Shown here: in pieces, positions 1 through 64,000 of the stretch
Layout: every line of letters begins with the position of its first letter
Numbering within the stretch: position 1 is the first letter of the stretch
Sequence record: PP430345
Strand: one strand, 5' to 3'
From: Escherichia phage vB_EcoM-LTH01
DNA: 64,000 bases
Program-made: the position numbers and the translations under genes
The notes under the pieces: generated by a model
Told to the model about the DNA's origin: nothing
Databases searched by the model: none
The model's input: only the letters and a program-made list of their open reading frames with translations

Positions 1-224
1 GCTCGCCTAAAATTTACCGAAAAATATTTTTAAAATGTTGTTGCTTTCGAATCAAAAACGGTGCTATTATATATTCATGGTGATGAGGACGGTTTCACGA
101 GGCAATCACCACCCCTGCCCGCTATTTTGCAAATGAGAATAATTCTCACCCCCCTGAAAAATTTCTTATCAAAGACCTTGACAAGCCTTATATTTTTGTG
201 CATATAAAAAATTTTTCAATTTTG

Positions 225-700
225 AAATGAAACTGAAATTTGAAAAACCCCTCAAGTATCTGGCCTGTAGCTCAAGTTCTCAATTTAAAATGCAAACTCA
301 AAAATGAAAAACCTCTCAAGTTCCTAATCTCTGTATCGAAAAACCTCTCAAGTTCTCGTGCACAGCTTTCAGGTTACGATCTGAAAAATGAAAAACCCCT
401 CAAGTTCTCAAATTATTTTGGTCACTGGTGTTGTATGTTTGCTTTGTATCATAGGTATACTGGAACAGTAACGTATTGAATCTGGATGGTGAGTCTGTAA
501 GAGGGGCATCAACTAAGTTGATCTAGTGGTGCAGGTATGCAGGAATGACACAGTATGGATGGGGCACGGTGGCAGGAGTCTTAAATTTATCTCAAATAGA
601 ATTTCAAATTGAAATCTGAAAATCCCCCATGAAACAAATATCACAGGGAAATATCTCAAATAGATTTTGGATCTGAAATCTGAATTTGTTTCAGCGAGCA
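225..700. repeat. Repeat-rich non-coding region: four copies of GAAAAACC(C/T)CTCAAGT (241-260, 306-324, 338-357, 390-410) and two copies of ATCTCAAATAGA...ATCTGAA (589-624, 653-688); candidate origin, packaging or regulator-binding array
   Basis: Direct repeats read in the sequence; no convincing ORF; lies beyond the 3' end of the minus-strand block. Confidence 0.6.
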
Positions 701-704
701 AATA

Positions 705-1523
705 TCACTCGTTAAAGAGTGTGTACAGGTCGAACGAAACATCCCCATTCACAGCTTTGAATAGTTGGATCTCTTCTTCTGTTGGGGAAAGCCAGTCTTC
801 AAAGAAAGTTTTAAAGTCCTCCTCTTTAAATGACTTACCCATTTTACTATCCCCTGTTGCGAAACGGATATAGTTTACTAGTTTAAATTTCTGATCTCTT
901 TCTTTACCAAAGAGGATGCTCTCTTTTGTCCAGTTGTTATGGACCATCAAGGAACCATCACAAAAGATATTTAACGTAACTGAAGTATCTTTCTTACCTA
1001 CCCGATTGATGTAACGAGTAAGGGAATCTTTCTCATACTCCCAGACAAAAGCCAGACTACCGAATGCTTTTTTGGATTTAAGATAGGCTAAAGGAAACTG
1101 ATCTACACAGGTATGATCAGCCCTTACAAAACCAGGGTCCATGCTGTCAGTAGCGTCAGCTATTTGGCTGAGTAAGGTTATTGCCTTGTCATCATTTATC
1201 GGGTCTTTTGATGAAGGATCAAAAGCTTCATCAAGAATACGCGATACCTTAGTGCGGTACTCATGAAACTTCGTGATTAGCGCCTCTGACTTTTCAATAT
1301 ATTCTTGAACAGAATCATCAGTATCAAGTTCACGGATCAAGTCTTTCAATCCGTGCACAGCACTTTCAATCTCCTCATTCTCTAGATCTCTTAAAGTGTA
1401 CTCTGCATTCCTGATCATTGTTTTATGATCAAGTGGAGTAGGTGATTGCAAACCATGAGGATTGGTAATATTCATCGGGACAACTTCATAAATGATTAGT
1501 GGGTCAAATTTACGGTAGGCCAT
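705..1523 (-). CDS. hypothetical protein (272 aa)
   Basis: Long ORF in the minus-strand block; no recognisable motif. Confidence 0.65.
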   Translation of the reverse strand: MAYRKFDPLIIYEVVPMNITNPHGLQSPTPLDHKTMIRNAEYTLRDLENEEIESAVHGLKDLIRELDTDDSVQEYIEKSEALITKFHEYRTKVSRILDEAFDPSSKDPINDDKAITLLSQIADATDSMDPGFVRADHTCVDQFPLAYLKSKKAFGSLAFVWEYEKDSLTRYINRVGKKDTSVTLNIFCDGSLMVHNNWTKESILFGKERDQKFKLVNYIRFATGDSKMGKSFKEEDFKTFFEDWLSPTEEEIQLFKAVNGDVSFDLYTLFNE

Positions 1524-1628
1524 GTAAGCTCCTGTATGCGTTTGTGAAGACCTTTTATGCTTGGCAAGGTCATTTATCGTCTTGTGTTTGTTTATGCTTA
1601 CAGGGGCCTGTTTAGGCCCCTTCTTTTG

Positions 1629-1856
1629 TTACTGTCTAATCTCAATAAGGGAAAGCTCGTGTTTTGGAGTGGGGCTGTAGCCTTCCCCATCATCATTGCC
1701 CCAAAATTCGAGAACATTCTTTAAGTTCATCTCTCCCATATCCCCTTCGTACCATTCAAAACCATAAAACTCTTCTGTCTCTAAATTCTCGACAAACAGC
1801 ACAGTCTTTAATTTCAGGTCACGATAGAATCGAAAGTTCTTTGGAAGCTTGTACAT
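1629..1856 (-). CDS. hypothetical protein (75 aa)
   Basis: ORF abutting its neighbours in the same operon. Confidence 0.5.
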   Translation of the reverse strand: MYKLPKNFRFYRDLKLKTVLFVENLETEEFYGFEWYEGDMGEMNLKNVLEFWGNDDGEGYSPTPKHELSLIEIRQ

Positions 1857-2170
1857 TACATCACCTCCAGGTCATTGTCATCACAGTATTTAAGAATCCA
1901 GGCCAATGCCGCATTGAATTCTTGTTCGTGATCAGTGTCCGCAGTTAATGTAAAAACTAACCACATGTCTTTGTTCGTTTCTACCCGAACGTAGTCGGTA
2001 AAACCCTGCTTCATAATTTTACGTAGGAAGTCTTCTTCCGTCAAGGGGTAGTTTACAGAAGTATCAATACCCTCTTCGGTCATACGCTCAAGACTAATGT
2101 CTGCAACGATATTTTTACGTACACTGAAAGTCTTGTCAATAACTACTTGCGTTCTTTCATCGATAATCAT
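1856..2170 (-). CDS. hypothetical protein (104 aa)
   Basis: ORF whose stop overlaps the next start. Confidence 0.55.
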   Translation of the reverse strand: MIIDERTQVVIDKTFSVRKNIVADISLERMTEEGIDTSVNYPLTEEDFLRKIMKQGFTDYVRVETNKDMWLVFTLTADTDHEQEFNAALAWILKYCDDNDLEVM

Positions 2171-2173
2171 CTT

Positions 2174-2794
2174 TTATTCTCCTTTAACCAGTTTAGTAAG
2201 CTGTGCAATGAATTGATCCAGATTGTCCTCTGTGACTTCCGCATCCTTAACTCTGACTGTGCGCTTAATGTTCACTTCAAAAACATCCGTATCTACAACT
2301 TCCTGTTCTTTTTCTACAGGTGCAGGAGTGTAATTATCAAACTTAGCCAATGCTTTCTTTAAGCTATCTTCCTGCAAGGTGAAGTATTTTTCCAAATTAC
2401 TTTGCTTAAGCATAACATAATCGTCAGGATTATCGGAGTTATACAGTCGCCACATATTTGGATGACTTGTTTTGATCTTGTAGTCACCCCATTTATCCCC
2501 CAGCAGATACTGATCATCAATAGCCACTTCACCCCTTGGGATCGCTAGGTTAACGATGTATTCTGCCGACTCCGCTGACCATTGAGGGAAGAATGTGAAA
2601 TACTCTTCGATATCTCTGGATGTTAAGAACTGACCCTCAATACGTGGACCCACCGGACGTAAGTAAGAATCGTTATTCTCAGAAGGTCGAACAATGAATC
2701 GATCACCATGATTTTCAATCATACGTCGGTTAGATGGGTCCATTGAAATAAAATAACTTTTCTTACTTTCTTTCAGTTTTGCATATATAGCCAT
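2174..2794 (-). CDS. hypothetical protein (206 aa)
   Basis: ORF in operon context. Confidence 0.6.
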   Translation of the reverse strand: MAIYAKLKESKKSYFISMDPSNRRMIENHGDRFIVRPSENNDSYLRPVGPRIEGQFLTSRDIEEYFTFFPQWSAESAEYIVNLAIPRGEVAIDDQYLLGDKWGDYKIKTSHPNMWRLYNSDNPDDYVMLKQSNLEKYFTLQEDSLKKALAKFDNYTPAPVEKEQEVVDTDVFEVNIKRTVRVKDAEVTEDNLDQFIAQLTKLVKGE

Positions 2795-2864
2795 TTCTTT
2801 CTCCTCTTTGTTTTGATAACTGAAGTTTAGCTCAAGGGGTGACTCTCGTCAACCCCTTTTGTGA

Positions 2865-3386
2865 TTAATTTGGCTTTATAACTTTACGAACAACATCCAA
2901 AATCTCACTTTGATGCGTATATTCAGTATTGATTTTTGTGGGCCAGTCCAGATACCAAGGTTCTTCTAACTCCCTCAGGGGTTGAAGCGCAAAAGGAACC
3001 CCATGAAGGATGTGATCACGGTCAGGGGCAAACGTCTCCGTATAATCCCAAGCCCATCTCGCCTGCCCTTTAGTTATTGAATCGGCCCGGCGTTGCTTCA
3101 AGATCATCTTCTTAATGAAAACAGGATCTTCATCCTTATCTTCAATAAATTTAGGCGCTCGACCCATACATCCGATAAGGTAGTCATTATCTACACGTTG
3201 GATGAAGGACTCTACACTACCTCCCATTGCATTCCATTGGCCTACCCAAGACTTGCCACTTGAGGTGACTATAAGCTTACCTCTGCCATTCTCGTAGTTC
3301 TCAATGATAACCTCGATAGGGTCGAGCCTTTCTTCCTGGAGTTCTTCTATTCGAACCTTTTTAACTAAGCTTTCTGTGACTTTCAT
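2865..3386 (-). CDS. hypothetical protein (173 aa)
   Basis: ORF in operon context. Confidence 0.6.
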   Translation of the reverse strand: MKVTESLVKKVRIEELQEERLDPIEVIIENYENGRGKLIVTSSGKSWVGQWNAMGGSVESFIQRVDNDYLIGCMGRAPKFIEDKDEDPVFIKKMILKQRRADSITKGQARWAWDYTETFAPDRDHILHGVPFALQPLRELEEPWYLDWPTKINTEYTHQSEILDVVRKVIKPN

Positions 3387-3527
3387 TTCTTTTCCTTACG
3401 CTCTGGAAACTTCCACGCGAAGTACGCCATGTTTCGATTATGCTTCACACCATAATACACTTCATGACCGTATCCGAAAAGATATCCAGCAACAACTAGC
3501 GCGTATTCCCAAAACTTCCACTTGATT

Positions 3528-3935
3528 TTACGGATTGCATTTCCCATGTTTTCTCCCTATTAAGACTTTGTGACGTTTCTGAACGGCTCGCTCTAAAGGA
3601 TTAACCCATTTGGTATTAGTCTTCTTAAGCTTACGTGTAATGTTCCAGACAATGATCTTCTTACCAATATCAGTTCCACTCACCTTTAAAAGAACGGCTT
3701 GTTTGATAGCGCCCCCTCTTACCACAATGTTTGCAATAAGGAAAGACAACAAAGCTAAAGGACCCATCAGGATCACAACAATAAACATGAAGTAGTCCAT
3801 CCCACTTACTTTGCCAGTACCTGCCAAAAGGTCAATGTAAAACCAGATCACAAAAGGAATACACAGTAGATAGATACCGATAAATACCCAATCAACCACT
3901 GTCAGTGCAAACACCATACTCAAAAAAGCATCCAT
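3528..3935 (-). CDS. small membrane protein (135 aa, about three hydrophobic helices)
   Basis: ORF with hydrophobic segments (VFALTVVDWVFIGIYLLCIPFVIWF, FMFIVVILMGPLALLSFLIANIVV). Confidence 0.55.
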   Translation of the reverse strand: MDAFLSMVFALTVVDWVFIGIYLLCIPFVIWFYIDLLAGTGKVSGMDYFMFIVVILMGPLALLSFLIANIVVRGGAIKQAVLLKVSGTDIGKKIIVWNITRKLKKTNTKWVNPLERAVQKRHKVLIGRKHGKCNP

Positions 3936-3944
3936 AATAACCCC

Positions 3945-4046
3945 TTAATGACGACCATAGACATAGGTTTGTGCGACTGCACGTTTACCATCACCACCTG
4001 CATTATCATTTGCAGGAACTACAAACAACCACCATTTAATACCCAT
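3945..4046 (-). CDS. possible tiny ORF (33 aa)
   Basis: GAGGTG ribosome-binding site before ATG, stop immediately before the next gene's binding site; not in the supplied track. Confidence 0.25.
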   Translation of the reverse strand: MGIKWWLFVVPANDNAGGDGKRAVAQTYVYGRH

Positions 4047-4055
4047 ACTCACCTC

Positions 4056-4298
4056 TTAAACAGGATGTTGATCACAATAACCAAATACACCAAATCCATC
4101 AATTAGGATCAGATGGTTGTTCCAGTTGATACGCTCATCAACTCCCTTTTCCACAATACTGATCGAATCAACAGAGAAATTAAACGGCTTACCTAACTCT
4201 TTGTTGATATGATCTACAAGAGATTGTTTTGTACCTTCAATCTGTTTAACAGTTTTCAAACTTTCGATCAATGTACCACGATGTTGACGTACTCTCAT
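4056..4298 (-). CDS. hypothetical protein (80 aa)
   Basis: ORF preceded by GGAGG ribosome-binding site. Confidence 0.55.
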   Translation of the reverse strand: MRVRQHRGTLIESLKTVKQIEGTKQSLVDHINKELGKPFNFSVDSISIVEKGVDERINWNNHLILIDGFGVFGYCDQHPV

Positions 4299-4534
4299 TA
4301 CGACCTCCTCTTAATAAATTCCAAAACTATTGAGTAAAACTTTACCCACTGATCCAACAATCATGAAGATCAATCCCAATGTTAGACAGTATATGTAAAA
4401 CTTATCCAATTGACTTTCCTTCTCTTGTTAACTCTACATCTGTTTCATTGTGGTGTCAACACAATTTTGTGGTGACTTAAAAAATTAAGTACCGAACGAA
4501 TGTGAGTGTGGTTAATTTTTTAATAGATATATAA

Positions 4535-4580
4535 ACCCCGTCGAAGCAACCGAGCAGGTTGAGGGGTTTATCATCTAATA
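4535..4580 (-). terminator. possible stem-loop terminator downstream of the 4619-4990 gene
   Basis: AAACCCC ... GGGGTTT inverted repeat with a long loop and a T/A-rich flank; weak. Confidence 0.3.
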
Positions 4581-4618
4581 TAGTATTGTATGCCTAAATG
4601 GGCATAAAGGAAATGTTG

Positions 4619-4990
4619 TTACTTAGACCAACGTTTCAACGTATTCCTTACCATCGTGTGCATACTTTCCTCATCATGACCTGCTGACCACATTGCCGTA
4701 AGTAACGAGAGCAACCTTACAATATCTGGCTCCTCATCTAACAGACTACCAACCGTAGCGGACAGGAAATCAATATCTTCATCAGCAATACGATCAGGAT
4801 ACAGGAAAGTGTCTTCCTTTACAAGATCTATCGGCTTTCCTGATCCAATCTTATGGCGAGATAAAGTAAATCCTTTCCCGTTAAAGGTGGAGGCCCACCA
4901 TTTTACAGCCTCCGCACTTTCATTAATCATGTTGATAGTCATAACCACACCACGCCTACCAACTGATAACTTGTAAGTATACTCGCTCAA
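4619..4990 (-). CDS. hypothetical protein (123 aa)
   Basis: ORF in operon context. Confidence 0.6.
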   Translation of the reverse strand: MSEYTYKLSVGRRGVVMTINMINESAEAVKWWASTFNGKGFTLSRHKIGSGKPIDLVKEDTFLYPDRIADEDIDFLSATVGSLLDEEPDIVRLLSLLTAMWSAGHDEESMHTMVRNTLKRWSK

Positions 4991-5001
4991 AGATCCTCCC
5001 C

Positions 5002-6540
5002 TTATTTAAGATACTTGTCAAAATCAATTGCCTTGCCAAAAGGCGGGGTGAACGAAGACCCGCGACCTAGGATGATCCAAAGAACATTCTTACCATACTT
5101 TTTGGCCCAATCTTTCTTTTGAGATACATCAGCAAAGTAACCGTCAGTATAGATGATGATCTGATCCATAGGGTCTTTCATTTCATCTAATGCTTCAAAC
5201 ACACAAGAAACATCCGTACCAAATGTGGTCTTGATCTTATAGTTAGCAATCTCATTCACATTCTTCTTCGTATACGTTTCAATGTTACCAACCTTTGTTG
5301 ACCAGCAGGCCATCGTGACCTCAAACTCGTCGTAAAGATTACACAATCCACGAATCTCACGCATTGTTGGTCTTAACAGTTCATCGTTAAATGATCCCGA
5401 CACATCAAAGAAAACACCTGCACGGATAGTCTTCTGTTTATTCTTTGATGGTAAACCAATTGTTTGTCGTCCAGACAAGTAACCTGAGCTACGGAGAGTC
5501 CGAGTTAACGAGTGACTACGGCGTGACAAACGACGATATGATACATCATCTTTAAACAGGCGTTCAATAGTTTTACGCAACAAACGAAGATAGTTAATCT
5601 TTGGTTTACCTGCCGCTTCTACAAAACGTCGTGCATCTTCCGGCGCACCGCTTCCTGCTGCCTGTACGGCATTCTCAATAGCTCGACGCATAACCCCATC
5701 GTTGTACTGGCGTTCTTCTGCTGTTTGCTTGGGCTTCGCTTTACGGTCGATTCCCAGTGCATCTTCGATATCATCACCTTCTGAATCTTCTGGATCACCA
5801 TTCTGGTCCATGTGCTGATCAACACCTTTACGACCTTGACCACCTTCTTCACCATCACCCTCTCCACTTCCAGAACCAGAACCTTTCCCTTTGGATTTTT
5901 CTTTATCATCTTGCTCTTTATTCAGTATTTCATAGATCTGCTCAGTATACATATCTTTGAATCGGAAATCACAGTAAGACCAGGCCATAAATCCAAATTC
6001 AGCATTTTTATCAAATACCGTTCTCTCTCCGGCAGGGAACCAGGCTTTACCTAGCTCATCCCCTTTCTGGTGAATAAGCACAGCCGTTGTATTGATACGG
6101 TGATCCGCTGCAATGTTGTAAAGTTCATGATTAAATCCTTTACCACGAGAGGCGTGATCAGAGATCACATGATCACATTCATGCTCAAGAATAAGAGCAA
6201 GCTCACGAGCAGTCTTTCGACGATAGAAGACATTGATAAACTCAATACCCTCTTTCAGCTTTTTAGGATCTTTCTCAGATTTGGAAAGTCGATCAAGTAC
6301 CAATTTTTTACGTTCTTCTGTCATACCTGCAACGAACTCTGGATGGTAATACAGGTTACGTCCATCAGTCGCCATTGTACTACACCACTCCGTCGCCTTT
6401 TTAACAGGCATAGACGAAAGCATCACCCCGTAGAAGGGTTTAAAACGCATCAGTTGTAGACTAGCAGCCTCAATGATACGTTCTGCTTCAGAGACTTGCA
6501 TTTCAATCATGTTGCTTTCTTCAATCGTCAGTTTTGCCAT
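5002..6540 (-). CDS. metallopeptidase-like (HExxH) plus VWA-like domain protein, partner of the adjacent MoxR-like ATPase
   Basis: N-terminal HECDH (HExxH-type) motif, acidic Gly/Ser-rich linker, C-terminal VWA-like FFDVSGSF (DxSxS) motif; sits directly downstream of the AAA+ ATPase. Confidence 0.7.
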   Translation of the reverse strand: MAKLTIEESNMIEMQVSEAERIIEAASLQLMRFKPFYGVMLSSMPVKKATEWCSTMATDGRNLYYHPEFVAGMTEERKKLVLDRLSKSEKDPKKLKEGIEFINVFYRRKTARELALILEHECDHVISDHASRGKGFNHELYNIAADHRINTTAVLIHQKGDELGKAWFPAGERTVFDKNAEFGFMAWSYCDFRFKDMYTEQIYEILNKEQDDKEKSKGKGSGSGSGEGDGEEGGQGRKGVDQHMDQNGDPEDSEGDDIEDALGIDRKAKPKQTAEERQYNDGVMRRAIENAVQAAGSGAPEDARRFVEAAGKPKINYLRLLRKTIERLFKDDVSYRRLSRRSHSLTRTLRSSGYLSGRQTIGLPSKNKQKTIRAGVFFDVSGSFNDELLRPTMREIRGLCNLYDEFEVTMACWSTKVGNIETYTKKNVNEIANYKIKTTFGTDVSCVFEALDEMKDPMDQIIIYTDGYFADVSQKKDWAKKYGKNVLWIILGRGSSFTPPFGKAIDFDKYLK

Positions 6541-6552
6541 TTCATTTTCTCC

Positions 6553-6585
6553 AAATTAAAAAAGGACACCTCTTTCGAGATGCCC
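6553..6585 (-). terminator. stem-loop with GAAA loop followed by U6, between the MoxR and VWA genes; overlaps a TTGACA-N17-TAATAT promoter-like element (6588-6616, minus)
   Basis: Minus-strand reading GGGCATCTC-GAAA-GAGGTGTCC then TTTTTT. Confidence 0.4.
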
Positions 6586-6620
6586 TTATATTAAGTTAAC
6601 TGTTTTTCGTTGTCAAGAGA

Positions 6621-7850
6621 TTATTCGAATTCTTTAATCAGTTGACCATATCGAGTCATGTATTCCATAACTGCGGCAGAAACAGTCGGGCAACTCTTAC
6701 GCATCAGCGGAATCATTTTCTGACGTTTCGGGTTAACAGTTAGGATAGATGGCTTATCGTTTGGACCACGGAACACGCCCAAGATCAAAGCAATCATCGT
6801 ATCCTTGTTGTTTGCATAATAGTTATTGTACATGAACGTAAGGAAGTTACCTGCACGCTCAAGGAACTTATCATCCGTCATGTCATTATCCATAACCTCA
6901 TCTTCCATGCGACGAAGGCCAGTTTGTGCCAGTACGTAAACAAGGTCGTTCTTACTACGATCAAGTTTATGTTCTTTCACTGCCCCACTAAAGATATCTT
7001 CAATCGGTGGAAGTTCTTTAGCACGTAAATGATAAGCAAGGATCTGTACTTCCAGGCCTTCACCAACTGTACCTGCAAGAGCAACCTCTGCGATAAATTC
7101 ATTAATCTCACCTGCATCATACTTGTACAGAATGTCAGATGCTGTTTTCCATTGACGAGGAGATGAATAAACCGGAGTACTTCGGTTTTCTACGTCACCA
7201 GTATAGAAATGCTCTGGAAACTGCTTCAAGAAACCAATAATGTTCGGGTGCAGACGGAACGGAATCGCATAGTCTTCGATCCACACATCCAGATTATAAT
7301 CAACTTCTGCAATAATCATACGGTTAACCAATGGGCCAGGCATAGAAGTAGTCCCTGCTCCATCAGTATCACGGTTACCTGCACCTACAAACACAGTACC
7401 TTTCGGGAACTTATGCTCACCTGCAACGTGATCAAGAATAACCTGATATGCAGAGTGCTGAGTGCCCAATGGTGCATTTGGCAGTTCATCCAGGAACACG
7501 ATACCTTCCCAATCAGGATCAGTAGGCCAAAAGTTTGGAACTGCATATACGGTACGAGTGACTTCTTTACCAGTTTTCGGATCTGGATAAGAGATCGGAA
7601 TCGGAATACCTGCGATATCTTGTGGCTCTTTATCCGACAGACGAACATCACAAAGGTTATTGCCTACACGATGTGGGAACATGGAATCAGCGATCTGTTT
7701 TACTTTTTCAGACTTACCAAGACCAGCACCACCAAAAAAGAATACGGTCTTTCCGATGGAAGCCCCCAGGCGAATCAGTGGTTCCATATCACGGATACTG
7801 ATACGTTTTTTGAACATGGTTTGGTCCATACGTTGATAAGTTGCTTGCAT
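6621..7850 (-). CDS. MoxR-like AAA+ ATPase
   Basis: Walker A FFFGGAGLGKSEK, Walker B IVFLDELPNAP; adjacent to the VWA protein. Confidence 0.7.
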   Translation of the reverse strand: MQATYQRMDQTMFKKRISIRDMEPLIRLGASIGKTVFFFGGAGLGKSEKVKQIADSMFPHRVGNNLCDVRLSDKEPQDIAGIPIPISYPDPKTGKEVTRTVYAVPNFWPTDPDWEGIVFLDELPNAPLGTQHSAYQVILDHVAGEHKFPKGTVFVGAGNRDTDGAGTTSMPGPLVNRMIIAEVDYNLDVWIEDYAIPFRLHPNIIGFLKQFPEHFYTGDVENRSTPVYSSPRQWKTASDILYKYDAGEINEFIAEVALAGTVGEGLEVQILAYHLRAKELPPIEDIFSGAVKEHKLDRSKNDLVYVLAQTGLRRMEDEVMDNDMTDDKFLERAGNFLTFMYNNYYANNKDTMIALILGVFRGPNDKPSILTVNPKRQKMIPLMRKSCPTVSAAVMEYMTRYGQLIKEFE

Positions 7851-7920
7851 TTTATATCTCCTCTTGTTTTTGATGTGATAAGTATATCTTTTCTATTTCT
7901 TAAGTCAACAAGTTTTTAAA

Positions 7921-8454
7921 TTATTTTGAAAAATTTTTACTTCCCCAACGACCAGTAAACATAAAACCCGCATCTTCAAAAACACCATCAGGATTTTCTT
8001 TGAAGAGTTTAAGGTAGTGTTCTAGAACACCGTCCCACTGCTTTTTATCGAAGTATACAACAGATTCACCTGTCAATACAACACCTTCGTCATAACCATC
8101 TTCCTTTTTACCCATGACCATCACGGTATTCTTTTTACGTCGAATAACCACATTATCATGATAGCCTGCACAACCCCCATGACCACAGCTACAAGTAAGG
8201 AATGATGCAAAAGAAAAACCAAATTGCCGATCTCCCTTGTACGTTGGGTTCATAGCTTCAAGGAAAGAAAACATGGTGTAAACACCTTTCGGTTCAGATC
8301 CATTGATCTTACAACCGAGCTTTGTAATGTCACCTTTTGTTTCTTCAGGGAATTCTTTCCAACCATCAGCGTCTTGTACCCCATAATCACCGTAACGTTC
8401 CAAATCGTCAAAGTATGTTGTTGTGAACGGTTCAATACTCAATACCTTTTTCAT
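7921..8454 (-). CDS. hypothetical protein (177 aa), Cys/His-rich segment
   Basis: ORF; CSCGHGGCAGYH cluster. Confidence 0.6.
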   Translation of the reverse strand: MKKVLSIEPFTTTYFDDLERYGDYGVQDADGWKEFPEETKGDITKLGCKINGSEPKGVYTMFSFLEAMNPTYKGDRQFGFSFASFLTCSCGHGGCAGYHDNVVIRRKKNTVMVMGKKEDGYDEGVVLTGESVVYFDKKQWDGVLEHYLKLFKENPDGVFEDAGFMFTGRWGSKNFSK

Positions 8455-9014
8455 TTAAACTCCTTCCACTTTTTAATAAGTTTCTGAACAAATTCTTTAC
8501 GTTCGTCGAGATAGCTACAATAGGCAAAAGAATCACAATAATCGAGATACCTTCCGATACTTTCATACCAACCAACCATCTCCGTAATCAACAAGTGCAT
8601 TGTTACATACTTCCTGATCCGTTGCAAGTCTTTTTCTGTGGTGCTACAAGTTCGCAGAATATCTAAGTTGTGTTTAAGATCCGCAAGCTTAACATGACAA
8701 GCACCCTCACTCTCTAAAATCCCCTCTAGGTAATCAGATGAAGATTGCTTACGTTTCTTTGTCACTGCATCGACAATCACTAAGGTTCTTTCTGAAATCC
8801 CCTTTTTAAAGAGGTGTTCCATAGTGATTTCAGTATCTTCAATCACATCATGCAAAACTCCTGCTGCCATTAAATCTTCCCTTCCCTTTTGCTGCAATGT
8901 TTGCATCACCTGCAAAGGATGAAGAATATAGATATTCCCCCCTTTATCTACTTGGTCAACATGGGCAGAAGCAGCTACGGATATCGCAATGGCTAACTCT
9001 TTATCTTGACTCAT
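8451..9014 (-). CDS. HD-domain small alarmone hydrolase-like protein (RelA/SpoT-type (p)ppGpp hydrolase fold)
   Basis: HPLQV...AAGVLHDVIEDT and KLADLKHNL, matching the SpoT/Mesh1 hydrolase signature (HD...LHDxxEDT...KLADRLHN). Confidence 0.7.
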   Translation of the reverse strand: MSQDKELAIAISVAASAHVDQVDKGGNIYILHPLQVMQTLQQKGREDLMAAGVLHDVIEDTEITMEHLFKKGISERTLVIVDAVTKKRKQSSSDYLEGILESEGACHVKLADLKHNLDILRTCSTTEKDLQRIRKYVTMHLLITEMVGWYESIGRYLDYCDSFAYCSYLDERKEFVQKLIKKWKEFK

Positions 9015-9076
9015 TTGTTATCTCCTTCTCATTTTAGATGTGCACAGTATAATGAAAATAAAATGCAAATCAAGTA

Positions 9077-9105
9077 TTGATCTTCTCCTCAAGTTCTCGT
9101 ATAGT
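9077..9105 (+). promoter_or_regulatory. sigma70-like promoter (TTGATC-N17-TATAGT) for the plus-strand block, in the divergent intergenic region
   Basis: Hexamers read in the sequence about 30 nt upstream of the 9135 start; spacer contains the CTCAAGTTCTCGT 13-mer. Confidence 0.45.
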
Positions 9106-9134
9106 TAGCACATACAAACGACGAGGGGTTAAAA

Positions 9135-9623
9135 ATGAAACATTTCAATACACGAACTTTACATATGCTCGAAGATCACGTCGATGAAAGAGCCTACGAA
9201 TTCTTTATGTCTGATTACCAGGGCAAAAAGACTTGGCATTCTCAAGCAGAGGGAGCCAAACCTACATTGACAGTAGATGCACGAAACTCTGGTGGTTCTA
9301 TTCTTTGTGGGTATTGCGGTAGAAAAGCATTACCTATACAAAATCATATTTTAAGAGTTGTGGGCCACTGCTGTGTTTGTAAAGATGCAATGGACCAATT
9401 AGAGATAGAAAATGAGGAAGAAAAAGTAAAAGAAGAAATGGAAAAACTTCTTGACAAGCTCCGTGAAGTTAAGCCAAAATTAAACAAAGAAATCCTTAAA
9501 TTAACGATGCAGGAAGTGATGAAAGAAGAGATTCGCCGCATCGAAAATGGTTTCTTTTCAACTAATGAAAATCGTTTCGGTATCCAAATAAATAATGGGG
9601 AAGATTATGTTGAAGAAGATTAA
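9135..9623 (+). CDS. Cys-rich (zinc-ribbon-like) plus coiled-coil protein; first gene of the plus block
   Basis: CGYCG ... CCVC motifs, Glu/Lys-rich coiled-coil C-terminus; GAGGGG ribosome-binding site. Confidence 0.6.
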   Translation: MKHFNTRTLHMLEDHVDERAYEFFMSDYQGKKTWHSQAEGAKPTLTVDARNSGGSILCGYCGRKALPIQNHILRVVGHCCVCKDAMDQLEIENEEEKVKEEMEKLLDKLREVKPKLNKEILKLTMQEVMKEEIRRIENGFFSTNENRFGIQINNGEDYVEED

Positions 9624-9945
9624 AAAGATTAGTAACAAAGTTCTTGACAAGATTGACCGTTTTTGGGATAAAGTTATGGGATGGGAAGATGATGTAGAAA
9701 TTGACACTTCACCAACCCAATTCAATAAATATTTTGAAGAAAAAGTATCAAAAGGGTTGCAAGGTGGAAAAGAAATGTATACACTGGCTATGCAAGGCGG
9801 CAATGGAATACCAACAATAGGTAAGGATCACTACTTCTATGGCGACATTAATGACGCAATTGAAAAAAGAAATAGACTTCAAGGCTCTAATAAAGTAAGA
9901 TTAGAGGTACGAAAAGTTAAAGTATTTATGATGGAGGTAAAATGA
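9607..9945 (+). CDS. hypothetical protein
   Basis: ORF; start taken at the second ATG, which follows a GGGGAAG ribosome-binding site (track start 9595). Confidence 0.55.
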   Translation: MLKKIKKISNKVLDKIDRFWDKVMGWEDDVEIDTSPTQFNKYFEEKVSKGLQGGKEMYTLAMQGGNGIPTIGKDHYFYGDINDAIEKRNRLQGSNKVRLEVRKVKVFMMEVK

Positions 9946-10208
9946 AAAAGATTATTGCTGCGATTTTTATGATATGTTTCATTTCCGGTTGTGATCAAAA
10001 GGGCGTTGTCGATAAAACTACTAATTACATTTTACCGCAAGAAATGAAAGAGGCAGGTTGTAAGATTTATCGTCTCAAAGCTAACCCAGGAGATATGAGT
10101 CTGAATGTGGTGTATTGTCCTCATGCAGATACTCATATCAAGACTTCGAACGGCAAGACAAAGAAAAGCACTTCAGTAGTTACAGGAGATGTTGACTATG
10201 GGTACTGA
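9942..10208 (+). CDS. putative lipoprotein (88 aa)
   Basis: Signal peptide with lipobox ISGC; ATGA start/stop overlap with the upstream gene. Confidence 0.6.
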   Translation: MKKIIAAIFMICFISGCDQKGVVDKTTNYILPQEMKEAGCKIYRLKANPGDMSLNVVYCPHADTHIKTSNGKTKKSTSVVTGDVDYGY

Positions 10209-10464
10209 TTTTGAGAATAATCTTTGTCCACTAGAAAAGTTCTTTGGGAGGGATGTTTACAAAGTTGATCGTGAAGCAATTTCAAAGCACGGTATGCCTA
10301 AGTTTGCAAGTGACACCGTAGTTAAAGTCACTGACCCTGTAAGCCAGTTTGCAAATAAAACTTACAGGGTAAAAGGAATTATGTATTCTTGTACTTTTAA
10401 CACCTGGGCTTATAGAGTTTTACCAGGTATCTATGTCGTAGAAGCTGATTTGGAGGAAATTTAA
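10189..10464 (+). CDS. hypothetical protein (91 aa)
   Basis: ORF in operon. Confidence 0.55.
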   Translation: MLTMGTDFENNLCPLEKFFGRDVYKVDREAISKHGMPKFASDTVVKVTDPVSQFANKTYRVKGIMYSCTFNTWAYRVLPGIYVVEADLEEI

Positions 10465-10721
10465 TGTTAGATCTTATTGTTGGTGTTTTTAGTGCTGACG
10501 TACAGTTTTCAGTGTTTGTTGTGGTTCTTACTGGATTAGGATTGATCGGTTTTGCATTTGTAAGAACTCTTTATAAATATTTCAAAATCGCCTCTGATTT
10601 TTACAAAGGTAAACGTACAAAGCTGAAGGCTTATCACTTTATCTCAGGGTTTGTTGATCTATACTTTCTGATCATTGTTCCTCAGGTAATTTATCACGTT
10701 GTTTCTTTAATTTTTAGTTGA
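10464..10721 (+). CDS. small membrane protein (85 aa)
   Basis: Two hydrophobic helices. Confidence 0.5.
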   Translation: MLDLIVGVFSADVQFSVFVVVLTGLGLIGFAFVRTLYKYFKIASDFYKGKRTKLKAYHFISGFVDLYFLIIVPQVIYHVVSLIFS

Positions 10722-10746
10722 CACCATATCAAGGGTCATGTAATAT
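10718..10746 (+). promoter_or_regulatory. sigma70-like promoter TTGACA-N17-TAATAT, followed by the CCTATCAAAACAAA element
   Basis: Hexamers read directly upstream of the 10777 gene. Confidence 0.5.
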
Positions 10747-10776
10747 GGCCCTATCAAAACAAACAAGGGGAAATAA

Positions 10777-11139
10777 ATGACTAAATCAAACAAGCATCCA
10801 GTAATCTTTAAAATTGCAGATCTTATTAAAGACGAGGCAGAATGGCAGCGATTCAAAGAATACGTTGAACGAGATATCAAATTGTACGGCCTTGATGCAA
10901 TATTTATCGAGCAAATGTCAGCAGTGGAGTATGTTAAGATCTCCAACGAAGAAGTTGAAAGCAAAATGGTAGAGATTTATAAACTGTCAAAACAGAACGG
11001 TATCACAGGGCATTATTATGGTAAACGTGCAGCTTTGAAAACGGCGCTTTATACTTTTATGTATACTAGAAACATCGATCCTAAAATTATTGAAGAGATT
11101 ATTGTTAAGCCACATGAAGAAGAAAAAGGTAATAAGTGA
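10777..11139 (+). CDS. hypothetical protein (120 aa)
   Basis: ORF with AAGGGG ribosome-binding site. Confidence 0.6.
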   Translation: MTKSNKHPVIFKIADLIKDEAEWQRFKEYVERDIKLYGLDAIFIEQMSAVEYVKISNEEVESKMVEIYKLSKQNGITGHYYGKRAALKTALYTFMYTRNIDPKIIEEIIVKPHEEEKGNK

Positions 11140-11297
11140 TGAAGTATTATGCTATACTGTGTCTACATTGCGGAGAGGATGCTCAAATTCATCCGACCTT
11201 ATTTGAAGACAAAGAAAAAGCAGAGGAAATCCGAGCAGAGATTGCCAGTTCCTCTGAAACATTAATTGCAGAAATACAAGAGGTATATACAAAATGA
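11139..11297 (+). CDS. small ORF (52 aa), translationally coupled
   Basis: Fills the gap; TGATG overlap upstream and ATGA overlap downstream; not in the supplied track. Confidence 0.4.
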   Translation: MKYYAILCLHCGEDAQIHPTLFEDKEKAEEIRAEIASSSETLIAEIQEVYTK

Positions 11298-11518
11298 TGA
11301 CATTCCAGGATATTGGCGTAGATTATCAGGCAGAAATTAATATTACACCTTCAACTGAAAAAGGTAAAATCCTAATCGGTATTGACTATTGCGATCGCGA
11401 AGGTTGTGATTCTGTTGGTATTCGTGTTACTCGTGAACAAGCTCGCAATCTGGCAGAAAGTTTAAATAATCTTGCTGATGAGTTGTTCTTGCAGGAACTG
11501 AAAGAAAGACGGGGTTGA
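11294..11518 (+). CDS. hypothetical protein (74 aa)
   Basis: ORF. Confidence 0.55.
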   Translation: MMTFQDIGVDYQAEINITPSTEKGKILIGIDYCDREGCDSVGIRVTREQARNLAESLNNLADELFLQELKERRG

Positions 11519-11522
11519 TGAT

Positions 11523-11723
11523 TTGAAAGATTTAATGGGTATAGAGATCAAAGTTGGTGACAAAGTGGCTTTTACTTATGACGATCGTAAAACCATATTT
11601 AAGGGGATTATCACCAGAATCATCCCGAGTAAGGGTCTGGCAGAAATAGAGTATGTTGACCCAACTTGGACAAGGACCCAAAGAATCCGAAGAACTTCTA
11701 AATACATTGTAAAAATAAAATAG
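11523..11723 (+). CDS. hypothetical protein (66 aa; start uncertain, TTG at 11523 or ATG at 11534)
   Basis: ORF. Confidence 0.45.
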   Translation: MKDLMGIEIKVGDKVAFTYDDRKTIFKGIITRIIPSKGLAEIEYVDPTWTRTQRIRRTSKYIVKIK

Positions 11724-11731
11724 GGGATTTT

Positions 11732-12427
11732 ATGAGAAACGTAATGAAACCCGAAGTAAAATTGTCTGAATCTGGCGTATTTGAGCGTGTAATCCAGACA
11801 CACCCAGCCTATGGGTTGGCATCAATCACTCACCCAACTGGTGGGAATGTGGAAATGTTCGGATCAGACACGACCCATAATCAACGTGTTTGTTTACGTA
11901 TTGATACCGCATACCAGGAGATCTCTTATGGTTTGCCGTCTTATTATACGTCACGAAACTCTCGTGTCATTGAGATTGAATTAACATCTTACCAATGGGC
12001 AGAGTTAGTGGCATCCCACAGTGGACAAGGCGTACCAATCACATTAAGATATATCAAGGGCGATGGATATGTTCCTGGCATTGAGGGACAACAAAATAGT
12101 TCTGACATGATCGGCTTGAACGTGGATAAAGACTTAAAAGATCTTTTAAAGGACCACTTGGAAGCAGTAATTGAAGTCCAGCAACTTATTGAGAAAGGTA
12201 AGGCAACAAAGAAAGAATTGACTGAACTTAAGAATAAGATCACTCGTGTTCATTCAAAGCTGCCGGATATCACTCAACATGCGATCAACGTGTTTAAGGA
12301 AAACTCCGAGGTTGTTAAGGCGAAAGCACAAGCAGAGTTCGAAGCTTCTGTAAATCGTAAGGTTGTAGAGGCAGGCTTGGAAGCTTTAGGTATTGTACCA
12401 TTACAAATAGGGAGTACCGATGATTAA
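11732..12427 (+). CDS. hypothetical protein (231 aa)
   Basis: ORF with GGGGA ribosome-binding site. Confidence 0.65.
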   Translation: MRNVMKPEVKLSESGVFERVIQTHPAYGLASITHPTGGNVEMFGSDTTHNQRVCLRIDTAYQEISYGLPSYYTSRNSRVIEIELTSYQWAELVASHSGQGVPITLRYIKGDGYVPGIEGQQNSSDMIGLNVDKDLKDLLKDHLEAVIEVQQLIEKGKATKKELTELKNKITRVHSKLPDITQHAINVFKENSEVVKAKAQAEFEASVNRKVVEAGLEALGIVPLQIGSTDD

Positions 12428-12647
12428 TGTTAAGCTGATCAAAGCCCGTGATGTAAAGAAAGGCCAAAAGTTTAAATATATTGTTGATTGTGACTTTACA
12501 GGCCAGCCAATTTATAATAAAGTATACGCAACCTCTGATGCAGTTGTGTCTGGGGATGCTGTTTTCATAGAGGTCGCGGTCGCAGAAACTCTGAGACTGT
12601 TTTATAAAACTGATATCAATTCTGACGTGGAGATTATTAATGACTGA
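12420..12647 (+). CDS. hypothetical protein (75 aa)
   Basis: ORF overlapping its neighbours. Confidence 0.55.
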   Translation: MINVKLIKARDVKKGQKFKYIVDCDFTGQPIYNKVYATSDAVVSGDAVFIEVAVAETLRLFYKTDINSDVEIIND

Positions 12648-12957
12648 CTTTCTGAAAAATGCTGAAACTACTCTTGTGTTTGCTATTCGTGATAATGATG
12701 CAGGTCACAACATTCCGAGCATGAGTATGGGACAAACTGAAGACGGTAAAGCAATTGTCGCAAAAGCTGTATTTGCTGATCAAGAAAGTGCAGACCTGAT
12801 GGCAAGCCACATGAATAAACAACCTGGTGCTCACGAAAATCGTTTTGATGTGGTTATGGTTGAATTGTGGCGACCAACCGATATCGAACTCTACGTTCGT
12901 GAACGCCTGCGTCAAGCAGAAAAAGAAAAAGGTCCAAAAATCCAACTTATTTCTTAA
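12640..12957 (+). CDS. hypothetical protein (105 aa)
   Basis: ORF. Confidence 0.55.
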   Translation: MTDFLKNAETTLVFAIRDNDAGHNIPSMSMGQTEDGKAIVAKAVFADQESADLMASHMNKQPGAHENRFDVVMVELWRPTDIELYVRERLRQAEKEKGPKIQLIS

Positions 12958-12967
12958 GAGGTAATAC

Positions 12968-13357
12968 ATGGAAAAAGAATATGAAGTCTGGATCAAGTGG
13001 GAAGGTGAAGTTTTTAAATTTTTCAAGGGCTATGATAGTGAACAAGAAGCGCAGCATACAGCTTTGAAAATACAAAAGGAATTTCCTGCGTTGGTCAAGG
13101 TCTATAAGGTATCTCGTGAAGAAATTTCTTATGAAAAGGGATACATTATTGAATGTGTTCGATCAGAAACTAACTCCATTAAGGTAGGTAAGAAACTCCG
13201 TGCACAAATCATCTATAATGAGTATAACAATGTTGAGTTTAAACTCCTAGAAGATTTGCCTAACGAAAATGATCTTTATGACGAAATGATATTTGTTAAA
13301 GGTTCCACTATGCCTAAAGATGGTTATCTTTGGAGTTGGAAAGTTGTTGACGAGTAA
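12968..13357 (+). CDS. hypothetical protein (129 aa)
   Basis: ORF with GAGG ribosome-binding site. Confidence 0.6.
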   Translation: MEKEYEVWIKWEGEVFKFFKGYDSEQEAQHTALKIQKEFPALVKVYKVSREEISYEKGYIIECVRSETNSIKVGKKLRAQIIYNEYNNVEFKLLEDLPNENDLYDEMIFVKGSTMPKDGYLWSWKVVDE

Positions 13358-13444
13358 ATAACTGATAATAGGTTCTATCTTAATCAATAGGGGTTTTACT
13401 CTATGAAGCCCCTATAGAGAAATTTCTTATGAAAGGAGTATGTA

Positions 13445-13639
13445 ATGGAGCATATTATTGAGTTAAAGCCGGAAGATTTTGCTGCTGTTGTTAAGCAGTT
13501 TTCTGTTAAATCTGGCTGGAAACATTCCAATGATATTGGATCATTTAACCCTGTGGACCGCACCCACAAAGGTGACAACCGCCGTAAGCTGAAATATGGT
13601 AACATTATCTTTGTTGAAACGGTTGACTCGGTAGAGTAA
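13445..13639 (+). CDS. hypothetical protein (64 aa)
   Basis: ORF with AGGAG ribosome-binding site. Confidence 0.5.
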   Translation: MEHIIELKPEDFAAVVKQFSVKSGWKHSNDIGSFNPVDRTHKGDNRRKLKYGNIIFVETVDSVE

Positions 13640-13682
13640 GTCATGTATTCTGCCCTCATTGGAAACAGAGAGGGCTTTATAG

Positions 13683-14114
13683 ATGAAATTTGAAATCGGT
13701 AAATATATGGTAACAGTACGGGAAGGTAAGAGTCGCAACAAGATTGAGGTCAGCTTAAATCACCACCCTGGGCTTACTCGTGTGTATGTAGATGCCCCTG
13801 AGGACCTTATCCACCCCGTGTTTCGGAAGTTGTTCGAGTTGAAGGTAAAGGGTATTATTGATGAGGTTCAGAAGCGACTTAGTTATGCCTCTGTTTCCAA
13901 CTACATCCCTACTCGTCATCGTTCTGTCAAGTGGTCTGTGCGCGAGTTCAAAAATGAGTTCACGAACCTACATGGTGATATTGACGAGGCCAAAGATAAC
14001 TGGGATTATAACAAAGCCCCAGCAGGTTCTGCGTTTACGGAAACTAAGTTTGGAGATCTCAAAGCCTTTCTTGAGATGCGGAAAGGTGACAAATTAAATT
14101 TGACAGGAGAATAA
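13683..14114 (+). CDS. hypothetical protein (143 aa)
   Basis: ORF. Confidence 0.6.
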   Translation: MKFEIGKYMVTVREGKSRNKIEVSLNHHPGLTRVYVDAPEDLIHPVFRKLFELKVKGIIDEVQKRLSYASVSNYIPTRHRSVKWSVREFKNEFTNLHGDIDEAKDNWDYNKAPAGSAFTETKFGDLKAFLEMRKGDKLNLTGE

Positions 14115-14115
14115 T

Positions 14116-14367
14116 ATGAAGAAGCCAGTACCCCGTGAAGATATTTATGATTACCTAGCAACAAAAACAAAAGGCTCTGATAATCCAGATGTTCTATTCC
14201 TCCAAAAAATCCCTTATGACAAGGATGGCTGCTTTAAGTTAGACAAAGATGCGAAGGTTCTTGATCTTCCTAAGTTATTTGAAGAGATCGGGATGGATAT
14301 TAAGAATATAGAATACGAAGATTTCTTATGCATCTGTGAAGCTTTCCTTCAACGCTGCGGGGCATGA
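14116..14367 (+). CDS. hypothetical protein (83 aa)
   Basis: ORF with GGAG ribosome-binding site. Confidence 0.55.
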   Translation: MKKPVPREDIYDYLATKTKGSDNPDVLFLQKIPYDKDGCFKLDKDAKVLDLPKLFEEIGMDIKNIEYEDFLCICEAFLQRCGA

Positions 14368-14368
14368 T

Positions 14369-14605
14369 ATGACAGATCGTGATTACTTTGATAAAATAGC
14401 AGATCAAGTTGAAGCATCTGTTTACCATGACCTTCGTATTCTTGTTGAAAAGGACTACGAAAATAAGTATCATGTAGATGTAGAAGAAATTGACGAGGAT
14501 TATGACCCAAGTGACGACTGGAGTTCAGAATACACAGGTGTTGCTTACAAGGTGTTTGACAACTTGAAGGAGGCTGCGGAATGGTTGAAGGAAAAGTACC
14601 TTTAG
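14369..14605 (+). CDS. hypothetical acidic protein
   Basis: ORF; start moved to the ATG just after the upstream stop (track start 14336). Confidence 0.5.
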   Translation: MTDRDYFDKIADQVEASVYHDLRILVEKDYENKYHVDVEEIDEDYDPSDDWSSEYTGVAYKVFDNLKEAAEWLKEKYL

Positions 14606-14772
14606 ACGAGTTAGAGTTTGCAAGAACTGTTCTACACCTTGCAAGATCGGGTGAGTATAAAAGTGGAAGAAGTTTACTTATTAAACTTGTTGAAATTTTT
14701 CCTGAGGTGGATAAGAATGAAATTCTTATTCGTATGAAAGATGTTATTCTTCGTAGCATGGGAGGTTTATAA
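14581..14772 (+). CDS. hypothetical protein (63 aa)
   Basis: ORF. Confidence 0.45.
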   Translation: MVEGKVPLDELEFARTVLHLARSGEYKSGRSLLIKLVEIFPEVDKNEILIRMKDVILRSMGGL

Positions 14773-14966
14773 TGTTCGTAAAAGCAAATTTGTCAGGTGA
14801 GGGTGGTCTTAAAGTTGCTCTGCGTGTAGAAGAGATTCTTCTCTTTCGTGAAGGTAATCATTTTGGTGAAGAAACTACCGTTGTTGTCTTCCGTGATGGA
14901 AGTACAGCACATATCACCCAGGATGTTGAAACTTTTGAACAACTGATCAAGGAAAGTGTAAAATGA
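14772..14966 (+). CDS. hypothetical protein (64 aa)
   Basis: ORF with GGAGG ribosome-binding site. Confidence 0.55.
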   Translation: MFVKANLSGEGGLKVALRVEEILLFREGNHFGEETTVVVFRDGSTAHITQDVETFEQLIKESVK

Positions 14967-15349
14967 CAGCGCACGATAAACTGGCAGCTAAGTATGGCCT
15001 AAAATTCGGTGGTAACTTTGCACTGGAAGGGGTTAGTACGATTTCAGAAGACCTCGAAAAGAAATGCGGGTTTGCAATTGATGGAACTCAAAATCTGGTA
15101 AATCTGATAGGTTATATTGAACACTCCGAACTGGAATACCAAAAGACAGGGTTTGCGGGTCGTCGTGTAACAACCTCTCTTGTACGGGGTCTTGCTGTAC
15201 GTGATGGAAGTATCTATGCGATCACAGATGACTACGTATACCGCCTGTATGGCCCCTGGTTGGGCGAAGTCATCACAAGCAACCCTTTCCTTAATGGTTT
15301 GTGGAAAGGTATTGCTGATCAAATTCAGAAGCATATCGAAGGTAGTTGA
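14963..15349 (+). CDS. hypothetical protein (128 aa)
   Basis: ORF. Confidence 0.6.
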   Translation: MTAHDKLAAKYGLKFGGNFALEGVSTISEDLEKKCGFAIDGTQNLVNLIGYIEHSELEYQKTGFAGRRVTTSLVRGLAVRDGSIYAITDDYVYRLYGPWLGEVITSNPFLNGLWKGIADQIQKHIEGS

Positions 15350-15374
15350 CAAGAGGGTGACCCAGTGATAAGCT
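15346..15374 (+). promoter_or_regulatory. promoter-like TTGACA-N17-TAAGCT overlapping an inverted repeat GACCCAG-N7-CTGGGTC
   Basis: Read in the sequence upstream of the hydrolase gene. Confidence 0.35.
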
Positions 15375-15395
15375 GGGTCCTCAATTGGAGGTAAA

Positions 15396-15911
15396 ATGAA
15401 AAAATTAGTTTTATGTGGTTTGATTTGTACTCTGTCTCTGGCACCAGGCGTCACTTATGCCAAAGAGAGAGCACAGAAGGTTATTCATAAATGTACGAAA
15501 AAGGATAATTCTGTAAATGCCTTAGCCTGTAATGTCTATATGGAGTCCCGAGGCGAGACGATAAATGGTCAAATGGCTGTTGCCTTCGTTACAATGAATC
15601 GGATGAAAAATGATAAATTCCCGAGAACAATGAAAGGAGTTGTGTATCAAGCCTCTCAGTTTTCATGGACATTAACTAAATCCTCTTATAGCATAACAGA
15701 TAAAGACTCCTGGGAGGGCGCTCTAAGCATCTCCAAGTTTGTACACAAGATAAAAAATAATGAGGTTTTGTATAAAAGGTTTGACCCAACACATGGATCT
15801 CTGTACTATCATACTAAGAAGGTTAAACCTGTTTGGCGTAAACTTCTAAAAAGAACAGTCACCATAGAAAATCACATTTTTTACAAAGACAAAGAGGAGA
15901 AAAAGAAATGA
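15396..15911 (+). CDS. secreted cell-wall hydrolase, SleB/CwlJ-like (Hydrolase_2 family); candidate endolysin
   Basis: N-terminal signal peptide (MKKLVLCGLICTLSLAPGVTYA); NVYMESRGE...GQMAVAFVTMNR matches the SleB-type hydrolase motif. Confidence 0.6.
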   Translation: MKKLVLCGLICTLSLAPGVTYAKERAQKVIHKCTKKDNSVNALACNVYMESRGETINGQMAVAFVTMNRMKNDKFPRTMKGVVYQASQFSWTLTKSSYSITDKDSWEGALSISKFVHKIKNNEVLYKRFDPTHGSLYYHTKKVKPVWRKLLKRTVTIENHIFYKDKEEKKK

Positions 15912-16120
15912 TAAAACGCATGATACTGACATTTGCTGTAGTTATGACATTTTGGCTAGTAGGTGTCAGATATGTAAAGAATGCTTACTTTGATCATGTA
16001 GCCGACGAGGTTTTCATCCAGATCAGTGTGACTTCCATTGTAATGTATATGGCAATGATCTTATCCCTTGTAGCAGCGGAGATGTTATATGAAAAACGTA
16101 AAAATAAAACTACTAGATGA
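15908..16120 (+). CDS. small two-helix membrane protein (70 aa); holin-like candidate
   Basis: Two hydrophobic helices and a charged C-terminus, immediately after the hydrolase gene. Confidence 0.45.
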   Translation: MIKRMILTFAVVMTFWLVGVRYVKNAYFDHVADEVFIQISVTSIVMYMAMILSLVAAEMLYEKRKNKTTR

Positions 16121-16286
16121 TTTCAGTGATCGCGATGACCATCCAAAGAAAGGTGATATTCTTATAATTGAAGAAATTCACTATGATGATGATTTTTACC
16201 TTGAGAGTGTTATAGCCGTAGCACTAAAAGACAACAAAGGATATCTACTCTACCCATATGAATATGAGGAACTAAATAATGACTAA
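16089..16286 (+). CDS. hypothetical protein (65 aa)
   Basis: ORF. Confidence 0.45.
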   Translation: MKNVKIKLLDDFSDRDDHPKKGDILIIEEIHYDDDFYLESVIAVALKDNKGYLLYPYEYEELNND

Positions 16287-17637
16287 GACAGTGATCGGTA
16301 ACGAAGCAGCGATGCAGGCAATCATGAATGGTGAAAACGTTTTTATCACCGGACCTGGTGGTAGTGGTAAAAGTATGATGATCGCTGCATTGCGTGACTT
16401 CTTTGCCGATAGTTTTCTGTTTGTTGGTCCTACAGGTGTAGCATCATTAAACATCCGTGGTGTTACTGCCCACAAAGCATTTGGTTTGACATTTGGGGTT
16501 ACAACATCTGAAGATTACAAAGCCAAATCCAAAAAGGCATCTATGCTTATGGCATCTGACGCATTAGACGGTATTGTATTTGATGAGATCGGCATGACTC
16601 GAAGTGACAAGCTGAAAGAGATCGATATGAAACTTCGTCACCATCGTAAGTCTGACAAACCTTTTGGTGGCCTACAGGTCATCATGTTTGGTGATGGTTT
16701 CCAGATCAAGCCTGTACTTAAGAAAGAAGAAGTCCCTCTGTTTCGTGAACTACACGGCAAGGAAATCCCTTTTGGATGTGAAACTTGGGAATCTTTGAAT
16801 TTGACCTATGCCTACCTTCCTAAAGTGCATCGTCAAAGTGACCCTGTGTTTGCAGAACACCTGAATAATATCCGTATCGGGAAAAACATCCCTGATGCCG
16901 TTAACTTCTTTAACCAGCGTTGCTTTGGTCGTCCACTTGACGGGGCAGTAACTTTAACTACCACAAACAAGCTGGCAGAAGAGATTAACAACAAAGAGTA
17001 CGCAAAGATTAATGCTGAACAGCATGAATTTAATGCCCGTATTACTGGTGAGTTTGTTGAACGTCCAGTTAATGAAAAACTCTTTCTCAAGGAAGGTCTT
17101 AAAGTAATGATTGTTGTTAACGACAATGATCAGAAGAAGAAAGTGCCTGATTATGTCAACGGTACAGTCGGCATTGTTCGTCGTATCGCAAAAACCTTTG
17201 TTGTTGTAGATATTGATGGCAAGATGGTCCCAATCGGCCCTGCAACATGGAACAACGTCGCTCAAGTACCTGAGAAAAAGATGATGCTTGAAGAGGAAGA
17301 GGTTGATATGCCTGACGGGACTAAAAAGATGATCAAGAAGATGGTTGAAAAGACTGTTCTTGTTGATAAATCTATTGGTGAATACATTCAATACCCATTC
17401 AAGTTGGGCTATGCGATCACTGGTCACAAGGCACAAGGTTTAACTTTAGGTAAGGTAAACATCGATCTCGGCTTTGGTACTTTCACACCTGGTCAAGCAT
17501 ATGTTATGCTTTCCCGTGCCACGAGTGTAGAAGGTCTTCGCCTTTTGAAACGCTTACGAGTAAAAGATATCATTGTTGACCAAGATGTTGTAAACTTCTA
17601 TCACGAGAAGTTCCCCAGTATCTTCAAGGATCAATAA
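16279..17637 (+). CDS. SF1B DNA helicase (Dda/PIF1/RecD-like)
   Basis: Walker A ITGPGGSGKS, Walker B IVFDEIG, C-terminal ITGHKAQGLT motif. Confidence 0.75.
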   Translation: MTKTVIGNEAAMQAIMNGENVFITGPGGSGKSMMIAALRDFFADSFLFVGPTGVASLNIRGVTAHKAFGLTFGVTTSEDYKAKSKKASMLMASDALDGIVFDEIGMTRSDKLKEIDMKLRHHRKSDKPFGGLQVIMFGDGFQIKPVLKKEEVPLFRELHGKEIPFGCETWESLNLTYAYLPKVHRQSDPVFAEHLNNIRIGKNIPDAVNFFNQRCFGRPLDGAVTLTTTNKLAEEINNKEYAKINAEQHEFNARITGEFVERPVNEKLFLKEGLKVMIVVNDNDQKKKVPDYVNGTVGIVRRIAKTFVVVDIDGKMVPIGPATWNNVAQVPEKKMMLEEEEVDMPDGTKKMIKKMVEKTVLVDKSIGEYIQYPFKLGYAITGHKAQGLTLGKVNIDLGFGTFTPGQAYVMLSRATSVEGLRLLKRLRVKDIIVDQDVVNFYHEKFPSIFKDQ

Positions 17638-17719
17638 ATAATTCAAAAAGATGCAATAAACTTGTTGCATCTTTCTCTCAAAGTGATAAAGTAACTGAAC
17701 ACAAACAAGGAGATTAAAC

Positions 17720-17944
17720 ATGAGTTTCAAAGTTGATGATTTTTCTGTAGACTTGTCTGTACTCAATCGTGCACAACTGCTAAGTCTTCGTGACATTAGT
17801 GCCGATCATATCAAAAAGTGCAAACAAGAAGTTAAGGAATCTGAAGAATTTTATGATTCTGTCATTAAAGCGTTAAAAGTTGTTGAGGAGAAGGCGACAA
17901 CTCTGTATACTATTAACGGTAAGCTCGAAATTATTGAGGGATAA
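17720..17944 (+). CDS. hypothetical protein (74 aa)
   Basis: ORF with AGGAG ribosome-binding site. Confidence 0.55.
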   Translation: MSFKVDDFSVDLSVLNRAQLLSLRDISADHIKKCKQEVKESEEFYDSVIKALKVVEEKATTLYTINGKLEIIEG

Positions 17945-17947
17945 ATA

Positions 17948-18157
17948 ATGATGTTTGATATTGTTAAGTTTGAGGAGAGTGGAAAGTGGTACTTTATCAA
18001 TCGTGATAATTCACAGCCCGAAGTGTTCCGCGCGGTCGATGGCATACTGCTGCAATCTTCATCTGTAAATTTCGAAACTGTCGATCTTGCGTTACAATCT
18101 GGCAGTGCAGAGGTAATTGGTCAAGCTAAAGTCACAATAGAGATTTCACTAACTTAG
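17948..18157 (+). CDS. hypothetical protein (69 aa)
   Basis: ORF. Confidence 0.5.
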   Translation: MMFDIVKFEESGKWYFINRDNSQPEVFRAVDGILLQSSSVNFETVDLALQSGSAEVIGQAKVTIEISLT

Positions 18158-18166
18158 GGGAATGAT

Positions 18167-18535
18167 ATGGATCAACTCGGAAAGTTAAAAATCCCACCTC
18201 ACCTATTCAGTAAGCATATTGGTGAGATCATGGAGACTTTTTCAAAATATGGTCATACACAACAATTACGGGAACGTATTGTTAAAGTAATCAATAAACA
18301 CGTTGTTCCTGACCACAAGGGGGAAAGACTGATGAAAAAGATGGTTCGTTGTTTAGTTAAGAAAGAAAACGGTGATTTTGAACGAGCAGCTAAACTTGGC
18401 TATGGTGTCAATGTTTATTGTGCTGAAGGCTATATGTGGTTGCACAGAAACATAGAAGAAGGTAATATCGGCTTTGTTAAGACACTGATCCAAAATGATG
18501 GTTTTGAAATGATCAGTGAGGTTGAATACGCATGA
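18167..18535 (+). CDS. hypothetical protein (122 aa)
   Basis: ORF with GGGGAA ribosome-binding site. Confidence 0.6.
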   Translation: MDQLGKLKIPPHLFSKHIGEIMETFSKYGHTQQLRERIVKVINKHVVPDHKGERLMKKMVRCLVKKENGDFERAAKLGYGVNVYCAEGYMWLHRNIEEGNIGFVKTLIQNDGFEMISEVEYA

Positions 18536-18723
18536 ATAATGTGTTCAAATACGCAATCAATGATGATGTAAGCTTCGATCAGATTGGCGAAAAGTACGGT
18601 AAGAAAGGTGATGGTAAGATCTTGATGCTGCAAGAATACATTCTTTGCAATGCCTACCTTGTCGAGATGAAAGATGGCACTAAGCTTCAAGTTCGTGAAG
18701 AACATATCATTTCCAAAAAGTAA
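18532..18723 (+). CDS. hypothetical protein (63 aa)
   Basis: ORF with ATGA overlap. Confidence 0.5.
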   Translation: MNNVFKYAINDDVSFDQIGEKYGKKGDGKILMLQEYILCNAYLVEMKDGTKLQVREEHIISKK

Positions 18724-18759
18724 GCAGTAAATAAATATAAATTATCAGGAGAAAATAAA

Positions 18760-19035
18760 ATGCGTACAGTAAACTTCGAATTCACACATTTTCATAAAGC
18801 GATCGGTAAAGAGGTAGTAGTTGAGGCCGAGGTTATTATGTACAAGGGTATTCCAGATGCAGAATCAGATTGGGATGCCGAAGATTACTTAGATATTTTT
18901 TCAATCACTGTTTATGAAGATGGTGAAGAAATTGCTCTTGATATCCCTTATGAAGTGGTGTATCGTTGTATTGAAGAACGTGTCCGTGATGCACAAGTAC
19001 GTCAGGTATTTAATGAAGAAACTGGAGGTTTTTGA
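18760..19035 (+). CDS. hypothetical protein (91 aa)
   Basis: ORF with AGGAG ribosome-binding site. Confidence 0.55.
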   Translation: MRTVNFEFTHFHKAIGKEVVVEAEVIMYKGIPDAESDWDAEDYLDIFSITVYEDGEEIALDIPYEVVYRCIEERVRDAQVRQVFNEETGGF

Positions 19036-19193
19036 TGGACGTTAAGATCTTATCATATACAAATCTATTGGCTCTTCAAAAATTTATACTGAAGCATTAC
19101 GATTACGGTTATAAATTGATTGGTCCTGTAACAACAGGTATTAATTCAAACGGTAACACTATTTATTTGGCGACAATGATCAAGGAGCAGTAA
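19035..19193 (+). CDS. small ORF (52 aa), translationally coupled
   Basis: TGATG overlap upstream, TAATG overlap with the primase start; not in the supplied track. Confidence 0.4.
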   Translation: MDVKILSYTNLLALQKFILKHYDYGYKLIGPVTTGINSNGNTIYLATMIKEQ

Positions 19194-21238
19194 TGAGCAC
19201 TATTGGCGAAAGTCTGTTTGGCGGTTATAAGTTTGGACATAAAAATCCTAAAGCTTCAGTAGCACGTAATTATGGTGGTGGTGTGTCTCGTGTGGAAGAA
19301 ACAGTTGAAGACGTATTGACTTATCCGTGTAAAAGTATCCCTGAGCGTGGTATCGACGAAAAGACAGCTAAACGATTTGGTATTCGTACCAAGTTGTCAG
19401 CTAAAGACGGTATGACACCAGAGGCGCATTATTTTCCGTACACATTGGAAGGTAAGGTTGTAGGTTTTAAGAAGCGTGATCTTACGATCCCTAAGCAACA
19501 GAAAGGTCACTTTACAACTATTGGTTTCCAATCTGTGGCTTGTGATATGTTTGGGCTGGAAGGTGCAAATAAGTCTTCCAAACGTATGATCTTTATCACT
19601 GAAGGTGAATACGATGCTGCAATCTTGTGGCAGGTATTGACAGAGAAGTACAAACCGAAGGATGGTTCCACCCGTAAACCAAACTTCACAGTTGTATCTA
19701 TCTCTAACGGTACATCAAATGCCGTGCAAAACTTATCACAGAAGAATAACTATAAGCTTCTGAGTAAGTTTGAAGAGATTATCGTAGCTTTCGATGCTGA
19801 CCGTGCGACAGAAGCAGAGAAGGCCAAAGGGATCATGAAAGGTAAAGATGCAGTTGCAGCGGTATACTCTGTAATTCCACAAATGAAGGTCGTGGATATT
19901 CCAGAAGATATGGACCCTTGCGATATGTATAACAAAGGTCTTTCTGATCAGTTGTTTTGGGCTGCAATGAAGCCAAAAGAATATGTGCCTGATGGTTTCT
20001 CGACTTATTCACAGTTCCGCGAAAAGGCACATGAGATCCCTAAACTCGGCAAGAAGTTCCCTTGGCCCACCATGACCAAGCTTACTTTAGGCCGTCGCCC
20101 AGGTGAAGGTTACTTTATCGGGGCAGGGGTCAAAATGGGCAAGAGTGAACTTCTTAACCAGATGGTAGAGCACATCACAGGTATTGAGAAGTCAAAGGCT
20201 GCGGTGTTTAAGTTCGAAGAAGAGAACGAAATTACCTGTAAAAAGATCGCAGGTAAGCGTTATCATAAAGACTTTGTTAACGCAGAAAAGGTAATGATTC
20301 CTCAAGAAGATGGAACTTTCCGTGACATTTGGGGTAATGAAGTATTTGAAGGGCAACGTGGCTACTTTAAGCAAGAAGAACTGATCAAAGCTACAGATGA
20401 GGTTGGTGATAGTGTCATCTATTATAACAACTATGGTCGTGCAGTATGGGATGAACTGAAAGGTGCTATCCGTCACGCAGTGATTGTAGAAGGTTGTGAA
20501 GATATCTTTATTGACCCGATCACTCGTCTTGTGCAAGGTATGAGTGCTTCCGAAGCTAACCAGGAGCTGGAACGATTCTCGGATGAGATCTCTAAACTGG
20601 CAAAAGAGCTTGGCTTTACTTATTATTGCTTCTGTCACCTTAACAAGCCTGAATCTGGTAAGCCTCATGAATTTGGTGGTCAAGTCCAGTCGGCACAGTT
20701 TGCTGGTAGCCGTGCAATGATGCGTAACACTTATTACATGTGGGGTATTGAACGTAACAAAGATCCAGAACTCCCGATGAAACAACGTAACACTTCTTAC
20801 TTTGTTATTCTAGATGACCGTAAACACGGTCGTGCTGGTAAATTCCCTGTATTCTATGACATTGATACAGGTGATTATCTGGAACCGCCAGAGGGCTTCT
20901 TAGAGAGTCCTTATGAAACTCTTCGTGAGTGGTATGCCGCTCATCCAGAAGATGATCATCGTTCTCCAGACTTCAAGCCTAAGGCAGCAGAGATTCAACC
21001 CCTATCTGAACAAAACAGTGATCTCACTCGTTCAGATATTAAAGAGGAAGATATTCCTGAGCCGGATGATAACTTCCTGCGTGAGCAAGAGGAAGAGATC
21101 AAGAAGGTTATGGAAGAAATGGAACAACCCTCAGAAGAACCTACATGGGAGCAACAAAGTATCGTTGAATCCGCAGGTGATATTCCTGATGTGCCGGACA
21201 CAGAGCCGGATGATTGGGACGACAACGCACCTTTCTGA
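19193..21238 (+). CDS. bifunctional DNA primase/helicase (T7 gp4-like: Toprim primase plus DnaB-family helicase)
   Basis: Toprim-like IFITEGEYDAAILW; helicase Walker A GAGVKMGKSEL; 681 aa. Confidence 0.75.
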   Translation: MSTIGESLFGGYKFGHKNPKASVARNYGGGVSRVEETVEDVLTYPCKSIPERGIDEKTAKRFGIRTKLSAKDGMTPEAHYFPYTLEGKVVGFKKRDLTIPKQQKGHFTTIGFQSVACDMFGLEGANKSSKRMIFITEGEYDAAILWQVLTEKYKPKDGSTRKPNFTVVSISNGTSNAVQNLSQKNNYKLLSKFEEIIVAFDADRATEAEKAKGIMKGKDAVAAVYSVIPQMKVVDIPEDMDPCDMYNKGLSDQLFWAAMKPKEYVPDGFSTYSQFREKAHEIPKLGKKFPWPTMTKLTLGRRPGEGYFIGAGVKMGKSELLNQMVEHITGIEKSKAAVFKFEEENEITCKKIAGKRYHKDFVNAEKVMIPQEDGTFRDIWGNEVFEGQRGYFKQEELIKATDEVGDSVIYYNNYGRAVWDELKGAIRHAVIVEGCEDIFIDPITRLVQGMSASEANQELERFSDEISKLAKELGFTYYCFCHLNKPESGKPHEFGGQVQSAQFAGSRAMMRNTYYMWGIERNKDPELPMKQRNTSYFVILDDRKHGRAGKFPVFYDIDTGDYLEPPEGFLESPYETLREWYAAHPEDDHRSPDFKPKAAEIQPLSEQNSDLTRSDIKEEDIPEPDDNFLREQEEEIKKVMEEMEQPSEEPTWEQQSIVESAGDIPDVPDTEPDDWDDNAPF

Positions 21239-21246
21239 TCCTAAAA

Positions 21247-21274
21247 ATAAACCGCCTTCGGGCGGTTTATTTCT
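21247..21274 (+). terminator. rho-independent terminator after the primase-helicase gene
   Basis: AAACCGCC-TTCG-GGCGGTTT hairpin followed by a T-tract. Confidence 0.7.
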
Positions 21275-21275
21275 A

Positions 21276-21304
21276 TTGACACCCTCATCAAACTCCCCTA
21301 TACT
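21276..21304 (+). promoter_or_regulatory. sigma70-like promoter TTGACA-N17-TATACT
   Basis: Hexamers directly after the terminator and upstream of the 21336 gene. Confidence 0.5.
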
Positions 21305-21335
21305 TCTCCCATACCAAACAGAAAGGAGAAAACAA

Positions 21336-21599
21336 ATGCACTACTCACAAAATGACAAAATCGAATTTGAAGTTGGCGACCTGATTGTAAATCGCTCTTA
21401 CGATAATACTCCATTCGTAGAGGTTGTTACCTTTGTTGGTGAAGAAGGTGTTGTTGTGCATTCCATTGGTGGTGTTGTCGGTATGCTTGAGCGATACATC
21501 AAATACGGCAAAGTAACCGACAGCTATCCTCAGATTTATCATAAACGAAATGCAGAATCTTATATCGAATTCGTATCCACACTGAACAAAGGAGAATAA
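21336..21599 (+). CDS. hypothetical protein (87 aa)
   Basis: ATG preceded by AAAGGAG; the track ORF 20913-21599 is a 5' over-extension through the terminator. Confidence 0.6.
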   Translation: MHYSQNDKIEFEVGDLIVNRSYDNTPFVEVVTFVGEEGVVVHSIGGVVGMLERYIKYGKVTDSYPQIYHKRNAESYIEFVSTLNKGE

Positions 21600-21600
21600 A

Positions 21601-21897
21601 ATGACCAAACTTATGACTACTGTTGTTAAAGATGATATGGCAGATGAACAACAGAATACTGCTGGCGACGAGGTAGAGGTTCTTGTCAAGGTTCCTGCAT
21701 ATACAACATTGACCTTCGTCGAAGGTCACCGTACAACAAAAATAAATACTCGTCGTGAAGTTTATTTGGTAAACTCACCACGACCACGTACCCGCCGGAG
21801 CGGACCGACAGGAGAGATTGTCAAAGATATTCTGATCTACTACAAAGGTTATGAAGGTAACGATATTTACAGTGCAAAAGAACTTGGTATTAAATAA
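21601..21897 (+). CDS. hypothetical protein (98 aa)
   Basis: ORF. Confidence 0.55.
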   Translation: MTKLMTTVVKDDMADEQQNTAGDEVEVLVKVPAYTTLTFVEGHRTTKINTRREVYLVNSPRPRTRRSGPTGEIVKDILIYYKGYEGNDIYSAKELGIK

Positions 21898-21923
21898 AAT
21901 TTCTTGACCTCAAGGAAACACAA

Positions 21924-22136
21924 ATGATACAATCAAAGACAGTTACAAGATGGTACGTTAAATGCCAAATGAGTGTTGATGAAATAGCACATACCGCAGG
22001 TTGGGGTGCTGATGAGGAACAAATGAGAATCCTCGTTGAGAACCTTAAAAAGACGTGGCGTTATGTAACACCGATCAGTTATCAACAAAAAGTTTGCGAT
22101 GTAAAACCTGAGAAAAAGGAGAAAGTTAAAAAATGA
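21924..22136 (+). CDS. hypothetical protein (70 aa)
   Basis: ORF with AAGGAAA ribosome-binding site. Confidence 0.5.
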   Translation: MIQSKTVTRWYVKCQMSVDEIAHTAGWGADEEQMRILVENLKKTWRYVTPISYQQKVCDVKPEKKEKVKK

Positions 22137-22537
22137 AACCTGTATATCGTTACGACTTGGTTGGTGATATGGACGGCAATTGCAATATCAATGAAGCCCG
22201 TATGGAAAAATCAGAGGACGGCCTTTATGTGAAATATCGTGAATACAAAGAATTACTGCGGGCATTTAAAAGGGCAACTGGTCACCGTGACGATATTGTG
22301 ATTTTTAAGGAACAAGCTGTTCAGTTACCGACTGGTTGGAAATTACGAGAAACTGAGCGGGTTGAACTTATTAATCCGAAAGGAGAGTGTGTTGCCTACC
22401 TTTCCGAAATTGAAAGCATTGATTATTGGCAAGTTATTTACAAAGACAAGGCTGTTTTTAATAGCCATAATGTTCAATGTGAATGTATTGAATACATGAC
22501 TAAGATTGCATATGCAGAGGAGGAAAGTTCCCAATGA
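22133..22537 (+). CDS. hypothetical protein (134 aa)
   Basis: ORF with ATGA overlap. Confidence 0.6.
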   Translation: MKPVYRYDLVGDMDGNCNINEARMEKSEDGLYVKYREYKELLRAFKRATGHRDDIVIFKEQAVQLPTGWKLRETERVELINPKGECVAYLSEIESIDYWQVIYKDKAVFNSHNVQCECIEYMTKIAYAEEESSQ

Positions 22538-22788
22538 AAAATCCAGATCCTTGCTTACCTTATGAGGATAAGCTTTACGATGGTTGCCTTGCAATGGTCC
22601 ACAGCCATGAAGATGCCGGACTATCGGTAAGGGTTAAAATGGTTTGCAAAACAACATGTTTAGTAGAAACAAGTTCCGGCAATCTTTGCTATTATTTTAA
22701 AGAACATCTGATGCCACTGACAGTAGAAGGTTCAGACGACAGTAAAGATCTTGATGAATTCTTATATGAAGCGAGGTATGGTTTATGA
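22534..22788 (+). CDS. hypothetical protein (84 aa)
   Basis: ORF. Confidence 0.55.
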   Translation: MKNPDPCLPYEDKLYDGCLAMVHSHEDAGLSVRVKMVCKTTCLVETSSGNLCYYFKEHLMPLTVEGSDDSKDLDEFLYEARYGL

Positions 22789-23108
22789 TCGAAGCAATCA
22801 TTAATGTTTTTGTTTTTTGGGAGGCGTTTAGCCGTCAATTTGTAACCGCACCTTGGTTGATTGGTATATTTTCTGTAGGTTCTATTGCTGGATTGTTTTT
22901 AAAATTGCGGCATAATTATATCAATTACTCAAAGATGTGGCTAGGCACAGAATTCCTGTTTGCTAGTGCTTTTGGGCTGATGGTTATGGTTCTTATTTAT
23001 GGGTTTCCTTTTACAGTCTTTGCTCTCCTTTTGGCAGGGATTGGGAAGTTTATTGTGTGTCTGGTCGAAAAGGCTGTTATTGCATCTGTACCGAGGAAAA
23101 CTGAATGA
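22785..23108 (+). CDS. membrane protein (107 aa)
   Basis: Several hydrophobic helices. Confidence 0.55.
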   Translation: MIEAIINVFVFWEAFSRQFVTAPWLIGIFSVGSIAGLFLKLRHNYINYSKMWLGTEFLFASAFGLMVMVLIYGFPFTVFALLLAGIGKFIVCLVEKAVIASVPRKTE

Positions 23109-23413
23109 TTGAATTCTACAACATGTGGTTTGATATGGTTAAGTCACACATGACTTTATTTCCTTGCATTTTGTACTTTTTATTCTGGCTCGTCCTTAGC
23201 TCCGTAGTAATAACATGGGACAACATTAAAAAGGCAAGAGATCCATTTCACTATTTCGTGCCGGATCTTATTGCAAGCATAGGTATTTCAGTCTTTGCAG
23301 TGATTATGACGATATTCTTACCTATAGCATTGACTTGTGTTATTACTCTTGCTACACTGATCGGGATTTTCTGGTGTATTTGTAAATTAACCACTATATG
23401 GATGCTACGATGA
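23105..23413 (+). CDS. membrane protein (102 aa)
   Basis: Several hydrophobic helices. Confidence 0.55.
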   Translation: MIEFYNMWFDMVKSHMTLFPCILYFLFWLVLSSVVITWDNIKKARDPFHYFVPDLIASIGISVFAVIMTIFLPIALTCVITLATLIGIFWCICKLTTIWMLR

Positions 23414-24114
23414 ATAAAAAGATTATCTGGAGTCTCTTTTCTGGCTCAGGGATTGATGTTCTTCCCTGGGCGAAGGCAGGGCACAAATGCTACTGCTTCA
23501 ACTATGATGATGCTGATCACGGGGATTATGAAGGCGTAAAGGAAATTCATCCAAACATCACTTACGTTAACGCCTTTATCGATATGGAATGGATGGAGAA
23601 TGTAGAGAACTTAGGATTGCCTGCGCCGGACCTGATCCTTGCCTACCCACCATGTACGGATATGGCTGTTAGTGGTTCTCGTCACTTTGCATCGAAGAAA
23701 GCAAAAGATCCTTTCTTCCAGATCAAGGCGGTAAGAACTGCAAAGATTGCAGCCTGGCTTGCGGAATTTGTTTTTGATTGTCCGTACATGATCGAGAACC
23801 CTGTTAGTGTTTTAGCTGGACAATGGCGAAAGCCTACGGTATATTTTAACCCTTGGGAATATGGTGGTTACCTTCCGGTAAATGATGTTAACCCTTATTT
23901 CCCCCAGTACATTAAACCACGGGATGCTTATCCTAAAAAGACTGGACTTTGGACAGGGAATGGGTTTATAATTCCAAAAACCTCTCCGGTCCCTGTTGCA
24001 CCTGGTTGGTCAGATCAGCAGAATAAGTTAGGAGGTAAGTCAGCAAGAACTAAGATGATCCGGTCACTAACTCCACGGGGTTTAGCTGAAGCAATTTATC
24101 AATACAACAAATAA
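23410..24114 (+). CDS. minimal C5-cytosine DNA methyltransferase-like protein (about 235 aa)
   Basis: Motif I LFSGSG (FxGxG), motif IV AYPPCTDMAVSG (PC dipeptide), motif VI-like IENPV, in canonical order; too short for a normal target-recognition domain. Confidence 0.45.
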   Translation: MNKKIIWSLFSGSGIDVLPWAKAGHKCYCFNYDDADHGDYEGVKEIHPNITYVNAFIDMEWMENVENLGLPAPDLILAYPPCTDMAVSGSRHFASKKAKDPFFQIKAVRTAKIAAWLAEFVFDCPYMIENPVSVLAGQWRKPTVYFNPWEYGGYLPVNDVNPYFPQYIKPRDAYPKKTGLWTGNGFIIPKTSPVPVAPGWSDQQNKLGGKSARTKMIRSLTPRGLAEAIYQYNK

Positions 24115-24126
24115 GAGGGTAAATAA

Positions 24127-25344
24127 ATGAAACAGATTAAATTGAGCATCACTGAAAATTACGTCAGTCACTGGTCATGGTGGCAAGGTGCTCGTGAACT
24201 CATGCAAAACGCTATCGATACGGAAGATTTCAATATTTATTTTGGCAACGACGACAGTAATCAAGGTAAGATCACAATCATCTCTCGTGGTGGCGTTGTT
24301 CCTGTCTCCGGCCTTTTGATGGGTGTTTCAACCAAACGTGATGATGACAGTAAGATCGGTAAGTTTGGTGAAGGTCTGAAAGTGGGTCTTCTGGTGCTTG
24401 TTCGTGAAGGCGCAGATATCGTTATCGAAAATGGTAATGATCTTTGGATTCCAAATATGGTTTACGATACCACATACGAACAGAACATTTTGGCGGTGGA
24501 TATCCATGAAAACGCCTTATCGGGTCGTGATTCAAATACTGTGACCGTTATCATTGAAAACATCCCTCAGTACGCTATGTCGGAAATTATGGATAACTAT
24601 GCACCAACTACTGAACGTACAGTCGTTATTCAGAATGATCGCGGTAAAGCTTATACTAAGCTGTACAATGCTGCGGACGAATACCAAAATGAAGAAGAGG
24701 ATGGCTCTATCACAGGTGGCGACTGCAACCTGTTTGTAAATGGACTGTTCGTTACTCGTGTCCCAGGCAATTTTAAATTCGATTATGACTTTAAGCCGGA
24801 AGCTTTTACTCTCGACCGTGATCGTGACAGTGCAAATACTTTTGAGGTTAAGTATGAAGCAAACCGACTACTGTCAGAAAGCGACGATATCGAGCTTCTG
24901 GCGCGTTTAGCTCTTGAGCAGTACGATGACCTTGCTTTGTTCTCAGAGCGTCGTGCTAAGACCTCTGGTGGCTATTATTGGGGTCAAAGTCGGTCACAAG
25001 AAGATCAGGATGACTTGACAAAAACAGCAGTTAAGTTATTCTCTGAAAAATACGGCAAAGATTCTTTCCCGATCGATGACTCATGGACCGATGGCAAGAA
25101 GCGTGTTGTTACCCAAATGGCGATCAGTAAGGGTTATACTCCTGTAACTGTAAAAAATCCGGTTTATCGTATGGTCCAGAAAGAGTATGCTGTTGACGAA
25201 TCAGTACAGGAAGTGTTATCCTTTAAACCGTTAGAGTTCTTAGAAGGCTTCCTGAAGCGACACGAACGTCGTTTAGTTGCCAAACCTCGTAAAGAACTGG
25301 AGAAAACTATCCAAATGTTACGCATCGCAGGGGGTAAAGAGTGA
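24127..25344 (+). CDS. hypothetical protein (405 aa) with possible GHKL/Bergerat-fold ATPase-like motifs
   Basis: N-box-like RELMQNAIDT (ExxxNxxD) and G2-like IGKFGEGLKVG; no clear DxGxG G1 box, so assignment is tentative. Confidence 0.3.
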   Translation: MKQIKLSITENYVSHWSWWQGARELMQNAIDTEDFNIYFGNDDSNQGKITIISRGGVVPVSGLLMGVSTKRDDDSKIGKFGEGLKVGLLVLVREGADIVIENGNDLWIPNMVYDTTYEQNILAVDIHENALSGRDSNTVTVIIENIPQYAMSEIMDNYAPTTERTVVIQNDRGKAYTKLYNAADEYQNEEEDGSITGGDCNLFVNGLFVTRVPGNFKFDYDFKPEAFTLDRDRDSANTFEVKYEANRLLSESDDIELLARLALEQYDDLALFSERRAKTSGGYYWGQSRSQEDQDDLTKTAVKLFSEKYGKDSFPIDDSWTDGKKRVVTQMAISKGYTPVTVKNPVYRMVQKEYAVDESVQEVLSFKPLEFLEGFLKRHERRLVAKPRKELEKTIQMLRIAGGKE

Positions 25345-25673
25345 GTGACAACCGATTGACTATTGGTGTTATTGCAAAGCTTGAGCCGGATTCTCCGGCT
25401 ATTGCTTGGGAAAATGATCCCCATATCCAACTCACCTACGATGGTAAGATGGTTGTGTATGTTCACGATGAGAAATCTCTCCACGATGCTTACGGGGTGA
25501 ACTTGCTGGATGATTACATCTTACAATCTTTCTTCAAGGGGATTGAAAGAGCAGGGGCAAAGATCGTGAAGGATTCCCAAAAGGTTTTCGTAGAAGTGTG
25601 GTATGATGGTAGCGATCCTGGATACCTCAGTTCAAAAATTAAAGATATTTACGGAGAAGATTATGAAATTTAA
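25341..25673 (+). CDS. hypothetical protein (110 aa, GTG start)
   Basis: ORF overlapping the upstream stop. Confidence 0.5.
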   Translation: MSDNRLTIGVIAKLEPDSPAIAWENDPHIQLTYDGKMVVYVHDEKSLHDAYGVNLLDDYILQSFFKGIERAGAKIVKDSQKVFVEVWYDGSDPGYLSSKIKDIYGEDYEI

Positions 25674-25989
25674 CAAATCGCCCAGTGGATTTTATGGTCA
25701 TGTCAATGTAGAAAAGAAAGATCAAGACACCCTTGTGTTATTCCACGATGGAGATAAACCGTGGGAATACGTGGAGCTTAAACGTGAGCACTGGAAAGCT
25801 TTTGGGTTGGGTTTTTCAGAATCCGATCCCCTGGTTGAAAAAATTACTTACGGAAATTGCTTTTTAGAGAAAATAGAGCATAATTATGGACTTGATGCTG
25901 AAAAGGGATATGTTGCATTTGGTAATGATCATGAAGAAATTTTCAAGTATATTCGTAGCCTAGCTGAAGGAGATGATTCAAATGTTTAA
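25663..25989 (+). CDS. hypothetical protein (108 aa)
   Basis: ATG after GGAGAAG; track start 25603 over-extends. Confidence 0.55.
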   Translation: MKFNKSPSGFYGHVNVEKKDQDTLVLFHDGDKPWEYVELKREHWKAFGLGFSESDPLVEKITYGNCFLEKIEHNYGLDAEKGYVAFGNDHEEIFKYIRSLAEGDDSNV

Positions 25990-26461
25990 AGATTTAAGTA
26001 AGCGTAAATACCCTGCGGTATTTAATGATAACGGTAAATGGTTTACTGGTTGGGATAAGGATGCTCTTTCTACCGAAGAGATCGAAAAGCTGAAATTAAA
26101 GCATCCACATTATTCCGAAGAATACTTCGAAAATCGGAAAAAGATGAAGACGAATGAACATGAACATCGCCATTTACGTTTACAGTTTCGTCAATTCACC
26201 CAAGGACGTAGCTCTGTTGTTGCAGTTATGGAGGACGAAGATGGTTTCTGTTACAACATGACGTTGGCAGATTTTGAGCATATTTTGTTAGTGACCCAAC
26301 GGTCAGACAATAATCTTGCTGATCTGATCCTTGTTCATGAAGAAACTTTCATCAACATGGATATTGGTACTTGGTATGTTGGAACTTTCAATCAGTGTAA
26401 GCGGGGGCAGAATTACTTCATCACCCCTTCCGAGTATGAACAAACAGAAGAGGATTGGTAA
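25973..26461 (+). CDS. hypothetical protein (162 aa)
   Basis: ORF. Confidence 0.6.
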   Translation: MIQMFKDLSKRKYPAVFNDNGKWFTGWDKDALSTEEIEKLKLKHPHYSEEYFENRKKMKTNEHEHRHLRLQFRQFTQGRSSVVAVMEDEDGFCYNMTLADFEHILLVTQRSDNNLADLILVHEETFINMDIGTWYVGTFNQCKRGQNYFITPSEYEQTEEDW

Positions 26462-26466
26462 TACCT

Positions 26467-26700
26467 ATGAAAGATAATTCTGTATACTCGGAGATCAGCA
26501 GTGTTCGAATAATCAATGCTGAAAATAAAGATATCAATAACAAAGACCTACAAGCTTACGGTGTAAAAGTTGGTGACATTTACGAAGCGAGGGTGTACTA
26601 TCTATCTAGGAATGGCAAACCTACAACTGCCCGATTGAACATGGGCTACGGTGAGACTATTGTAGCTTTTAGTAGTGAATTTGAGGTAATAGAAGACTGA
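26467..26700 (+). CDS. hypothetical protein (77 aa)
   Basis: ORF; start at the ATG after the upstream stop. Confidence 0.5.
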   Translation: MKDNSVYSEISSVRIINAENKDINNKDLQAYGVKVGDIYEARVYYLSRNGKPTTARLNMGYGETIVAFSSEFEVIED

Positions 26701-26792
26701 TGCCTACTTTACTGGGTTTAATCTTCTTAGGTGGGGTATTCGCTATTTTAGTTATGCTTTACTTTATTGATGAAGGATACCTGCACTTTTGA
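26700..26792 (+). CDS. possible 30-aa hydrophobic peptide
   Basis: TGATG-coupled ATG; MPTLLGLIFLGGVFAILVMLYFIDEGYLHF; followed by a hairpin; not in the supplied track. Confidence 0.3.
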   Translation: MPTLLGLIFLGGVFAILVMLYFIDEGYLHF

Positions 26793-26865
26793 TAACCTAG
26801 CCGAAGGGTAATACCTCCGGCTGGGCTTTGTTTTAGTCTAGTTGGAGTTTAAAGAAGGAGAAAAA

Positions 26866-29202
26866 ATGAAAGGCTTATTTATTGGAGATGCGGAAGCTAA
26901 CGGCCTGTTGACAGAGGTTGATCTCATTCACTGCGTCCTGTTTAAAGAGTATAAAAAAGATAACTGGAACATCTTTCTTGATCCCCAACGGGAAGGTTAC
27001 GATCAAGCTGTTAAATTTATCCAATCTAAAGGTAAAAACTTTAAGATTCGCACTATTGAAGAATTAAACGAATGGTTTGTCACAGAGCCTAAGGCAATTG
27101 CTATCCACAACATCTTCGGCTATGACCTCCAGTTGTTTAAGAAGATGCTAGGAACAACTTACGATATGTTTGCAGACCCTGGTTGCATGGGGACGATCAA
27201 TGGTAAACAAGTAACCATCTTCGATACACTTTCAATGTCCCGTACATTGTATCCAGATCGCCCTCTGCCTCGCGGTTGTCCTGAGATGGTAAAGAACCCC
27301 GTCACAGGTAAAATGAAGCCTGTAGGGCCACACGGGCTTGAAGCTTGGGGTATGCGAGTAGCCAACCAGAAAGTGGCGATTGAAGATTGGCGTGGCCTTC
27401 CACTTTGGAAGTATTGCGATCGTATTATTGAAGACGTAATTATCAACGAAATGGTGTGGGATGCTCTGATGAAAGAGATCTCTTGTGAATCTATGCCGGA
27501 TGATAAACGCTTCATGTATAAGGATGAAACAGACAAAGATCAGAAGAAGTATAAAATGATCAACTGGAAGAATGCCCTGCGTCGAGGTATGTTGACTGAC
27601 TACCTGATGATTGAGCAAGAAATTCAAGGTGTTTCATTTGATGAAGAAAAAGCACTCAAGCTTCGTGATCGTATCGATAAGATGATGACTGACATTGAGT
27701 TAGAGGTTGAACCTAAGTTGCCGAAGAAAGAGATGTCGAAATCAGCACAACCGACATTCCCATCCAAACCTTTCAAGGGCGATGGCTCTCTTTCCGGTAC
27801 AGGTTGGAAATGGTTAGAGAAGTTAGGTTATAATATCAATTGGGAAGCCTTGGAATTTAAAGGTGCACCAAGTAAGCCGTTTAAGGCTGACGGATCTCTT
27901 ACTGCCGCCGCGATCAAGTATTGTGTTGAACACGGTGTAGAAGATGAATCCAAAATGGGTGATTTTATCCGTGCACAAAACGTTAAGCAGCAAGGGCTTG
28001 TTCCTTTGCCGCCGGAAGATATGGCTCGTGCTTTGATGGATATCAAAGAACAAAAGATGCCGGACATTATGATCCCGATGCGTATTGGTAACCAGGACGA
28101 CGTTAAGAAGTTCCTGATCCGTGATGCAGGGTGGATTCCAACAATTTGGCGTACAAAGGATGCAACTAAAGATCAGTTCAAGAAACAACGTCCAGATAGT
28201 GAGGTTGACCTGATTGTTCGTCAATATATTGAAGATTTGGATCAGACAGAGTATCGGGATTTGATTCTGAAAAGCTTATCGATCACCCCTAAACAGTGGT
28301 CCGATAAAGAAAAGATGTTCAAGTTCTTCCGTAAGAAAGCCCGTGCATTACCAACATCTCCACAACTTAAGGATCAGCAGGGTCTTTGCCCTAACCTTGA
28401 GCGAGTAGATGGTGAAATGGCTAAACAGATTGTTAAATGGCTGTCTTTACGTAACCGACGATCTGTTCTTGACCCACTGAAAGAAGAGAAGGTTGATACC
28501 GGATGGCTTAACCATCCACGTCTACGAGTTGACGGTAAACTTCCGGCCCGTTATAGTGGAATAACTAACACAGGTCGTCGTAAGCATACGATCGTAGCAA
28601 ACGTACCTAAGCCGGATGAGAAAGTTCTTCTCGGTAAAGAGATGCGTGAACTGTTTAGAGCCTCCGAGGGTAAATATCAGGTAGGTATCGACGGTTCAAA
28701 CTTGGAAGGTATGATCGCGGCATGGGGCGCGTATGATTTCGATGGTGGCGCTTATCTTCGTATCATGGAATCTGGAGATGCTCACTCCCGAAACGCAGAA
28801 GCGTATACCAAAGCGGCAGGGAAGAAGGTTTCTCGTGGTGAAGGTAAAGGTGTGACATACGGAATTATGTACGGGGCACAGGCAGCGAAGATTGCATCAA
28901 TGCTGGGGATCACTCTTGAGAAGGCCCAGGCAGTAATCGACGCATTCTGGGATAGCAACATCGGCTTGAAAGGTCGTAAAGAAGCATTAGAGAAGTTTTG
29001 GGAAGCTAACGGTAAGCGATTCATCTACGGTCTTGATGGACGTAAGATCTACACTCGTTCCAAACACTCATTGCTTAATGCTTATCAGCAGAATGGTGGT
29101 GCTGCACTGTTTGACTTGGTGGGTATCCTCCTGCACTGGCAGTTGGTCAAGAAAGGTTGGTATGATGAAGGCGTTAGACGTATTATCTATTACCATAAGT
29201 AA
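26866..29202 (+). CDS. family A DNA polymerase (T7 gp5 / Pol I-like), 5' exon; the ORF runs into the intron and stops at 29202, true splice junction unresolved
   Basis: AAGGAG then ATG at 26866; exonuclease-like FIGDAEANGL; motif B RGEGKGVTYGIMYGAQ; ...GLDGRK...LLNAYQQ..RRIIYYH aligns with the pre-motif-C region of Pol I/T7 polymerase (recalled from memory). Confidence 0.75.
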   Translation: MKGLFIGDAEANGLLTEVDLIHCVLFKEYKKDNWNIFLDPQREGYDQAVKFIQSKGKNFKIRTIEELNEWFVTEPKAIAIHNIFGYDLQLFKKMLGTTYDMFADPGCMGTINGKQVTIFDTLSMSRTLYPDRPLPRGCPEMVKNPVTGKMKPVGPHGLEAWGMRVANQKVAIEDWRGLPLWKYCDRIIEDVIINEMVWDALMKEISCESMPDDKRFMYKDETDKDQKKYKMINWKNALRRGMLTDYLMIEQEIQGVSFDEEKALKLRDRIDKMMTDIELEVEPKLPKKEMSKSAQPTFPSKPFKGDGSLSGTGWKWLEKLGYNINWEALEFKGAPSKPFKADGSLTAAAIKYCVEHGVEDESKMGDFIRAQNVKQQGLVPLPPEDMARALMDIKEQKMPDIMIPMRIGNQDDVKKFLIRDAGWIPTIWRTKDATKDQFKKQRPDSEVDLIVRQYIEDLDQTEYRDLILKSLSITPKQWSDKEKMFKFFRKKARALPTSPQLKDQQGLCPNLERVDGEMAKQIVKWLSLRNRRSVLDPLKEEKVDTGWLNHPRLRVDGKLPARYSGITNTGRRKHTIVANVPKPDEKVLLGKEMRELFRASEGKYQVGIDGSNLEGMIAAWGAYDFDGGAYLRIMESGDAHSRNAEAYTKAAGKKVSRGEGKGVTYGIMYGAQAAKIASMLGITLEKAQAVIDAFWDSNIGLKGRKEALEKFWEANGKRFIYGLDGRKIYTRSKHSLLNAYQQNGGAALFDLVGILLHWQLVKKGWYDEGVRRIIYYHK

Positions 29203-29917
29203 CATTGTGGCTTTGTGAGGTAACTCACATCGAAAACTCCTTTAATTGCTGGAAGACTAAGGTTGATATTAATTCAAGTGTGAGTTAGTATGAGACTATG
29301 TTAATCAGCAGCGAAGAGGATCATGTGGAATATAAAGATTATTTCGGTTACAAGGTTTATGAAGACGGGACCATTATAGGTCGTCGAGGGAAACCAATGG
29401 CGGCAGTTGATAATGGACGTGGGTATCTTATTGTAAGTCTGTATCTCAACAAAAGGACGACTACAAAGGCTGTTCACGTTTTGGTGGCAGAGTGTTTTGT
29501 ACCAAACCCTGAAGGTTTGCCGGAGGTTGATCATAAGTGGCCTGACAAAAGGAATAACCACTATTCAAACCTCCAATGGACAACTCGTGGTGGAAATATC
29601 AAGAAAACCTTTGCTGATAAATGTCGTTCAGCAACAGGGGTTGATAACGCCAGAAGTATAGTTACCGAAGAAGAGGTTAGAGAGATTTGCAACTTCCTGG
29701 GGCAAGGTTATGGAAGTGCACAGATTCGGGATATGGGTTATCCTTACAACGTGGTAAGGTCCATAAAAATCCGTAAAAACTGGACACACATCTCTTGTGA
29801 CTACACATGGTCCTAACGTTCAGAGACTAGCCGAGAGGCGTAGGCGAGCAAGTGCCGTCGAAATGGGGAGCATCCTGAAAAGGATGGTGATATAGTCCGA
29901 TCCATACGTGAAAACGT
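29203..29917 (+). mobile_element. group I self-splicing intron carrying an HNH homing-endonuclease ORF, inserted in the polymerase gene at or near motif C (boundaries approximate; the 3' end may lie as far as about 30116)
   Basis: After the HNH stop: GTTCAGAGACTA (J6/7-P7) ... GATATAGTCC (P7 3' strand) and a P9-like hairpin CCATACGTG-AAAA-CGTATGG, matching the conserved group I core as I recall it from the Tetrahymena and T4 td introns. Confidence 0.65.
29298..29816 (+). CDS. HNH homing endonuclease (intron-encoded)
   Basis: YKDYFGYKVYEDGTIIGRRGKP...GYLIVSLY...AVHVLVAECFVPNP..LPEVDHKWPDKRNNHYSNLQWTT is the typical free-standing HNH homing-endonuclease pattern; different frame from both polymerase segments. 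Confidence 0.75.
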   Translation: MLISSEEDHVEYKDYFGYKVYEDGTIIGRRGKPMAAVDNGRGYLIVSLYLNKRTTTKAVHVLVAECFVPNPEGLPEVDHKWPDKRNNHYSNLQWTTRGGNIKKTFADKCRSATGVDNARSIVTEEEVREICNFLGQGYGSAQIRDMGYPYNVVRSIKIRKNWTHISCDYTWS

Positions 29918-30268
29918 ATGGCAACATGTAATGATGTGGGCGAGAGTAACGACCTCGTTAAACTTTTGGATGAATACCAGCTTGAAGTGCCGCACAAGTT
30001 CAAAAAGACTTGGACCTTTGACAACGAAGCTGACGCGAAGAAATTTGTAGAAGCTTGCTTGGCTAAGAAAATGATCTTGGATGGTCATTGTGTGAAAGAA
30101 GGGAAGTTTAAGTGTGATCCTGATGAGAATGGAATCTACACGATCATGTATTGTCCAGTTGGAGAGATGGTTGTTCGTTGCGTAGAGCAAGCAGCACGAA
30201 TGATGAAATCTCCTGTACACATAACAGGTGAATACCTCACAGGGATGAACTGGGGGGCGTGCCACTGA
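29918..30268 (+). CDS. family A DNA polymerase, 3' segment (C-terminal palm region); real exon start unresolved (between about 29930 and 30117)
   Basis: C-terminus ...CDPDENGIYTIMYCPVGEMVVRCVEQAARMMKSPVHITGEYLTGMNWGACH aligns with the (H)DE...NW..AH C-terminus of Pol I and T7 gp5, including the terminal His. Confidence 0.6.
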   Translation: MATCNDVGESNDLVKLLDEYQLEVPHKFKKTWTFDNEADAKKFVEACLAKKMILDGHCVKEGKFKCDPDENGIYTIMYCPVGEMVVRCVEQAARMMKSPVHITGEYLTGMNWGACH

Positions 30269-30274
30269 TAATTT

Positions 30275-30304
30275 AAACCACCCTTCGGGGTGGTTTTCTT
30301 TTAT
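30275..30304 (+). terminator. rho-independent terminator after the DNA polymerase
   Basis: AAACCACCC-TTCG-GGGTGGTTT then TTCTTTT. Confidence 0.7.
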
Positions 30305-30317
30305 GTGCAAAAAGTTA

Positions 30318-30347
30318 TTGACAGGACATACCCACATCAACTAAGAT
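30318..30347 (+). promoter_or_regulatory. sigma70-like promoter TTGACA-N18-TAAGAT
   Basis: Hexamers directly downstream of the terminator, upstream of the paralog array. Confidence 0.5.
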
Positions 30348-30376
30348 GTATCCATCAACTGAAGAGGAGAACAAAG

Positions 30377-30748
30377 ATGGAAATCGGAAAGACTTATATT
30401 CTTAATAAAGACTTAGAAAAAGCTTTTATTAGTATGGACCCTAGCTACAATCAAGAATTGGCTGATCTTCTTTATAAACACGGTCCTAAATTTGTTGTCA
30501 ACACCACCCACGTTTATGATAATGTTACATACGTTAACAATGTCATATTTGAAGATGGTACTTTAGGTAGTGACAGTCTTCACGGCTGCGAAGGTAACAA
30601 GGGTGTATACTTTGAACTTGCAGAGAGTGAATTTCCCTTCTTTAAGGAAGTCGGGGAAGATGAAGACCCTATTATCCAGGTTGCCGTTTCTCGTGGTAAT
30701 GCACAAGAAACCGTAGACCTGATTAAAGCTACCTTTAACCTAGTATAA
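30377..30748 (+). CDS. small protein, paralog family member 1 (MEIGKTYILN...QETVDLIKATFNL)
   Basis: GAGGAG ribosome-binding site; shares N- and C-terminal motifs with the next two genes. Confidence 0.65.
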   Translation: MEIGKTYILNKDLEKAFISMDPSYNQELADLLYKHGPKFVVNTTHVYDNVTYVNNVIFEDGTLGSDSLHGCEGNKGVYFELAESEFPFFKEVGEDEDPIIQVAVSRGNAQETVDLIKATFNLV

Positions 30749-30759
30749 GGAGGACAAAA

Positions 30760-31119
30760 ATGCAAGTCGGTAAAACTTATAAACTTAATCCAAAATTCGT
30801 GGAAGAATTTATTAAGGCTGACCCAAGTTACAATCACGAGATTGTTTCTTTTCTGGATGAGCACGGGCCGCGATTTATTGTTAACAACATGAGCATGATT
30901 GAAGGTGATGAGTATGTTAATAACATCACAACAGAAGATGGTGCTGTAGGGTGTGATTCATTCAGTGTGGGCTGCGGGGCAATGTACTTTGAACTTCGTG
31001 AATCTGAGTTCAAATACTTTGAAGAGGTCAGCGACCTTAAAATTATTCAGGTATCTGTGTCAGACCGCAACGCACAAGAAACTATTGACCTGATCAAATC
31101 CACATTTAACTTACCATAA
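30760..31119 (+). CDS. small protein, paralog family member 2 (MQVGKTYKLN...QETIDLIKSTFNL)
   Basis: AAGGAGG ribosome-binding site; paralog of the flanking genes. Confidence 0.65.
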   Translation: MQVGKTYKLNPKFVEEFIKADPSYNHEIVSFLDEHGPRFIVNNMSMIEGDEYVNNITTEDGAVGCDSFSVGCGAMYFELRESEFKYFEEVSDLKIIQVSVSDRNAQETIDLIKSTFNLP

Positions 31120-31129
31120 GGAGATTGTT

Positions 31130-31519
31130 ATGATGCAAGTAGGAAAAACTTATATTCTCAACCCTCTGTATAAAGATGATTTTACCCGCAAGTACCTCGC
31201 AAACGACAAGATTTCAGATTTGCTAGAGCGGCATGGTCCCAGTTTCGTTGTAGACGAGTTAAAAACCTACAATCTTGAGAATAAATTTGTAGCCCGTGTA
31301 ACTCTAGAGGATGGTACTGTATCTTCTAGCAATATTGAAGATGATTTATTTTTTGAGGTTTATCCTGATGAATTCGAATACTTCACCGAGGTAACTTTAG
31401 AACAGCCCCAACCTATTGCCGAAGATACAGTTTCAGGTGTAGCAAAAGTTCATTGTGTTGTGGATGAAAACAACGTCGATGAAATCATCAAACTTTTGCA
31501 AAAAACTTTTAAAAAGTAG
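31130..31519 (+). CDS. small protein, paralog family member 3 (MMQVGKTYILN...)
   Basis: AAGGAG ribosome-binding site; N-terminal motif shared, C-terminus more diverged. Confidence 0.65.
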   Translation: MMQVGKTYILNPLYKDDFTRKYLANDKISDLLERHGPSFVVDELKTYNLENKFVARVTLEDGTVSSSNIEDDLFFEVYPDEFEYFTEVTLEQPQPIAEDTVSGVAKVHCVVDENNVDEIIKLLQKTFKK

Positions 31520-31530
31520 TATACAAGCGG

Positions 31531-31566
31531 ATAGGACTATGTTATAGTAGTCCTATCAAAACAAAT
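31531..31566 (+). promoter_or_regulatory. perfect 10-bp inverted repeat GATAGGACTA-N8-TAGTCCTATC followed by CCTATCAAAACAAA; operator or stem-loop upstream of the 31579 gene
   Basis: Palindrome read in the sequence; the same CCTATCAAAACAAA 14-mer follows the promoter at 10741-10765. Confidence 0.45.
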
Positions 31567-31578
31567 GAGGAGAACAAA

Positions 31579-31905
31579 ATGAAAAGCAGCCCACAACTTC
31601 TGAATTTCTACCAAGAATATAAAAAATGGTTAGATATCGGTGCACCAAAAGATGGTGCTTTTTACCGAGGCGCTGGCCTTTGTTTTAATTTGTCCTCATT
31701 CCTGGGTAAAAATGATCCAGACATGAAAGTGCAATTCGAAATGAAGAATCAATTCTTTGATGCGGGTCTTAACACCGAAACACCTTTTGATTTTGATTTT
31801 GACGAATATGCCCATCATGGTTCAAAAGGTAAATCTTACCTCAACATTTATCGTCGTGGTTGGGTAGAAGATCGAATTCGCGACATGGAGAATACACATG
31901 AGTAA
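31579..31905 (+). CDS. hypothetical protein (108 aa)
   Basis: ORF with GAGGAG ribosome-binding site. Confidence 0.6.
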   Translation: MKSSPQLLNFYQEYKKWLDIGAPKDGAFYRGAGLCFNLSSFLGKNDPDMKVQFEMKNQFFDAGLNTETPFDFDFDEYAHHGSKGKSYLNIYRRGWVEDRIRDMENTHE

Positions 31906-32164
31906 TCTGGCAGTTACAGCGATTGTTAAATATGACTTGTTTCCTCGTTATCGGGTGATCAAAGGCCGACTGCTGCCAAATGGTAATGTTCAACTTATCG
32001 GATCAACGTCCTACATGAAGGCAGAGCACATTATTCGTATTCTTCCACTCGACCAGTTCGATGAAGAAGAAAAGAAAAAGGATAAACTTGTTTCCGATTA
32101 TCGTGAAAAAGAACTTAAATTAAGACTTGACTTGTTGGAACAAGCTGGTGTAGACTATATCTAA
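31898..32164 (+). CDS. hypothetical protein (88 aa)
   Basis: ORF. Confidence 0.55.
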   Translation: MSNLAVTAIVKYDLFPRYRVIKGRLLPNGNVQLIGSTSYMKAEHIIRILPLDQFDEEEKKKDKLVSDYREKELKLRLDLLEQAGVDYI

Positions 32165-32187
32165 CTTGAAACGAAGAGGATAATATA

Positions 32188-32454
32188 ATGTCAGAAAAAA
32201 CTTTAGTTGGTATTGAAAAAGCTTTCATCGAATCTTTTGATGGGTGGGATGAAATTGATTGTGGGGTGATGTATTTTTACGACGTTGTGTTAAAAGAAGA
32301 ATATAAGCATCTCGTACCAGAAGGAACTGCCTCTGTAGGTATGGCTGTTAGTTCGACTGAGAGCTATGTCCAATTTAATTTCTTCGACAAGGACGACAAA
32401 GCTACAACAAAAGCTTTCGAGATTAATCTTACTTTAGGTAAAGAAAAGTTATAG
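32188..32454 (+). CDS. hypothetical protein (88 aa)
   Basis: ORF with AAGAGGA ribosome-binding site. Confidence 0.55.
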   Translation: MSEKTLVGIEKAFIESFDGWDEIDCGVMYFYDVVLKEEYKHLVPEGTASVGMAVSSTESYVQFNFFDKDDKATTKAFEINLTLGKEKL

Positions 32455-32475
32455 ACTACCGAGGGGAATAAATAA

Positions 32476-32733
32476 ATGAAATTTTACTCAGCAAAACATA
32501 AATTTAGCGGTGAATTTGTTTCATTTTGGCAGACTGCCGACGATGATGGTTTTGTACATACAAAATTAAGTCTTTCTAATAACGAAAGGGACACACCTTT
32601 TGTGACCTCGTTAGAACAGGTAGCCAAACTGATCAAAGGTAATCTTAACAATGATTGGTCTATTATTGTATACGATGAGCTTAAGGAAGCTGTTGAAAAT
32701 TCAATGCTTGAAATCGTAGTAATTGATATCTGA
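32476..32733 (+). CDS. hypothetical protein (85 aa)
   Basis: ORF with GAGGGG ribosome-binding site. Confidence 0.55.
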   Translation: MKFYSAKHKFSGEFVSFWQTADDDGFVHTKLSLSNNERDTPFVTSLEQVAKLIKGNLNNDWSIIVYDELKEAVENSMLEIVVIDI

Positions 32734-32915
32734 TGAAAGTCAAAATCTTAGAATCAAAGACCAAACTGCTTGAGCAACTTAAGTATTACGGTGTCCAAAA
32801 AGATTCAATTCTTTTCGTGACAAAAGAAAGCGCGTCTGGTACTATTATTGCGAATAAGGGCAAGGGCTATCAATTTATGCTCTTGAAAGATGAATACGAA
32901 ATAGTTGAAGAATAG
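32733..32915 (+). CDS. hypothetical protein (60 aa)
   Basis: ORF. Confidence 0.45.
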   Translation: MKVKILESKTKLLEQLKYYGVQKDSILFVTKESASGTIIANKGKGYQFMLLKDEYEIVEE

Positions 32916-32923
32916 GAGTCACC

Positions 32924-33160
32924 ATGTGGCCTTTTAAAAAGAAAGAAACTGAAGAAAACAAACCAAGTTGTAAACATGATTTTGTCATTACTCAATGTAA
33001 TCAAGTTACAAAGGTAATGTCTCGCTTCTACGATACAGAAGAGATCAAGACAACAGTTGTGTCACGTATTTGTCGGCAATGCCTTGTACAAGAGGCTCAC
33101 ACTGTTCCAGGTCACATTGATTATTCTAAAGCTTTAAATATTTTTGGAGGTACTCGATGA
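32924..33160 (+). CDS. hypothetical Cys-containing protein (78 aa)
   Basis: ORF with AGGAG ribosome-binding site. Confidence 0.5.
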   Translation: MWPFKKKETEENKPSCKHDFVITQCNQVTKVMSRFYDTEEIKTTVVSRICRQCLVQEAHTVPGHIDYSKALNIFGGTR

Positions 33161-33543
33161 GTTTATCAAAAAATAGAAAAGAGTTTAATGAATTTATTGA
33201 CAGCTTGGCAGGAAAGCCTTATATTAATGCCATCGTCTCTAAATATCCTTTGGCGCATCTGACCTTTGTTCCAGAAAAGCGATTGTACCAACTGGAAGAG
33301 GATGAAGTATTTTGCTGTACGTGCGGTTGTGGTGAGGTAAAACCTATTATGGTCCCTTACCCAACATTGAGTGTTGTATCACATACCGACGGACTGGAGG
33401 AGGCAGTAATCCACGGTTTTTGGGTATCACCTTGTAAACAAAAAAGTTCTTTTGATGATGAAGGTATTGTTGAATACTATGACATTGAAGTATTCAATGA
33501 TAAAACTGGTGAAATTGTTAAAGTGGAGATCAATTACGAATGA
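33157..33543 (+). CDS. hypothetical protein (128 aa) with CCTCGCG cluster
   Basis: ORF. Confidence 0.55.
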   Translation: MSLSKNRKEFNEFIDSLAGKPYINAIVSKYPLAHLTFVPEKRLYQLEEDEVFCCTCGCGEVKPIMVPYPTLSVVSHTDGLEEAVIHGFWVSPCKQKSSFDDEGIVEYYDIEVFNDKTGEIVKVEINYE

Positions 33544-33857
33544 AAATTGTATGGGGTTTTACTAAAATAATCTTTATGATCCTGTGCCTTGCTGTACTAA
33601 ACCCACATCGTTTACTGCTGGCCTTGATTCACCTTTTAGCTGCAATATTTAGTTTTATCGCTTGGCGACTAGAAGACCTCGCGGGCTTTATGGGGAAGTG
33701 CGTTAAGAAAGGCATGAAGAAATTCTGGCTTTTTGGTGAGAAGTTATTATCTGAGCCTTTACATAAGGAAATCGAAAAGCTGGATATTATTTTGAAGGCC
33801 GCAGAAAAGAAACTCAATCCGAATAATGTTGACAAGGAAAAGGATGATGGTGTATAA
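33540..33857 (+). CDS. membrane protein (105 aa)
   Basis: Hydrophobic N-terminal helices. Confidence 0.55.
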   Translation: MKIVWGFTKIIFMILCLAVLNPHRLLLALIHLLAAIFSFIAWRLEDLAGFMGKCVKKGMKKFWLFGEKLLSEPLHKEIEKLDIILKAAEKKLNPNNVDKEKDDGV

Positions 33858-34050
33858 AGTATTCTGCGAATGGGATATTGGTCAAGAAGGTATTGCATTT
33901 GTTTCAGAAAAGGCAGCACTCAATTGGATAGAGGGTCAAAAAGATATTCTTCTGTCTGACATTGATGAGACTATAAAAAGTCTTATGAAGCAACGTCTTT
34001 TAGTTATTGAGCCACTAATTGTTATTGATGAAAAAGGAGAAAGAGTATGA
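33826..34050 (+). CDS. hypothetical protein (74 aa; start uncertain)
   Basis: ORF. Confidence 0.45.
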   Translation: MLTRKRMMVYKVFCEWDIGQEGIAFVSEKAALNWIEGQKDILLSDIDETIKSLMKQRLLVIEPLIVIDEKGERV

Positions 34051-34655
34051 TCAAGAAGTTTGTTGCTTGGGTAAAATCGCTGTTTATTCCTCTGGAAGTA
34101 GAAACTGCGGCGATCGACAAGTATATTGCAAAGCAGGCCGAACAGCGTAAGGAGACTGAAAGCGTTAAATTCGGCCCAGTTGAAACACGCGATCTGGAAG
34201 AACCATTAAAAGAAAATGAGGTATTGGTTGGGGTAAACATCAAAGATAAGACGATGAAGGTTGTTGATATCTCTGTTGAACGACCAAAATCACAGGCTAC
34301 GCCGCCGAAACCGTTGGATGAACAACTGAAGGGTGTTGAATTACCGTCCTATGCTCAAGGTAAGAAATTACCACCGAAGGCAAAGCGACAGTATATTGAT
34401 CAGGCCCGTCGGGCAGCACCACGTAAGATGAGCGACTCTCCAAATGGGTATGGAACTAGCCAGGTTGATCCTCAGGTGGCAGCTTTAGGTGGTGTGGCAA
34501 CGTATACTGCTGTAATGTCCTCCAGTGAAGATCGTACAAGTAGTTCAAGTTCTCACTGTTCTTCAAGTCGGTCAAGTTCGTATGATAGCTCATCATCGTA
34601 TGATAGTTATTCTTCTGATAGTAGCAGCAGTAGTTCTTCAAGCAGTTGTGATTGA
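34047..34655 (+). CDS. hypothetical protein (202 aa) with a Ser-rich low-complexity C-terminal tail
   Basis: Last ~46 residues (from SSSEDRTS to SSSSSSCD) are about 70% Ser, with Tyr/Asp interspersed. Confidence 0.6.
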   Translation: MIKKFVAWVKSLFIPLEVETAAIDKYIAKQAEQRKETESVKFGPVETRDLEEPLKENEVLVGVNIKDKTMKVVDISVERPKSQATPPKPLDEQLKGVELPSYAQGKKLPPKAKRQYIDQARRAAPRKMSDSPNGYGTSQVDPQVAALGGVATYTAVMSSSEDRTSSSSSHCSSSRSSSYDSSSSYDSYSSDSSSSSSSSSCD

Positions 34656-34722
34656 TATTTAAGAGAGGGGCCGAAAGGCTCCTCACATCGGGAGTAAGAG
34701 TTTTAATTAGAGGAGTGATGAA

Positions 34723-35124
34723 ATGCGTAAAGTATACCCTAAGAAGCCAAATGCCACTAAAACCCCACGCTACGGTTCTGAAGAATGTCCGCGAATCACG
34801 GATGAAGAATCTCGTATCGTTAAGGAAAATTTTGCAGAAATATTTTTGTTTGGTCCCACTAATAATGATCCGTACACTCTGTTGGCTGAACGTTTAGGCT
34901 CAGATCGCAATCGAGCAAAAACTGTATACTATGCTTGGGTTTATCGACAGAAAGGTCATTATTTTCGTCATGTTACTCGGGAGCGTCAAGTTCGTTCACG
35001 TTTAGTCTGTCGTATCAAAAAGTACACAGAATTCTTAAACAATCCAGAAACTATCTATCAGATTATGTGTCGTGCAGAAGATGAGGTTGACGAACTGATT
35101 GCTAAGGGGACTATCAAACAATGA
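34723..35124 (+). CDS. hypothetical protein (133 aa)
   Basis: ORF with GGAG ribosome-binding site. Confidence 0.6.
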   Translation: MRKVYPKKPNATKTPRYGSEECPRITDEESRIVKENFAEIFLFGPTNNDPYTLLAERLGSDRNRAKTVYYAWVYRQKGHYFRHVTRERQVRSRLVCRIKKYTEFLNNPETIYQIMCRAEDEVDELIAKGTIKQ

Positions 35125-35276
35125 TGATTTCTCCAGAGATTTTTGTAACGTTTTTCATTATGGTTTCTCTTGCAGGATCAAGGTTTTTACCTTTCAACGT
35201 ACTAAGTGCGACATGGTTCATACTTGGGACAATATTTGCAGTAGAGACTACAAAATATTTTGGAGGTAGCTATTGA
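35124..35276 (+). CDS. possible small membrane protein (50 aa)
   Basis: TGATG-coupled start, hydrophobic; not in the supplied track. Confidence 0.35.
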   Translation: MISPEIFVTFFIMVSLAGSRFLPFNVLSATWFILGTIFAVETTKYFGGSY

Positions 35277-35572
35277 AAAGGTTAATCATTTTATGTATAC
35301 TTCTTCTTGTTGGTTGCGGAGAGGGTGAAGATGAGCAGACAAAGCGATACAAAAATCTACCTTCTCTGATGCCAACAGAGGTTAAGGAGTTACACGAATT
35401 TTGCAAGAAGCAACACAATTATTACAACAGTTATGCGGTTGTTGTTGATGGTGAAGCAAAATCTGTAATTTGCAAGTTCAAAGATAGTGAACGTGAAAAA
35501 GGTATCTCCTCAGGTTATACGTGGGATGCTCAAAGTTTAAGAGATAAAATGAAGGGGGTTAAAAATGAGTAA
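35273..35572 (+). CDS. putative lipoprotein (99 aa, TTG start)
   Basis: GGAGG ribosome-binding site; signal peptide with lipobox LVGC. Confidence 0.55.
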   Translation: MKRLIILCILLLVGCGEGEDEQTKRYKNLPSLMPTEVKELHEFCKKQHNYYNSYAVVVDGEAKSVICKFKDSEREKGISSGYTWDAQSLRDKMKGVKNE

Positions 35573-35753
35573 TGATCTTAGTTCACATGCGGTAATGGGA
35601 CCTGGTGGTGCACTGATCGGGATCGCAATCACAAAAGGTATTGCAAATGAAATTATCATGGAGTTTCAAAAGAAAGGTCGAACGGGTTACTATGCAACCC
35701 CTGTAGAAAGTTGGATGTTAGATTACTTTAAAGACGATACCGAGGAGGCTTAA
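35565..35753 (+). CDS. hypothetical protein (62 aa)
   Basis: ORF. Confidence 0.5.
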   Translation: MSNDLSSHAVMGPGGALIGIAITKGIANEIIMEFQKKGRTGYYATPVESWMLDYFKDDTEEA

Positions 35754-36340
35754 TGGAATACATTAGTTGGTTGTTTATCTTATCTGCGTGGGTTATCTTT
35801 GCTATCTGGTTAGCCCCTGTGATCATCGCTTTCCGTCGTAATCACAAGAACAAGGTTGTAATTTTAGCTTTGTCATTCTTTACTTCAATGATCCCTTACC
35901 CGCTTGCATTGTTTGCTTGTTGGATAGTTCTGTTGGCTTGGTCATTGTATAAAGTTTCAGTGGTCAATGATGGCTCAAAGTCTGCATATTTAGATTCTAA
36001 GTATCTTGAGTATGCAAAAGGACCGCAAGGTTTACCTGGTCCAATGGGTCCCCGTGGAGAGTCTGCTTATGAAACATACCTGAGAATTCTTCGTAAAGAA
36101 GATCCTAGCGCTATCCCACTAAATGAGAAGGATTGGCTGGATAGTTTAAAAGGGTTGGATGGTGACAAAGGTGATCGAGGGCCATCTGCATACGATCTGT
36201 ATTGCTTATCTGTATGGTCCAAAGGTGATGGTAAAGTACCTCTGTCTTTAGATGAGTGGCTAGAATCTCTCCGTGGTAAAGATGCAGACGAATTACCTTT
36301 ATCTAAAAAAGGTGTCGTTAGTCCACCAAAACGTCCTTGA
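35753..36340 (+). CDS. membrane-anchored protein with a tail-fibre-like repeat domain
   Basis: N-terminal hydrophobic helices; then GPQGLPGPMGPRG and two repeats of the SAYE/D.Y...(D/E)WL(D/E)SL(K/R)G type. Confidence 0.6.
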   Translation: MEYISWLFILSAWVIFAIWLAPVIIAFRRNHKNKVVILALSFFTSMIPYPLALFACWIVLLAWSLYKVSVVNDGSKSAYLDSKYLEYAKGPQGLPGPMGPRGESAYETYLRILRKEDPSAIPLNEKDWLDSLKGLDGDKGDRGPSAYDLYCLSVWSKGDGKVPLSLDEWLESLRGKDADELPLSKKGVVSPPKRP

Positions 36341-36394
36341 CAGAAAGTTAAGTGTGGGGCATAATGGCCCCACTTAAACAACAGAGGAAAGAAG

Positions 36395-36775
36395 ATGAGT
36401 ATTTTTGACGGTAAAGATTATTTGGTTGCTGATTGGATTCCTATCTCTGCGACACGTAACATTCACATTTACGATGGTGTTAAGAATTTGAATACGACGA
36501 TCATCTACACAAACAGTGAAGAAGACCGTGAAATGCAAATCATGAGTGTCTTCGGTATTGATGATGAGAATAAGATTGAAAAAGGTCGTGCTCGTATTGG
36601 TATCGACATTTTCGACCTGTCTGGTGACCAAAGTGCAGATCCCGTAAACATTGACCGTTCTCGTGTGTTTGCTCACAAAGAAGAACAATTTACGGAAGAA
36701 CTTATTAAAGACTTGCAGATGATCAACACTTTGTTTGATAATGTTCATGAAAAAGTTAAGCGAGTTTATCTCTAA
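36395..36775 (+). CDS. hypothetical protein (126 aa)
   Basis: ORF with GAGGAAAG ribosome-binding site. Confidence 0.6.
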   Translation: MSIFDGKDYLVADWIPISATRNIHIYDGVKNLNTTIIYTNSEEDREMQIMSVFGIDDENKIEKGRARIGIDIFDLSGDQSADPVNIDRSRVFAHKEEQFTEELIKDLQMINTLFDNVHEKVKRVYL

Positions 36776-36858
36776 AAGTTGTTTGCAATTCAAATAAGTT
36801 AGTTGTAATATAGTTTCTCGGCCTTAAGTGGTGTGTTCAATAGTTAAAGGAGATTTAA

Positions 36859-38034
36859 ATGTCTGAAGTTAAAGTTATCAATGCTGTATACGATGCTGTT
36901 TCCGATACCACAGTAAACATTGCAGCAGGTACGATTGAACGTATCCTCATTAAACGTATTAATGAAGATGGTAGTCCACGCGTTACCACCTTTAAAGATA
37001 AGAATACAGGTCAGCAAAAAAGCATTAACAATACCCACCGCTATGCAGTTCTTCTGAAAGAAGGTGAAGACCAGGCTTGGATTTCTTTTGGTGAAGGTGA
37101 AGTTAAAAACCTGAAGTATGAGAATCAGTTCCAGATTAAAAATCCTGAAGGTGGTTACACTGATCTTAAAGAAGGTATGAAAATTCGCTTACCTGTTGTT
37201 ATCAAGACCTACACCAAACAAGATGGTAGTCAGGGTTCTTCTACGGAAGGTAAGAAAGCACGTATCAAGATTACTGACGCATCCGGTGCTCGTGAGCCTC
37301 GTCAGCAACAGCAGCAATCAAGTGGTTCCCAACAGCAGCAAAAGCCGTCTGGTGGTGCAGCTAAGAAGATTTATGGTGATATCACATCTATCGAAGGCAA
37401 TAAGGTAGTTGTTAAGCTGGAAGACGGCACAGAAGTTACTGTAAACCTCACTGATGAACAGACGGGTCAGATTACAGAAGGTGGTCGTATTGCAGGTGTT
37501 CGTTCAGATGATGGTACGGTTACAAGCTTTAAAGCTTACGGTCCAAAAGGTGCAAATACTGGAACAGGATCACGTTCAGGTAAAGGTAAAGACGATCTGC
37601 CTATTCGTTTAGGTAATGCACTGTCTATCACAGATGCGATGTTCCCGAATGAAACGATCGCAAATCAGGGTATTGTTGTAGAGCAAGTTCTTGCAGCGAT
37701 GGACTCCATTAAAGCAAAACTTCGCGAAGAGTTTAAATCTATGGATGATTATTCTTTTGGTGCTCGTTTAGGCCAGTGTGGTATTCTTTCTGCCCGTTGG
37801 GGAAGTAATAACATTGAAACGTTTATTGCTAAAACAGAAGAGAATTTCCGATTTATCTGTCAGTTGGAAGATAAGATCCGTAACGGGGCTTCAACCCCTA
37901 AGCAAGAAGAAAAGAAATCTGAGCCGGAACCGCAGTTAACTCCGTCAGCAGAAGATTCACCTACACCTGATATCGAAGGCCATGTGAATATGTCTGTAGA
38001 TGATATGGATTTTGACGACGATATTCCGTTTTGA
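36859..38034 (+). CDS. ssb: single-stranded DNA-binding protein (unusually long, 391 aa, Gln-rich linker)
   Basis: C-terminal acidic tail DDMDFDDDIPF matches the conserved bacterial SSB tip (DDDIPF); AAGGAG ribosome-binding site; last gene of the plus block. Confidence 0.7.
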   Translation: MSEVKVINAVYDAVSDTTVNIAAGTIERILIKRINEDGSPRVTTFKDKNTGQQKSINNTHRYAVLLKEGEDQAWISFGEGEVKNLKYENQFQIKNPEGGYTDLKEGMKIRLPVVIKTYTKQDGSQGSSTEGKKARIKITDASGAREPRQQQQQSSGSQQQQKPSGGAAKKIYGDITSIEGNKVVVKLEDGTEVTVNLTDEQTGQITEGGRIAGVRSDDGTVTSFKAYGPKGANTGTGSRSGKGKDDLPIRLGNALSITDAMFPNETIANQGIVVEQVLAAMDSIKAKLREEFKSMDDYSFGARLGQCGILSARWGSNNIETFIAKTEENFRFICQLEDKIRNGASTPKQEEKKSEPEPQLTPSAEDSPTPDIEGHVNMSVDDMDFDDDIPF

Positions 38035-38048
38035 TCGTAAAATTTAGA

Positions 38049-38084
38049 TAAAAATAAAGGCGCTCATTTGAGCGCCTTTTCTTT
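38049..38084. terminator. bidirectional rho-independent terminator between the convergent plus and minus blocks
   Basis: AAAGGCGCTCA-TTT-GAGCGCCTTT flanked by an A-tract and a T-tract. Confidence 0.7.
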
Positions 38085-39318
38085 ATGCTGGAATAACTAT
38101 ACCTTCCAAGTTAAACTTCTGAGCTATCGTATTAGAGGCCGTAAAGTCAGCAGGGTACATAGCCCCTGTGTAACCTCTCCCTGTCCAGTAAAGATTACCA
38201 TTGCCACTAACAATTACTTTAAAAGTGTCAGCCAATGAGCCAGTCATATGGAGAATGCCGCCATCATCTATAATATCTTGATGTATGCTTTCAAAAGATG
38301 TTGCGTTGGTGGTTATAGGAAGATCTCTAAATAAGGAGTATGTGTATCCACCTTGTCCACCTGTCGATTGATAAACTCCATTAACCCTGTCAGAGATGAA
38401 TACTTGCAGTGCTGCCCTAGTGCTCACACTTGCGTTTGTATAACTGATCTGGTTAGTTAGGTAAACTTCAACTCCAGCAGGAATGCTTGCCATAGGTGCT
38501 AAATTAGGACCGAGGACGTTGGTTGAGTTTATCCCTGCTCTTGCTGCCGATCCAACTGCATCCCATGACCCATCTTCCCTCTGTGCAACAATAAGTATAA
38601 TAGATTGAGCACCTGAACCGCCAGCCGTGTTAGCCACTTGACCACGAGCACATTTTGCCCTAATATATCTTACAGAAGGGTCCCCAATAGTTGTCCAAGT
38701 TGATAATATTGTTCCGGCAGAAGTACCTGCTACTTGATCTACACCATTGTCGCCTCGGTATTTTAAAGTCCCATCAACCTCGACACGAATAGCATTATAG
38801 TTTGCAAAATACAGATATTTTGTTTTTTCACCCCAAGCTATTTGGGGTCCGTCTGGAAGAAGTCTATAAACAGTGCCGTCAGGTTGGATCGCATATGATC
38901 TAGCTATTTGTATTGCGGAAGATAAGATATTTACGCCGTCAACAATGTATGCAGATTCAGGCAAGACGTTCCAACTGTTTTGGAGAGTTGTGTCAACAGC
39001 GGGGAAGATTACGGCAGAGATATATTCATAGTGGTTATTATTTTTCTTAACCCATACACCGCCGTACAGTGTACTGTCTGTGCCTGCCTCATAAACTTCT
39101 TCGACACCCGTGTTAGTGAGTGTCCATCCAGAAGTTGCATTATTTGTGGTCCCTGTTTTACCAAGCCCGTTTAAATAATTAGATCCGGTTACATACAGAT
39201 GCCCATTAGTAAGCAAAATAAAAATATTTCCTGTACTGGTGCTTACGGCATATTTGATTGTAACGCCTACAGGCAGCGGAACACCGCCGCCGAAGTTAAT
39301 AATTGGAAAAGGGATCAT
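38083..39318 (-). CDS. putative distal tail fibre / receptor-binding protein (411 aa)
   Basis: Last gene of the structural operon, next to the 1077-aa fibre gene; Gly/Thr/Asn/Tyr-rich beta-type composition. Confidence 0.4.
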   Translation of the reverse strand: MIPFPIINFGGGVPLPVGVTIKYAVSTSTGNIFILLTNGHLYVTGSNYLNGLGKTGTTNNATSGWTLTNTGVEEVYEAGTDSTLYGGVWVKKNNNHYEYISAVIFPAVDTTLQNSWNVLPESAYIVDGVNILSSAIQIARSYAIQPDGTVYRLLPDGPQIAWGEKTKYLYFANYNAIRVEVDGTLKYRGDNGVDQVAGTSAGTILSTWTTIGDPSVRYIRAKCARGQVANTAGGSGAQSIILIVAQREDGSWDAVGSAARAGINSTNVLGPNLAPMASIPAGVEVYLTNQISYTNASVSTRAALQVFISDRVNGVYQSTGGQGGYTYSLFRDLPITTNATSFESIHQDIIDDGGILHMTGSLADTFKVIVSGNGNLYWTGRGYTGAMYPADFTASNTIAQKFNLEGIVIPA

Positions 39319-39356
39319 TTATCCTCCTAAAAAGAAAAGGCCCCGAAGGGCCTCTA

Positions 39357-42300
39357 TTAGCGACGAGTGATGAATACGTCAATCAATGGGCCTTTGCCAC
39401 GATAAACCATGTTAACTACCGATACAGTGTTTGCATCTGTGTTGATGGTTTCAGTACCGTGTACAACAAACTCCGATCCGAATGTTACCGCATGTCCACC
39501 TGTACCATCCTGTTCAAAGAAGAGGAACACTGACTCACCTTTTCCTGAACTCAACAGGCCAATCGGTGCTTTCACTTCAACATCATTTATAACGTTTACG
39601 TTATATATGCTCGTTGAGCCGTCTGGGATATAAGAAGAAGAGGTGGTGCTTACTTCTTTTGGTGTGGTGCTGAACTTGCTTGCGGAAATGGCGTTTTCAG
39701 AACTAAGGGATTGAACATTTAACGGTACAGTCGGGATATTAAACTGACCAGTTACAGTCAGGTCTGTTATGTTCGCCGTCGTTAACGTAGCTGTCGTGGT
39801 AGACAAAGATGCAGGCTCGATCGCCTTTCCAGACAAGTCGATATTGCCAGAGATGTTACCAACAACAGTCAGGTTTCCACCAACTCGAAGGTTCTTGTTG
39901 ATGTTTGCACCGGAAAGAGAAGTTATCCCGTATGTAGGTGCACCTTCATAATCTTCACCGAATGTACCAGATAATCCAGTTACCGATGTACGAGACTCAA
40001 TGGAAAGGGCACTTACTGTTCCCGTTGAGGTCATAGAAGCAACGTTAACGTCTTGAGAGCTAAGGTCAATGTTGCCAGTTACAGTTCCTGTTACGTTAAG
40101 GTCGCCCTGAATCTCACCTGGTCCACGAACTTCAAGAGCAGGATCACTAGACCCGACAGTACGAGTGATAACCGTGTTACCTGAAGTTACTTTACCAGCA
40201 CGGATATCATCGGTGATGACTTGATCAATGTTGCCTATCCCTGAAACCTCTAAGCTTCCTGCCATTACTTGTCCAGTTGAAATCAAAGAACCAACTTCAG
40301 CTTGACCTGTGGCAACAATTGCAGTAGTCTGAATCTCAACTTGAGCGGTTACGCTACGGGGAGAGATATCTTTACCGTTTATGCTTTCCGCTGTCCCTAA
40401 GGCGTTACCATTCGCGTCCAGAAGAGATCCAAATACCTGTACGTCATTGAAGCTTGCTTGACCTTGAACAGATGTGATATTACCAGCGGTGATAGTCAAA
40501 CCATCATTTAAGGTAACAGCACCTTCCAAGAGGCTAGTCTCTTCGACACGTAGCGTTTTAGTTCTCACAGACGTTGCAGACTGCACACTATTTGGAAGAA
40601 TGTCTTGACCAGTGACGTTTGCAAAGAATTGCTCACCATTGGCATTTGTCAGGTTTCCAGTTACCTGAAGATCTACCGTAGTAATCTTTTGATTGTTGGT
40701 TATGTTATTAGCAGTAACCTCGTCAAAAGTTGATCCACGAGTAACCGTCAGGGTATTAACCTGAATGTCCCGCCCAGTGAGGTCTACTTCAAAACCTGTT
40801 ACAGTTCCCGTGATTGTCAGGTTATTTACCTGAGTTTCTCCAGTGGCTGTCAGGTTTGCCGTTGTAACGCTCTCAGAAGCTTCTACAGACGTTGTTTCCA
40901 CAGAGGATGGGAGAATGTCTTGTCCGTCAACATTTCCCGTTACAGTGATTCCTGTGGTGGTTCCTGTGACTACAAGATTGTTAACCGTTGTGGTCGAAGT
41001 TGTTCCTGCGGTAATGTCGCCACTAACTGAGAGGCTCGCACCATCAATTGCAGCAGCCGTTATGTCCCCAGTATCTAAGCTTTGGATACTTAACTCACCG
41101 TCTAGAGTAATATCACCACGAACACGCATGTTGTTACCAACATCGATGTTTCCTGTGGTTGTCACCGAAGAAGGAGAGATTGCTTCACCATCAATAGAGA
41201 CTGTAACTCCCGTCAGGTTTCCAGTGATCTCAAGATCCTTGATCGTTGCCTTGTTAGTCACTGTCAGATCTTGGAATTCAACAGCAGAAGTTCCAAAGTC
41301 GATATCGGCCCTGAGTGTTCCATTAACCGTCAGGTTGTTTACCGTAACATCGCCGGAAGCAGTAGTAGGTCCAGTAATGTTTAAGCTCTCTGCCACAGTA
41401 ACAGATGTTGCACTCACATTACGAGGGGAAATGTCTTTCCCGTCAACACCGATTCCAGCACCCGTGAGAGTACCTTCGATTCTTACATTTTTCAATACTG
41501 TATTGCCAGCAACGGCAAGATCTGCACCGAGAGTTGTATTTCCCTTGACCTCCGCAGTTCTTTCAACCACAATGCTGTTAGGATTAATATCCAGACCTTC
41601 AACGTCAGCCTTCAATCCTTCAATGGTGTTCGTCACACGAAGAGTATTTATTTCCGCAATACCGTCAACGATCAGCTGTGGGCGGTCTTCTGCGTTATTG
41701 GCATTACCCTCTAAGTGAAGATAGTCACCTTGCATGAATCCATCAACATCAAGAGAATTCGTGGAAACAGAGGTATTTCCAACCTTGATCTCTCTCGCAG
41801 TTATATTATCGCTATCAACAACACCAGTGGTGACTTGGAAAGGCTTTATATTTGTTCTTTTGGTTAACCCTGCCTGGGGTGGAACGCCATTTTGTTCAAA
41901 TGCGATTTCTGCGTCTGTGCCTGTCATTCGTAATCTTTTTAAAGATAATTCGGCATCAAGAGCAGCGATCCTGTCGCCAGTGAAGATGGTTTCTCCACTT
42001 ACATAGAGATCTTTCAGACTCGCATCATCTGCAACGATAATGTTTTGGAATTCACCTTTGGACTCTTCAAGAACCTCACCACGTACTTTTTCTATTTCTC
42101 GGCTAACCCAAGCGGTGTTCGCGATAGTAAATGAGCTATCACCTTCAGCAGCAAGAGGTACAGTAGGGTTTCCACGGAAGACAGGGGAAAGGATAGGGGC
42201 GTAAGTTTCTTGAATGTTACCTTTATCGAAGAAAGGTCTGAACTTCCCGTCGTTGATCGGACTGTCTCGCATAACGACAGGGGTACTAGTAGTTGCACCT

Positions 42301-42590
42301 GGGGCATACCACCAAGTTACGTTGCCATTTACATCGGTAAAGGCATACAACTGATTGAATTCAATAACTGAACTTCCATTTCTCCACGGTAACGGTGGAG
42401 TTTTGAAATAAAAGTTATCAATTATTGCTTTACGTACACTCGGGATTAAGCTACCATCTTCTGTAACAGCTTGTTCAGTTGCTGTGCCGTTGACGATCAA
42501 ATGAAGTCTTCGAGAGTCTTCGATGATCTGATCAACAGCAAGGTCTGCTTCGGTGCTTACCAGTGCCAATATATCAGTATTAGACGACAC
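39357..42590 (-). CDS. large tail fibre / spike-like protein (1077 aa) with internal Thr/Asn/Val/Gly-rich repeats
   Basis: Long ORF in the tail module; repeated NLT(V/I)(T/N)G..TG and VTV motifs. Confidence 0.55.
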   Translation of the reverse strand: MSSNTDILALVSTEADLAVDQIIEDSRRLHLIVNGTATEQAVTEDGSLIPSVRKAIIDNFYFKTPPLPWRNGSSVIEFNQLYAFTDVNGNVTWWYAPGATTSTPVVMRDSPINDGKFRPFFDKGNIQETYAPILSPVFRGNPTVPLAAEGDSSFTIANTAWVSREIEKVRGEVLEESKGEFQNIIVADDASLKDLYVSGETIFTGDRIAALDAELSLKRLRMTGTDAEIAFEQNGVPPQAGLTKRTNIKPFQVTTGVVDSDNITAREIKVGNTSVSTNSLDVDGFMQGDYLHLEGNANNAEDRPQLIVDGIAEINTLRVTNTIEGLKADVEGLDINPNSIVVERTAEVKGNTTLGADLAVAGNTVLKNVRIEGTLTGAGIGVDGKDISPRNVSATSVTVAESLNITGPTTASGDVTVNNLTVNGTLRADIDFGTSAVEFQDLTVTNKATIKDLEITGNLTGVTVSIDGEAISPSSVTTTGNIDVGNNMRVRGDITLDGELSIQSLDTGDITAAAIDGASLSVSGDITAGTTSTTTVNNLVVTGTTTGITVTGNVDGQDILPSSVETTSVEASESVTTANLTATGETQVNNLTITGTVTGFEVDLTGRDIQVNTLTVTRGSTFDEVTANNITNNQKITTVDLQVTGNLTNANGEQFFANVTGQDILPNSVQSATSVRTKTLRVEETSLLEGAVTLNDGLTITAGNITSVQGQASFNDVQVFGSLLDANGNALGTAESINGKDISPRSVTAQVEIQTTAIVATGQAEVGSLISTGQVMAGSLEVSGIGNIDQVITDDIRAGKVTSGNTVITRTVGSSDPALEVRGPGEIQGDLNVTGTVTGNIDLSSQDVNVASMTSTGTVSALSIESRTSVTGLSGTFGEDYEGAPTYGITSLSGANINKNLRVGGNLTVVGNISGNIDLSGKAIEPASLSTTTATLTTANITDLTVTGQFNIPTVPLNVQSLSSENAISASKFSTTPKEVSTTSSSYIPDGSTSIYNVNVINDVEVKAPIGLLSSGKGESVFLFFEQDGTGGHAVTFGSEFVVHGTETINTDANTVSVVNMVYRGKGPLIDVFITRR

Positions 42591-42602
42591 AGTTTTCTCC
42601 TC

Positions 42603-42863
42603 TTACTTGTTTTCGTCGGAAGGGTCTTTATCTTTTTTCAAAGATAATCCCCAACGGAGGTTGATGAGGTCACTCAACAGGTGTGGGGCCACTACCGTAG
42701 GGGCATAAAGCCATACGTACCATTCAGGCAATGTATTGTTGAATCCATACCAGAGAAAGACGGCAGTCATAGCAGCCATACCTACGTTAGACCAAAACTT
42801 CGTATGAGAAGCTTTATCTGGTTCCACCGCAGAGGTCACTAGGTCTTTGAGAAATTTTAACAT
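42603..42863 (-). CDS. small membrane protein (86 aa)
   Basis: Two hydrophobic helices. Confidence 0.5.
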   Translation of the reverse strand: MLKFLKDLVTSAVEPDKASHTKFWSNVGMAAMTAVFLWYGFNNTLPEWYVWLYAPTVVAPHLLSDLINLRWGLSLKKDKDPSDENK

Positions 42864-42885
42864 AGATCACCTTCATTATCAATGT

Positions 42886-43344
42886 TCATACCATGTGGGC
42901 AATGAGCACTAGAAATATCACTACTGCTGTTCTTATCCATTCCGGTACGGTATTATCCTTCCAAGAATAAACGAACACAAAGGTTTCTATGAAATATTTG
43001 TGAGCGTCTCTAAGAGCGAATTCGTAAACCCATAAGGGGAACAATTCTGGATATTGGATTGCAAACACTTGAATAAGCATGAACGGAATACTTAGGCATA
43101 CGATAAGTTTTTGTCGTAATCCTTTCACTGTACAACCCATAGTGAAAAGCAGTATCGAATCCAATGTCCAGACGACATTAAAATAAAGAGTGATATCGAA
43201 ATTGATTTGCGTAGAGAAGAACCAAAGGATCAGGTTCTCCAATACGAGATAGGCCAGGCAAAGCCCAGCCATTATCTTTGTTCCACTCTCTTTTCGAGTA
43301 GCAAGGATTACGAAACAAATGCCATATATTATGGCTGTAATCAT
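42886..43344 (-). CDS. polytopic membrane protein (152 aa)
   Basis: About four hydrophobic helices. Confidence 0.55.
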   Translation of the reverse strand: MITAIIYGICFVILATRKESGTKIMAGLCLAYLVLENLILWFFSTQINFDITLYFNVVWTLDSILLFTMGCTVKGLRQKLIVCLSIPFMLIQVFAIQYPELFPLWVYEFALRDAHKYFIETFVFVYSWKDNTVPEWIRTAVVIFLVLIAHMV

Positions 43345-43706
43345 TTGCGGTTCTCAATAATTTTGTTTAGTAATTCTCGAATATCCTTCTGTAGAGCGTG
43401 GTTTTCTTCTTTTGCTTCCTTTCGCATATCTGTGATATCGGTCCTAATATCTTGGATCGTATCGGTGATATGTTTTATCTTACGGTCAAGAATGGCATCG
43501 ATACTATCCTTAGTAACCGCAGATTCCTTCAAGCGAAGAACATCTTTTTCAAGCTCACTTTGACGTGACTCTAATTTTTTAAAGTCGGTGTAAAAGATCT
43601 TTAATGCACCCAGCAAAATGAATGTTAAAAGACCCCAAAGTGCTTTCAGAACTGCCATTATATCAACAATCATAAGTCTCCATAGTCGGGCCGAAGCCCG
43701 ACTCAT
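43341..43706 (-). CDS. membrane-anchored coiled-coil protein (121 aa)
   Basis: N-terminal helix (IVDIMAVLKALWGLLTFILLGALKIF) then heptad-like charged region. Confidence 0.55.
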   Translation of the reverse strand: MSRASARLWRLMIVDIMAVLKALWGLLTFILLGALKIFYTDFKKLESRQSELEKDVLRLKESAVTKDSIDAILDRKIKHITDTIQDIRTDITDMRKEAKEENHALQKDIRELLNKIIENRK

Positions 43707-43712
43707 CTAAGG

Positions 43713-44225
43713 TTAAAAGGTGAACTCTGACCAGTCGATATCACCAGGGGAGGTGCTATCAGGGATACGCATGACTTTAACTCTCATCTTGCGAAGATCG
43801 TTATATCTCTCAAGCTCATCGTCTGTAGCATCTCCCAATTCAACAGCATCCTGAAGCGGAACGATAACAGAACCGATCACTTGCAGAATGCCAGCCTTTC
43901 TTGCAGCGGTGCTAAAAGCAGGGTCATAATCTGCCTTAACTACCTGTTTACCGTTGAATGACCAAACACCGCCTTGCAAAGAAAAATCTTTGGGAAGTGT
44001 ATTAAGATCCACAACAGACAAACCACCTGGGTGAAGACGAGTAACCTCTTCACTCTTTGCCCAGCCACGGACAATACTATGTTCATCAAAGAAAACAACA
44101 TATTTCTTTTTGAACAGTTCGCGAGAGTCGTAGAAATCACGACCTTTATCGTCCTGAAAATACTGAACACCTTCTCCAAAAGCTTTAACTTCCGGTGTAT
44201 AAAGCTTGAAGTTATTCATTCTCAT
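43713..44225 (-). CDS. tail fibre assembly protein (Tfa-like chaperone)
   Basis: C-terminal LQDAVELGDATDDELERYNDLRKMRVKVMRIPDSTSPGDIDW resembles the Tfa motif; start moved to the ATG after GGAGGG (track start 44333 overlaps the fibre gene). Confidence 0.65.
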   Translation of the reverse strand: MRMNNFKLYTPEVKAFGEGVQYFQDDKGRDFYDSRELFKKKYVVFFDEHSIVRGWAKSEEVTRLHPGGLSVVDLNTLPKDFSLQGGVWSFNGKQVVKADYDPAFSTAARKAGILQVIGSVIVPLQDAVELGDATDDELERYNDLRKMRVKVMRIPDSTSPGDIDWSEFTF

Positions 44226-44227
44226 AA

Positions 44228-45862
44228 TTAGCCCTCCACCGTTACCCATACGCCAGACATACGCTTCTGGATTGGTTTGTAATAACCTTGGTTTAATCCA
44301 AGTCCCGCTGAAACAACACCAGTGATTACGCAACCTGCCGGAGCACGTACAGGACTGGTATAGTTGTCCCCATTCATTGTCGTTTGTTGCTCAATACCTA
44401 AACGAACATCTTCGATAGTTTGAACAACTACGGCTGGAATAACTGTAACCTGCCTTGTTGCTTGGATTCCCGTAATAGATCCACGAACAGTAATAACAGC
44501 AGTACCTGGAGCAACACCCGATACATATCCACTTTGTGTAACGACAGCAACGTTAGCATTACTGGTGGAATACACTAGCGGCTCGTTGGAGTTGGCAGGT
44601 GTTCTGTTAACAGGGATCACTTCAGAATCGTTAACTTCCACACTAGGGATGCTGCCGATACTGATCGCTGTCAATGGTGTGTATGAAACTATTTTAACCT
44701 GTGCCGATATACCTGTGGAGATAGAGGCAATGATGTTAGTTTCACCTGGTCCAGTCAATCTTACATTACCAGCGCTATCCACGGTTGCAACATTACCATT
44801 CTGAGAGGTCCAAGTAACAGGATATTGGCTCGCCAAGTTTGCAGGGAGAACTTGAGCAGATATCCCTTGGGTAAAACCTACACGATTTGTAATGCTATCT
44901 GGTGTAGTAACAAGTGCAGTTGGTGACAGACTTCCAGTACCTTGTGCCTGATCAGTCTTGATAATGTACATCACTGCGACGTTCTTAGGTCTGTTTTCCG
45001 GTGCAGTCGGAACTACACGGCTTGCATCGAATCGAACATCACCTGCTGGGTTTTTACGATCGTGGTCAGGACCCGAGTTTGAGTTATATTGCGTATAAAG
45101 CGCACCTTGTTCACGATAACCGTGATCAGTACGGATACTTTCGTAACCCATTACACCCGTAATGTTTCGAATCGCATCACCTTGAATAGAACCTAAAGCA
45201 CGACCAGAGTCAGGGTCGTAAGCTCCAGATCCGTGCGCCCATCCACGAAGGAACAATCCACGATAATCAGGGACTACGTTTCGTCCTAAAACTTGGTACA
45301 GTCGTGGGTTCTGAGATGTACTGAATACTTGCCCGTTACACTCCAAGAATCCCGCCGGAGGAACTTGACCAGCCCAAGTAAGAATTGCACCAATCGGAAC
45401 CAGACGAGGCTCAAGCTCATCAATACGTGCGTTTAATCGGGAAACTGCATTATCTAAGTCTTGAGATAAACGAGTAACACGCTGATCAACCGCAGTGATC
45501 TCACGACGAAGATCTGCAACAGTCTGCTCTACATAAGTTCTTAAAGTTGCAACAGATTGTCTTACGTTCGCAACATCTTCACGAATAACTTCCAGTTGAT
45601 TGTTTACTCGTGTTTCGAGTTCCTGAATCAGTCGCTTGTATTCTTCTTCAACCTCTGGAAACTTCTCTTCTACGATCCAATTAAGCCAAGCACCAGACTG
45701 GTGAAGAATATAGTTGAATTCTTCTGCCGCTGGTTTTTGCCCTTTGTCATAGCCCTTTGCTAAAAGGTCATCAATCGGTTTTGATTTGTTAGGTCTTCCA
45801 GTACCAGGAAGGTTAACATCTTGTGCCGCAAAGACAACAATCGGTGTTGTTGGTCTAGCCAT
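44228..45862 (-). CDS. tail fibre protein with coiled-coil, phage tail collar domain and two BIG2-like Ig domains
   Basis: PIGAILTWAGQVPPAGFLECNGQ...NPRLYQVLG...VPDYRGLFLRGW (collar-domain pattern); TSQNGNVATVDSAGNVRLTG and SNANVAVVTQSGYVSGVAPGTAVITV (BIG2-like). Confidence 0.7.
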   Translation of the reverse strand: MARPTTPIVVFAAQDVNLPGTGRPNKSKPIDDLLAKGYDKGQKPAAEEFNYILHQSGAWLNWIVEEKFPEVEEEYKRLIQELETRVNNQLEVIREDVANVRQSVATLRTYVEQTVADLRREITAVDQRVTRLSQDLDNAVSRLNARIDELEPRLVPIGAILTWAGQVPPAGFLECNGQVFSTSQNPRLYQVLGRNVVPDYRGLFLRGWAHGSGAYDPDSGRALGSIQGDAIRNITGVMGYESIRTDHGYREQGALYTQYNSNSGPDHDRKNPAGDVRFDASRVVPTAPENRPKNVAVMYIIKTDQAQGTGSLSPTALVTTPDSITNRVGFTQGISAQVLPANLASQYPVTWTSQNGNVATVDSAGNVRLTGPGETNIIASISTGISAQVKIVSYTPLTAISIGSIPSVEVNDSEVIPVNRTPANSNEPLVYSTSNANVAVVTQSGYVSGVAPGTAVITVRGSITGIQATRQVTVIPAVVVQTIEDVRLGIEQQTTMNGDNYTSPVRAPAGCVITGVVSAGLGLNQGYYKPIQKRMSGVWVTVEG

Positions 45863-45874
45863 TAAATTCTCCCA

Positions 45875-46516
45875 TTAAAAGCCCCAAGGGTCTTCGTCGT
45901 CAGATACATAAACTAAAGTTGCAAGTCCACCCGCGCCAGTACGATCAGTGTCGTAGACGGATGCCCACCCAAATGCTTGTTCGTCACCCTCAAATCCAAA
46001 CGGGTATCCCTGATTCTCCACAACTCGCAAGTGAGTCACCAGAGGGAGCATATCAAGTATTTGGTCAAGAATAAGCTCAACTTCCACACAGGTATTGAAG
46101 ATGTTAATATCCATACGGTAATTTCTACCCTTATAGGTAGTCACACCCTCCTCACCGAATAATTGCTTCAGTGTGGATATAATTTCAGATCTTGTTCCAC
46201 TTTTAGATCCAATAGCTGTAAGGATTATAATAACAGCCCTGTACTCAGGATCATTCAATCCGTTACGGAAGATACCGTTTTGTCTGCCTATTTCGTCGAG
46301 AGTGTCGCCCTCTGCATTGATGATTGTTCTCATCTCTGCCAGTTCAACAGCTTTCTGATCTATGAGTTCAAGACGTTTCAAGAAGATCTCAAGGACCTTT
46401 TGGATGTTATCTTTATTCTCAAAGATCTCAGGGGGTAAATAATCAATACCCCCTTTGACGAAATCAGGCAGAGGATGGATGTGGTTAACATCCTTCTTTT
46501 CTGTAACCTCTGCCAT
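45875..46516 (-). CDS. putative baseplate / tail fibre attachment protein (213 aa)
   Basis: Position between the baseplate genes and the tail fibre gene. Confidence 0.4.
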   Translation of the reverse strand: MAEVTEKKDVNHIHPLPDFVKGGIDYLPPEIFENKDNIQKVLEIFLKRLELIDQKAVELAEMRTIINAEGDTLDEIGRQNGIFRNGLNDPEYRAVIIILTAIGSKSGTRSEIISTLKQLFGEEGVTTYKGRNYRMDINIFNTCVEVELILDQILDMLPLVTHLRVVENQGYPFGFEGDEQAFGWASVYDTDRTGAGGLATLVYVSDDEDPWGF

Positions 46517-46525
46517 TCTTTCTCC

Positions 46526-48010
46526 TTAAACTATCTGACGGAATTCAATATTCTCTGCGGACAGGGCGAATACTTCAGTAACATCGGCAGATACATCTGT
46601 TCCAACATAGGAAGACTCAGGTTCTTCTACGTTCTTAATCTCAACAAAAACTTGAGTGAAACGAGATGATGCCGTTGAACTGATAACTGTACCTACCAAC
46701 TGAACGTTGTACAGAGTTCCGGCTATAATAGTCCCATTTATCGCAGTAATCAAGCTATTTGAGATAGTTGTTTCTTCGACAACAGAAAGAGGTCTTCCAC
46801 GATAGCTGATTCTCATACTCAGGTTACGAGCTTGGGCCTTCGTGTGCCAGATTGTTTCTACTTGGTCATCTTCAGTGGTGATGTTGTAGAAAGTACTCCC
46901 TGACGTATTGTTGGAACCAGCGATAGTGTCGTAAAGTACCTGACTGATTTCAGCAGTGTTACCACCGTAAACAACAGGCATGAAGGAGTAAGGAGGCACA
47001 CCAACAGAGTTTGTCTTGTCGGTATTGTTTGCAAAGATCCTTACCTTCTCTATACCCTCAACTTTGTTCAGCAGTGCAGAAAGGATCGCTGCACGAGTGG
47101 CCTTTCCTGTGTTAACTGCATCAATTGCACGGAGACGGTATTCATTATCTGATTCTACGTCTGACCCTGGGGTGAATGCAATCAGGTTCGTCAAGTCAAG
47201 GAAACCCGCCGGAACCGGACTTATTCCACGAACACTGAAAGCATCACGAGATGTTAAACCAGGCTCCGTAGCTCTAACATCCATTGTGATAGTTCTAGTA
47301 CCTGCCAATGGTTGAGTACGGAAATCGATTCTGCTTGACAAGCCGATAAGGTTCTTGTTACTATCATACCCAATGTGGATAGAGTTGGCTACGGAATCAA
47401 TAATGATTTTATCACGGTTGGACAGGATAGTGTTCTCCACAATGAAATCTTTAATTGCAGAGAAGAATGCGATAACAGGCGCACCAGTGGTGGCTGTCAA
47501 TTGATATGTCATGGTCTTGATCGATTGATCATTGATGTTCTGGATCTGTAATCGGTAACTTCCGACAGAAAGATCCGAACCACGGATGACCTGAGCAAAA
47601 ATGTTTCCTGCAACCTGAACATCGTTAGATAGACGATAATCGTTGTCGATGGTGTATGCAGAGGCAGAGTAAATCATGTTGTAAGGGATAGTGGAATCAA
47701 TGGTCAACTGAACCTGACCTGTGCTTCGAGTCTTCCCGTTACGATAAATACCACGCTTAGATAAAAGGTCGTCAAGGTAAATACCTTCTGCACCTTGCAT
47801 TGTCTGTGCGTAATAAACAGAACCCATCAACAACCAGAGTTGATATTCACGTTCGTTAAAGATAGAAATGAGTTTGTCAGCAACTGAGTTACTTTCGGTA
47901 TTGAAATCTTCACCAAATTCATTCTTGAAAGTTTTCTTCGTTTCCTGAATCAAGTCTTCCATCGGCGGGAGGTTAAATCCACTACCCGTTAGACCGTAAT
48001 TGGACGCCAT
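46526..48010 (-). CDS. putative baseplate protein (J-like by position, 494 aa)
   Basis: Size and position in the baseplate cluster; no motif verified. Confidence 0.4.
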   Translation of the reverse strand: MASNYGLTGSGFNLPPMEDLIQETKKTFKNEFGEDFNTESNSVADKLISIFNEREYQLWLLMGSVYYAQTMQGAEGIYLDDLLSKRGIYRNGKTRSTGQVQLTIDSTIPYNMIYSASAYTIDNDYRLSNDVQVAGNIFAQVIRGSDLSVGSYRLQIQNINDQSIKTMTYQLTATTGAPVIAFFSAIKDFIVENTILSNRDKIIIDSVANSIHIGYDSNKNLIGLSSRIDFRTQPLAGTRTITMDVRATEPGLTSRDAFSVRGISPVPAGFLDLTNLIAFTPGSDVESDNEYRLRAIDAVNTGKATRAAILSALLNKVEGIEKVRIFANNTDKTNSVGVPPYSFMPVVYGGNTAEISQVLYDTIAGSNNTSGSTFYNITTEDDQVETIWHTKAQARNLSMRISYRGRPLSVVEETTISNSLITAINGTIIAGTLYNVQLVGTVISSTASSRFTQVFVEIKNVEEPESSYVGTDVSADVTEVFALSAENIEFRQIV

Positions 48011-48049
48011 TGTTCCTCCTGCTCCAAAATTAGACGATAAGCGTATTTT

Positions 48050-48084
48050 ATCATAATATCCAGAGAATTAAAAGAAAAGGGAGC
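48050..48084 (-). terminator. internal terminator or attenuator in the tail operon
   Basis: Minus-strand GGGAGC-CTCGT-GCTCCC followed by TTTTCTTTTAATT. Confidence 0.5.
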
Positions 48085-48101
48085 ACGAGGCTCCCTTGAG
48101 G

Positions 48102-48626
48102 TTATTTCCAGGTATTGACCCAAGTAGAGTCACCATATTTCGGTAATCTGAAGTTAATCAGGTAGTAAAGCTTGTTCTTGAATTCAATTAAAGAACCTTC
48201 GTCACCACACAGTTCAACGTTACCTTCCGGCGGTGTTGGATACTCATAAGTATCATCACCTAAGAATGCGAAGTTAATCTCTTCACCCTCTGACGTTACA
48301 ACCGTAAAGAAGCATTTATAACTACGGCTGTAAATCTCTACAGAGGAATTGAAATCTTTTATCGCGATCACATCCGGCTCTTGACGAACCTCTTGCTTTA
48401 TCCTATTATCCAGTACAGTTTTTGATAGTTTCTTGGCAATAAACATTCCGTAAGGGAAGCCTATTGTTTCATCGAAATACCAAGTTCCCTGCCAGATCCC
48501 GAAGCGAAGATAAAGCCTTTGACGTAAACTCATCTGGTTAGAGGTAACAACCTGCAAAGTCCTTGTCGAGAAATCAAGATCCCCTGTTAAGGGATCTAAA
48601 AGGAAGTCTTTAAATACTGTAGCCAT
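48102..48626 (-). CDS. putative baseplate protein (174 aa)
   Basis: ORF in the baseplate cluster. Confidence 0.45.
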   Translation of the reverse strand: MATVFKDFLLDPLTGDLDFSTRTLQVVTSNQMSLRQRLYLRFGIWQGTWYFDETIGFPYGMFIAKKLSKTVLDNRIKQEVRQEPDVIAIKDFNSSVEIYSRSYKCFFTVVTSEGEEINFAFLGDDTYEYPTPPEGNVELCGDEGSLIEFKNKLYYLINFRLPKYGDSTWVNTWK

Positions 48627-49318
48627 TATACTTTAACCCCACTGGTATCACCACCTCTTTCAACGCCACTATGTCTATGGTTGAGGTAGTCGGCATAAAA
48701 ATCTTCCAGATCAACACCGGAAGCTGTGATCACGTTACCGGAGGTTGTTATGGTGCAACCATTCACCCTTACCATTCCAGACTCCATCACTTCTATGTTG
48801 GCAGGACCATTCGAAAACGTCATCTTACCACTTTGCTCAATCTTTAGATTGGCAGCAGGATTCTGAAACGTCATCGTCCCATCAGGCATCAGTGTCATAA
48901 CACCTTTATCGTTCTCAAGAACAACGTTGTCGGGATGAGCAGCCTTTCCATTACCTTCGGTAAATATCTGCGTCACAGCCCAACCAGGGAATAATTGATG
49001 GGTATTCACATCCTTAAAGTCACCTTCGTTCCTTTCAGAGAAAGCAACACCCACCAAATCTCCGACTTTTATAGGCATAGATAATCTTGCCTTTCCACCT
49101 GCGCCGGAAGGGAAGTTAATCGGAACATCGTAAATAACTGGATAAGCTTCTACTGTTCCGTTATCAAATTCCGTTTGTGCCATAGGTTTAACATCGACAG
49201 AGGGGATGGCGTAATTAACGCCAACCACTGTTCCTCGGATGTTAGTATGCACGTTGTTTCGCAGATATCTTCCGACAAAGACAGATAGTGCTGCATCATA
49301 ACGATCTACGTAAGCCAT
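48626..49318 (-). CDS. putative baseplate protein (230 aa)
   Basis: ORF; stop overlaps the downstream start. Confidence 0.45.
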   Translation of the reverse strand: MAYVDRYDAALSVFVGRYLRNNVHTNIRGTVVGVNYAIPSVDVKPMAQTEFDNGTVEAYPVIYDVPINFPSGAGGKARLSMPIKVGDLVGVAFSERNEGDFKDVNTHQLFPGWAVTQIFTEGNGKAAHPDNVVLENDKGVMTLMPDGTMTFQNPAANLKIEQSGKMTFSNGPANIEVMESGMVRVNGCTITTSGNVITASGVDLEDFYADYLNHRHSGVERGGDTSGVKV

Positions 49319-49321
49319 AAG

Positions 49322-50278
49322 TTATCTTATCAACTCCCCTCGTGTTTCTGCAAGACCTAATTCGGTTACCCAGTCGCCTGTTTCGTAACCGCCCCTGTGT
49401 GTCAACTCAATGACTTTGTAAAAACCCTTAATGTATCGAGTGTTCAGGTATACTGTAGACTCAGGAAGGATCGCACCATTAAGGAGTGTAGTCACTGTCA
49501 AACCAACGTCCTCCTTTACATTCTTCTCCTTCTTCTTTGAAGTCTCTTTTGTATCTTTTTTCTTTTTCTTCTTCGAGATGTTTGGTTGCTTTAACGTTGG
49601 AGTGCCAACCATCCCGCCTTCCTCGGAGATCTCGAACATCACATTTGCAAACCTGGAGCCTTCTTTTGTCCAATAAACAGCACCATCCTGTATGGAAAAG
49701 GTAGATCCAGTATTTTTTGCAAGGTTTTCTAAGTTCTGTGCCGCATTACCAGTAAATGCCATAGAACTCTGCAATGTGTCAGCACTAAAAGGAACAACAC
49801 GCCCTTTGGGTAGCTTAAGATCAGAGATAAGGTCATTAAGAACCTGATTCACAGGCGTTCCCTTTCGGTAAGATCGGGAGGTTGTGGCGGTAGTCAAGTT
49901 TAGCGTTCCATCACCAAAAATAAACTTAGTCTCTCGTGTTTCCTCTGAGAAAGTATCCTCTACAAACTCGATTGTTCCAGAAAAGATAAGTTTTTCGTCA
50001 CCATTGTACCCCGCTTTTAAAAGGACAGCGAGGGATTCTCTTTGGTTTATACTGAGGTAGTTAACAACGTCATCGGAAAGGTTAAATACACTTACGTATC
50101 CCTTGTTAGGTTCCTTTGAGTTGTCTTTCTTTAACTGAAAGGTAATATGAAGATCCTTGATCTCATATGCTTCACCTTGGTTACTGTTACTGGCGTAGCG
50201 CTCAATGTTGACGGGCTTTTCACCAATATAAACAGGTCTTCCGATAACTAAAGTATATGTCCTTTCCAATGCCTTCAT
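49322..50278 (-). CDS. putative baseplate / tail protein (318 aa) with an internal Lys-rich tract
   Basis: ORF; KKKKKKDTKETSKKKEK segment. Confidence 0.5.
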   Translation of the reverse strand: MKALERTYTLVIGRPVYIGEKPVNIERYASNSNQGEAYEIKDLHITFQLKKDNSKEPNKGYVSVFNLSDDVVNYLSINQRESLAVLLKAGYNGDEKLIFSGTIEFVEDTFSEETRETKFIFGDGTLNLTTATTSRSYRKGTPVNQVLNDLISDLKLPKGRVVPFSADTLQSSMAFTGNAAQNLENLAKNTGSTFSIQDGAVYWTKEGSRFANVMFEISEEGGMVGTPTLKQPNISKKKKKKDTKETSKKKEKNVKEDVGLTVTTLLNGAILPESTVYLNTRYIKGFYKVIELTHRGGYETGDWVTELGLAETRGELIR

Positions 50279-50646
50279 TAATTAATCGCCTCCACATCTT
50301 CCTCTCTGGATGCATAAATCATCTGGACACCAGAAAGAGGTCCAACATTATAACGACCCACACGAGTAGCAATATCTCGCAATGGGAATAAATACAGGTT
50401 ACCATCGGGAACATTATCCAAATAACGATAAGGTCCGATAATATCACTATAGCAAGTCAATTTGGTAGTTATCGTAGGAGAAACACCGATATCACCTAAA
50501 GAGAATAACCAAGACTCATCCCTTTCATTCCATGTAAAACGAACCTCGTAAGTTACGGAGTCGAGGACCACACGGAATGTTTCGTCAGGGTATCCAGTCA
50601 ATTCAAAATCGAATGTTCTCACATATTTCTTGTTAAGATCAATCAT
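50278..50646 (-). CDS. putative tail protein (122 aa)
   Basis: ORF with overlapping boundaries. Confidence 0.5.
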   Translation of the reverse strand: MIDLNKKYVRTFDFELTGYPDETFRVVLDSVTYEVRFTWNERDESWLFSLGDIGVSPTITTKLTCYSDIIGPYRYLDNVPDGNLYLFPLRDIATRVGRYNVGPLSGVQMIYASREEDVEAIN

Positions 50647-50648
50647 TA

Positions 50649-51524
50649 TTACCTCTTCAAAGATGCTGGATCAAATTCATATTTCTTACCTGCCTCTCCA
50701 GAGAAATCTGTCGTTCCTGTAAGTGCGTTTTCGATTCGCTCTTTTGCAGCAGCATTCTTTCCGAGATACGGTGTTTTACGCTTACCTTGAGCGTTGTCGC
50801 TAACAGAACCATTCTCTGCGGTCTGTTTAGTGCCAGAGTTTACATTCTTAGCTTTCTTAGGATCAGCAGTAGTTCTTGCTAAAACTGTTTTAGAAATATC
50901 ACGGAAACGGAACTCTTCTAGGGTCAAACTAACAGCAATGCTACCTCCCTGACCATTGTCACGAGTAACAGAGAAGTTTGTGATCACATAGTTCGTCAGG
51001 ATATCATCTTCTGTTACCAAGGTAACAAGTTGATGACCATCACCAATTTGCTTAAGGATCTCTACAGCTTTTGCTGGACGCTTGGATTGTAACGGGTTAT
51101 TTTTGTCTGTATCGAAATCAATATAGTTTCTCTCGTTTATAATTAAAGGAGAGTCAGTGATGACTGCCGAAAAACTAAATTTACCATCTTGAGTTACAAC
51201 ATGATCAGATGCTTTAGCTTTTGACTCTACAGCATAGCTGGTCTTGTTATAATCCTTTGTGTAGGTGTGGGTAGTAACAACGTCAAACAGGATAGCAATA
51301 TCGTCTGTTTGGTTCTTGTCGTAAAGAAGTGGTGCTCTACCTGTATTTATACCAGAAGCGAAGAGTGTGTATTGAACATCTTCACGCAACTTGGTATTCT
51401 GTGCCGTCTGTTTTTGACGGGCCTCTTCAGCTTGACCTTGCTGATACGCCTTGTCGATAGCAGCAATCTGCTCAGGTGAATACGTACCCATTTTGTAAGT
51501 GCTAGGTTTTAAATCAGTAGCCAT
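50649..51524 (-). CDS. putative tail protein (291 aa) downstream of the tape measure gene
   Basis: ORF with AAAGGAGG ribosome-binding site. Confidence 0.5.
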   Translation of the reverse strand: MATDLKPSTYKMGTYSPEQIAAIDKAYQQGQAEEARQKQTAQNTKLREDVQYTLFASGINTGRAPLLYDKNQTDDIAILFDVVTTHTYTKDYNKTSYAVESKAKASDHVVTQDGKFSFSAVITDSPLIINERNYIDFDTDKNNPLQSKRPAKAVEILKQIGDGHQLVTLVTEDDILTNYVITNFSVTRDNGQGGSIAVSLTLEEFRFRDISKTVLARTTADPKKAKNVNSGTKQTAENGSVSDNAQGKRKTPYLGKNAAAKERIENALTGTTDFSGEAGKKYEFDPASLKR

Positions 51525-51561
51525 AAGTTTCCTCCTTTCAGTATTTTAACACGAATAAGTA

Positions 51562-51590
51562 CAATAAAAAAGGGGGCCGAAGCCCCCTGT
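51562..51590 (-). terminator. rho-independent terminator or attenuator after the tape measure gene
   Basis: Minus-strand GGGGGC-TTCG-GCCCCC followed by TTTTTTATT. Confidence 0.6.
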
Positions 51591-51592
51591 AA

Positions 51593-54016
51593 TTATTGGT
51601 TACCACCCTGAGTGAGCAGGTTGATATTGAATCCGTTCTCTTCATCCACAATTGCACGGATATATTGACGAATCTCTCCACTCTTGATCTCAACGGTGAT
51701 CTTACCTTCAGGTGGTGCTGCTGGAGTTTCCAGAGGAAATCCGCTAGGGCGAATACCAGATGGAGTCGAGATAGTGTTAGGATCTACAGTTATGTCACGA
51801 GAGCCACCAAACAACTCTCTGAACACATCAGTTAACCCGACAGGTTGTGGAGTTACACCATATTGCTGCTGGAAAGCTGTTGCGTCAAGCCCTGCTCCAG
51901 CCAATCGGCTCTCTCCACTTTGGATAAAGCGGTCATTGATTTCTGACCCTGCTGAATAAAGCGTACCAAGGCCAAAAAGATTACCAAGCTTACCAAGTTG
52001 ACTGAATCTTCCAGCTACACTTGTCTTACCTGGGGTAGTTGCGCCACCAGAGGCTGTGGTGTTTGCACCAGTTGTGGTTTTTCCACCCGTAGCTAAATCT
52101 CCACCAAGGGTTCCACGAATCTCCTTAAGTGCACCTTTTAATCCTGCAATCTTAGCTAGGATATTAAACACTTTAGTTAGACCGCCGAGGAACAATCCGA
52201 TACCAAGGAGATAAGAACCCCAATCAAACACTTGACGAAGAGTATCACCTTCAACACCTATTTTCTTGAAGTAATAAGACACCACACGATCCAAAAGGAC
52301 AAGGTTATCATGTATTTCAAGAACCATGTCTGTAAATCCTTCAATTACGTTACCGAAGAATCTACCGATGGTGCTTGCAACGTTACCATTACTTGATAGG
52401 ATTGTAGCTAAGTTATTGAAAACTCTTGTCAGTTGTTCACCAAAGCCACCTTGGAATATTCTGTTTTGAAACTCTGCAAAAGTCTGAGTTAAACGCTGGT
52501 AAGCAACACGGTTACTTTCCAAAGCTTTATCCAGTGCACCACCTTTGTTAGCAGCCTCTGCATAGTATTTACCAACCAAAGGTATGATCTTGGAGGCTTT
52601 CAATTCACCATCTTCCATCAACTTCAACAATTTTGCAATGTCGATAGAGGTGTCGCCGAATGCTTCTTGAGTTGCTTTCAAGAATACCTGTAAAGAACCA
52701 GGAATTGCTTCAGCCAACTGACCCTTTAGTTCTTCAGCCATTACTTGACCTTTACCAAGGATCTGTTGAATTGCTGTAATGCCACGCTGATATCTTACAG
52801 GATCGACCTGAAGTGCGGTGGAATATTCAGAAAATGCACTAAATAATTCGTCTGTTTGAGATTTACTAATAACACCATCAGCAGAGATCGCTAACTGGGT
52901 AAATCCCTGCGATGCAGTTTTCAGATCCAAACCTAAACGGTATGCTTCGTCACGAACAAACTTAACACGCTGACCAGCTTCTTCTGCCGAATCAGAGATC
53001 AACAGAGATGTTGCATTGATTCCTTCGAAGAATTGACCTTGACGAGTTATTGATGCACCTGCTGAGAAAACTCCATATGCGGCAGTAGCACTTACCAAGC
53101 TGGAACGAACATCTTTAAGTGTGGAAGAGAAAGATCCAGCACTTGACTGTGCAGCACGGAATTGTCTTTCTAGCGCCTGTATGCTTTGACGATACTGCCC
53201 AGATGATAACGTACCAGCACGAAATTGTCTATTAAGATCTTCAATCCCACGACCTTCCGAGTCACGACCCAAAGCACCTGCATAACCACGACCATATCGA
53301 GAGGATAGACGAATACGTTGTTGTGCTGTAACATCATCAATACGGGCAGCAGCACGAGCAGCGCGGACACGTTCACGTTCCTGTTCTTGAGTTTGTTGCT
53401 TCTGCATTCTCTCTTTGATACGAGAACTACGTTGCATCGCTCTGTTTTGTGCAGCAATTAAATCAGGGTTGAATCGGCTATTAGGATCTCCAACAATACC
53501 TGACCCTGGCTCTCTGTTACCGCGAGATAATAATTGATTTGCAGCTTCCACACGTTGGATGTTGAAAGGCGGTAAAGGTGTCGCTGTACGGTTTGCAGAT
53601 CTTGCAGCAGCACGGGCAGCTTTCTCCTGTTCCTGATAGAACTTTCTCATCTCAGCAGAACCAGGGGATGCAGCCGTCAGGCTTTTAACCTGTTGTCGTA
53701 TTCTTGCAGCAGAAACCTTCTGAATTGCCTCTTTTGCCTTGGCTTCTTTCTTTGCCAGAGCAATACGATAATCAGTGGCCTTCTTCTCCTCACGCTTCCG
53801 AGTTTCTTCCAGACGTTTACTGACTAGTCTCATTTCACGAGCGGATTGTTTATAAGCCTCAGCAGGAGAATTCTTTCCGGCAGCGGTAGCCTCTGTTGAA
53901 GCCTTTTTCCATTCGTTGGAGAGTTTTCGGATCTCCTCACGAGCTTTTCGATAGGAACCTTTGTCAGTTTCAAATATGACTCGGTTCTTTGTTGTTGCAA
54001 TTACTTCAACAGCCAT
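51593..54016 (-). CDS. tail tape measure protein (807 aa)
   Basis: Long Ala/Gln/Arg-rich ORF immediately downstream of the frameshifted chaperone pair; Gly-rich C-terminal half. Confidence 0.7.
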   Translation of the reverse strand: MAVEVIATTKNRVIFETDKGSYRKAREEIRKLSNEWKKASTEATAAGKNSPAEAYKQSAREMRLVSKRLEETRKREEKKATDYRIALAKKEAKAKEAIQKVSAARIRQQVKSLTAASPGSAEMRKFYQEQEKAARAAARSANRTATPLPPFNIQRVEAANQLLSRGNREPGSGIVGDPNSRFNPDLIAAQNRAMQRSSRIKERMQKQQTQEQERERVRAARAAARIDDVTAQQRIRLSSRYGRGYAGALGRDSEGRGIEDLNRQFRAGTLSSGQYRQSIQALERQFRAAQSSAGSFSSTLKDVRSSLVSATAAYGVFSAGASITRQGQFFEGINATSLLISDSAEEAGQRVKFVRDEAYRLGLDLKTASQGFTQLAISADGVISKSQTDELFSAFSEYSTALQVDPVRYQRGITAIQQILGKGQVMAEELKGQLAEAIPGSLQVFLKATQEAFGDTSIDIAKLLKLMEDGELKASKIIPLVGKYYAEAANKGGALDKALESNRVAYQRLTQTFAEFQNRIFQGGFGEQLTRVFNNLATILSSNGNVASTIGRFFGNVIEGFTDMVLEIHDNLVLLDRVVSYYFKKIGVEGDTLRQVFDWGSYLLGIGLFLGGLTKVFNILAKIAGLKGALKEIRGTLGGDLATGGKTTTGANTTASGGATTPGKTSVAGRFSQLGKLGNLFGLGTLYSAGSEINDRFIQSGESRLAGAGLDATAFQQQYGVTPQPVGLTDVFRELFGGSRDITVDPNTISTPSGIRPSGFPLETPAAPPEGKITVEIKSGEIRQYIRAIVDEENGFNINLLTQGGNQ

Positions 54017-54073
54017 TTCGACTCCTCATAATAAAAATAAAGGCCAGAGTCTTTCGACTCCAGCCCTATTTAT

Positions 54074-54460
54074 TTACTTTCTCCGTTTTAACTGGGCCTC
54101 TTGTTGTTCCATTCGCTGGCGTTCGTATTCCTTCTCTTTCTCTTGAACACCTTCCAAATATTCTTGAATATCTATATATTCATTTTTCTTAAGAAGGTCT
54201 TCCATGTCCCCACTTTCAATAGAAAGTTCATTAACTCCCTTGAATTTCTCCATGACACGGAAATAAAGATAGTCATACCATTTCAGACTGGAGTTTTTCC
54301 TACAATACTCCAAGGCCCTTTCCACCGTACTCAGCGGCCTCAGGCTTCCGTCTGATCCAGTTGGTCCACCTTGCGAACCAGACCGAACTTCTGAAGGAGA
54401 TTTTCGATTGTCCCGAAACCGCTCTTGCCGAAAAAACAGCCGTAGTTCACCTGTATGATT
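54074..54460 (-). CDS. tail assembly chaperone, -1 frameshift extension (T-like part); the annotated GTG start at 54325 is probably not used independently
   Basis: Reading frame is open upstream to 54460 and overlaps the upstream chaperone ORF in the -1 frame; slippery T-TTT-TTC lies in the overlap. Confidence 0.55.
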   Translation of the reverse strand, partial: NHTGELRLFFRQERFRDNRKSPSEVRSGSQGGPTGSDGSLRPLSTVERALEYCRKNSSLKWYDYLYFRVMEKFKGVNELSIESGDMEDLLKKNEYIDIQEYLEGVQEKEKEYERQRMEQQEAQLKRRK

Positions 54461-54810
54461 TCAGCAAGTAACTTGAACAAATCTTCTACGTGACCATCAA
54501 ACACTTCATCGATATCAATCGGGCCGCCCATGTTGTCTACTTCAACGCCTTCCAGTAAAAGGTTGATAATTTCCAGACCACCTTCATCGATACGATCCAG
54601 AATATAAAGAATTGCGGTTGGGACAGCATCTTGAAAATCTTGTCCACCGGAAATAGCAGAGCCTGCCATTGTACCCAAAGGAACAGCTACCAGCTTGCCA
54701 ATTTTAGGCATATTACGGATAACTTGAGTAGGCGACCAATGATAAATCGTGAATCGCTTACCGCCGCAGAGAGTGATCTCTGTAGTCTTTTTAAATTTAA
54801 AACCTTGCAC
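54340..54810 (-). CDS. tail assembly chaperone (G-like, 156 aa)
   Basis: ORF between the tube and tape measure genes; contains the slippery heptamer. Confidence 0.6.
   Translation of the reverse strand: MQGFKFKKTTEITLCGGKRFTIYHWSPTQVIRNMPKIGKLVAVPLGTMAGSAISGGQDFQDAVPTAILYILDRIDEGGLEIINLLLEGVEVDNMGGPIDIDEVFDGHVEDLFKLLAEIIQVNYGCFFGKSGFGTIENLLQKFGLVRKVDQLDQTEA
54430..54436 (-). other. candidate -1 programmed ribosomal frameshift site (T TTT TTC)
   Basis: Heptamer in X-XXY-YYZ register of the upstream chaperone frame (codons TGT TTT TTC), inside the two-frame overlap. Confidence 0.55.
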
Positions 54811-54889
54811 GTTTACACTCCTGTGTCCACTTTGTTAATATAAATATGTCCATAGCGTGAGAAGGGCCTCATCCTTGAGGCTCACGTAA

Positions 54890-55372
54890 TTATTGATCCA
54901 GTCCGAGTATTCCACCGATACCAGCAGCAACGCCTTGAATCTGATCAGCGCTCAACTGTGCATCGACTACGCCAATTTCCCAGTCCATCTGACCTACTTC
55001 AGAACCGTAGGTCAGGTCTGGTTGACGTTGAATCCATCCGAAGGTGTTCAGAGATAGACCCTGAGAACCTTCAATCTGAATCGGGAAGTAAACAAGTCCG
55101 GTAAGACGGGCTTGCAACTGCCATTGAGAGAGATAACCGTTCCATACAGAGGTATTCTGCAAAGAGATGGTCACTACGCCGGAGTTATCACGGACGATAG
55201 CAGAACTCACTTCACCATCTACACCCGACAGCGGAGTAATGTTATCATTGTTACGAGAAACAACGACTTTCGTATCAGCGGCGAATCCAGAAACACGTTG
55301 ACCACCGATAAAGATCAGGACTTTGGCTGGGTCATACGCCTGGAGACTAATTAACTTAGGATTCAGTGCCAT
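54890..55372 (-). CDS. putative tail tube protein (160 aa)
   Basis: Size and position directly downstream of the putative sheath gene and upstream of the chaperones. Confidence 0.5.
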   Translation of the reverse strand: MALNPKLISLQAYDPAKVLIFIGGQRVSGFAADTKVVVSRNNDNITPLSGVDGEVSSAIVRDNSGVVTISLQNTSVWNGYLSQWQLQARLTGLVYFPIQIEGSQGLSLNTFGWIQRQPDLTYGSEVGQMDWEIGVVDAQLSADQIQGVAAGIGGILGLDQ

Positions 55373-55375
55373 CTA

Positions 55376-56791
55376 TTACACCCCTACAGAAGAAGTAGTG
55401 AAAGAAGTCTGAGTGCTTTGGGTCGTAGTTTGAGGACGATCCAGAACAACAGCAGCGCGAATTTTAACGTAGTGCAGGGAGTTGTTGTAAACTACTTCAA
55501 CTTTAACATCACGCAGGATACGGTTAGCCAAGTCGTTGCTTGGAATTTCAGCACGACGAGGAATAGTAATGATTGGATCGTAGCTCACACGGTTCACTGT
55601 ATCATAACCAGTCAGAATACCACCGTTACGAATACCGATGTTGATTGGATTATTGAACAGGATAGAACGCAGAACCGGAAGATCTTCATCACTCATCTTC
55701 ATGGACTGGCCTTGATCAGAACGACGCTTCATGTATCCGAATACAGATTCTTCCATGCGGAATTTCAGCCAATGGGAGAAACGAATAACGTCAACATACT
55801 GACCGCTGGAGGTACGACCTTCGATGTAGCTGTTAGTGCCGTACATTGCACGATAGATGTTTGCGTTACGTCCCCAAGCGTTGCTACGCTGAGTTTCGGA
55901 GATGGTAGAAGGCTTCATGCCAGGCATTGTCTTCAGGTGAATAGAGTCACCGTAAGAAGGATCGTTGGCAGCCATTGCACCGATAACAGAACCTTCGGTG
56001 AATTCTACATCCGCTTCTTTGTCGTAAGTACCCAGAGAGTTGTAACCCAGAGCTTTCAGTGTATCAAACACGGAAGCGCTTTGGTTAGCTGCTGCCAGAG
56101 CATCGCTGTCACTGGAATTATATACGTGCAGTTTATAATTGGCTTGTGCAAATTCAGCCGCTGCAACGATATCTGCATCAGAACGTTGTTCGTGAGACAG
56201 GAAGTACCAGTTGTGGTTTTCAGCAAGTACCTGCGGAAGAACAGTTGCAACAGTTTCAACAGAGGTGTTTACAATCTTGTAATTACCTTCGCCTTTTCCT
56301 ACGCTGATAATTTCTGCGGATTGTACAACAACGACGACACCACCTTCAACAGTTGCAGTAACGCGACCAGCCAAATCCGCATCGTTGTTAATGCCTTCTG
56401 CCAGAGCGGTTGCGATCTGACCAGGGGTGTTTCCAACGTTAACCAAAATGGTGATTGCTTTAACAACCTTATTGATGGTAATATTTACAACAACACGTTC
56501 GGTATTGGTAGTGCCAGTAAAGTCGATTCGAGAACCCGACATAGACATACGACCAATAGCCACCAGTTGCGGAGCAAAAGAACCGCCAAATGCATTGGAT
56601 GCAAACTGATGCGCTGCGGAACCAACTGCAAATCCATCACCAACCAGACTTTCCAAAGACCCGTACAGACGGAGACGTTCAGGGAAGTTGTTGTGTACTG
56701 CTAAGAACATTGGGGTTTCAAACCCTACGGTATCAATAGGTTGAGTGCCAAGAGTTACCTCGACGTCAACTACCTTATCTTCATAAGCCAT
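55376..56791 (-). CDS. putative contractile tail sheath protein (471 aa)
   Basis: Size and gene order (sheath, tube, chaperone pair, tape measure); AGAGGA ribosome-binding site. Confidence 0.55.
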   Translation of the reverse strand: MAYEDKVVDVEVTLGTQPIDTVGFETPMFLAVHNNFPERLRLYGSLESLVGDGFAVGSAAHQFASNAFGGSFAPQLVAIGRMSMSGSRIDFTGTTNTERVVVNITINKVVKAITILVNVGNTPGQIATALAEGINNDADLAGRVTATVEGGVVVVVQSAEIISVGKGEGNYKIVNTSVETVATVLPQVLAENHNWYFLSHEQRSDADIVAAAEFAQANYKLHVYNSSDSDALAAANQSASVFDTLKALGYNSLGTYDKEADVEFTEGSVIGAMAANDPSYGDSIHLKTMPGMKPSTISETQRSNAWGRNANIYRAMYGTNSYIEGRTSSGQYVDVIRFSHWLKFRMEESVFGYMKRRSDQGQSMKMSDEDLPVLRSILFNNPINIGIRNGGILTGYDTVNRVSYDPIITIPRRAEIPSNDLANRILRDVKVEVVYNNSLHYVKIRAAVVLDRPQTTTQSTQTSFTTSSVGV

Positions 56792-56902
56792 GTTTATCCT
56801 CTGCTTCTAGACGATTATTGACTAGCACCGGAAGTGCCAATTGATTAGGGGCCGAAGCCCCTCATTTGTCACTGATAAGCGTGGGCCTATCAATAACCGG
56901 AT

Positions 56903-57562
56903 TTACTTCTCGTTTACAGTAACGATAGTATCGATGTAAGTGAAAGGAATATCCGGTTCTGGCGGGATACTAGGACCATCACCACCTGGTTTGACGTTGA
57001 TATCGATAAGGGCTTCATTTTCGATCTTGTTTCCAGAGGGATCTGAAACACTAGTGTCGATAATGATGCTTTCGATATTTTCAAACTGACCGAAGTCACT
57101 TTCAACGAATGTAACGTTAAAGGTAATCAGTACCCTTGCCCTGTTTTCGTAATATTGCTCATTAAGGGGAATTCTTAATCTTGCAATAGAAGAAGTGGAC
57201 GAGTAAGCATAAGGTGATCCGACAGGGAAGTATTTATCTCTTATCCATGCAAGGCTCAATGCCTGATGAAAACGAGTCAATGCCCAGTGAGGTTTTCCAC
57301 GATATGCGGTGAGTGTGTATGTTGCAGTGTAGTTGTGAACAGTGTGGGTGATACCATTCTCAACAATCTGATTTGTTTCCCAATCGAGAGGGCTTAAATC
57401 TGATAGGTCTACGAGGATGAATGGTCCCTCAACTTTAGGGATTGTTTCACCAGCTTCAACCACCTTGTAAGTGGTTACGTCTTTCAAGAGACGACCGATA
57501 ACCTTTGTGAGATTGCCCATAATCTCGTCGGAGTTTGTAAACTCATTAGGCAATTGATCCAT
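56903..57562 (-). CDS. putative neck / tail completion protein (219 aa)
   Basis: ORF upstream of the sheath gene. Confidence 0.45.
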   Translation of the reverse strand: MDQLPNEFTNSDEIMGNLTKVIGRLLKDVTTYKVVEAGETIPKVEGPFILVDLSDLSPLDWETNQIVENGITHTVHNYTATYTLTAYRGKPHWALTRFHQALSLAWIRDKYFPVGSPYAYSSTSSIARLRIPLNEQYYENRARVLITFNVTFVESDFGQFENIESIIIDTSVSDPSGNKIENEALIDINVKPGGDGPSIPPEPDIPFTYIDTIVTVNEK

Positions 57563-58002
57563 TATAATCCACCCTCTGTTCCAACAGGTACAGCGATCAG
57601 ATAGTAACGATATCTCATGTTGCCTGCACTTGGATAACGGTCAGCTTTCATTACTGTAAACCAACTGTTCTCACCAACAGAATTGGGAAGCCACAATTGA
57701 TCAGAAAGTTTATCCGTTCCTTCTTGTGCACGATACAATACAGTTTCTGAATACACAGTATAGGAGTCGTAATCTTCCTCACCTGCTGTAGTCAGTTGGT
57801 TGTTTTGATCACGAAGCGCTTTGCCTCGGATTGGTTGAATGACACACTCAACAGCCGTGAATGGTGTGTATTCAATTTCCAGACCACCGTTGTCGAATGG
57901 GTCATCCAAATCAACCTTTTTATAAGAACGTCTGCGACCTTCAACCTCGATACGAGGGATAAGCTGGTTGCGACGACTTAACAATAAATAGCCACGAGAC
58001 AT
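57562..58002 (-). CDS. putative neck protein (146 aa)
   Basis: ORF with overlapping stop/start. Confidence 0.45.
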   Translation of the reverse strand: MSRGYLLLSRRNQLIPRIEVEGRRRSYKKVDLDDPFDNGGLEIEYTPFTAVECVIQPIRGKALRDQNNQLTTAGEEDYDSYTVYSETVLYRAQEGTDKLSDQLWLPNSVGENSWFTVMKADRYPSAGNMRYRYYLIAVPVGTEGGL

Positions 58003-58011
58003 TATGCCTCC

Positions 58012-58473
58012 TTAGTCTTTCGTAAGAGGAACAATCTTAAACTTCGCTGCATCTGAAAGATCGCCGTAATGGATCATTGCATCACTGAATCCTTTATAGC
58101 TCGCCCATGCAGTGGATACTCGGTTATTGGAGAACGTACCTTGATCAATTGTAAAACGAATGCTGTCAGCGTAGTCCTTACCGATTTTCTTGAGTGCAGG
58201 GCTATATGACTTACCTTTCAGCAAATCATCATTAAGCCTTTTGAGGTTCTTGATGAGTCCACCGCGATAATGAATCGAAGTAGAAAGCATGAAGTTACGT
58301 TCAGGAAGATTGTTCCATCCTAATTCGTGAATTGCTGCAAGAGTCGCCATATTTAGACCAGAATAGTGAGCCTCATCAAAGAAGCCCACCTCAATCTCTT
58401 TTGTTTCCAATTCAGAGAGTTGGTCGAAATAGTGATCCATGACAGAAAAATCAACTGTTGATGTTTTCTTCAC
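58012..58473 (-). CDS. putative neck / head-tail joining protein (153 aa)
   Basis: ORF. Confidence 0.45.
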   Translation of the reverse strand: MKKTSTVDFSVMDHYFDQLSELETKEIEVGFFDEAHYSGLNMATLAAIHELGWNNLPERNFMLSTSIHYRGGLIKNLKRLNDDLLKGKSYSPALKKIGKDYADSIRFTIDQGTFSNNRVSTAWASYKGFSDAMIHYGDLSDAAKFKIVPLTKD

Positions 58474-58536
58474 GGTTATTTCTCCATGAAAGTTATTTTA
58501 CCACAATAGATGAGCAAAAGCAACAAAGTCAAAGCT

Positions 58537-59094
58537 TTAGTTGACCATCCAAGGATTACGCTTTCTTACACCAGTTCTTGTACCCACAGCAGGGAAAATA
58601 CCTGGTTCCATGAATCCATTGAAGGAATCCCGATTTCTTTTAACTCTCGCAAATTCACCATTCCTTGTTCCACCGATAATGATCAAACCGAGGCCAGAAC
58701 CTACGGCGTTGTCTTTAAGGCACGGGTCAATATACTCAGGATGCTCAGTCAACCAGTCGAGAAAGTCTTGCCAGTTTCCAGAGTTAGACCCGTATTTCAC
58801 AGATATGGTTTCATCGCCAACTTTTTCGAATCGTTCACGAATTGAAGAAGCACCACTTGAAACTTCCTGAACAATAAGCCAACGTACACAATCAAGAACG
58901 GTATTGTAAAGAATGATGGAGAACTGATCCGGCCTGTTTTCTAGGTCGTAACAAATCTTCCATTTATTATAGAAAAACAGAATCATGCTGTCAGGCATTT
59001 CATCTTCAGTAAGTCCACCTAAAAAGTTACGGACAAGTTGTACTACTTCTTCATCAGTCATGTTATCCTCCAGTGTATTAAAACATATTATCAC
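58537..59094 (-). CDS. putative head-tail connector-associated protein (185 aa)
   Basis: ORF. Confidence 0.45.
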   Translation of the reverse strand: MIICFNTLEDNMTDEEVVQLVRNFLGGLTEDEMPDSMILFFYNKWKICYDLENRPDQFSIILYNTVLDCVRWLIVQEVSSGASSIRERFEKVGDETISVKYGSNSGNWQDFLDWLTEHPEYIDPCLKDNAVGSGLGLIIIGGTRNGEFARVKRNRDSFNGFMEPGIFPAVGTRTGVRKRNPWMVN

Positions 59095-59153
59095 AAAATA
59101 AAGAGAAAGTCATTTGTATAAAAATAAAGCCACCCGAAGGTGGCCTTATACAT

Positions 59154-60851
59154 TTAATAGACATTACCGGTTTGAATAGTTTGTGTAGCTCCGTCAAAAA
59201 TACAAATAGAATATATTGACAATCTCCCACCTGTGTCACTTGAAGAAGATTTATTCATCGTTGCTGTTATCCAAACCCTCCAACAACTTCCGTCGTTATT
59301 GTCTGTAACAACAAGGTGCATTGTATCTGGATACCCTACAGTCGCCGACGCATTTTCAACATAAGCAACAGTATTGCTCAATGTTGCATTACTTACCCTC
59401 CCTGTTTTTATTCTATTAATATCCGTGTAGTTAGCCGTCAAGTACCATCCAAAATTTATTTGTCTGGAAGAAGACGATGTTCCTGCGGAGAAACCTACCT
59501 TAACTTGACTAGCCAAACCTGCGGCGTCAATAATAAGCCTTACATTACCATTATTAGTACCGGGTAAAGGTAACCACATTTTTTTAGTCCCAGTAGGTGT
59601 ATTATAAACCCCAGCTAAGGTAGGAGTAGCAGCTGGACCTACATCTCCTTTATCCCCTTTGTCCCCTTTCTCGCCCTTAGGACCTTGAGGGCCTATCATA
59701 CCTGCCGGACCTTGTGGTCCAATAGCACCTGTCTCCCCCTGAGGGCCAGTCGGACCCCTGATACCCTGAGGGCCAGCTATGCCTTGAGTGCCTTGAGGGC
59801 CTGCTGGGCCGATATCTCCTTTATCTCCCTTAGGACCTTGCGGACCCTCTGGGCCAGTTGGTCCTGCATCACCCTTCACTCCCTGGGGACCTTGTGGACC
59901 TTGAGGACCAGTCGGACCTATATTACCTTGAGGGCCAGTTGGACCCGTTGCACCAATTGGACCTTGAGGACCTTCAGGGCCTGCTGGACCTTCAGCGCCT
60001 ATATCCCCTTTAGGTCCTTGTGGTCCCATAGGACCCTGAGGTCCTTCAGCACCTTGATCACCTTTGGGACCAACAGCGCCTGCAATCCCCTGAATACCCT
60101 GGGGACCCTGAGGGCCTGTTGGCCCTTGTTCCCCCCTTGCACCTTGATCACCTTTTGGACCCTGCGGTCCTTGTGGACCTGTTGGCCCTTGAGATCCTTC
60201 TAAGGCTAAGATAACCCAATCTTCATTTGTACCAGGTTCTGAGCCAATACTGGCAGAACTGGCAAAATACGTTGAACCATTGTAAGAAACCGAATCATTT
60301 TCAGAATAAGATTCCTCAGCGTCCCAAGTACCTTTGAAAGTCAAACCAGCAGGGCCAACCTCACCTTTTTCCCCTTTAGGGCCTGTAAGTCCGATCGGTC
60401 CTTGCGGACCTTCTGCTCCAGTCTCACCCTTAGGACCTTCAGGGCCAACAAGTCCCTGAGGACCTTGCTCACCTTTTTGTCCTTGTGGCCCTTGCGGACC
60501 CATAGGTCCTTGAGGGCCAACAATACCAGCTGCCCCCGCTATACCTGCGGGACCTTGTTCTCCTTTATCACCCTTAGGACCTGTAAGGCCACGGACACCT
60601 TCATCTCCTTTGGGACCAATAGGACCTTGCGGTCCAATATCCCCTTTTGGACCCTGAGGGCCAGCAGGTCCAACTGGACCTTGTTCTCCCTGAGGTCCGC
60701 GAGGACCAGTGTTACCAACATCACCTTGTTCTCCGACACGGGAAAACAAATCTTTAAACAAATACCTCTTTCTTGCATTAAGATCGTAAACGGCAGTCCC
60801 GAAATAAACCCCGCTGTGATCTCCCGTAATACCTTTAGCTGTAGAAGGCAT
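59154..60851 (-). CDS. collagen-like fibre protein (565 aa) with an embedded carbohydrate-binding-like module and a C-terminal globular domain
   Basis: Long Gly-X-Y tracts ([20 protein letters not shown]...), interrupted by [39 protein letters not shown] (W...Y..GD.V.YNG..Y...W pattern), then ~150 aa without collagen repeats. Confidence 0.7.
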
Positions 60852-60863
60852 AGATTACTCCTA

Positions 60864-61502
60864 TTAAACAGTGCGGAAAGATTCAGGTACGGAAGGAAGT
60901 TCTTCAATATTTTTTGCAATATTCACTTCTTTAATAAAAGTCCCCATATTATTGTAACTTTCTACATAAACGGAGATTATTTCTTTGATAAGTTCGATTA
61001 CATCTAGACGAAGATGCTCGATCACTTTATTATCATAAGTTAACAGACTAAATAATTGATCGTCTTCAGCCAGTTCTGCAACAGAAAGAATGGAGTGATA
61101 AAGAGACAGTGAATTTGAATCTACAGAATAGAAACTACCATCAACCTCTACGCCGCCCATGTTTTCATTTTCGAAATTAGATTTGGCAGAGTAGATTAAT
61201 TGTTCTTTTTCACGAGTCAAGTTATCAGCTAACTCTTCCTCGGTAAAATCCCTAACGTTCCAAGTTCTGTACCAGAAACCGTCTTCTCGCAATTCTGGAA
61301 GTCCTTCCGTCACAACATCCCCTTGCGGCATCGGTACATCATAAACCGCATGATATCCAACTTCAGCCATACCGACAGCGTAAACAAAGCTACCAATAGA
61401 TACGTTAGGATATTCAGCACGGTAGTCGGCCAGGTATACCGGATAACGCATGTCAGACATGCGGATCATGGGGGTCCAGCCATAAATCTTATCGATCACC
61501 AT
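60864..61502 (-). CDS. hypothetical protein (212 aa) between the two collagen-like genes
   Basis: ORF. Confidence 0.55.
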   Translation of the reverse strand: MVIDKIYGWTPMIRMSDMRYPVYLADYRAEYPNVSIGSFVYAVGMAEVGYHAVYDVPMPQGDVVTEGLPELREDGFWYRTWNVRDFTEEELADNLTREKEQLIYSAKSNFENENMGGVEVDGSFYSVDSNSLSLYHSILSVAELAEDDQLFSLLTYDNKVIEHLRLDVIELIKEIISVYVESYNNMGTFIKEVNIAKNIEELPSVPESFRTV

Positions 61503-61509
61503 ATTAATT

Positions 61510-61540
61510 CCTTTCTGAAAGAGGGGGCCTAAGCCCCCAT
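61510..61540 (-). terminator. GC hairpin GGGGGC-N4-GCCCCC, possible attenuator
   Basis: Same hairpin family as at 51572 and 56847; weak U-tract. Confidence 0.35.
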
Positions 61541-61547
61541 TTAAAAA

Positions 61548-64000
61548 TTAACCTATAGTCATTGCTTGAGTACCCGTCAGGAACTCACCATCCCAGAACA
61601 AGGTCAGGATAGTGCGAGTAGCCCCGAGAGTAGGTGCTGTTCCGTTAGACCAAGCGATCTGGCTATCCCAGTTAATCTGACCACCGTTACCAGTGAATCG
61701 TAAGACTATGGTTTTAGCCCTTCCTGCTGGCAATCCGGTGATGACTAAGGATTTGTTGGTAGTCCCATCTAAAGTCCAAGCGTTACCTGTGCTTGCATCA
61801 ATTGCCCCTGTAGAAGCAACAACACGCAAATCGTACTGGTCCAGCTTAACCCATGCGCCGTTTTCACGAACATAGAACCCACCTTCCAGCGGTGCTTCCA
61901 GAACTGGAACCGTCAATGTAGACCAAGCACCATCTTTACGGACGTACTGGTTACCATCACGAGGTGCTTCCAGAACTTCTGCGGTAGGCAGTTCAGTCCA
62001 ATCACCGTCGGTACGGACATACAGCTTTCCGTCCCCTGGTGCGTCATACACGTTACCACCACCTAAGAATCCGAGCAGTGCCCAGTTCGTTGCGGAAGTT
62101 TTACGGTAATATTCCAGAGTGGAAGAGTTCAGGTACAAATCGTTAAGACGACCATCGCTAACCATCGGTGCACGAGGGAAAACAACCCACAATGTACCTT
62201 GATCACCTTTAGCACCTGTCGGACCAGAAGGGCCTTGCGGACCTTGGTTACCCGTTGGACCAACTGGTCCTACTGGACCTTGGATACGTCCTAAGTTTTC
62301 GTATGCTGCACCAGTCCAACCCCAGAAGTCACCTTGGATAAGATAACCTTGACCCAAAGTACCAGTTGAAGGTAATTCATCAGAGGTATCAAATCGACCA
62401 ATGATCTCTACACCAGGACCAATATCTCCCTGAGGACCTTGCTCACCCTGTGGGCCTTGGTCGCCTTGTGGTCCTACTTCACCACGTTCACCCTGAGGAC
62501 CTTGCTCCCCTTGTGGCCCTGTGGCTCCAGTATCACCTTTGTCACCTTTAGCGCCAGTCAATCCCTGAGGGCCCTGAGTACCCTGAGGACCTTGCTCCCC
62601 TTGTGGGCCACGGGCAACCCCAGCCTCTACAAAAGCAGTTCCGTCGAAAGCGTAACCGATCCCAGTGTCGTCTGTGACATAGAAATCACCTACAGCACCA
62701 GTTTGAGGAAGGTCTGCTTGAGATGGTACAGTTCCTTTAGGGATCAGGCCAGAGCCAACATCCCCCTTGTCGCCTTTGTCTCCTTTTGCACCAGTTTCAC
62801 CAGCAGGTCCTTGTGGTCCTTGGTCACCCGTAGAACCTTTCTCACCTTGTGGACCTTGAGGACCAACTTCTCCTTGAGGGCCGACCTCACCCTGCGGTCC
62901 GCGAACGGTTCCGGCAGAAACGAATTCCACGCCATCCCAAGCGTAACCGATCCCAGTGTCTTCAGCTACGTAGAAGTCACCTAATTCAGCAGTAGAAGGA
63001 AGTTCAGCGGAGGTTGCAACCAAACCTTTCAGCTTCAGTGCATCACCTGCGTCGCCTTTGTCTCCTTTGTCTCCTTTCTCACCAGTGTCGCCTTTGTCGC
63101 CCTTCAGACCCTGAGGTCCACGAGTAAGACCAGTCAGTACCCATGCAGTGCCATCCCAAGCATAACCATTACCTTCAGACTCTACAACGTAGAAGTCACC
63201 AGTGGTGGCATCGGCAGGAAGTGCTTCTTGAGTTGCAACAATACCACGAGCAACGATACCAATTCCAGTATCACCCTTATCACCCTTATCGCCCTTGTCA
63301 CCTTTTTCGCCAGTCTCACCCTGTGGACCAATACCACCTTGTGGACCAGTCTCACCTTGGGGGCCAGCAGGACCTTGTGCCCCTGTTGCACCCTGCGGTC
63401 CTTGTGCACCAGTCAGACCAATAGGACCTTGTGGACCTTGTGGTCCTACATCCCCTTGGGGACCTTTGATGTTACCAACGTTAGTCCACTGACCGCCAGT
63501 AAAGATATAAAGATCAGCTTCAATCAGATAAGCATCACCTTCACTAATACCAGTCTGAGGCAATTGGTCTTCGGAAGCTACTGAGCCAAGGATATTCAGA
63601 CCCGCACCAACAGGACCTTGTTCACCTTGTGGACCAGTTAATCCACGAGGGCCAGTTGCACCCACGTCACCTTTTTCACCCTTCAAGGTTGCAAGGTATT
63701 CATTAACTGAACCTTCGAAACCGTTAGCAACCGCGATAGTGTAGTTGTCGTCTCCTTTATCGCCTTTATCGCCTTTGTCCCCTTTATCGCCTTTATCACC
63801 CTTAGCACCAACTGGGCCTTGTGGGCCTTGGAAAGATCCCAAATCTTCCCAGTTACCAGTACCATCAGAAACGAAGACATTAGTTCCGATCAGGTAAGCA
63901 TCACCCGCATCAGCACCTGCTGGCAAACTTGCTTCATCGGCAACAGAACCTAAGATATTAATAGCGTTAGCATTCTTACCGTCAACACCAGGTTCACCCT
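61548..64000 (-). CDS. collagen-like modular fibre protein, 5'-partial (N-terminus lies beyond the window end)
   Basis: Frame stays open to position 64000; at least five repeats of a ~25-aa module (LP.TG..GD.Y......Y.W.G..W...G...GP.G) alternating with Gly-X-Y tracts; non-collagen C-terminal domain. Confidence 0.7.

Follow-up and report, generated by a model that had tools for sequence, protein, structure and literature searches.

Which function is served by the repeat-rich DNA at positions 225-710 of the Escherichia phage vB_EcoM-LTH01 sequence PP430345? The preliminary description of the window (the whole 64-kb stretch of DNA that was analysed) had noted an array of short direct repeats at this locus and had offered three functions for it, namely a replication origin, a packaging site or a cluster of regulator-binding sites. 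A cis-acting, iteron-like array is supported, because the repeats are better conserved than synonymous sites and because the array is kept in two subfamilies of phages. A packaging site or genome end is contradicted by the position of the array in relatives, and an origin and a regulator-binding region both remain candidates. The array forms the repeat portion, specific in sequence to each genus, of a non-coding module that is widespread and unannotated. Our tentative preference is to regard this module as a transcription-activated replication origin that carries sites for a phage-specific binding protein.

The repeats were first described as four copies of a (C/T)CTCAAGT-type unit, two copies of ATCTCAAATAGA...ATCTGAA and two of CAAATATCAC; all of them were recovered. 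The four units contain exact copies of the 16-mer GAAAAACCYCTCAAGT, each on the + strand (Table 1). With up to three mismatches allowed, GAAAAACCYCTCAAGT has seven matches in the window; in 100 dinucleotide shuffles of the window the mean was 1.78, and seven matches were never reached. The other three matches have three mismatches each and lie kilobases from the array. No further exact copy was found in the rest of the 64 kb or in 34 kb of the related phage A7_1. The repeat unit lengthens to 27 nt with a spacing of 64, 32 and 52 bp, which corresponds to about 6, 3 and 5 helical turns, and the stretch shared by copies 1 and 2 grows to 48 nt. The second element is a 57-nt direct repeat, whose two copies are 74% identical and each end in CAAATATCAC (exact at 635 and 699). 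Taken alone and with one mismatch allowed, this 10-mer shows no enrichment over the window (10 matches, 5.6 expected).

Table 1. Parts of the module and its repeat array in the window, with positions, strand and basis or remark.
Feature	Position	Strand	Basis or remark
3' tail of a conserved structured RNA-like element (~95 nt)	1..15	+	A7_1 sequence and covariation
Putative promoter P2, TTGCTT-N18-TATTAT, rightward	41..70	+	read from sequence; assigned to the block 62-166 shared with Seunavirus
Hairpin GGTGAT...ATCACC, 3' of P2 in a conserved block	79..110	+	sequence
Fur-box-like 19-bp palindrome AATGAGAATAATTCTCA, single copy in the window	129..150	.	14/19 of the E. coli Fur consensus
Promoter-like P3 into the array, overlapping candidates TTATCA-N17-TATATT (166-194) or TTGACA (178-183) with CATATA/TATAAA	166..208	+	
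AT-rich, easily melted tract from P3 to the first repeat	191..240	.	stability ranking
Repeat unit 1	233..259	+	core 242-257
Repeat unit 2	297..323	+	core 306-321
Repeat unit 3	329..355	+	core 338-353
Repeat unit 4	381..407	+	core 390-405
GC-richer spacer, near-neutral evolution	408..587	.	variable columns 0.164, third positions 0.17-0.24
Right-hand repeat copy 1 (ATCTCAAATAGA...ATCTGAA...CAAATATCAC)	588..644	+	starts in the low-stability tract 581-620
Right-hand repeat copy 2	652..708	+	final bases overlap the neighbouring gene's stop codon
Terminator-like hairpin ending the leftward 272-aa gene	706..721	-	stem overlaps 706-708 of the second CAAATATCAC

In order to compare variability, the fraction of variable columns was determined for six Septuagintavirus genomes. 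It is 0.063 for the 16-mer cores, 0.057 for the right-hand cluster (588-710), 0.084 for the whole array (233-410) and 0.164 for the spacer (411-587), and lies between 0.17 and 0.24 at third codon positions of the flanking genes. Being drawn from genomes that are 96% alike, the comparison is coarse, yet it gives a clear pattern. The repeats are two to three times less variable than synonymous sites, and it follows from these low fractions that they are maintained by purifying selection whereas the spacer is not.

The first 1600 bases of the window are 95-96% identical to the Vequintavirinae Escherichia phages A7_1, A5-4, UPEC06, W70 and A73. These phages have been described as the genus Septuagintavirus, a group of rV5-like phages to which the source of the window also belongs, in a report that contains no account of termini, origins or the intergenic region with the array (PMC11370258). 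In more distant phages, blastn detected islands of similarity: 62-166 matches Seunavirus (75% in PVP-SE1 and SSE121), 98-148 is 84-86% identical in phi92-like phages, and 589-683 is 73-76% identical in Certrevirus phages. The matches fall on unannotated DNA in nearly all of these records. Syntenic gaps were then read in CR3 and KaOmega (Certrevirus), PVP-SE1 (Seunavirus), Av-05 (Avunavirus), Kashira (unclassified Vequintavirinae), Gotham (Vequintavirus), and BME3 and Schickermooser (Stephanstirmvirinae). All of them contain a module of about 780-960 bp with an identical order of parts, which is common to Vequintavirinae and Stephanstirmvirinae and to eight lineages, namely Septuagintavirus, Certrevirus, Seunavirus, Avunavirus, Vequintavirus, Kashira, Justusliebigvirus and Phapecoctavirus.

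The module comprises nine parts. A small rightward gene (phrog_19316, in most lineages) is followed by P1, a near-consensus sigma-70 promoter, and by an element of about 95 nt with a covarying central hairpin. The fourth part combines the promoter-like P2 with a short hairpin block that is conserved, and the fifth consists of one to six 19-bp palindromes AATGAGAATnATTCTCATT with 29-bp spacing. The promoter-like site P3, three or four direct repeats and a GC-richer spacer come next, and an AT-rich cluster, which closes with two to four AAATATCA(C) motifs and adjoins the stop codon of a convergent gene, forms the ninth part. A 246-nt query over parts 2-5 found the module in at least 354 phage records; in deposited genomes it is mostly unannotated or overlaid by doubtful small ORFs. 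Plasmids and E. coli genomes gave no similarity to the module, and scans of IMG/VR and metagenome contigs for the repeat pattern gave only single chance matches in unrelated contigs. The neighbouring 272-aa protein is limited to the five close relatives as judged by tblastn, and an exact contig look-up with this protein was without a match.

The preliminary description had proposed that absence of the repeat unit from related phages would argue against a function. The search of relatives gave the opposite result: the array is present across the two subfamilies, and its sequence is genus-specific. GAAAAAC is kept in the repeat core and the other half is GATCGAGAAC, YCTCAAGTTC or TTTAAATAA, depending on the genus. 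The complete core reads GAAAAACCYCTCAAGTTC in Septuagintavirus, GAAAAACCGATCGAGAAC or near variants thereof in Certrevirus, Seunavirus, Avunavirus, Kashira and Vequintavirus, and AAAAACTTTAAATAA in phi92-like and phAPEC8-like phages. In each locus read, the cores are confined to the module, and the span of the array, measured between its outermost repeats, stays within 132-148 bp in all lineages. Such a fixed architecture with lineage-specific sequence resembles protein-binding sites that co-evolve with their ligand. A constant GAAAAAC beside a genus-dependent other half is likewise the outcome expected of co-evolution with a specific binding protein.

The window starts inside the ~95-nt element and therefore the small gene, P1 and most of this element are located outside of it. 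In A7_1, P1 is TTGACA-N17-CATAAT (11/12 matches to the consensus), is positioned just upstream of the sequence corresponding to the window, and is followed by the element. Compensating changes among genera were found in the central hairpin of the element (ACCAG/CTGGT, GCCG/CGGC, ATAGC/GCTAT). P2 of the window is under the threshold of the consensus promoter scan; at the equivalent position of PVP-SE1, the scan calls TTGATC-16-TATTAT with an upstream TG. The AATGAGAATnATTCTCATT palindromes of relatives have the same position as the single copy of the window, between P2 and P3.

For P3, a TTGACA-N17/18-TATAAA element at 177-206 had been reported previously. A rightward promoter-like site is indeed present, but neither its elements nor its strength are as first stated. 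TTGACA occupies 178-183; the TATAAA at 203-208 is separated from it by 19 nt, and the hexamer found after 17 nt is CATATA. This TTGACA/TATAAA pair is skipped by the consensus scan, which calls the overlapping rightward TTATCA-N17-TATATT of Table 1. PVP-SE1 has TTGACA-18-GAAAAT, again with an upstream TG, at the corresponding position. A promoter into the array is plausible given the conserved position in relatives, with a weaker consensus match in the window than first claimed. The predicted promoters of relatives all aim into the module; they match the consensus in 12/12 positions in Av-05 and in 11/12 in BME3 and A7_1, and three calls were made on the + strand of PVP-SE1.

The array is bracketed by easily melted DNA: in a ranking of the roughly 6400 40-mers of the 64 kb by stability, 201-240 and 581-620 are the seventh and eighth from the bottom. 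At the right-hand border, the tail of the terminator-like hairpin covers the remainder of the second CAAATATCAC copy.

Taken together, these elements can be accommodated in the following mechanism. The four direct repeats would be the binding sites of a sequence-specific protein, which is most likely phage-encoded. Host RNA polymerase would fire from the rightward sigma-70-type promoters P1, P2 and P3 into non-coding DNA, and the transcript would pass first the AT-rich tract at 191-240 and, beyond it, the repeats. Transcription and the bound protein would jointly open the duplex, on which the T7-type replisome of the phage could load, as at the primary origin of T7 or at oriF/oriG of T4. The second AT-rich repeat cluster (588-708) would be the far edge of the module. 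We infer protein binding, promoter activity and origin function from the sequence.

Several observations point to an origin, namely the exactness and low variability of the repeats, the arrangement of parts shared by eight lineages, the genus-specific half of the repeat core, the fixed span of the repeats, the helical phasing, the melting tracts and the inward promoters. Iteron-type origins have at least three direct repeats of ~17-22 bp in one orientation and an adjacent AT-rich unwinding element, and both are found here. Likewise, a promoter-like site that faces AT-rich non-coding DNA, as in transcription-primed origins, is predicted in the window and in relatives. Phages of the rV5 type have genes for a polymerase of family A and for a gp4-type primase-helicase, with no origin defined (PMC3606486), and literature searches yielded no account of iterons or an origin in the rV5-like/phi92-like group.

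Other observations count against an origin. The GC skew has the same sign throughout the module, where both flanks are transcribed alike; for rV5, too, a skew without a switch is reported (PMC3606486). In nine versions of the module, the number of DnaA boxes is near expectation and that of IHF matches is zero, and the GATC density gives no origin signal in the window. Searches of the flanking proteins against Pfam and PHROGs gave no informative match by which an adjoining initiator gene could be recognised, and a conserved 80-aa gene to the left of the module is missing in Certrevirus, which retains the repeats. The consensus match of P3 in the window is weak. Moreover, the repeat spacing of 32-78 bp (64, 32 and 52 bp here, 63-78 bp in relatives) is unlike that of iterons. 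Classical iterons are spaced by ~22 bp, which is about two helical turns.

A purely regulatory array is ranked second and is possible, being nearly as likely as the origin. Repeats and palindromes would then be operators for a phage or host regulator without a role in replication, and this regulator would govern both the non-coding RNAs read rightward and the border that separates the small early genes of the terminal block from the leftward block that follows. The location of the module exactly between two leftward gene blocks is consistent with this, as are its three promoters, the one to six Fur-box-like palindromes between P2 and P3, and the terminator-like hairpins for leftward transcription, which occur within the module in three genera (706-721 here). 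The missing origin signals, i.e. the lack of a skew switch and of a DnaA signal, also argue for operators. However, the repeats lie 3' of the promoters and do not overlie them, they are at least 600 bp away from the first early gene, and a conserved span of ~140 bp that is flanked by easily melted DNA exceeds the needs of simple operators.

An RNA-level function is unlikely and weakly supported. Here, the repeats would act as RNA motifs in the rightward transcripts, either as a protein sponge or as antisense to the convergent leftward genes. Every promoter faces non-coding DNA, the P1 product contains the covarying hairpin, and the repeats are consistently oriented with transcription. Some units of Seunavirus and Avunavirus form short hairpins with compensating changes, but on the whole the repeat units fold barely better than shuffled sequences (mean z of -0.77 for the + strand and -0.46 for the minus strand), and the four units of the window have z values of -0.9, +1.0, +1.1 and -0.1. 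No Rfam family was matched: nothing relevant was found at E<=10 in positions 1-3000 of the window and nothing at E<=1 in three related loci.

It is very improbable that the module is a signal for pausing or stopping DNA entry. Such a DnaA-independent signal would bound the first-entering terminal 8-10% of the genome in rV5-like and phi92-like phages and would close an early-gene segment, similar to the injection stop region of T5. The untranslated Repeat Region 3 of T5, which is thought to stop first-step DNA transfer, is located at 7.9% (bioRxiv 10.1101/866236). The untranslated repeats have a comparable position in the three relatives whose termini are mapped: Gotham, BME3 and Schickermooser carry the module at a distance from one end equal to 8.0-9.6% of the genome length, although the distance in A7_1 is nearer 10-11%. 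The interval between module and end is taken up by small genes of unknown function, some 30-40 in number. Missing from the module are the paired DnaA boxes, arranged in inverted repeats, by which the T5 region is defined, and the T5 parallel is therefore an analogy of position only. In addition, the terminal repeat of the group has ~0.3-0.5 kb and not 10 kb, and two-step entry, which in T5 depends on A1 and A2, is without any report for the group. To our knowledge, delivery of a first segment with a pause is restricted to T5-like phages.

The packaging start or physical end suggested in the preliminary description is less probable still. The 480 bp would in this case be a short direct terminal repeat, and their length does resemble the 458-514 bp reported for relatives: 458 bp in EdH4 and HdK5 (PMC6563267), 459 bp in Gotham (PMC7471380), 475 bp in Jab (PMC13538427) and 514 bp in KPP-1 (PMC9862379). 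The terminal repeats of BME3 and Schickermooser have 342 bp (PMC12210895) and 328 bp, respectively. Furthermore, the terminal repeats of Gotham and KPP-1 contain or adjoin Fur-box-like palindromes and CAAATATCAC motifs. The homologous module, however, is located 10.9-13.7 kb inside the mapped ends of three relatives and is not at a physical end. The records of Gotham and EdH4 begin at the terminal repeat, and the module of Gotham is found at 10.9-11.9 kb of 137 kb. In BME3, with an annotated repeat at the record ends, it is at 11.6-12.4 kb of 147 kb, and in Schickermooser at 13.7-14.5 of 151 kb, counted from the right end.

In KPP-1 and Gotham, convergent genes flank the large non-coding region that holds the terminal repeat. 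A7_1 has a separate 1.9-kb non-coding region between convergent genes, ~15 kb off the module, and this region carries terminal-repeat-like segments: it is matched by segments of 27-34 nt from the terminal-repeat regions of KPP-1 and Gotham (E = 2e-6, 6e-5 and 0.006). The same segments gave no match to the array region. Local alignment of the Gotham repeat boundaries to A7_1 and to the window was no better than shuffled controls. As the argument is based on synteny with relatives and the boundary alignments are non-significant, the exclusion of a genome end appears strong but not absolute, and packaging may be taken as largely excluded. In a transposon study of Bas54 (Vequintavirus), zero insertions were obtained in a convergent intergenic region of ~2 kb; the study is silent on the array module (bioRxiv 10.1101/2025.11.20.689424). 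The repeats labelled 'attL/attR' in PQ002170 correspond to 80 nt by which the two ends of this record overlap, and are uninformative on termini.

Finally, it is hardly conceivable that the array lies within a genuine protein-coding gene: ORF 240-479 (79 aa) has an uninterrupted frame in five of the six genomes, and the records of A7_1, A5-4, W70 and A73 list it as a hypothetical protein, but it has a TTG start without a ribosome-binding site, is interrupted by an in-frame stop in UPEC06, distributes its variable sites evenly over the codon positions (9:8:10, as opposed to 4:7:48 for the real gene 705-1523 in the six genomes) and, like the minus-strand ORF 513-701, has no Pfam or PHROG match, and the homologous arrays of other genera are non-coding or overlapped by opposite-strand ORFs only. 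The earlier statement that the region contains no convincing ORF was therefore correct, and the possibility raised with it, that the region might prove to encode a protein, did not materialise.

Phages of the rV5-like and phi92-like groups are widely used in therapy and biocontrol work. For this group, which is so far without a defined replication origin or early control region, a module has been delimited whose list of parts is directly testable, and the annotation of several public records is corrected by it. If the module is indeed an origin, engineering work and phage-dependent plasmids could build on it. Binding of host Fur to the palindromes, if it occurs, would link early events of these phages to the iron supply.

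Several known systems can be compared with the module. It shares with Repeat Region 3 of T5 that it is untranslated, repeat-rich, ~1 kb long, conserved above the neighbouring genes and located ~8% from the end, and both come after a block of small early genes. In contrast, the T5 region has paired DnaA boxes and a long terminal repeat, and the module has neither. Compared to the short direct terminal repeats of Vequintavirinae (458-514 bp) and to T7-type packaging sites, the length is alike, and Fur-box-like palindromes and AAATATCA are shared; the Vequintavirinae terminal repeats, though, map to another non-coding region, 11-15 kb from the module. The likeness to iteron origins (lambda ori; plasmids P1, F, pSC101 and R6K) lies in three to four repeats of the same orientation beside easily melted DNA, and in a repeat sequence that varies between related replicons. 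Differences are the spacing of 32-78 bp instead of ~22 bp and the lack of a recognisable adjoining or overlapping initiator gene, of DnaA boxes and of IHF sites; origin activity of the module is putative. The module resembles the T7 primary origin and oriF/oriG of T4 in that promoters point into AT-rich non-coding DNA of a phage with a T7-type replisome of its own, but unlike the module those origins are without a repeat array. Moreover, T7 uses its own RNA polymerase and T4 its MotA-dependent middle promoters, whereas the promoters of the module look like those of the host sigma-70 type.

The palindromes of the non-coding module of about 800 bp within which the window begins were compared with the E. 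coli Fur-box consensus, GATAATGATAATCATTATC, and agree with it in 14–16 of 19 positions. Their location is between P2 and P3, the second and third of the rightward sigma-70-like promoter candidates of the module, in every case. A single copy is present in the window and up to six, at a spacing of 29 bp, in relatives. In terms of sequence, these features point to control by host Fur in response to iron. Among the papers searched, none ties Fur boxes to intergenic regions of phages. KPP-1 and Gotham carry similar palindromes inside or next to their terminal-repeat regions; the Gotham terminal repeat itself contains no palindrome that matches the Fur consensus in at least 14 of 19 positions.

Across the left end of the window runs an RNA-like element of the module, whose central hairpin displays covariation between genera and which has no match among Rfam families. 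A 246-nt query covering this element, P2 and the first palindrome matched 354 phage records. Because the first hairpin of the element, together with a T/C-rich tract, scored as terminator-like on the opposite strand, the element may act in both directions. The adjacent phrog_19316 gene is the only rightward gene of the neighbourhood. It is present in 149 records, with 75% identity between subfamilies, and is missing from Certrevirus; its product has no match in Pfam. At the other side of the module, a terminator-like hairpin overlaps the stop codon of the leftward 272-aa gene. The second copy of the short motif CAAATATCAC lies within this hairpin structure: its three final bases fall in the stem, the remainder in the tail.

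Features of the module and of related loci
Feature	Location or identifier	Strand	Remarks
80-aa gene, phrog_19316	A7_1 (L001) 5641-5883, just left of window	+	function unknown
RNA-like element, ~95 nt	window 1-15 and upstream; A7_1 (L001) 5886-6010		conserved; predicted to be driven by a near-consensus sigma-70 promoter
19-bp palindrome AATGAGAATnATTCTCATT	window 129-150		single copy
Palindrome arrays in relatives	L004 1990-2105; BME3 (L063) 11875-11990; Schickermooser (L067) 3003-3111
Terminator-like hairpin	window 706-721	minus	putative, for leftward 272-aa gene
Non-coding region, 1.9 kb	A7_1 (L065) 8600-10520, i.e. 88.6-90.5 kb		convergent genes either side
Doubtful module ORFs	A7_1 A71_218; UPEC06 QUL77383-86; PVP-SE1 gp202, gp203; Gotham F10B_0202, F10B_0203

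The small ORFs annotated over the module in GenBank are unlikely to be genes; on one strand or the other, they overlap its repeats or promoters. In A7_1, about 55 nt are duplicated in tandem (L065 14037-14146, about 94.0-94.1 kb) within an unannotated, otherwise gene-like gap of 1.4 kb; this duplication is probably a leftover assembly overlap. PQ002170.1 (L003/L007) is filed as Demerecviridae, yet the region matches phages of the PVP-SE1 type. The 'attL/attR' features of this record correspond to an 80-nt repeat at its two ends, probably an assembly overlap as well.

Several distinct repeat families (AGTTGGA, GTGACTC, TGTGGA(C/A)A and CGATATTTG) occur in the 1.9-kb non-coding region of A7_1, which is where the Septuagintavirus terminal repeat is likely to sit. 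In Gotham (L072), BME3 (L063) and Schickermooser (L067/L071), the distance from the module to a mapped physical end is 8.0-9.6% of genome length, and this stretch is filled by 30-40 small genes of unknown function. The position of the module in these three relatives resembles the end of first-step transfer in T5, which lies at 7.9% (bioRxiv 10.1101/866236).

Follow-up and report, generated by a model that had tools for sequence, protein, structure and literature searches.

Phage N4 encodes an ATPase, gp24, and a vWFA protein, gp25, both of them middle genes and both among the 14 core genes of N4-like phages (Schitoviridae). A MoxR–vWA pair was also described in group 2.2 jumbo phages, where a role in virion assembly was proposed (Iyer et al. 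2021), and the pair is annotated in the BASEL vequintaviruses. Of the non-structural gene pairs in large virulent phages that still have no mechanism, it is one of the most widely conserved, and a recent screen links its ATPase to evasion of a bacterial defence system. Outside phages, cryo-EM of NorQD showed that the MoxR ring engages its VWA partner and remodels the linker of that partner, and MoxR–vWA ternary conflict systems were described on the host side in multicellular prokaryotes (Kaur et al. 2020).

Here we analysed such a pair in Escherichia phage vB_EcoM-LTH01, within a window of 64,000 nt (the whole stretch of DNA under study). A preliminary description had called the phage role of the pair not established; this needs qualifying, as the N4-like core genes and the 2021 work on jumbo phages show that the role is not entirely unexplored. 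The LTH01 pair is an already known kind of system, and the window adds no new kind of element.

A gene pair of the N4 gp24/gp25 type by sequence

The adjacent, co-oriented genes for an AAA+ ATPase and a 512-aa protein that had been described were found as open reading frames at exactly the following positions, with a gap of 80 nt between them:

6621–7850, minus strand: gene for a predicted MoxR-class AAA+ ATPase of 409 aa, orthologue of N4 gp24 and bas54_0063
5002–6540, minus strand: gene for the DUF2201 partner of 512 aa (putative zincin-like domain, acidic linker, VWA/MIDAS domain), orthologue of N4 gp25 and bas54_0055

Neither reading frame is a chance one, as the ATPase matched PHROG 1297 (7.5e-101) and the partner PHROG 1314 (1.6e-106), and homologue searches returned dozens of relatives for each protein.

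The two N4 genes stand in the same order, ATPase first, and both pairs are non-structural. N4 gp24 shares 29% identity with the LTH01 ATPase (E = 1e-25); gp25 is collinear with the LTH01 partner (E = 2e-7), and Pfam finds the same two domains in the same arrangement in it (DUF2201_N, 3e-87; DUF2201, 1e-46). Judged from these alignments, the LTH01 genes form an N4 gp24/gp25-type pair, although their products are longer (409 versus 352 aa and 512 versus 380 aa) and the partner, unlike gp25, contains a long acidic linker and ~40 extra residues inserted into its peptidase domain. The jumbo phage pair, with its N-terminal metallopeptidase, has exactly the domain architecture of the LTH01 pair. Homologues of the whole pair are carried by K64-1 and PA5oct, and homologues of the partner by GAP32 and jumbo phages related to it. 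In rV5-like genomes, by contrast, the two genes belong to separate, divergent transcription units (in Bas54 they are ~3.6 kb apart), and the peptidase gene adjoins an 'anti-sigma factor' gene, whereas in LTH01, as in Certrevirus CR9, the genes are neighbours with the same orientation. This arrangement is shared by A73, W70 and A7_1, and as these phages grow on E. coli K-12 MG1655 it is convenient for direct tests.

Bacterial operons of AAA_5 and DUF2201 genes (Thiobacillus, Ca. Porisulfidus) contain the same two genes in the same order, and the LTH01 and Thiobacillus ATPases share 34% identity (E = 7e-37). The ternary conflict systems likewise combine MoxR and vWA proteins, some with peptidase effectors, but they are defined by a third component (VMAP, beta-propeller or FtsH-type) and by effector arrays. 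Neither this component nor the effector domains were found by Pfam and PHROG searches in the genes neighbouring the LTH01 pair, and PADLOC gave no match.

The ATPase is supported as a MoxR-class AAA+ protein

The motifs on which the ATPase assignment turns are encoded as follows:

7710–7733, minus strand: Walker A codons (GGAGLGKS, aa 40–47), invariant in the alignment
7485–7490, minus strand: Walker B codons (D121–E122), invariant in the alignment

In an alignment of 24 sequences, the invariant columns comprise Walker A (G40–S47), Walker B (D121/E122), N159, R177 and P231/R232, and both G..G.GK[ST] and hhhDE are kept in 80 of the 80 viral relatives. Given their positions in the AAA+ fold, N159, R177 and R232 would be the sensor 1 Asn, the arginine finger and the sensor 2 Arg, respectively.

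Checking the AAA_5/MoxR assignment by profile gave a divided result. The ATPase itself has no match in Pfam, even at E ≤ 10, and none in NCBIfam, PADLOC or a single-sequence PDB search. However, its family profile matched the AAA domains of midasin in the PDB (3e-13), and several relatives that match this profile at about 1e-60 to 1e-85 pass the AAA_5 cut-off of 22 (Thiobacillus, 42.4 bits; Porisulfidus, 35.3; cyanophage S-TIM61, 24.9). An AlphaFold2 (AF2) model of the ATPase (pLDDT 87.9) found almost exclusively NorQ/NorQD chains and CbbQ2 among its best 15 Foldseek matches, with E values of 1e-7 to 2e-6 and target-normalised TM-scores of 0.56–0.66. The model places strands 82–89 and 96–103 after helix 76–80, which is compatible with a helix-2 insert; in the pre-sensor-1 region, before strand 151–158, it has only short strand marks at about 141–147. 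NorQ and CbbQ2, of the CbbQ/GvpN/NorQ subfamily of MoxR, are thus the closest structures and midasin (Rea1/MDN1) the best sequence-profile match, at only 14–18% sequence identity and over about 270–300 of the 409 residues; roughly 110–130 aa at the C terminus of the phage ATPase form an additional helical region. The invariant motifs, the midasin profile match, the fold matches of the model and the AAA_5-passing relatives, bacterial ones among them, together support the earlier reading of the protein as a MoxR-class AAA+ ATPase.

The partner joins a putative metallopeptidase domain to a VWA domain

Three regions can be delimited in the partner:

6169–6183, minus strand: HExxH codons (HECDH, aa 120–124), followed by invariant H129
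5731–5928, minus strand: acidic Gly/Ser-rich linker (about aa 205–270), from sequence and pLDDT
5005–5457, minus strand: VWA domain (about aa 362–512) with MIDAS residues D379, S381, S383, T442 and D466

Every motif named in the preliminary description was recovered (GGAGLGKS at aa 40–47 of the ATPase; HECDH at aa 120–124, the acidic Gly/Ser-rich linker at about aa 205–270 and DVSGSF at aa 379–384 of the partner). The domain reading that it had drawn from them, a peptidase-like domain with HExxH, an acidic linker and a MIDAS-bearing VWA domain, was borne out by Pfam, invariant columns and fold matches. Against Pfam, the partner scored 90.4 bits for PF13203 (DUF2201_N; cut-off 23.2) and 32.9 bits for PF09967 (DUF2201, VWA-like; cut-off 26.4), in this order from N to C terminus. 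Both domains lie above their cut-offs, so that the domain searches support the assignments.

H120, E121, H124, H129 and E200 are invariant in the alignment, and HExxHxxxxH is present in 71 of 71 viral partners; E200, 76 residues past the HExxH, is a candidate third metal ligand. The HExxH region gave weak profile matches to the M48 peptidase 3c37 (2.5e-3), MJ1213 (0.011) and BepA (0.049), while fold searches with the partner were dominated by the VWA domain. These matches point to an M48-like, zincin-like N-terminal domain and a putative metallopeptidase. The linker, in which aa 219–236 are predicted to be disordered (pLDDT below 50), differs in length and sequence among homologues. In the C-terminal domain the MIDAS DxSxS...T...D is complete, all five residues are invariant in the alignment, and DxSxS is kept in 71 of 71 viral partners; fold searches identified it as a VWA (Rossmann-like) fold resembling the VWA domain of NorD and the MIDAS domain of Rea1.

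Two other identifications were discarded. Single-sequence PDB matches of the partner were spurious, covering only the Gly/Ser linker. The label 'HNH endonuclease', attached to PHROG 1314, to many GenBank records and to N4 gp25, was rejected, as Pfam finds only DUF2201_N and DUF2201 in the LTH01 partner and gives the same two domains for gp25.

Pairing is close to obligate in viruses and bacteria

Related viral loci were collected from IMG/VR with the ATPase alignment. Of these 80 loci, 74 carry both genes, and the six unpaired ones have at most 1067 nt of sequence 3' of the ATPase; where there is enough downstream sequence, 74 of 74 are paired. The partner lies downstream of the ATPase on the same strand in 72 of the 74 paired loci (median gap, 73 nt). 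Bacterial loci, from many phyla, are paired at a similar frequency (74/80). Pairing of ATPase and partner is thus close to obligate. Viral homologues come from N4-like phages, Vequintavirinae, Rak2-like and PA5oct-like jumbo phages, and one cyanophage. That cyanophage pair, in S-TIM61, adjoins an Hsp20 gene and lies close to a virion structural gene. Two distant metagenomic partners (P0129 and P0143) are on phage-like contigs, that is, viral rather than bacterial.

The bacterial pairs occupy ordinary chromosomal settings outside prophages, among housekeeping genes. A conserved third gene of ~370 aa, absent from phages, accompanies 22 of the 80 bacterial loci, and 9 of 67 bacterial partners lack HExxH. 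Among the viral loci examined, the pair has no conserved neighbour that would be a candidate client.

Orthologue data point to counter-defence

The experimental evidence on the pair is that of its orthologues in the vequintavirus Bas54 (MaxBurger), and it is strong only for the ATPase. Both are full-length orthologues with 37% identity to the LTH01 proteins (bas54_0063 and the ATPase, E = 8e-99; bas54_0055 and the partner, E = 1e-104). A HIDEN-SEQ transposon screen of Bas54, available as a 2025 preprint, found both to be non-essential on E. coli K-12, with insertions at 60 of 64 and 81 of 86 TA sites (~94%). On the clinical isolate CFE311, by contrast, the ATPase was required, its insertion mutants being lost completely (log2FC −7.23, adjusted p 0), whereas the partner was ~4.6-fold depleted (log2FC −2.20, adjusted p 0.009). 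As this depletion is far smaller, the ATPase may act largely without the partner. The ATPase knockout was reported to be unable to overcome a cloned defence system, DS-28. The counter-defence role that had been suggested for the LTH01 locus thereby gains support by orthology, from an ATPase of 37% identity. Two other phage transposon studies do not mention the pair, and matches to 'gp25' in CRISPRi-ART data refer to an unrelated phage.

We regard it as about evenly balanced whether ATPase and partner form one conserved module, a MoxR motor with a dedicated adaptor, that is used in counter-defence. The motor is predicted to be hexameric, and the adaptor would combine the MIDAS-bearing VWA domain, the flexible acidic linker and the M48-like zinc peptidase domain. 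In a mechanism modelled on NorQ/NorD and midasin, the ATPase ring would serve as the docking site for the VWA domain, whose MIDAS metal would grip the client protein by an acidic residue. The adaptor could then be pulled or twisted through ATP hydrolysis, and the attached peptidase might cut the client or the adaptor itself. The logic of a motor plus a MIDAS adaptor with a remodelled linker would be shared with NorQ/NorD, with a zincin-like domain in place of the N-terminal regions of NorD and CbbO. The most likely use would be the dismantling or inactivation of a host complex that blocks infection, as reported for the Bas54 ATPase and DS-28. If so, the pair would represent ATP-consuming counter-defence by remodelling or proteolysis, and the N4 core genes gp24 and gp25 would gain a first function.

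A more specific version, which we offer tentatively, is that many phage lineages borrowed the bacterial AAA_5/DUF2201 module as an ATP-powered, MIDAS-targeted protease, which would take hold of a host immune complex (DS-28, for example) at an exposed acidic residue, tear it apart and cleave it. Such a class of anti-defence would work enzymatically and at the cost of energy, in contrast to the stoichiometric inhibitor proteins that are usual. Several observations weigh against a counter-defence reading: the functional data concern proteins that are only 37% identical to those of LTH01, they were reported in a preprint, and the defence system DS-28 is itself uncharacterised. Overcoming DS-28 also took a second Bas54 gene, bas54_0140, of which the 64-kb window contains no homologue. 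Membership of the 14-gene core of N4-like phages and the ordinary chromosomal contexts in bacteria argue for a general activity beyond one defence system.

Such an activity could be protein quality control: rather than inhibiting a defence directly, the module would deal, by folding, disassembly or degradation, with a phage protein or a stalled host–phage complex that would otherwise accumulate and trigger host immunity or be targeted by it. Characterised MoxR systems (RavA/ViaA, NorQ/NorD and the CbbQ of CbbQO-type Rubisco activase) are maturation or remodelling chaperones for specific complexes, and a generic activity of this kind would fit the core status in N4-like phages, the spread over many bacterial phyla, the Hsp20 gene beside the S-TIM61 pair and a Bas54 phenotype that is conditional rather than absolute. 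We nevertheless consider general proteostasis somewhat unlikely, as no candidate client gene stays with the pair across the examined viral loci and a peptidase motif so strictly conserved is more in keeping with degradation of a target than with help in folding.

Virion assembly, in which the pair would act as chaperone and maturation protease for structural proteins, was proposed for the same architecture by Iyer et al. (2021), who cite the MoxR–vWA system of Acidianus two-tailed virus, reported to be required for tail assembly. An 'ESI-MS/MS' remark in the record of the PA5oct ATPase homologue and the position of the S-TIM61 pair, next to Hsp20 and near a virion structural gene, are in keeping with it. 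However, because insertions in both Bas54 orthologues are tolerated on K-12, infective virions form without them, and the transposon data argue against the proposal for the vequintavirus orthologues; conserved virion-assembly components, which had been named as the outcome that would overturn the host-takeover reading, would not be dispensable in this way. N4 gp24 and gp25 are middle rather than late genes, and bacteria carry the same pair outside prophages. In LTH01, the pair sits in a leftward, early-type arm made up of small genes and divergent from the replication arm, outside the structural module, and the tail genes begin ~30 kb away. A virion-assembly role is therefore unlikely, and the pair in LTH01 is a non-structural, probably early-expressed accessory function.

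Insertion of a metal cofactor, by which the pair would load metal into a phage or host metalloenzyme or reactivate it, as NorQ/NorD, CbbQ/CbbO and CobS/CobT do, seems decidedly improbable. The nearest solved structures are indeed NorQ and CbbQ2, and an acidic linker with a C-terminal VWA domain recalls NorD, whose linker is essential for metal insertion. Yet the invariant HExxH domain is absent from the described architecture of NorD, no conserved gene for a client enzyme adjoins the pair in the phage loci examined, and both Bas54 genes are dispensable on K-12. To our knowledge, no HExxH peptidase-like domain is part of CobT or CbbO.

The HD hydrolase is a lineage-specific neighbour

The following further features surround the pair; the promoter-like sites are consensus matches:

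8451–9014, minus strand: SpoT-type HD-domain-only protein of 187 aa, small alarmone hydrolase-like (Pfam HD_4, 32.4 bits; cut-off 27.2)
7921–8454, minus strand: protein of 177 aa between the HD gene and the ATPase gene (PHROG 8242, 4.7e-58)
7881–7908, minus strand: putative sigma-70-like promoter (TTGACT-16-TATACT) 5' of the ATPase gene
6562–6616, minus strand: putative intergenic cassette of promoter and hairpin in the gap between ATPase and partner genes
6588–6616, minus strand: putative sigma-70-like promoter (TTGACA-17-TAATAT) within this cassette
6562–6587, minus strand: hairpin with an 11-bp stem and a T-run, after the intergenic promoter
4619–4990, minus strand: protein of 123 aa directly 3' of the partner gene (PHROG 12385, 1.3e-27)

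The HD protein also matches the N-terminal hydrolase region of TIGR00691 (2.8e-15). Its gene lies ~0.6 kb upstream of the ATPase gene on the same strand, a linkage also seen in Certrevirus CR9, Mydovirus KB57 and two IMG/VR loci. A joint pathway of the pair and this hydrolase, for instance in sensing or clearing (p)ppGpp-type signals, would accord with that linkage, but it is very improbable given that an HD homologue is near the pair in only 2 of 80 viral loci, that none was found by the pair in the regions examined of N4, K64-1, PA5oct and S-TIM61, and that ATPase and partner genes each have a promoter-like site of their own. A general link between HD hydrolase and pair was rejected on the same count. 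The hydrolase is a lineage-specific neighbour in Vequintavirinae-like genomes only and not part of the conserved pair. Of the host-takeover or counter-defence island that had been inferred from its proximity, the counter-defence part gains support through the Bas54 ATPase and DS-28, whereas an island general to the pair is not.

The gene for the 177-aa protein overlaps the HD gene by 4 nt, and its product has no match in Pfam, NCBIfam or PADLOC. A homologue of the 123-aa protein lies 3' of the pair in one IMG/VR locus (L017, 4.6e-25), and gp128 of Certrevirus CR9 is similar to it in size and position. In phages A7_1 and A5-4, an HNH homing endonuclease gene is located inside the gap between the ATPase and partner genes.

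A MoxR-like ATPase gene beside a metallopeptidase–VWA gene

The window is part of the genome, about 143 kb in size, of an E. coli phage of the myovirus type, and over 4.5 kb it is 94–97% identical to Escherichia phages A7_1, UPEC06, A5-4, A73 and W70, all filed under unclassified Vequintavirinae. Of these, A73, W70 and A7_1 plate on E. coli K-12. Two co-oriented ORFs, 80 nt apart and located where the preliminary description had placed them, encode the ATPase and its partner.

Features of the window
1-9014: leftward arm; small genes, including the pair
9135-38034: rightward arm; Dda-like helicase, primase-helicase, DNA polymerase
38083-64000: late arm (26 kb); tail fibres, tape measure protein
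5002..6540, (-): partner gene, ORF of 512 aa
5461-5544, (-): basic Arg/Ser-rich segment YRRLSRRSHSLTRTLRSSG... of the partner (aa 333-360); conserved, low model confidence, just before the VWA domain
6562-6616: sigma-70-like promoter before the partner gene (near-consensus match), followed directly by a hairpin and T-run; between the two genes
6621..7850, (-): ATPase gene, ORF of 409 aa
7881-7908: sigma-70-like promoter before the ATPase gene (near-consensus match)
8451-9014: SpoT-type HD-domain-only protein, 187 aa; Pfam HD_4, N-terminal hydrolase region of TIGR00691

The ATPase falls into PHROG 1297 (7.5e-101) and the partner into PHROG 1314 (1.6e-106), and each has dozens of homologues, indicating that both ORFs are real genes rather than chance. 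The sequence motifs reported previously were all recovered: Walker A GGAGLGKS at aa 40-47 of the ATPase and, in the partner, HECDH at aa 120-124, an acidic Gly/Ser-rich linker at about aa 205-270 and the VWA-like MIDAS motif DVSGSF at aa 379-384.

The ATPase belongs to the MoxR class even though it does not match a curated model directly. It had no Pfam match, even at E ≤ 10, and none in NCBIfam, PADLOC or a single-sequence PDB search; nor does any of its homologues in the protein database carry a precomputed Pfam domain. Nevertheless, its earlier label of ‘MoxR-like’ is right. Walker A (G40-S47), Walker B (D121/E122), N159, R177 and P231/R232 are invariant in a 24-sequence alignment, the family profile matches midasin AAA domains (3e-13), and bacterial relatives with hits to this profile of about 1e-60 to 1e-85 score 42.4 and 35.3 bits against Pfam AAA_5 (cut-off, 22 bits). 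The AlphaFold model (pLDDT 87.9, pTM 0.80) contains a predicted strand pair (82-89 and 96-103) that would fit the helix-2 insert of the MoxR-type AAA+ clade. Structurally it comes closest to NorQ, both by itself and within NorQD complexes, and to the Rubisco activase CbbQ2, which are MoxR-class ATPases.

For the partner, the proposed metallopeptidase and VWA domains were supported by profile search: DUF2201_N (‘putative metallopeptidase domain’) and DUF2201 (‘VWA-like domain’) both score above their Pfam cut-offs. Among homologues as distant as 24% identity, the N-terminal domain has invariant positions that include H120, E121, H124, H129 and E200, and the C-terminal domain has a complete, invariant MIDAS (D379, S381, S383, T442 and D466). 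Profile hits of the family comprise the integrin alpha-X I domain (8.9e-5) and, over the HExxH region, an M48 peptidase (2.5e-3) as well as MJ1213 and BepA. In the AlphaFold model (pLDDT 79), the linker is disordered at aa 219-236. Because hits to the VWA domain prevailed in the fold searches, the N-terminal domain is assigned as probably M48-like from its sequence. We speculate that the basic segment at aa 333-360 could be a grip point for the ATPase pore or a cleavage site.

Database names for this family vary. ‘HNH endonuclease’ is attached to PHROG 1314 and to many GenBank/RefSeq records (N4 gp25, CR9 gp127, GAP32, PA5oct and others), covering window 5002-6540 and the corresponding genes of two comparison loci (L003 4165-5307, L013 4486-6039). 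This label is wrong, as no HNH domain is present; N4 gp25 shows just the two DUF2201 domains on Pfam. Other names for the DUF2201 protein are ‘anti-sigma factor’, ‘protease’ and ‘gp25-like protein’, and the ATPase homologue of Salmonella phage SSBI34 is named ‘ribosomal protein uS19’.

The pair is conserved in viruses and bacteria

We searched 80 IMG/VR viral loci containing ATPase relatives with profiles of both proteins. The DUF2201 partner was present in 74; in the remaining six, the contig stops no more than 1067 nt past the ATPase. Among the 74 paired loci, 72 have the partner on the same strand downstream of the ATPase, with a median gap of 73 nt (≤150 nt in 56/72). The two exceptions are Vequintavirinae-type loci, one of them rV5-like, with the genes on divergent arms. 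HExxHxxxxH and DxSxS were retained in all 71 full-length partners, and Walker A and B in all 80 ATPases.

A scan of bacterial genomes likewise found the pair in 74/80 loci. In Thiobacillus and Ca. Porisulfidus it is flanked by housekeeping rather than prophage genes, so the module is ancient, and cellular as well as viral. Directly after the AAA_5/DUF2201 pair, 22 of the 80 bacterial loci have a conserved third gene of about 370 aa that lacks a Pfam match (for example, L142 9401-10540 and L122 9110-10201; 44% identity between two copies compared). Most of these loci carry an annotation as sulfur-oxidising or unclassified Gamma- and Betaproteobacteria. The third gene, found neither in the viral loci nor in the window, could encode a client or third subunit of the cellular module.

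Known phage counterparts

The module is of an already known kind and is present in near-identical GenBank phages. The pair corresponds to gp24 and gp25 of phage N4: gp24 shares 29% identity with the ATPase (E 1e-25), and gp25, collinear with the partner, has an identical Pfam architecture. Both are middle genes in N4 and count among the 14 core genes of N4-like phages, under the entries ‘unknown’ and ‘vWFA domain’ (PMC4193335). The same architecture, a MoxR-vWA pair with an N-terminal metallopeptidase, was described in group 2.2 jumbo phages by Iyer et al. 2021 (PMC7824862), and BASEL vequintavirus annotations read ‘MoxR ATPase’ and ‘putative metallopeptidase’. Homologues occur in 344 (partner) and 841 (ATPase) phage records, ranging over Vequintavirinae, Certrevirus, Rak2-like jumbo phages, PA5oct, N4-like phages and one cyanophage.

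In contrast to the window, Vequintavirus and Mydovirus genomes (rV5-like loci L004, L005 and L009; KB57, L016) have a split pair, with the ATPase 3.6-4 kb away on the divergent arm. There, the peptidase–VWA gene adjoins an ‘anti-sigma factor’ gene or sits two small genes from it, and in Vequintavirus the ATPase is followed on its arm by a cell-wall hydrolase, rIIA, rIIB and a helicase. In cyanophage S-TIM61 (L177 3452-6087), Hsp20, the MoxR-like ATPase and the DUF2201 protein are encoded in a row, the latter two genes overlapping by 4 nt, which ties the pair to another chaperone gene. The ATPase homologue of PA5oct, gp149 (L015 478-1593), carries the record note ‘ESI-MS/MS’, as do genes named ‘structural protein’ there, and may therefore have been detected in particle preparations.

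Orthologues in Bas54 are linked to counter-defence

A HIDEN-SEQ preprint mapped transposon insertions in the vequintavirus Bas54 (phage MaxBurger; 10.1101/2025.11.20.689424), which encodes full-length orthologues of the ATPase (bas54_0063, E 8e-99) and partner (bas54_0055, E 1e-104) at 37% identity. The preprint classes both genes as non-essential on E. coli K-12, where 60/64 and 81/86 TA sites, respectively, carry insertions. Between K-12 and the clinical isolate CFE311, log2FC was -7.23 for bas54_0063 (adjusted p 0), -2.20 for bas54_0055 (adjusted p 0.009) and -5.48 for bas54_0140; the DNA helicase gene bas54_0068 was also strongly depleted on CFE311 (-6.32). Knockouts of bas54_0063 and bas54_0140 were reported to be unable to overcome the cloned two-gene defence system DS-28 (10.1101/2025.11.20.689424). 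No bas54_0140 homologue was found in the window. The sheet ‘Data S6’ of Extended Data Table 8 is headed ‘resampling_K-12_vs_CFE303’; its command line and file names indicate that the actual comparison was K-12 BW25113 versus CFE311.

These orthologue data, from a preprint, at 37% identity, with an uncharacterised DS-28 and a modest effect of the partner, support the counter-defence role that had been suggested for this region. We give an even chance to the pair being an accessory remodelling protease with counter-defence use. In NorQ/NorD, the pore of the ATPase takes up an extension of the VWA protein, whose linker is twisted and stretched by the motor. By analogy, we infer that ATPase and partner form a complex that acts on a client by proteolysis: the VWA domain would dock onto the ATPase ring, an acidic residue of the client would be held by the MIDAS site, as in midasin, ATP hydrolysis would exert force along the partner's flexible acidic linker, and the zincin domain would cut either the client or the partner, which serves as the adaptor. 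The mechanism of the pair is now directly testable.

Indirect protection through protein quality control is a rather unlikely alternative. A virion-assembly chaperone, the role proposed for the jumbo phage pair by Iyer et al. (PMC7824862), is improbable here, since dispensability on K-12 together with the requirement against DS-28 in Bas54 argues against it. Metal insertion or enzyme activation seems slightly less probable again.

Gene neighbourhood and expression signals

The preliminary description had also placed the pair in an island with an alarmone hydrolase. An HD gene is indeed nearby, overlapping a downstream 177-aa gene by 4 nt, and its product, having no synthetase domain, resembles a small alarmone hydrolase. 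Beside the ATPase, however, such a gene occurs in Certrevirus CR9, Mydovirus KB57 and two IMG/VR loci and not elsewhere, so the island is characteristic of a lineage and not a functional unit, and a joint pathway with the HD hydrolase is very improbable. In UPEC06 the HD protein is labelled ‘GTP pyrophosphokinase’, which its domain content does not support.

Compared with the 26-kb late arm (5), the coding strands of the two non-structural arms, which diverge, are enriched in strong sigma-70-like promoters (5 leftward and 17 rightward), scored as consensus matches only. This predicted pattern would suit early or middle expression by the host RNA polymerase.

Between their ATPase and partner genes, A7_1 and A5-4 (about 97% identity to the window) carry a 495-bp HNH homing endonuclease gene (L002 4939-5433); the corresponding gap in the window is 6541-6620. 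A homing endonuclease also lies between the two PA5oct homologues. The gap looks like a recurrent insertion site.

Follow-up and report, generated by a model that had tools for sequence, protein, structure and literature searches.

A phage-encoded small alarmone hydrolase of predicted Aph1/PbcSpo type as a candidate counter-measure against host toxSAS toxins

What might a lytic coliphage gain from a small alarmone hydrolase (SAH) of its own? A 187-residue protein of this kind is encoded by Escherichia phage vB_EcoM-LTH01, a member of the Vequintavirinae, within the 64,000-nucleotide stretch of record PP430345 analysed here (the window), which is 97.5% identical to phage UPEC06. An initial annotation, made from the nucleotide sequence, had described the protein as SpoT/Mesh1-like and suggested that it could either dampen the host stringent response or neutralise alarmone-synthetase toxins used in abortive infection. 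Here, combining profile searches, residue-level comparison with characterized hydrolases and a predicted structure, we describe a real yet ordinary addition to a well-studied family. Sequence, model and analogy with tested relatives lead us to regard it as probably an Aph1/PbcSpo-type hydrolase with adenosine-based substrates, serving as an early and broad counter-measure against toxSAS enzymes of the host.

Membership of the family lies far above chance level in profile searches. The open reading frame is exactly as initially given, and the three signature motifs reported with it are all found: HPLQV at residues 32–36, AAGVLHDVIEDT at 50–61 and KLADLKHNL at 109–117. The HMM search proposed as a check returned Pfam HD_4 (PF13328; E = 9.3e-8; 32.4 bits against a gathering cut-off of 27.2), HD families being the sole Pfam matches to the 187 residues. 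PHROG 990, 'metal-dependent phosphohydrolase', matches with E = 1e-52 and the best match in a PDB sequence search is 7smg, '(p)ppApp hydrolase' (E = 4.5e-22), results that bear out a phage-encoded, stand-alone HD-domain hydrolase. Its stand-alone nature also holds: the match to the long-RSH model TIGR00691 is confined to profile positions 1–85 of 687 and the protein is too short for a synthetase domain, so none is present, as had been claimed. Lys109 and a set of residues that aligns with the equivalent positions of SpoT and Aph1 (H32, H55–D56, E59–D60, D112 and N116) are invariant in all 41 homologs compared; by alignment, neither the metal-binding His...His-Asp...Asp set nor the catalytic Glu-Asp dyad has lost a residue. 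Phage records with a homolog number 294. Several database entries name a homolog a ppGpp pyrophosphohydrolase, and the UPEC06 record labels the gene 'GTP pyrophosphokinase', the opposite reaction.

The AlphaFold2 (AF2) model (pLDDT 92.1) divides the protein into a catalytic core (residues ~1–145) and a C-terminal helical hairpin (residues ~146–187) added to it. In a Foldseek search with this model, 7smg—Aph1 of Bacteroides caccae—occupies ranks 1–4 (TM 0.88–0.91, r.m.s.d. 1.4–1.8 Å; ~1.5 Å over ~140 residues at TM 0.90), with MESH1 (r.m.s.d. 3.4–3.8 Å), PaSAH and Rel/SpoT all below it. The core is predicted to be compact, without the helices of the (p)ppGpp hydrolases. The hairpin is common to CR8 and P0002-type phages and missing in Aph1 and most bacterial homologs, and this clade-specific element is, in the model, the sole distinctive feature of the protein. 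That the extension at the C terminus is a basic tail for binding nucleic acid was considered and rejected, as its Lys-rich end is not kept in CR8 or P0002.

The residues that set substrate specificity separate the two lineages further. In Aph1, D24 and R119 shut out ppGpp, and a D24R+R119A double mutant gains ppGpp hydrolysis (Ahmad et al. 2023, PMC10083569). Of the six signature residues in Aph1, five are kept here, the ppGpp-excluding pair among them (D23, D118, R121, K135 and Y136, equivalent to Aph1 D24, D116, R119, K133 and Y134, respectively). Position 23 is Asp in 37 of 41 homologs and Arg in SpoT/Rel; in alignment, Escherichia coli SpoT has Arg at the D23 and D118 positions and no equivalent of R121. 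The stretch N116-L-D118-I-L-R121 corresponds to N-M-D-I-T-R in Aph1 and N-M-R-T-L-G in SpoT, with Arg at the R121 position in 38 and Asp at the D118 position in 27 of the 41 homologs; in the K135–Y136 pair, Tyr is invariant and Lys is kept in 36. The sixth position departs from the signature: Aph1 R96 is G98 here, with Gly also in the nearest aligned phage homologs, those of P0002, CR8 and PVP-SE1, and Arg in just 25 of 41 homologs. As R96 is the single signature residue away from the active site (PMC10083569), we treat Arg at this position as a weak criterion and describe the protein, by its aligned residues, as Aph1-like with five of six signature residues, short of a full-signature member. 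The 11-residue insertion of SpoT is missing from the alignment as well.

Taken together, sequence and model place the hydrolase in an Aph1/PbcSpo type, and the original SpoT/Mesh1-like label does not survive D23, the N116-x-D118-x-x-R121 motif, the lack of the insertion and a TM score of 0.90 with Aph1 against ~0.66 with MESH1. These residues give a sequence-based reason to expect adenosine over guanosine specificity in this lineage. Such specificity need not be strict, as 2 of 12 assayed Aph1 homologs have modest ppGpp activity (Aph1 itself and the other 10 have none; Ahmad et al. 2023, PMC10083569) and ATfaRel counteracted ppGpp build-up in vivo.

Because the enzyme appears to be Aph1/PbcSpo-type and not SpoT/Mesh1-like, neutralisation of toxSAS is favoured over damping of the stringent response through ppGpp, which is less likely. 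In the latter reading, which we consider unlikely, the protein would hydrolyse (p)ppGpp and thereby bring down the host ppGpp level, keeping the stringent response from shutting off the transcription and translation on which the phage depends. The HD core and catalytic residues common to SpoT, Rel and MESH1, the two ppGpp-active Aph1 homologs, the in vivo effect of ATfaRel and the names in several homolog records all fit it, and the stringent response can restrict phages, which have other known ways of countering it (bioRxiv 10.64898/2026.01.27.700999). It is opposed at the active site itself, where D23 stands in place of the Arg through which Rel/SpoT contact guanine and R121 fills the space of the guanine O6; Aph1 needed both equivalent positions mutated before it hydrolysed ppGpp, most of its assayed homologs are inactive on that substrate, and the predicted fold is Aph1-like, without the additional helices inserted in ppGpp hydrolases.

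Neutralisation of toxSAS can be set out as a putative sequence of steps. With host RNA polymerase acting at a sigma-70-like promoter, the gene would be the first of an early block to be transcribed. Its product, predicted to be of Mn2+ type and catalytically competent, would strip the 3'-pyrophosphate from adenosine-based substrates. One would be (pp)pApp made by FaRel/Tas1/Apk-type synthetases; the second, by analogy with ATfaRel and PaSpo, would be the 3'-pyrophosphorylated A76 of tRNA produced by CapRel/PhRel/FaRel2-type toxSAS. A counter-measure that degrades the product would work without protein–protein recognition of the toxin and may allow a lytic Vequintavirinae coliphage to replicate in hosts with toxSAS abortive infection. 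Published work makes these activities plausible: ATfaRel and PaSpo neutralise all toxSAS classes through product degradation, which extends to taking pyrophosphate off the CCA end of tRNA; PaSpo reverses the tRNA modification; and tRNA pyrophosphorylated by FaRel2 can be aminoacylated again through the action of ATfaRel, a PbcSpo enzyme, or of MESH1 (bioRxiv 10.1101/2021.04.30.441581). That the present hydrolase is expressed early and counters host defence in infected cells is what we infer; the searchable literature contains no demonstration of an in-infection role for any phage SAH, and PMC9712102 makes no mention of CapRel-SJ46 against rV5-like phages.

The closest tested parallel comes from Salmonella phage PVP-SE1, a sister phage also in the Vequintavirinae, whose SAH neutralises five of five toxSAS in E. 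coli (CapRel, PhRel, PhRel2, FaRel and FaRel2; Jimmy et al. 2020, PMC7229694) and is classed there as a stand-alone SAH of the PbcSpo subfamily. We take gp220 to be that enzyme by elimination, as it is the sole HD_4/PHROG-990 protein among the annotated hydrolases in ~100 kb of PVP-SE1; gp162, labelled 'hydrolase', belongs to the unrelated PHROG 3668 and was set aside. With 46% identity over 154 residues (E = 4e-44) and PHROG 990 in common with gp220, the present protein would fall into PbcSpo as well.

The surroundings of the gene (Table 1) are consistent with early expression. As initially described, it heads the leftward block, being the first minus-strand gene with a neighbour that runs the opposite way. 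The divergent promoter region claimed beside it is present as a gap holding back-to-back sigma-70-like hexamers, whereas its function is a matter of inference, because promoter-like sites in the region are not above the number in shuffled sequences (16 versus 11.3 ± 3.7). Aligned with UPEC06, the P0002 contig and CR8, the intergenic region has a mean column identity of 78%; the TTG of the -35 element is invariant and the clearest signal, parts of the -10 elements are invariant too, and in the Shine-Dalgarno sequence GG, G and A are unchanged across relatives. These promoter parts are unchanged though the hydrolases of the compared phages share merely 45–52% identity.

Table 1 Features of the hydrolase locus in the window
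Feature	Position	Strand	Description
Small alarmone hydrolase CDS	8451..9014	minus	187 aa, ATG start; HD_4 domain, predicted Aph1/PbcSpo type
Shine-Dalgarno AGGAG	9026..9022	minus	7 nt 5' of the ATG at 9014; read from sequence
Divergent intergenic region	9015..9134 (120 bp)		Between the hydrolase and the rightward gene 9135..9623
Sigma-70-like promoter elements, hydrolase block	-35 TTGATT 9073..9068; -10 TATACT 9051..9046	minus	Spacer 16; consensus scan
Sigma-70-like promoter elements, rightward block	-35 TTGATC 9077..9082; -10 TATAGT 9100..9105	plus	Spacer 17; consensus scan
Gene of unknown function	7921..8454	minus	177 aa, phrog_8242; downstream of the hydrolase, ATGA overlap with its stop
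MoxR-type AAA+ ATPase	6621..7850	minus	409 aa; PHROG 1297, E = 7.5e-101; UPEC06 annotation 'MoxR ATPase'
Terminator-like hairpin	6587..6562	minus	After the MoxR ATPase gene; terminator scan
DUF2201_N putative metallopeptidase	5002..6540	minus	512 aa; Pfam PF13203, E = 1.1e-24

Because the start of the 177-residue gene overlaps the hydrolase stop in an ATGA, the two genes probably share a transcript and are coupled in translation. An obligatory pairing of the two was rejected: the product is 57% identical to CR8_114, but CR8 has two other genes between its hydrolase and this homolog, and the gene is not beside the hydrolase in the P0002 contig or PVP-SE1. The MoxR ATPase keeps its order downstream of the hydrolase in CR8, PVP-SE1 and the P0002 contig, followed in CR8 and the P0002 contig by the DUF2201 protein. 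DUF2201_N proteins are the usual partners of MoxR ATPases.

A bolder variant, which we hold to be doubtful, would make the hydrolase a specialised tRNA 3'-end de-pyrophosphorylase and not a free-nucleotide enzyme, as one arm of a tRNA-repair toolkit. The clade-specific hairpin would fit, as would the constant position of the gene at the head of a block with the MoxR ATPase and DUF2201 protein and the presence in the phage of a CCA-adding enzyme, an RlaP-type RNA-repair nucleotidyltransferase and an RNA ligase. A search of the 64-kb window for tRNA genes found none. If true, this variant would point to a phage toolkit aimed at tRNA-targeting defences.

Outside alarmone chemistry altogether, the protein could act on another 3'-phosphorylated metabolite, in the manner of MESH1 with NADPH or PAPS, or on the nucleotide pool, and so reprogramme host metabolism. 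MESH1 structures with NADPH and PAPS are indeed among the Foldseek matches, although MESH1 is clearly the poorer match in fold (TM 0.66 versus 0.90 for Aph1) and in sequence (E of 7e-7 versus 4.5e-22). In PVP-SE1 and Klebsiella relatives the gene adjoins or overlaps an annotated thymidylate kinase, but neither CR8, the P0002 contig nor the present phage has this neighbour. Promiscuity of SAHs is documented (PMC9765508); set against the conserved Aph signature residues, we judge a metabolic role very unlikely.

Whether the phage carries a synthetase of its own was addressed by a Pfam sweep covering window ORFs of at least 70 aa (1–30 kb) or at least 150 aa (30–64 kb) and unannotated UPEC06 ORFs of at least 150 aa elsewhere. 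Neither a RelA_SpoT synthetase (PF04607) nor Phage_Mu_F appeared in these ORFs or in the head module, although a very divergent synthetase could escape such a sweep; 'Serglycin' matches were spurious, arising from the GS linkers that joined concatenated ORFs. That the enzyme is a type IV antitoxin or immunity protein against a (p)ppApp synthetase toxin of the phage itself—suggested by Aph1, the closest solved relative, which protects against the MuF-fused Apk2 of a Bacteroides prophage, and by the PbcSpo member ATfaRel, an operon-encoded antitoxin to FaRel—is largely refuted and scarcely credible, as the sweep of the phage genome gave no alarmone synthetase, the 127–143 kb segment of UPEC06 has only ORFs under 140 aa, none of the neighbours (the phrog_8242 protein, the MoxR ATPase and the DUF2201 protein) is a toxin, Jimmy et al. 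(PMC7229694) regard the PVP-SE1 SAH as standing alone, and the phage is a lytic myovirus and not a temperate MuF-toxin carrier.

The favoured reading, neutralisation of host toxSAS, is not new: the initial annotation had raised it as an idea, and Jimmy et al. 2020 (PMC7229694) had already proposed phage SAHs for this purpose. The present case is mainly of practical and confirmatory value. As a well-supported example, it strengthens the view that product-degrading counter-measures against toxSAS are routine equipment of large lytic enterobacterial phages; it also corrects misleading labels such as that in UPEC06, and an E. coli phage with a K-12 host offers a handy system for asking whether SAHs widen host range.

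Among known systems, Aph1 is the closest solved relative by both sequence (33–34% identity) and fold. The two have the HD/ED catalytic set in common, with D24 and R119 among the shared signature residues. They differ in that Aph1 has 149 residues and Arg at position 96, whereas the phage protein has ~40 more C-terminal residues, predicted to form the helical hairpin, and Gly at that position; and the gene for Aph1, carried by a temperate phage, adjoins that for a MuF-fused (p)ppApp synthetase, against which Aph1 provides immunity, whereas the search of the present phage gave no synthetase. ATfaRel (Cellulomonas marina, PbcSpo) and PaSpo (Salmonella phage SSU5) are, by their published descriptions, likewise single-domain SAHs, although ATfaRel serves as the type IV antitoxin of a three-gene toxin–antitoxin operon and PaSpo represents an SAH subfamily other than PbcSpo. 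We take D56 of the phage protein to be the counterpart of the residue changed in the inactivating D54A mutation of ATfaRel. SpoT, Rel and MESH1 share the HD_4 fold and the metal-binding and catalytic residues but differ at D23, where they carry Arg, and in the N-x-D-x-x-R motif, which reads NMRT, and they contain an extra helical insertion, of 11 residues in SpoT; the long RSHs add synthetase and regulatory domains to what is here a single-domain enzyme. PVP-SE1 gp220 offers the fullest parallel: its gene has a matching genome position and block layout, with a divergent promoter region before it and the MoxR ATPase further downstream, and the two proteins agree in their Aph-type residues, down to the Gly that replaces Aph1 R96. 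With 169 residues, gp220 differs in an 11-residue N-terminal extension and a C-terminal hairpin reduced to a stub, and it is preceded and overlapped by a gene annotated as thymidylate kinase that has no counterpart beside the hydrolase described here.

The gene that opens a minus-strand block in the window, at the head of the leftward block as the initial annotation had placed it, has an AGGAG ribosome-binding site 7 nt upstream of its start and encodes a protein carrying all three of the motifs first noted in it (HPLQV, AAGVLHDVIEDT and KLADLKHNL). Its proposed membership of the HD families is confirmed by a Pfam HD_4 match that exceeds the gathering score (E = 9.3e-8), and it also matches PHROG 990, 'metal-dependent phosphohydrolase' (E = 1e-52). 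The protein covers only profile positions 1–85 of 687 in the long-RSH model TIGR00691, showing that it is hydrolase-only, without a synthetase domain, and bearing out the stand-alone architecture originally claimed. Phage annotations for this family are inconsistent, with 'GTP pyrophosphokinase', 'putative (p)ppGpp synthase', 'ppGpp 3'-pyrophosphohydrolase' and 'hypothetical protein' all in use and some naming the wrong reaction; the first, which describes the reverse reaction and is wrong, is attached to the gene in Escherichia phage UPEC06 (QUL77367.1).

UPEC06 (143 kb, Vequintavirinae) is 97.5% identical to the window (41.8% G+C) across 4 kb, and phages A7_1, A5-4, A73 and W70 are 92–97% identical. 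Hydrolases of this family are very numerous: phmmer, run exhaustively against 1.84 billion representatives, gave 14,956 matches at E ≤ 1e-3, 3,553 at E ≤ 1e-10 and 4 at E ≤ 1e-30, and homologs occur in 294 phage records spanning many host genera.

By sequence, the best solved relative is not SpoT, Rel or MESH1 but Aph1, the (p)ppApp hydrolase of Bacteroides caccae (PDB 7smg; E = 4.5e-22), with weaker matches to Rel and SpoT fragments (1e-12 to 1e-8) and MESH1 (about 1e-7). A confident AlphaFold2 model built on 41 homologs (pLDDT 92.1, pTM 0.89) places the four 7smg chains at ranks 1–4 when the PDB is searched with Foldseek (target TM 0.88–0.91, r.m.s.d. 1.4–1.8 Å, about 140 residues), followed by MESH1 (TM around 0.66, r.m.s.d. 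3.4–3.8 Å) and then PaSAH, SpoT and Rel. The initial reading of a SpoT/Mesh1-like alarmone hydrolase is supported as regards the kind of enzyme predicted, with the type refined to that of Aph1 and probably of the PbcSpo subfamily of small alarmone hydrolases (SAHs).

The Aph signature comprises D24, R96, D116, R119, K133 and Y134, of which only R96 lies away from the active site; wild-type Aph1 has undetectable ppGpp activity, which is gained by a D24R+R119A double mutant (Ahmad et al. 2023, PMC10083569). When the window protein is aligned with Aph1 and E. coli SpoT, SpoT has arginine at the position of D23 and N-M-R-T-L-G in place of N116-L-D118-I-L-R121, and its 11-residue insertion has no counterpart. 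K135-Y136 are present, and the sole signature residue lost is R96 (G98 here). All 41 homologs retain the residues for metal binding and catalysis (H32, H55, D56, E59, D60, K109, D112 and N116) as well as Y136, and D23, R121 and K135 are conserved in 37, 38 and 36, respectively. Given this conservation, the enzyme looks active, with a predicted preference for adenosine rather than guanosine substrates.

The same specificity residues, together with the Aph1-like fold, speak against the earlier suggestion that the hydrolase damps the host stringent response through ppGpp; although 2 of 12 Aph homologs show modest ppGpp hydrolysis and the SAH ATfaRel counteracts ppGpp accumulation in vivo, we consider this role unlikely. 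Immunity against a toxin of the same phage, by analogy with Aph1, which shields a prophage host against a (p)ppApp synthetase fused to MuF, is very unlikely, as at Pfam sensitivity no RelA_SpoT synthetase or Phage_Mu_F domain was found among all window ORFs of at least 70 aa in the first 30 kb, all those of at least 150 aa in the remaining 34 kb, and the unannotated or ambiguous UPEC06 ORFs of at least 150 aa outside the window-equivalent part, head module included. All ORFs in the last 16 kb of UPEC06 are shorter than 140 aa.

The only unusual feature of the Aph1-type protein is an extension of about 40 C-terminal residues, modelled as a prolongation of the last core helix to residue 157 and a second helix at 162–186. 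The window protein shares this hairpin, with moderate conservation, with phages of the Cronobacter phage CR8 type and with its metagenomic relative P0002; it is truncated in Salmonella phage PVP-SE1 and missing from Aph1 and most bacterial homologs. As its Lys-rich tip is not conserved, we read the hairpin as structural or involved in oligomerization, with tRNA recognition an outside possibility.

Coordinates of the hydrolase gene, its neighbours and other features in the window and related phages
Feature	Source	Coordinates	Strand	Remark
Hydrolase ORF	window	8451..9014	minus	ATG start, 187 aa
177-aa gene	window	7921-8454	minus	phrog_8242
MoxR-type AAA+ ATPase, then DUF2201_N putative metallopeptidase	window	5002-7850	minus	409 aa; ~510 aa
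Divergent intergenic region	window	9015-9134		120 bp
Collagen-triple-helix-repeat protein	window	59154-60851	minus	PF01391, E=4.5e-48
Collagen-triple-helix-repeat protein	window	61548-63926	minus	PF01391, E=9.5e-37; Fibritin_C-like end
Hydrolase gene	UPEC06 (L001)	7452-8015
RCC1-like paralogs, three in tandem	UPEC06	4085-7583 (L006)	minus	~380-400 aa
RNA/tRNA repair-type cluster	UPEC06	13935-19945; 28975-29316 (L006)	minus
NADAR domain protein	UPEC06	40443-40994 (L006)	minus	PF08719, E=4e-36
ATPase–DUF2201_N pair	CR8, P0002 contig (L005, L009)	6613-9475; 6609-9438
ATPase	PVP-SE1 (L003)	42823-44031
Hydrolase gene and overlapping thymidylate-kinase-annotated gene	PVP-SE1	39791-41292

Downstream, the start of the 177-aa gene overlaps the hydrolase stop (ATGA), so the two appear translationally coupled in the window. 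Its product has a conserved CSCGHGGCAGYH motif and no Pfam match; the CR8 counterpart (CR8_114, 57% identity) does not adjoin the hydrolase gene, so nothing points to a dedicated module of the two. In CR8 and on the metagenomic contig encoding P0002, the closest non-UPEC06 relative (52% identity), the divergent gap is likewise followed by the hydrolase gene, then by between zero and four small genes, and then by the ATPase and DUF2201 genes in turn. A strong terminator-like hairpin separates the ATPase and DUF2201_N genes in the window; the PHROG 1314 label 'HNH endonuclease' for the DUF2201_N protein looks like a mislabel. PVP-SE1 keeps the order up to the ATPase, the only member of the pair seen there, with a thymidylate-kinase-annotated gene inserted ahead of the hydrolase. 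In Seunavirus/Mydovirus-type relatives, including Klebsiella and Proteus phages, this upstream gene (about 340 aa) overlaps the hydrolase gene; it is missing from the window, CR8 and the P0002 contig. The overlap may account for the length of the PHROG 990 and 30929 profiles (374 and 413 positions), which far exceeds that of the protein.

The intergenic region has a mean column identity of 78% across the window, UPEC06, the P0002 contig and CR8, compared with 45–52% for the flanking proteins. It holds back-to-back sigma-70-like elements on both strands, and all four sequences share the −35 TTG and parts of the −10 elements without change. These features support the divergent promoter described initially and suggest early expression of the hydrolase by host polymerase; the promoter scan as a whole was not enriched over shuffles. 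The conservation also suggests constraint on a regulatory element that is not limited to the promoter hexamers.

Elsewhere in UPEC06, a protein annotated as 'swarming motility protein ybiA' has a NADAR domain. Given that this domain family has been connected with ADP-ribosylation reversal, the protein may be another candidate counter-defence enzyme of the same phage. The RNA/tRNA repair-type cluster encodes a CCA-adding enzyme, a nucleotidyltransferase of the RlaP family (PF10127, E = 5e-18) and fragments of an RNA ligase and of a 'seryl-tRNA synthetase', with PVP-SE1 equivalents in the tRNA nucleotidyltransferase gp159 and RNA ligase gp239; with the hydrolase, these genes could form a tRNA-repair toolkit. 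The three tandem paralogs have RCC1-like β-propeller repeats (PF25390, RCC1_2) and start with MLEM(L/M)NLG, and the two large collagen-repeat proteins of the window probably form head or whisker fibres.

Jimmy et al. 2020 (PMC7229694) sorted SAHs into subfamilies, reported them to be common in phages and prophages, proposed that they could let incoming phages bypass alarmone-based abortive infection, and assayed two stand-alone phage SAHs in E. coli. The PVP-SE1 SAH (PbcSpo) neutralized CapRel, PhRel2, FaRel2, PhRel and FaRel (PMC7229694). PVP-SE1 belongs to the Vequintavirinae, as does the window phage, and its gp220, probably the SAH assayed, aligns with the window protein at 46% identity across 154 residues (E = 4e-44) and shares its PHROG; gp162, the other annotated 'hydrolase', falls in an unrelated PHROG. 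The literature searched contained no demonstration that any phage SAH confers a measurable benefit during real infection. ATfaRel (PbcSpo) and MESH1 strip the pyrophosphate added by alarmone-synthetase toxins (toxSAS) from the tRNA CCA end (bioRxiv 10.1101/2021.04.30.441581), and SSU5 PaSpo likewise removes the modification. As a 3'-terminal tRNA adenosine bearing a 3'-pyrophosphate chemically resembles ppApp, an adenosine-type SAH would plausibly handle both. Collectively, the alarmone-hydrolase interpretation is supported and refined to the Aph1/PbcSpo type, hence to a probable role in countering toxSAS, the alternative function initially proposed; both this concept and the 46%-identical protein, encoded at the matching position in a sister phage, were already published in 2020.
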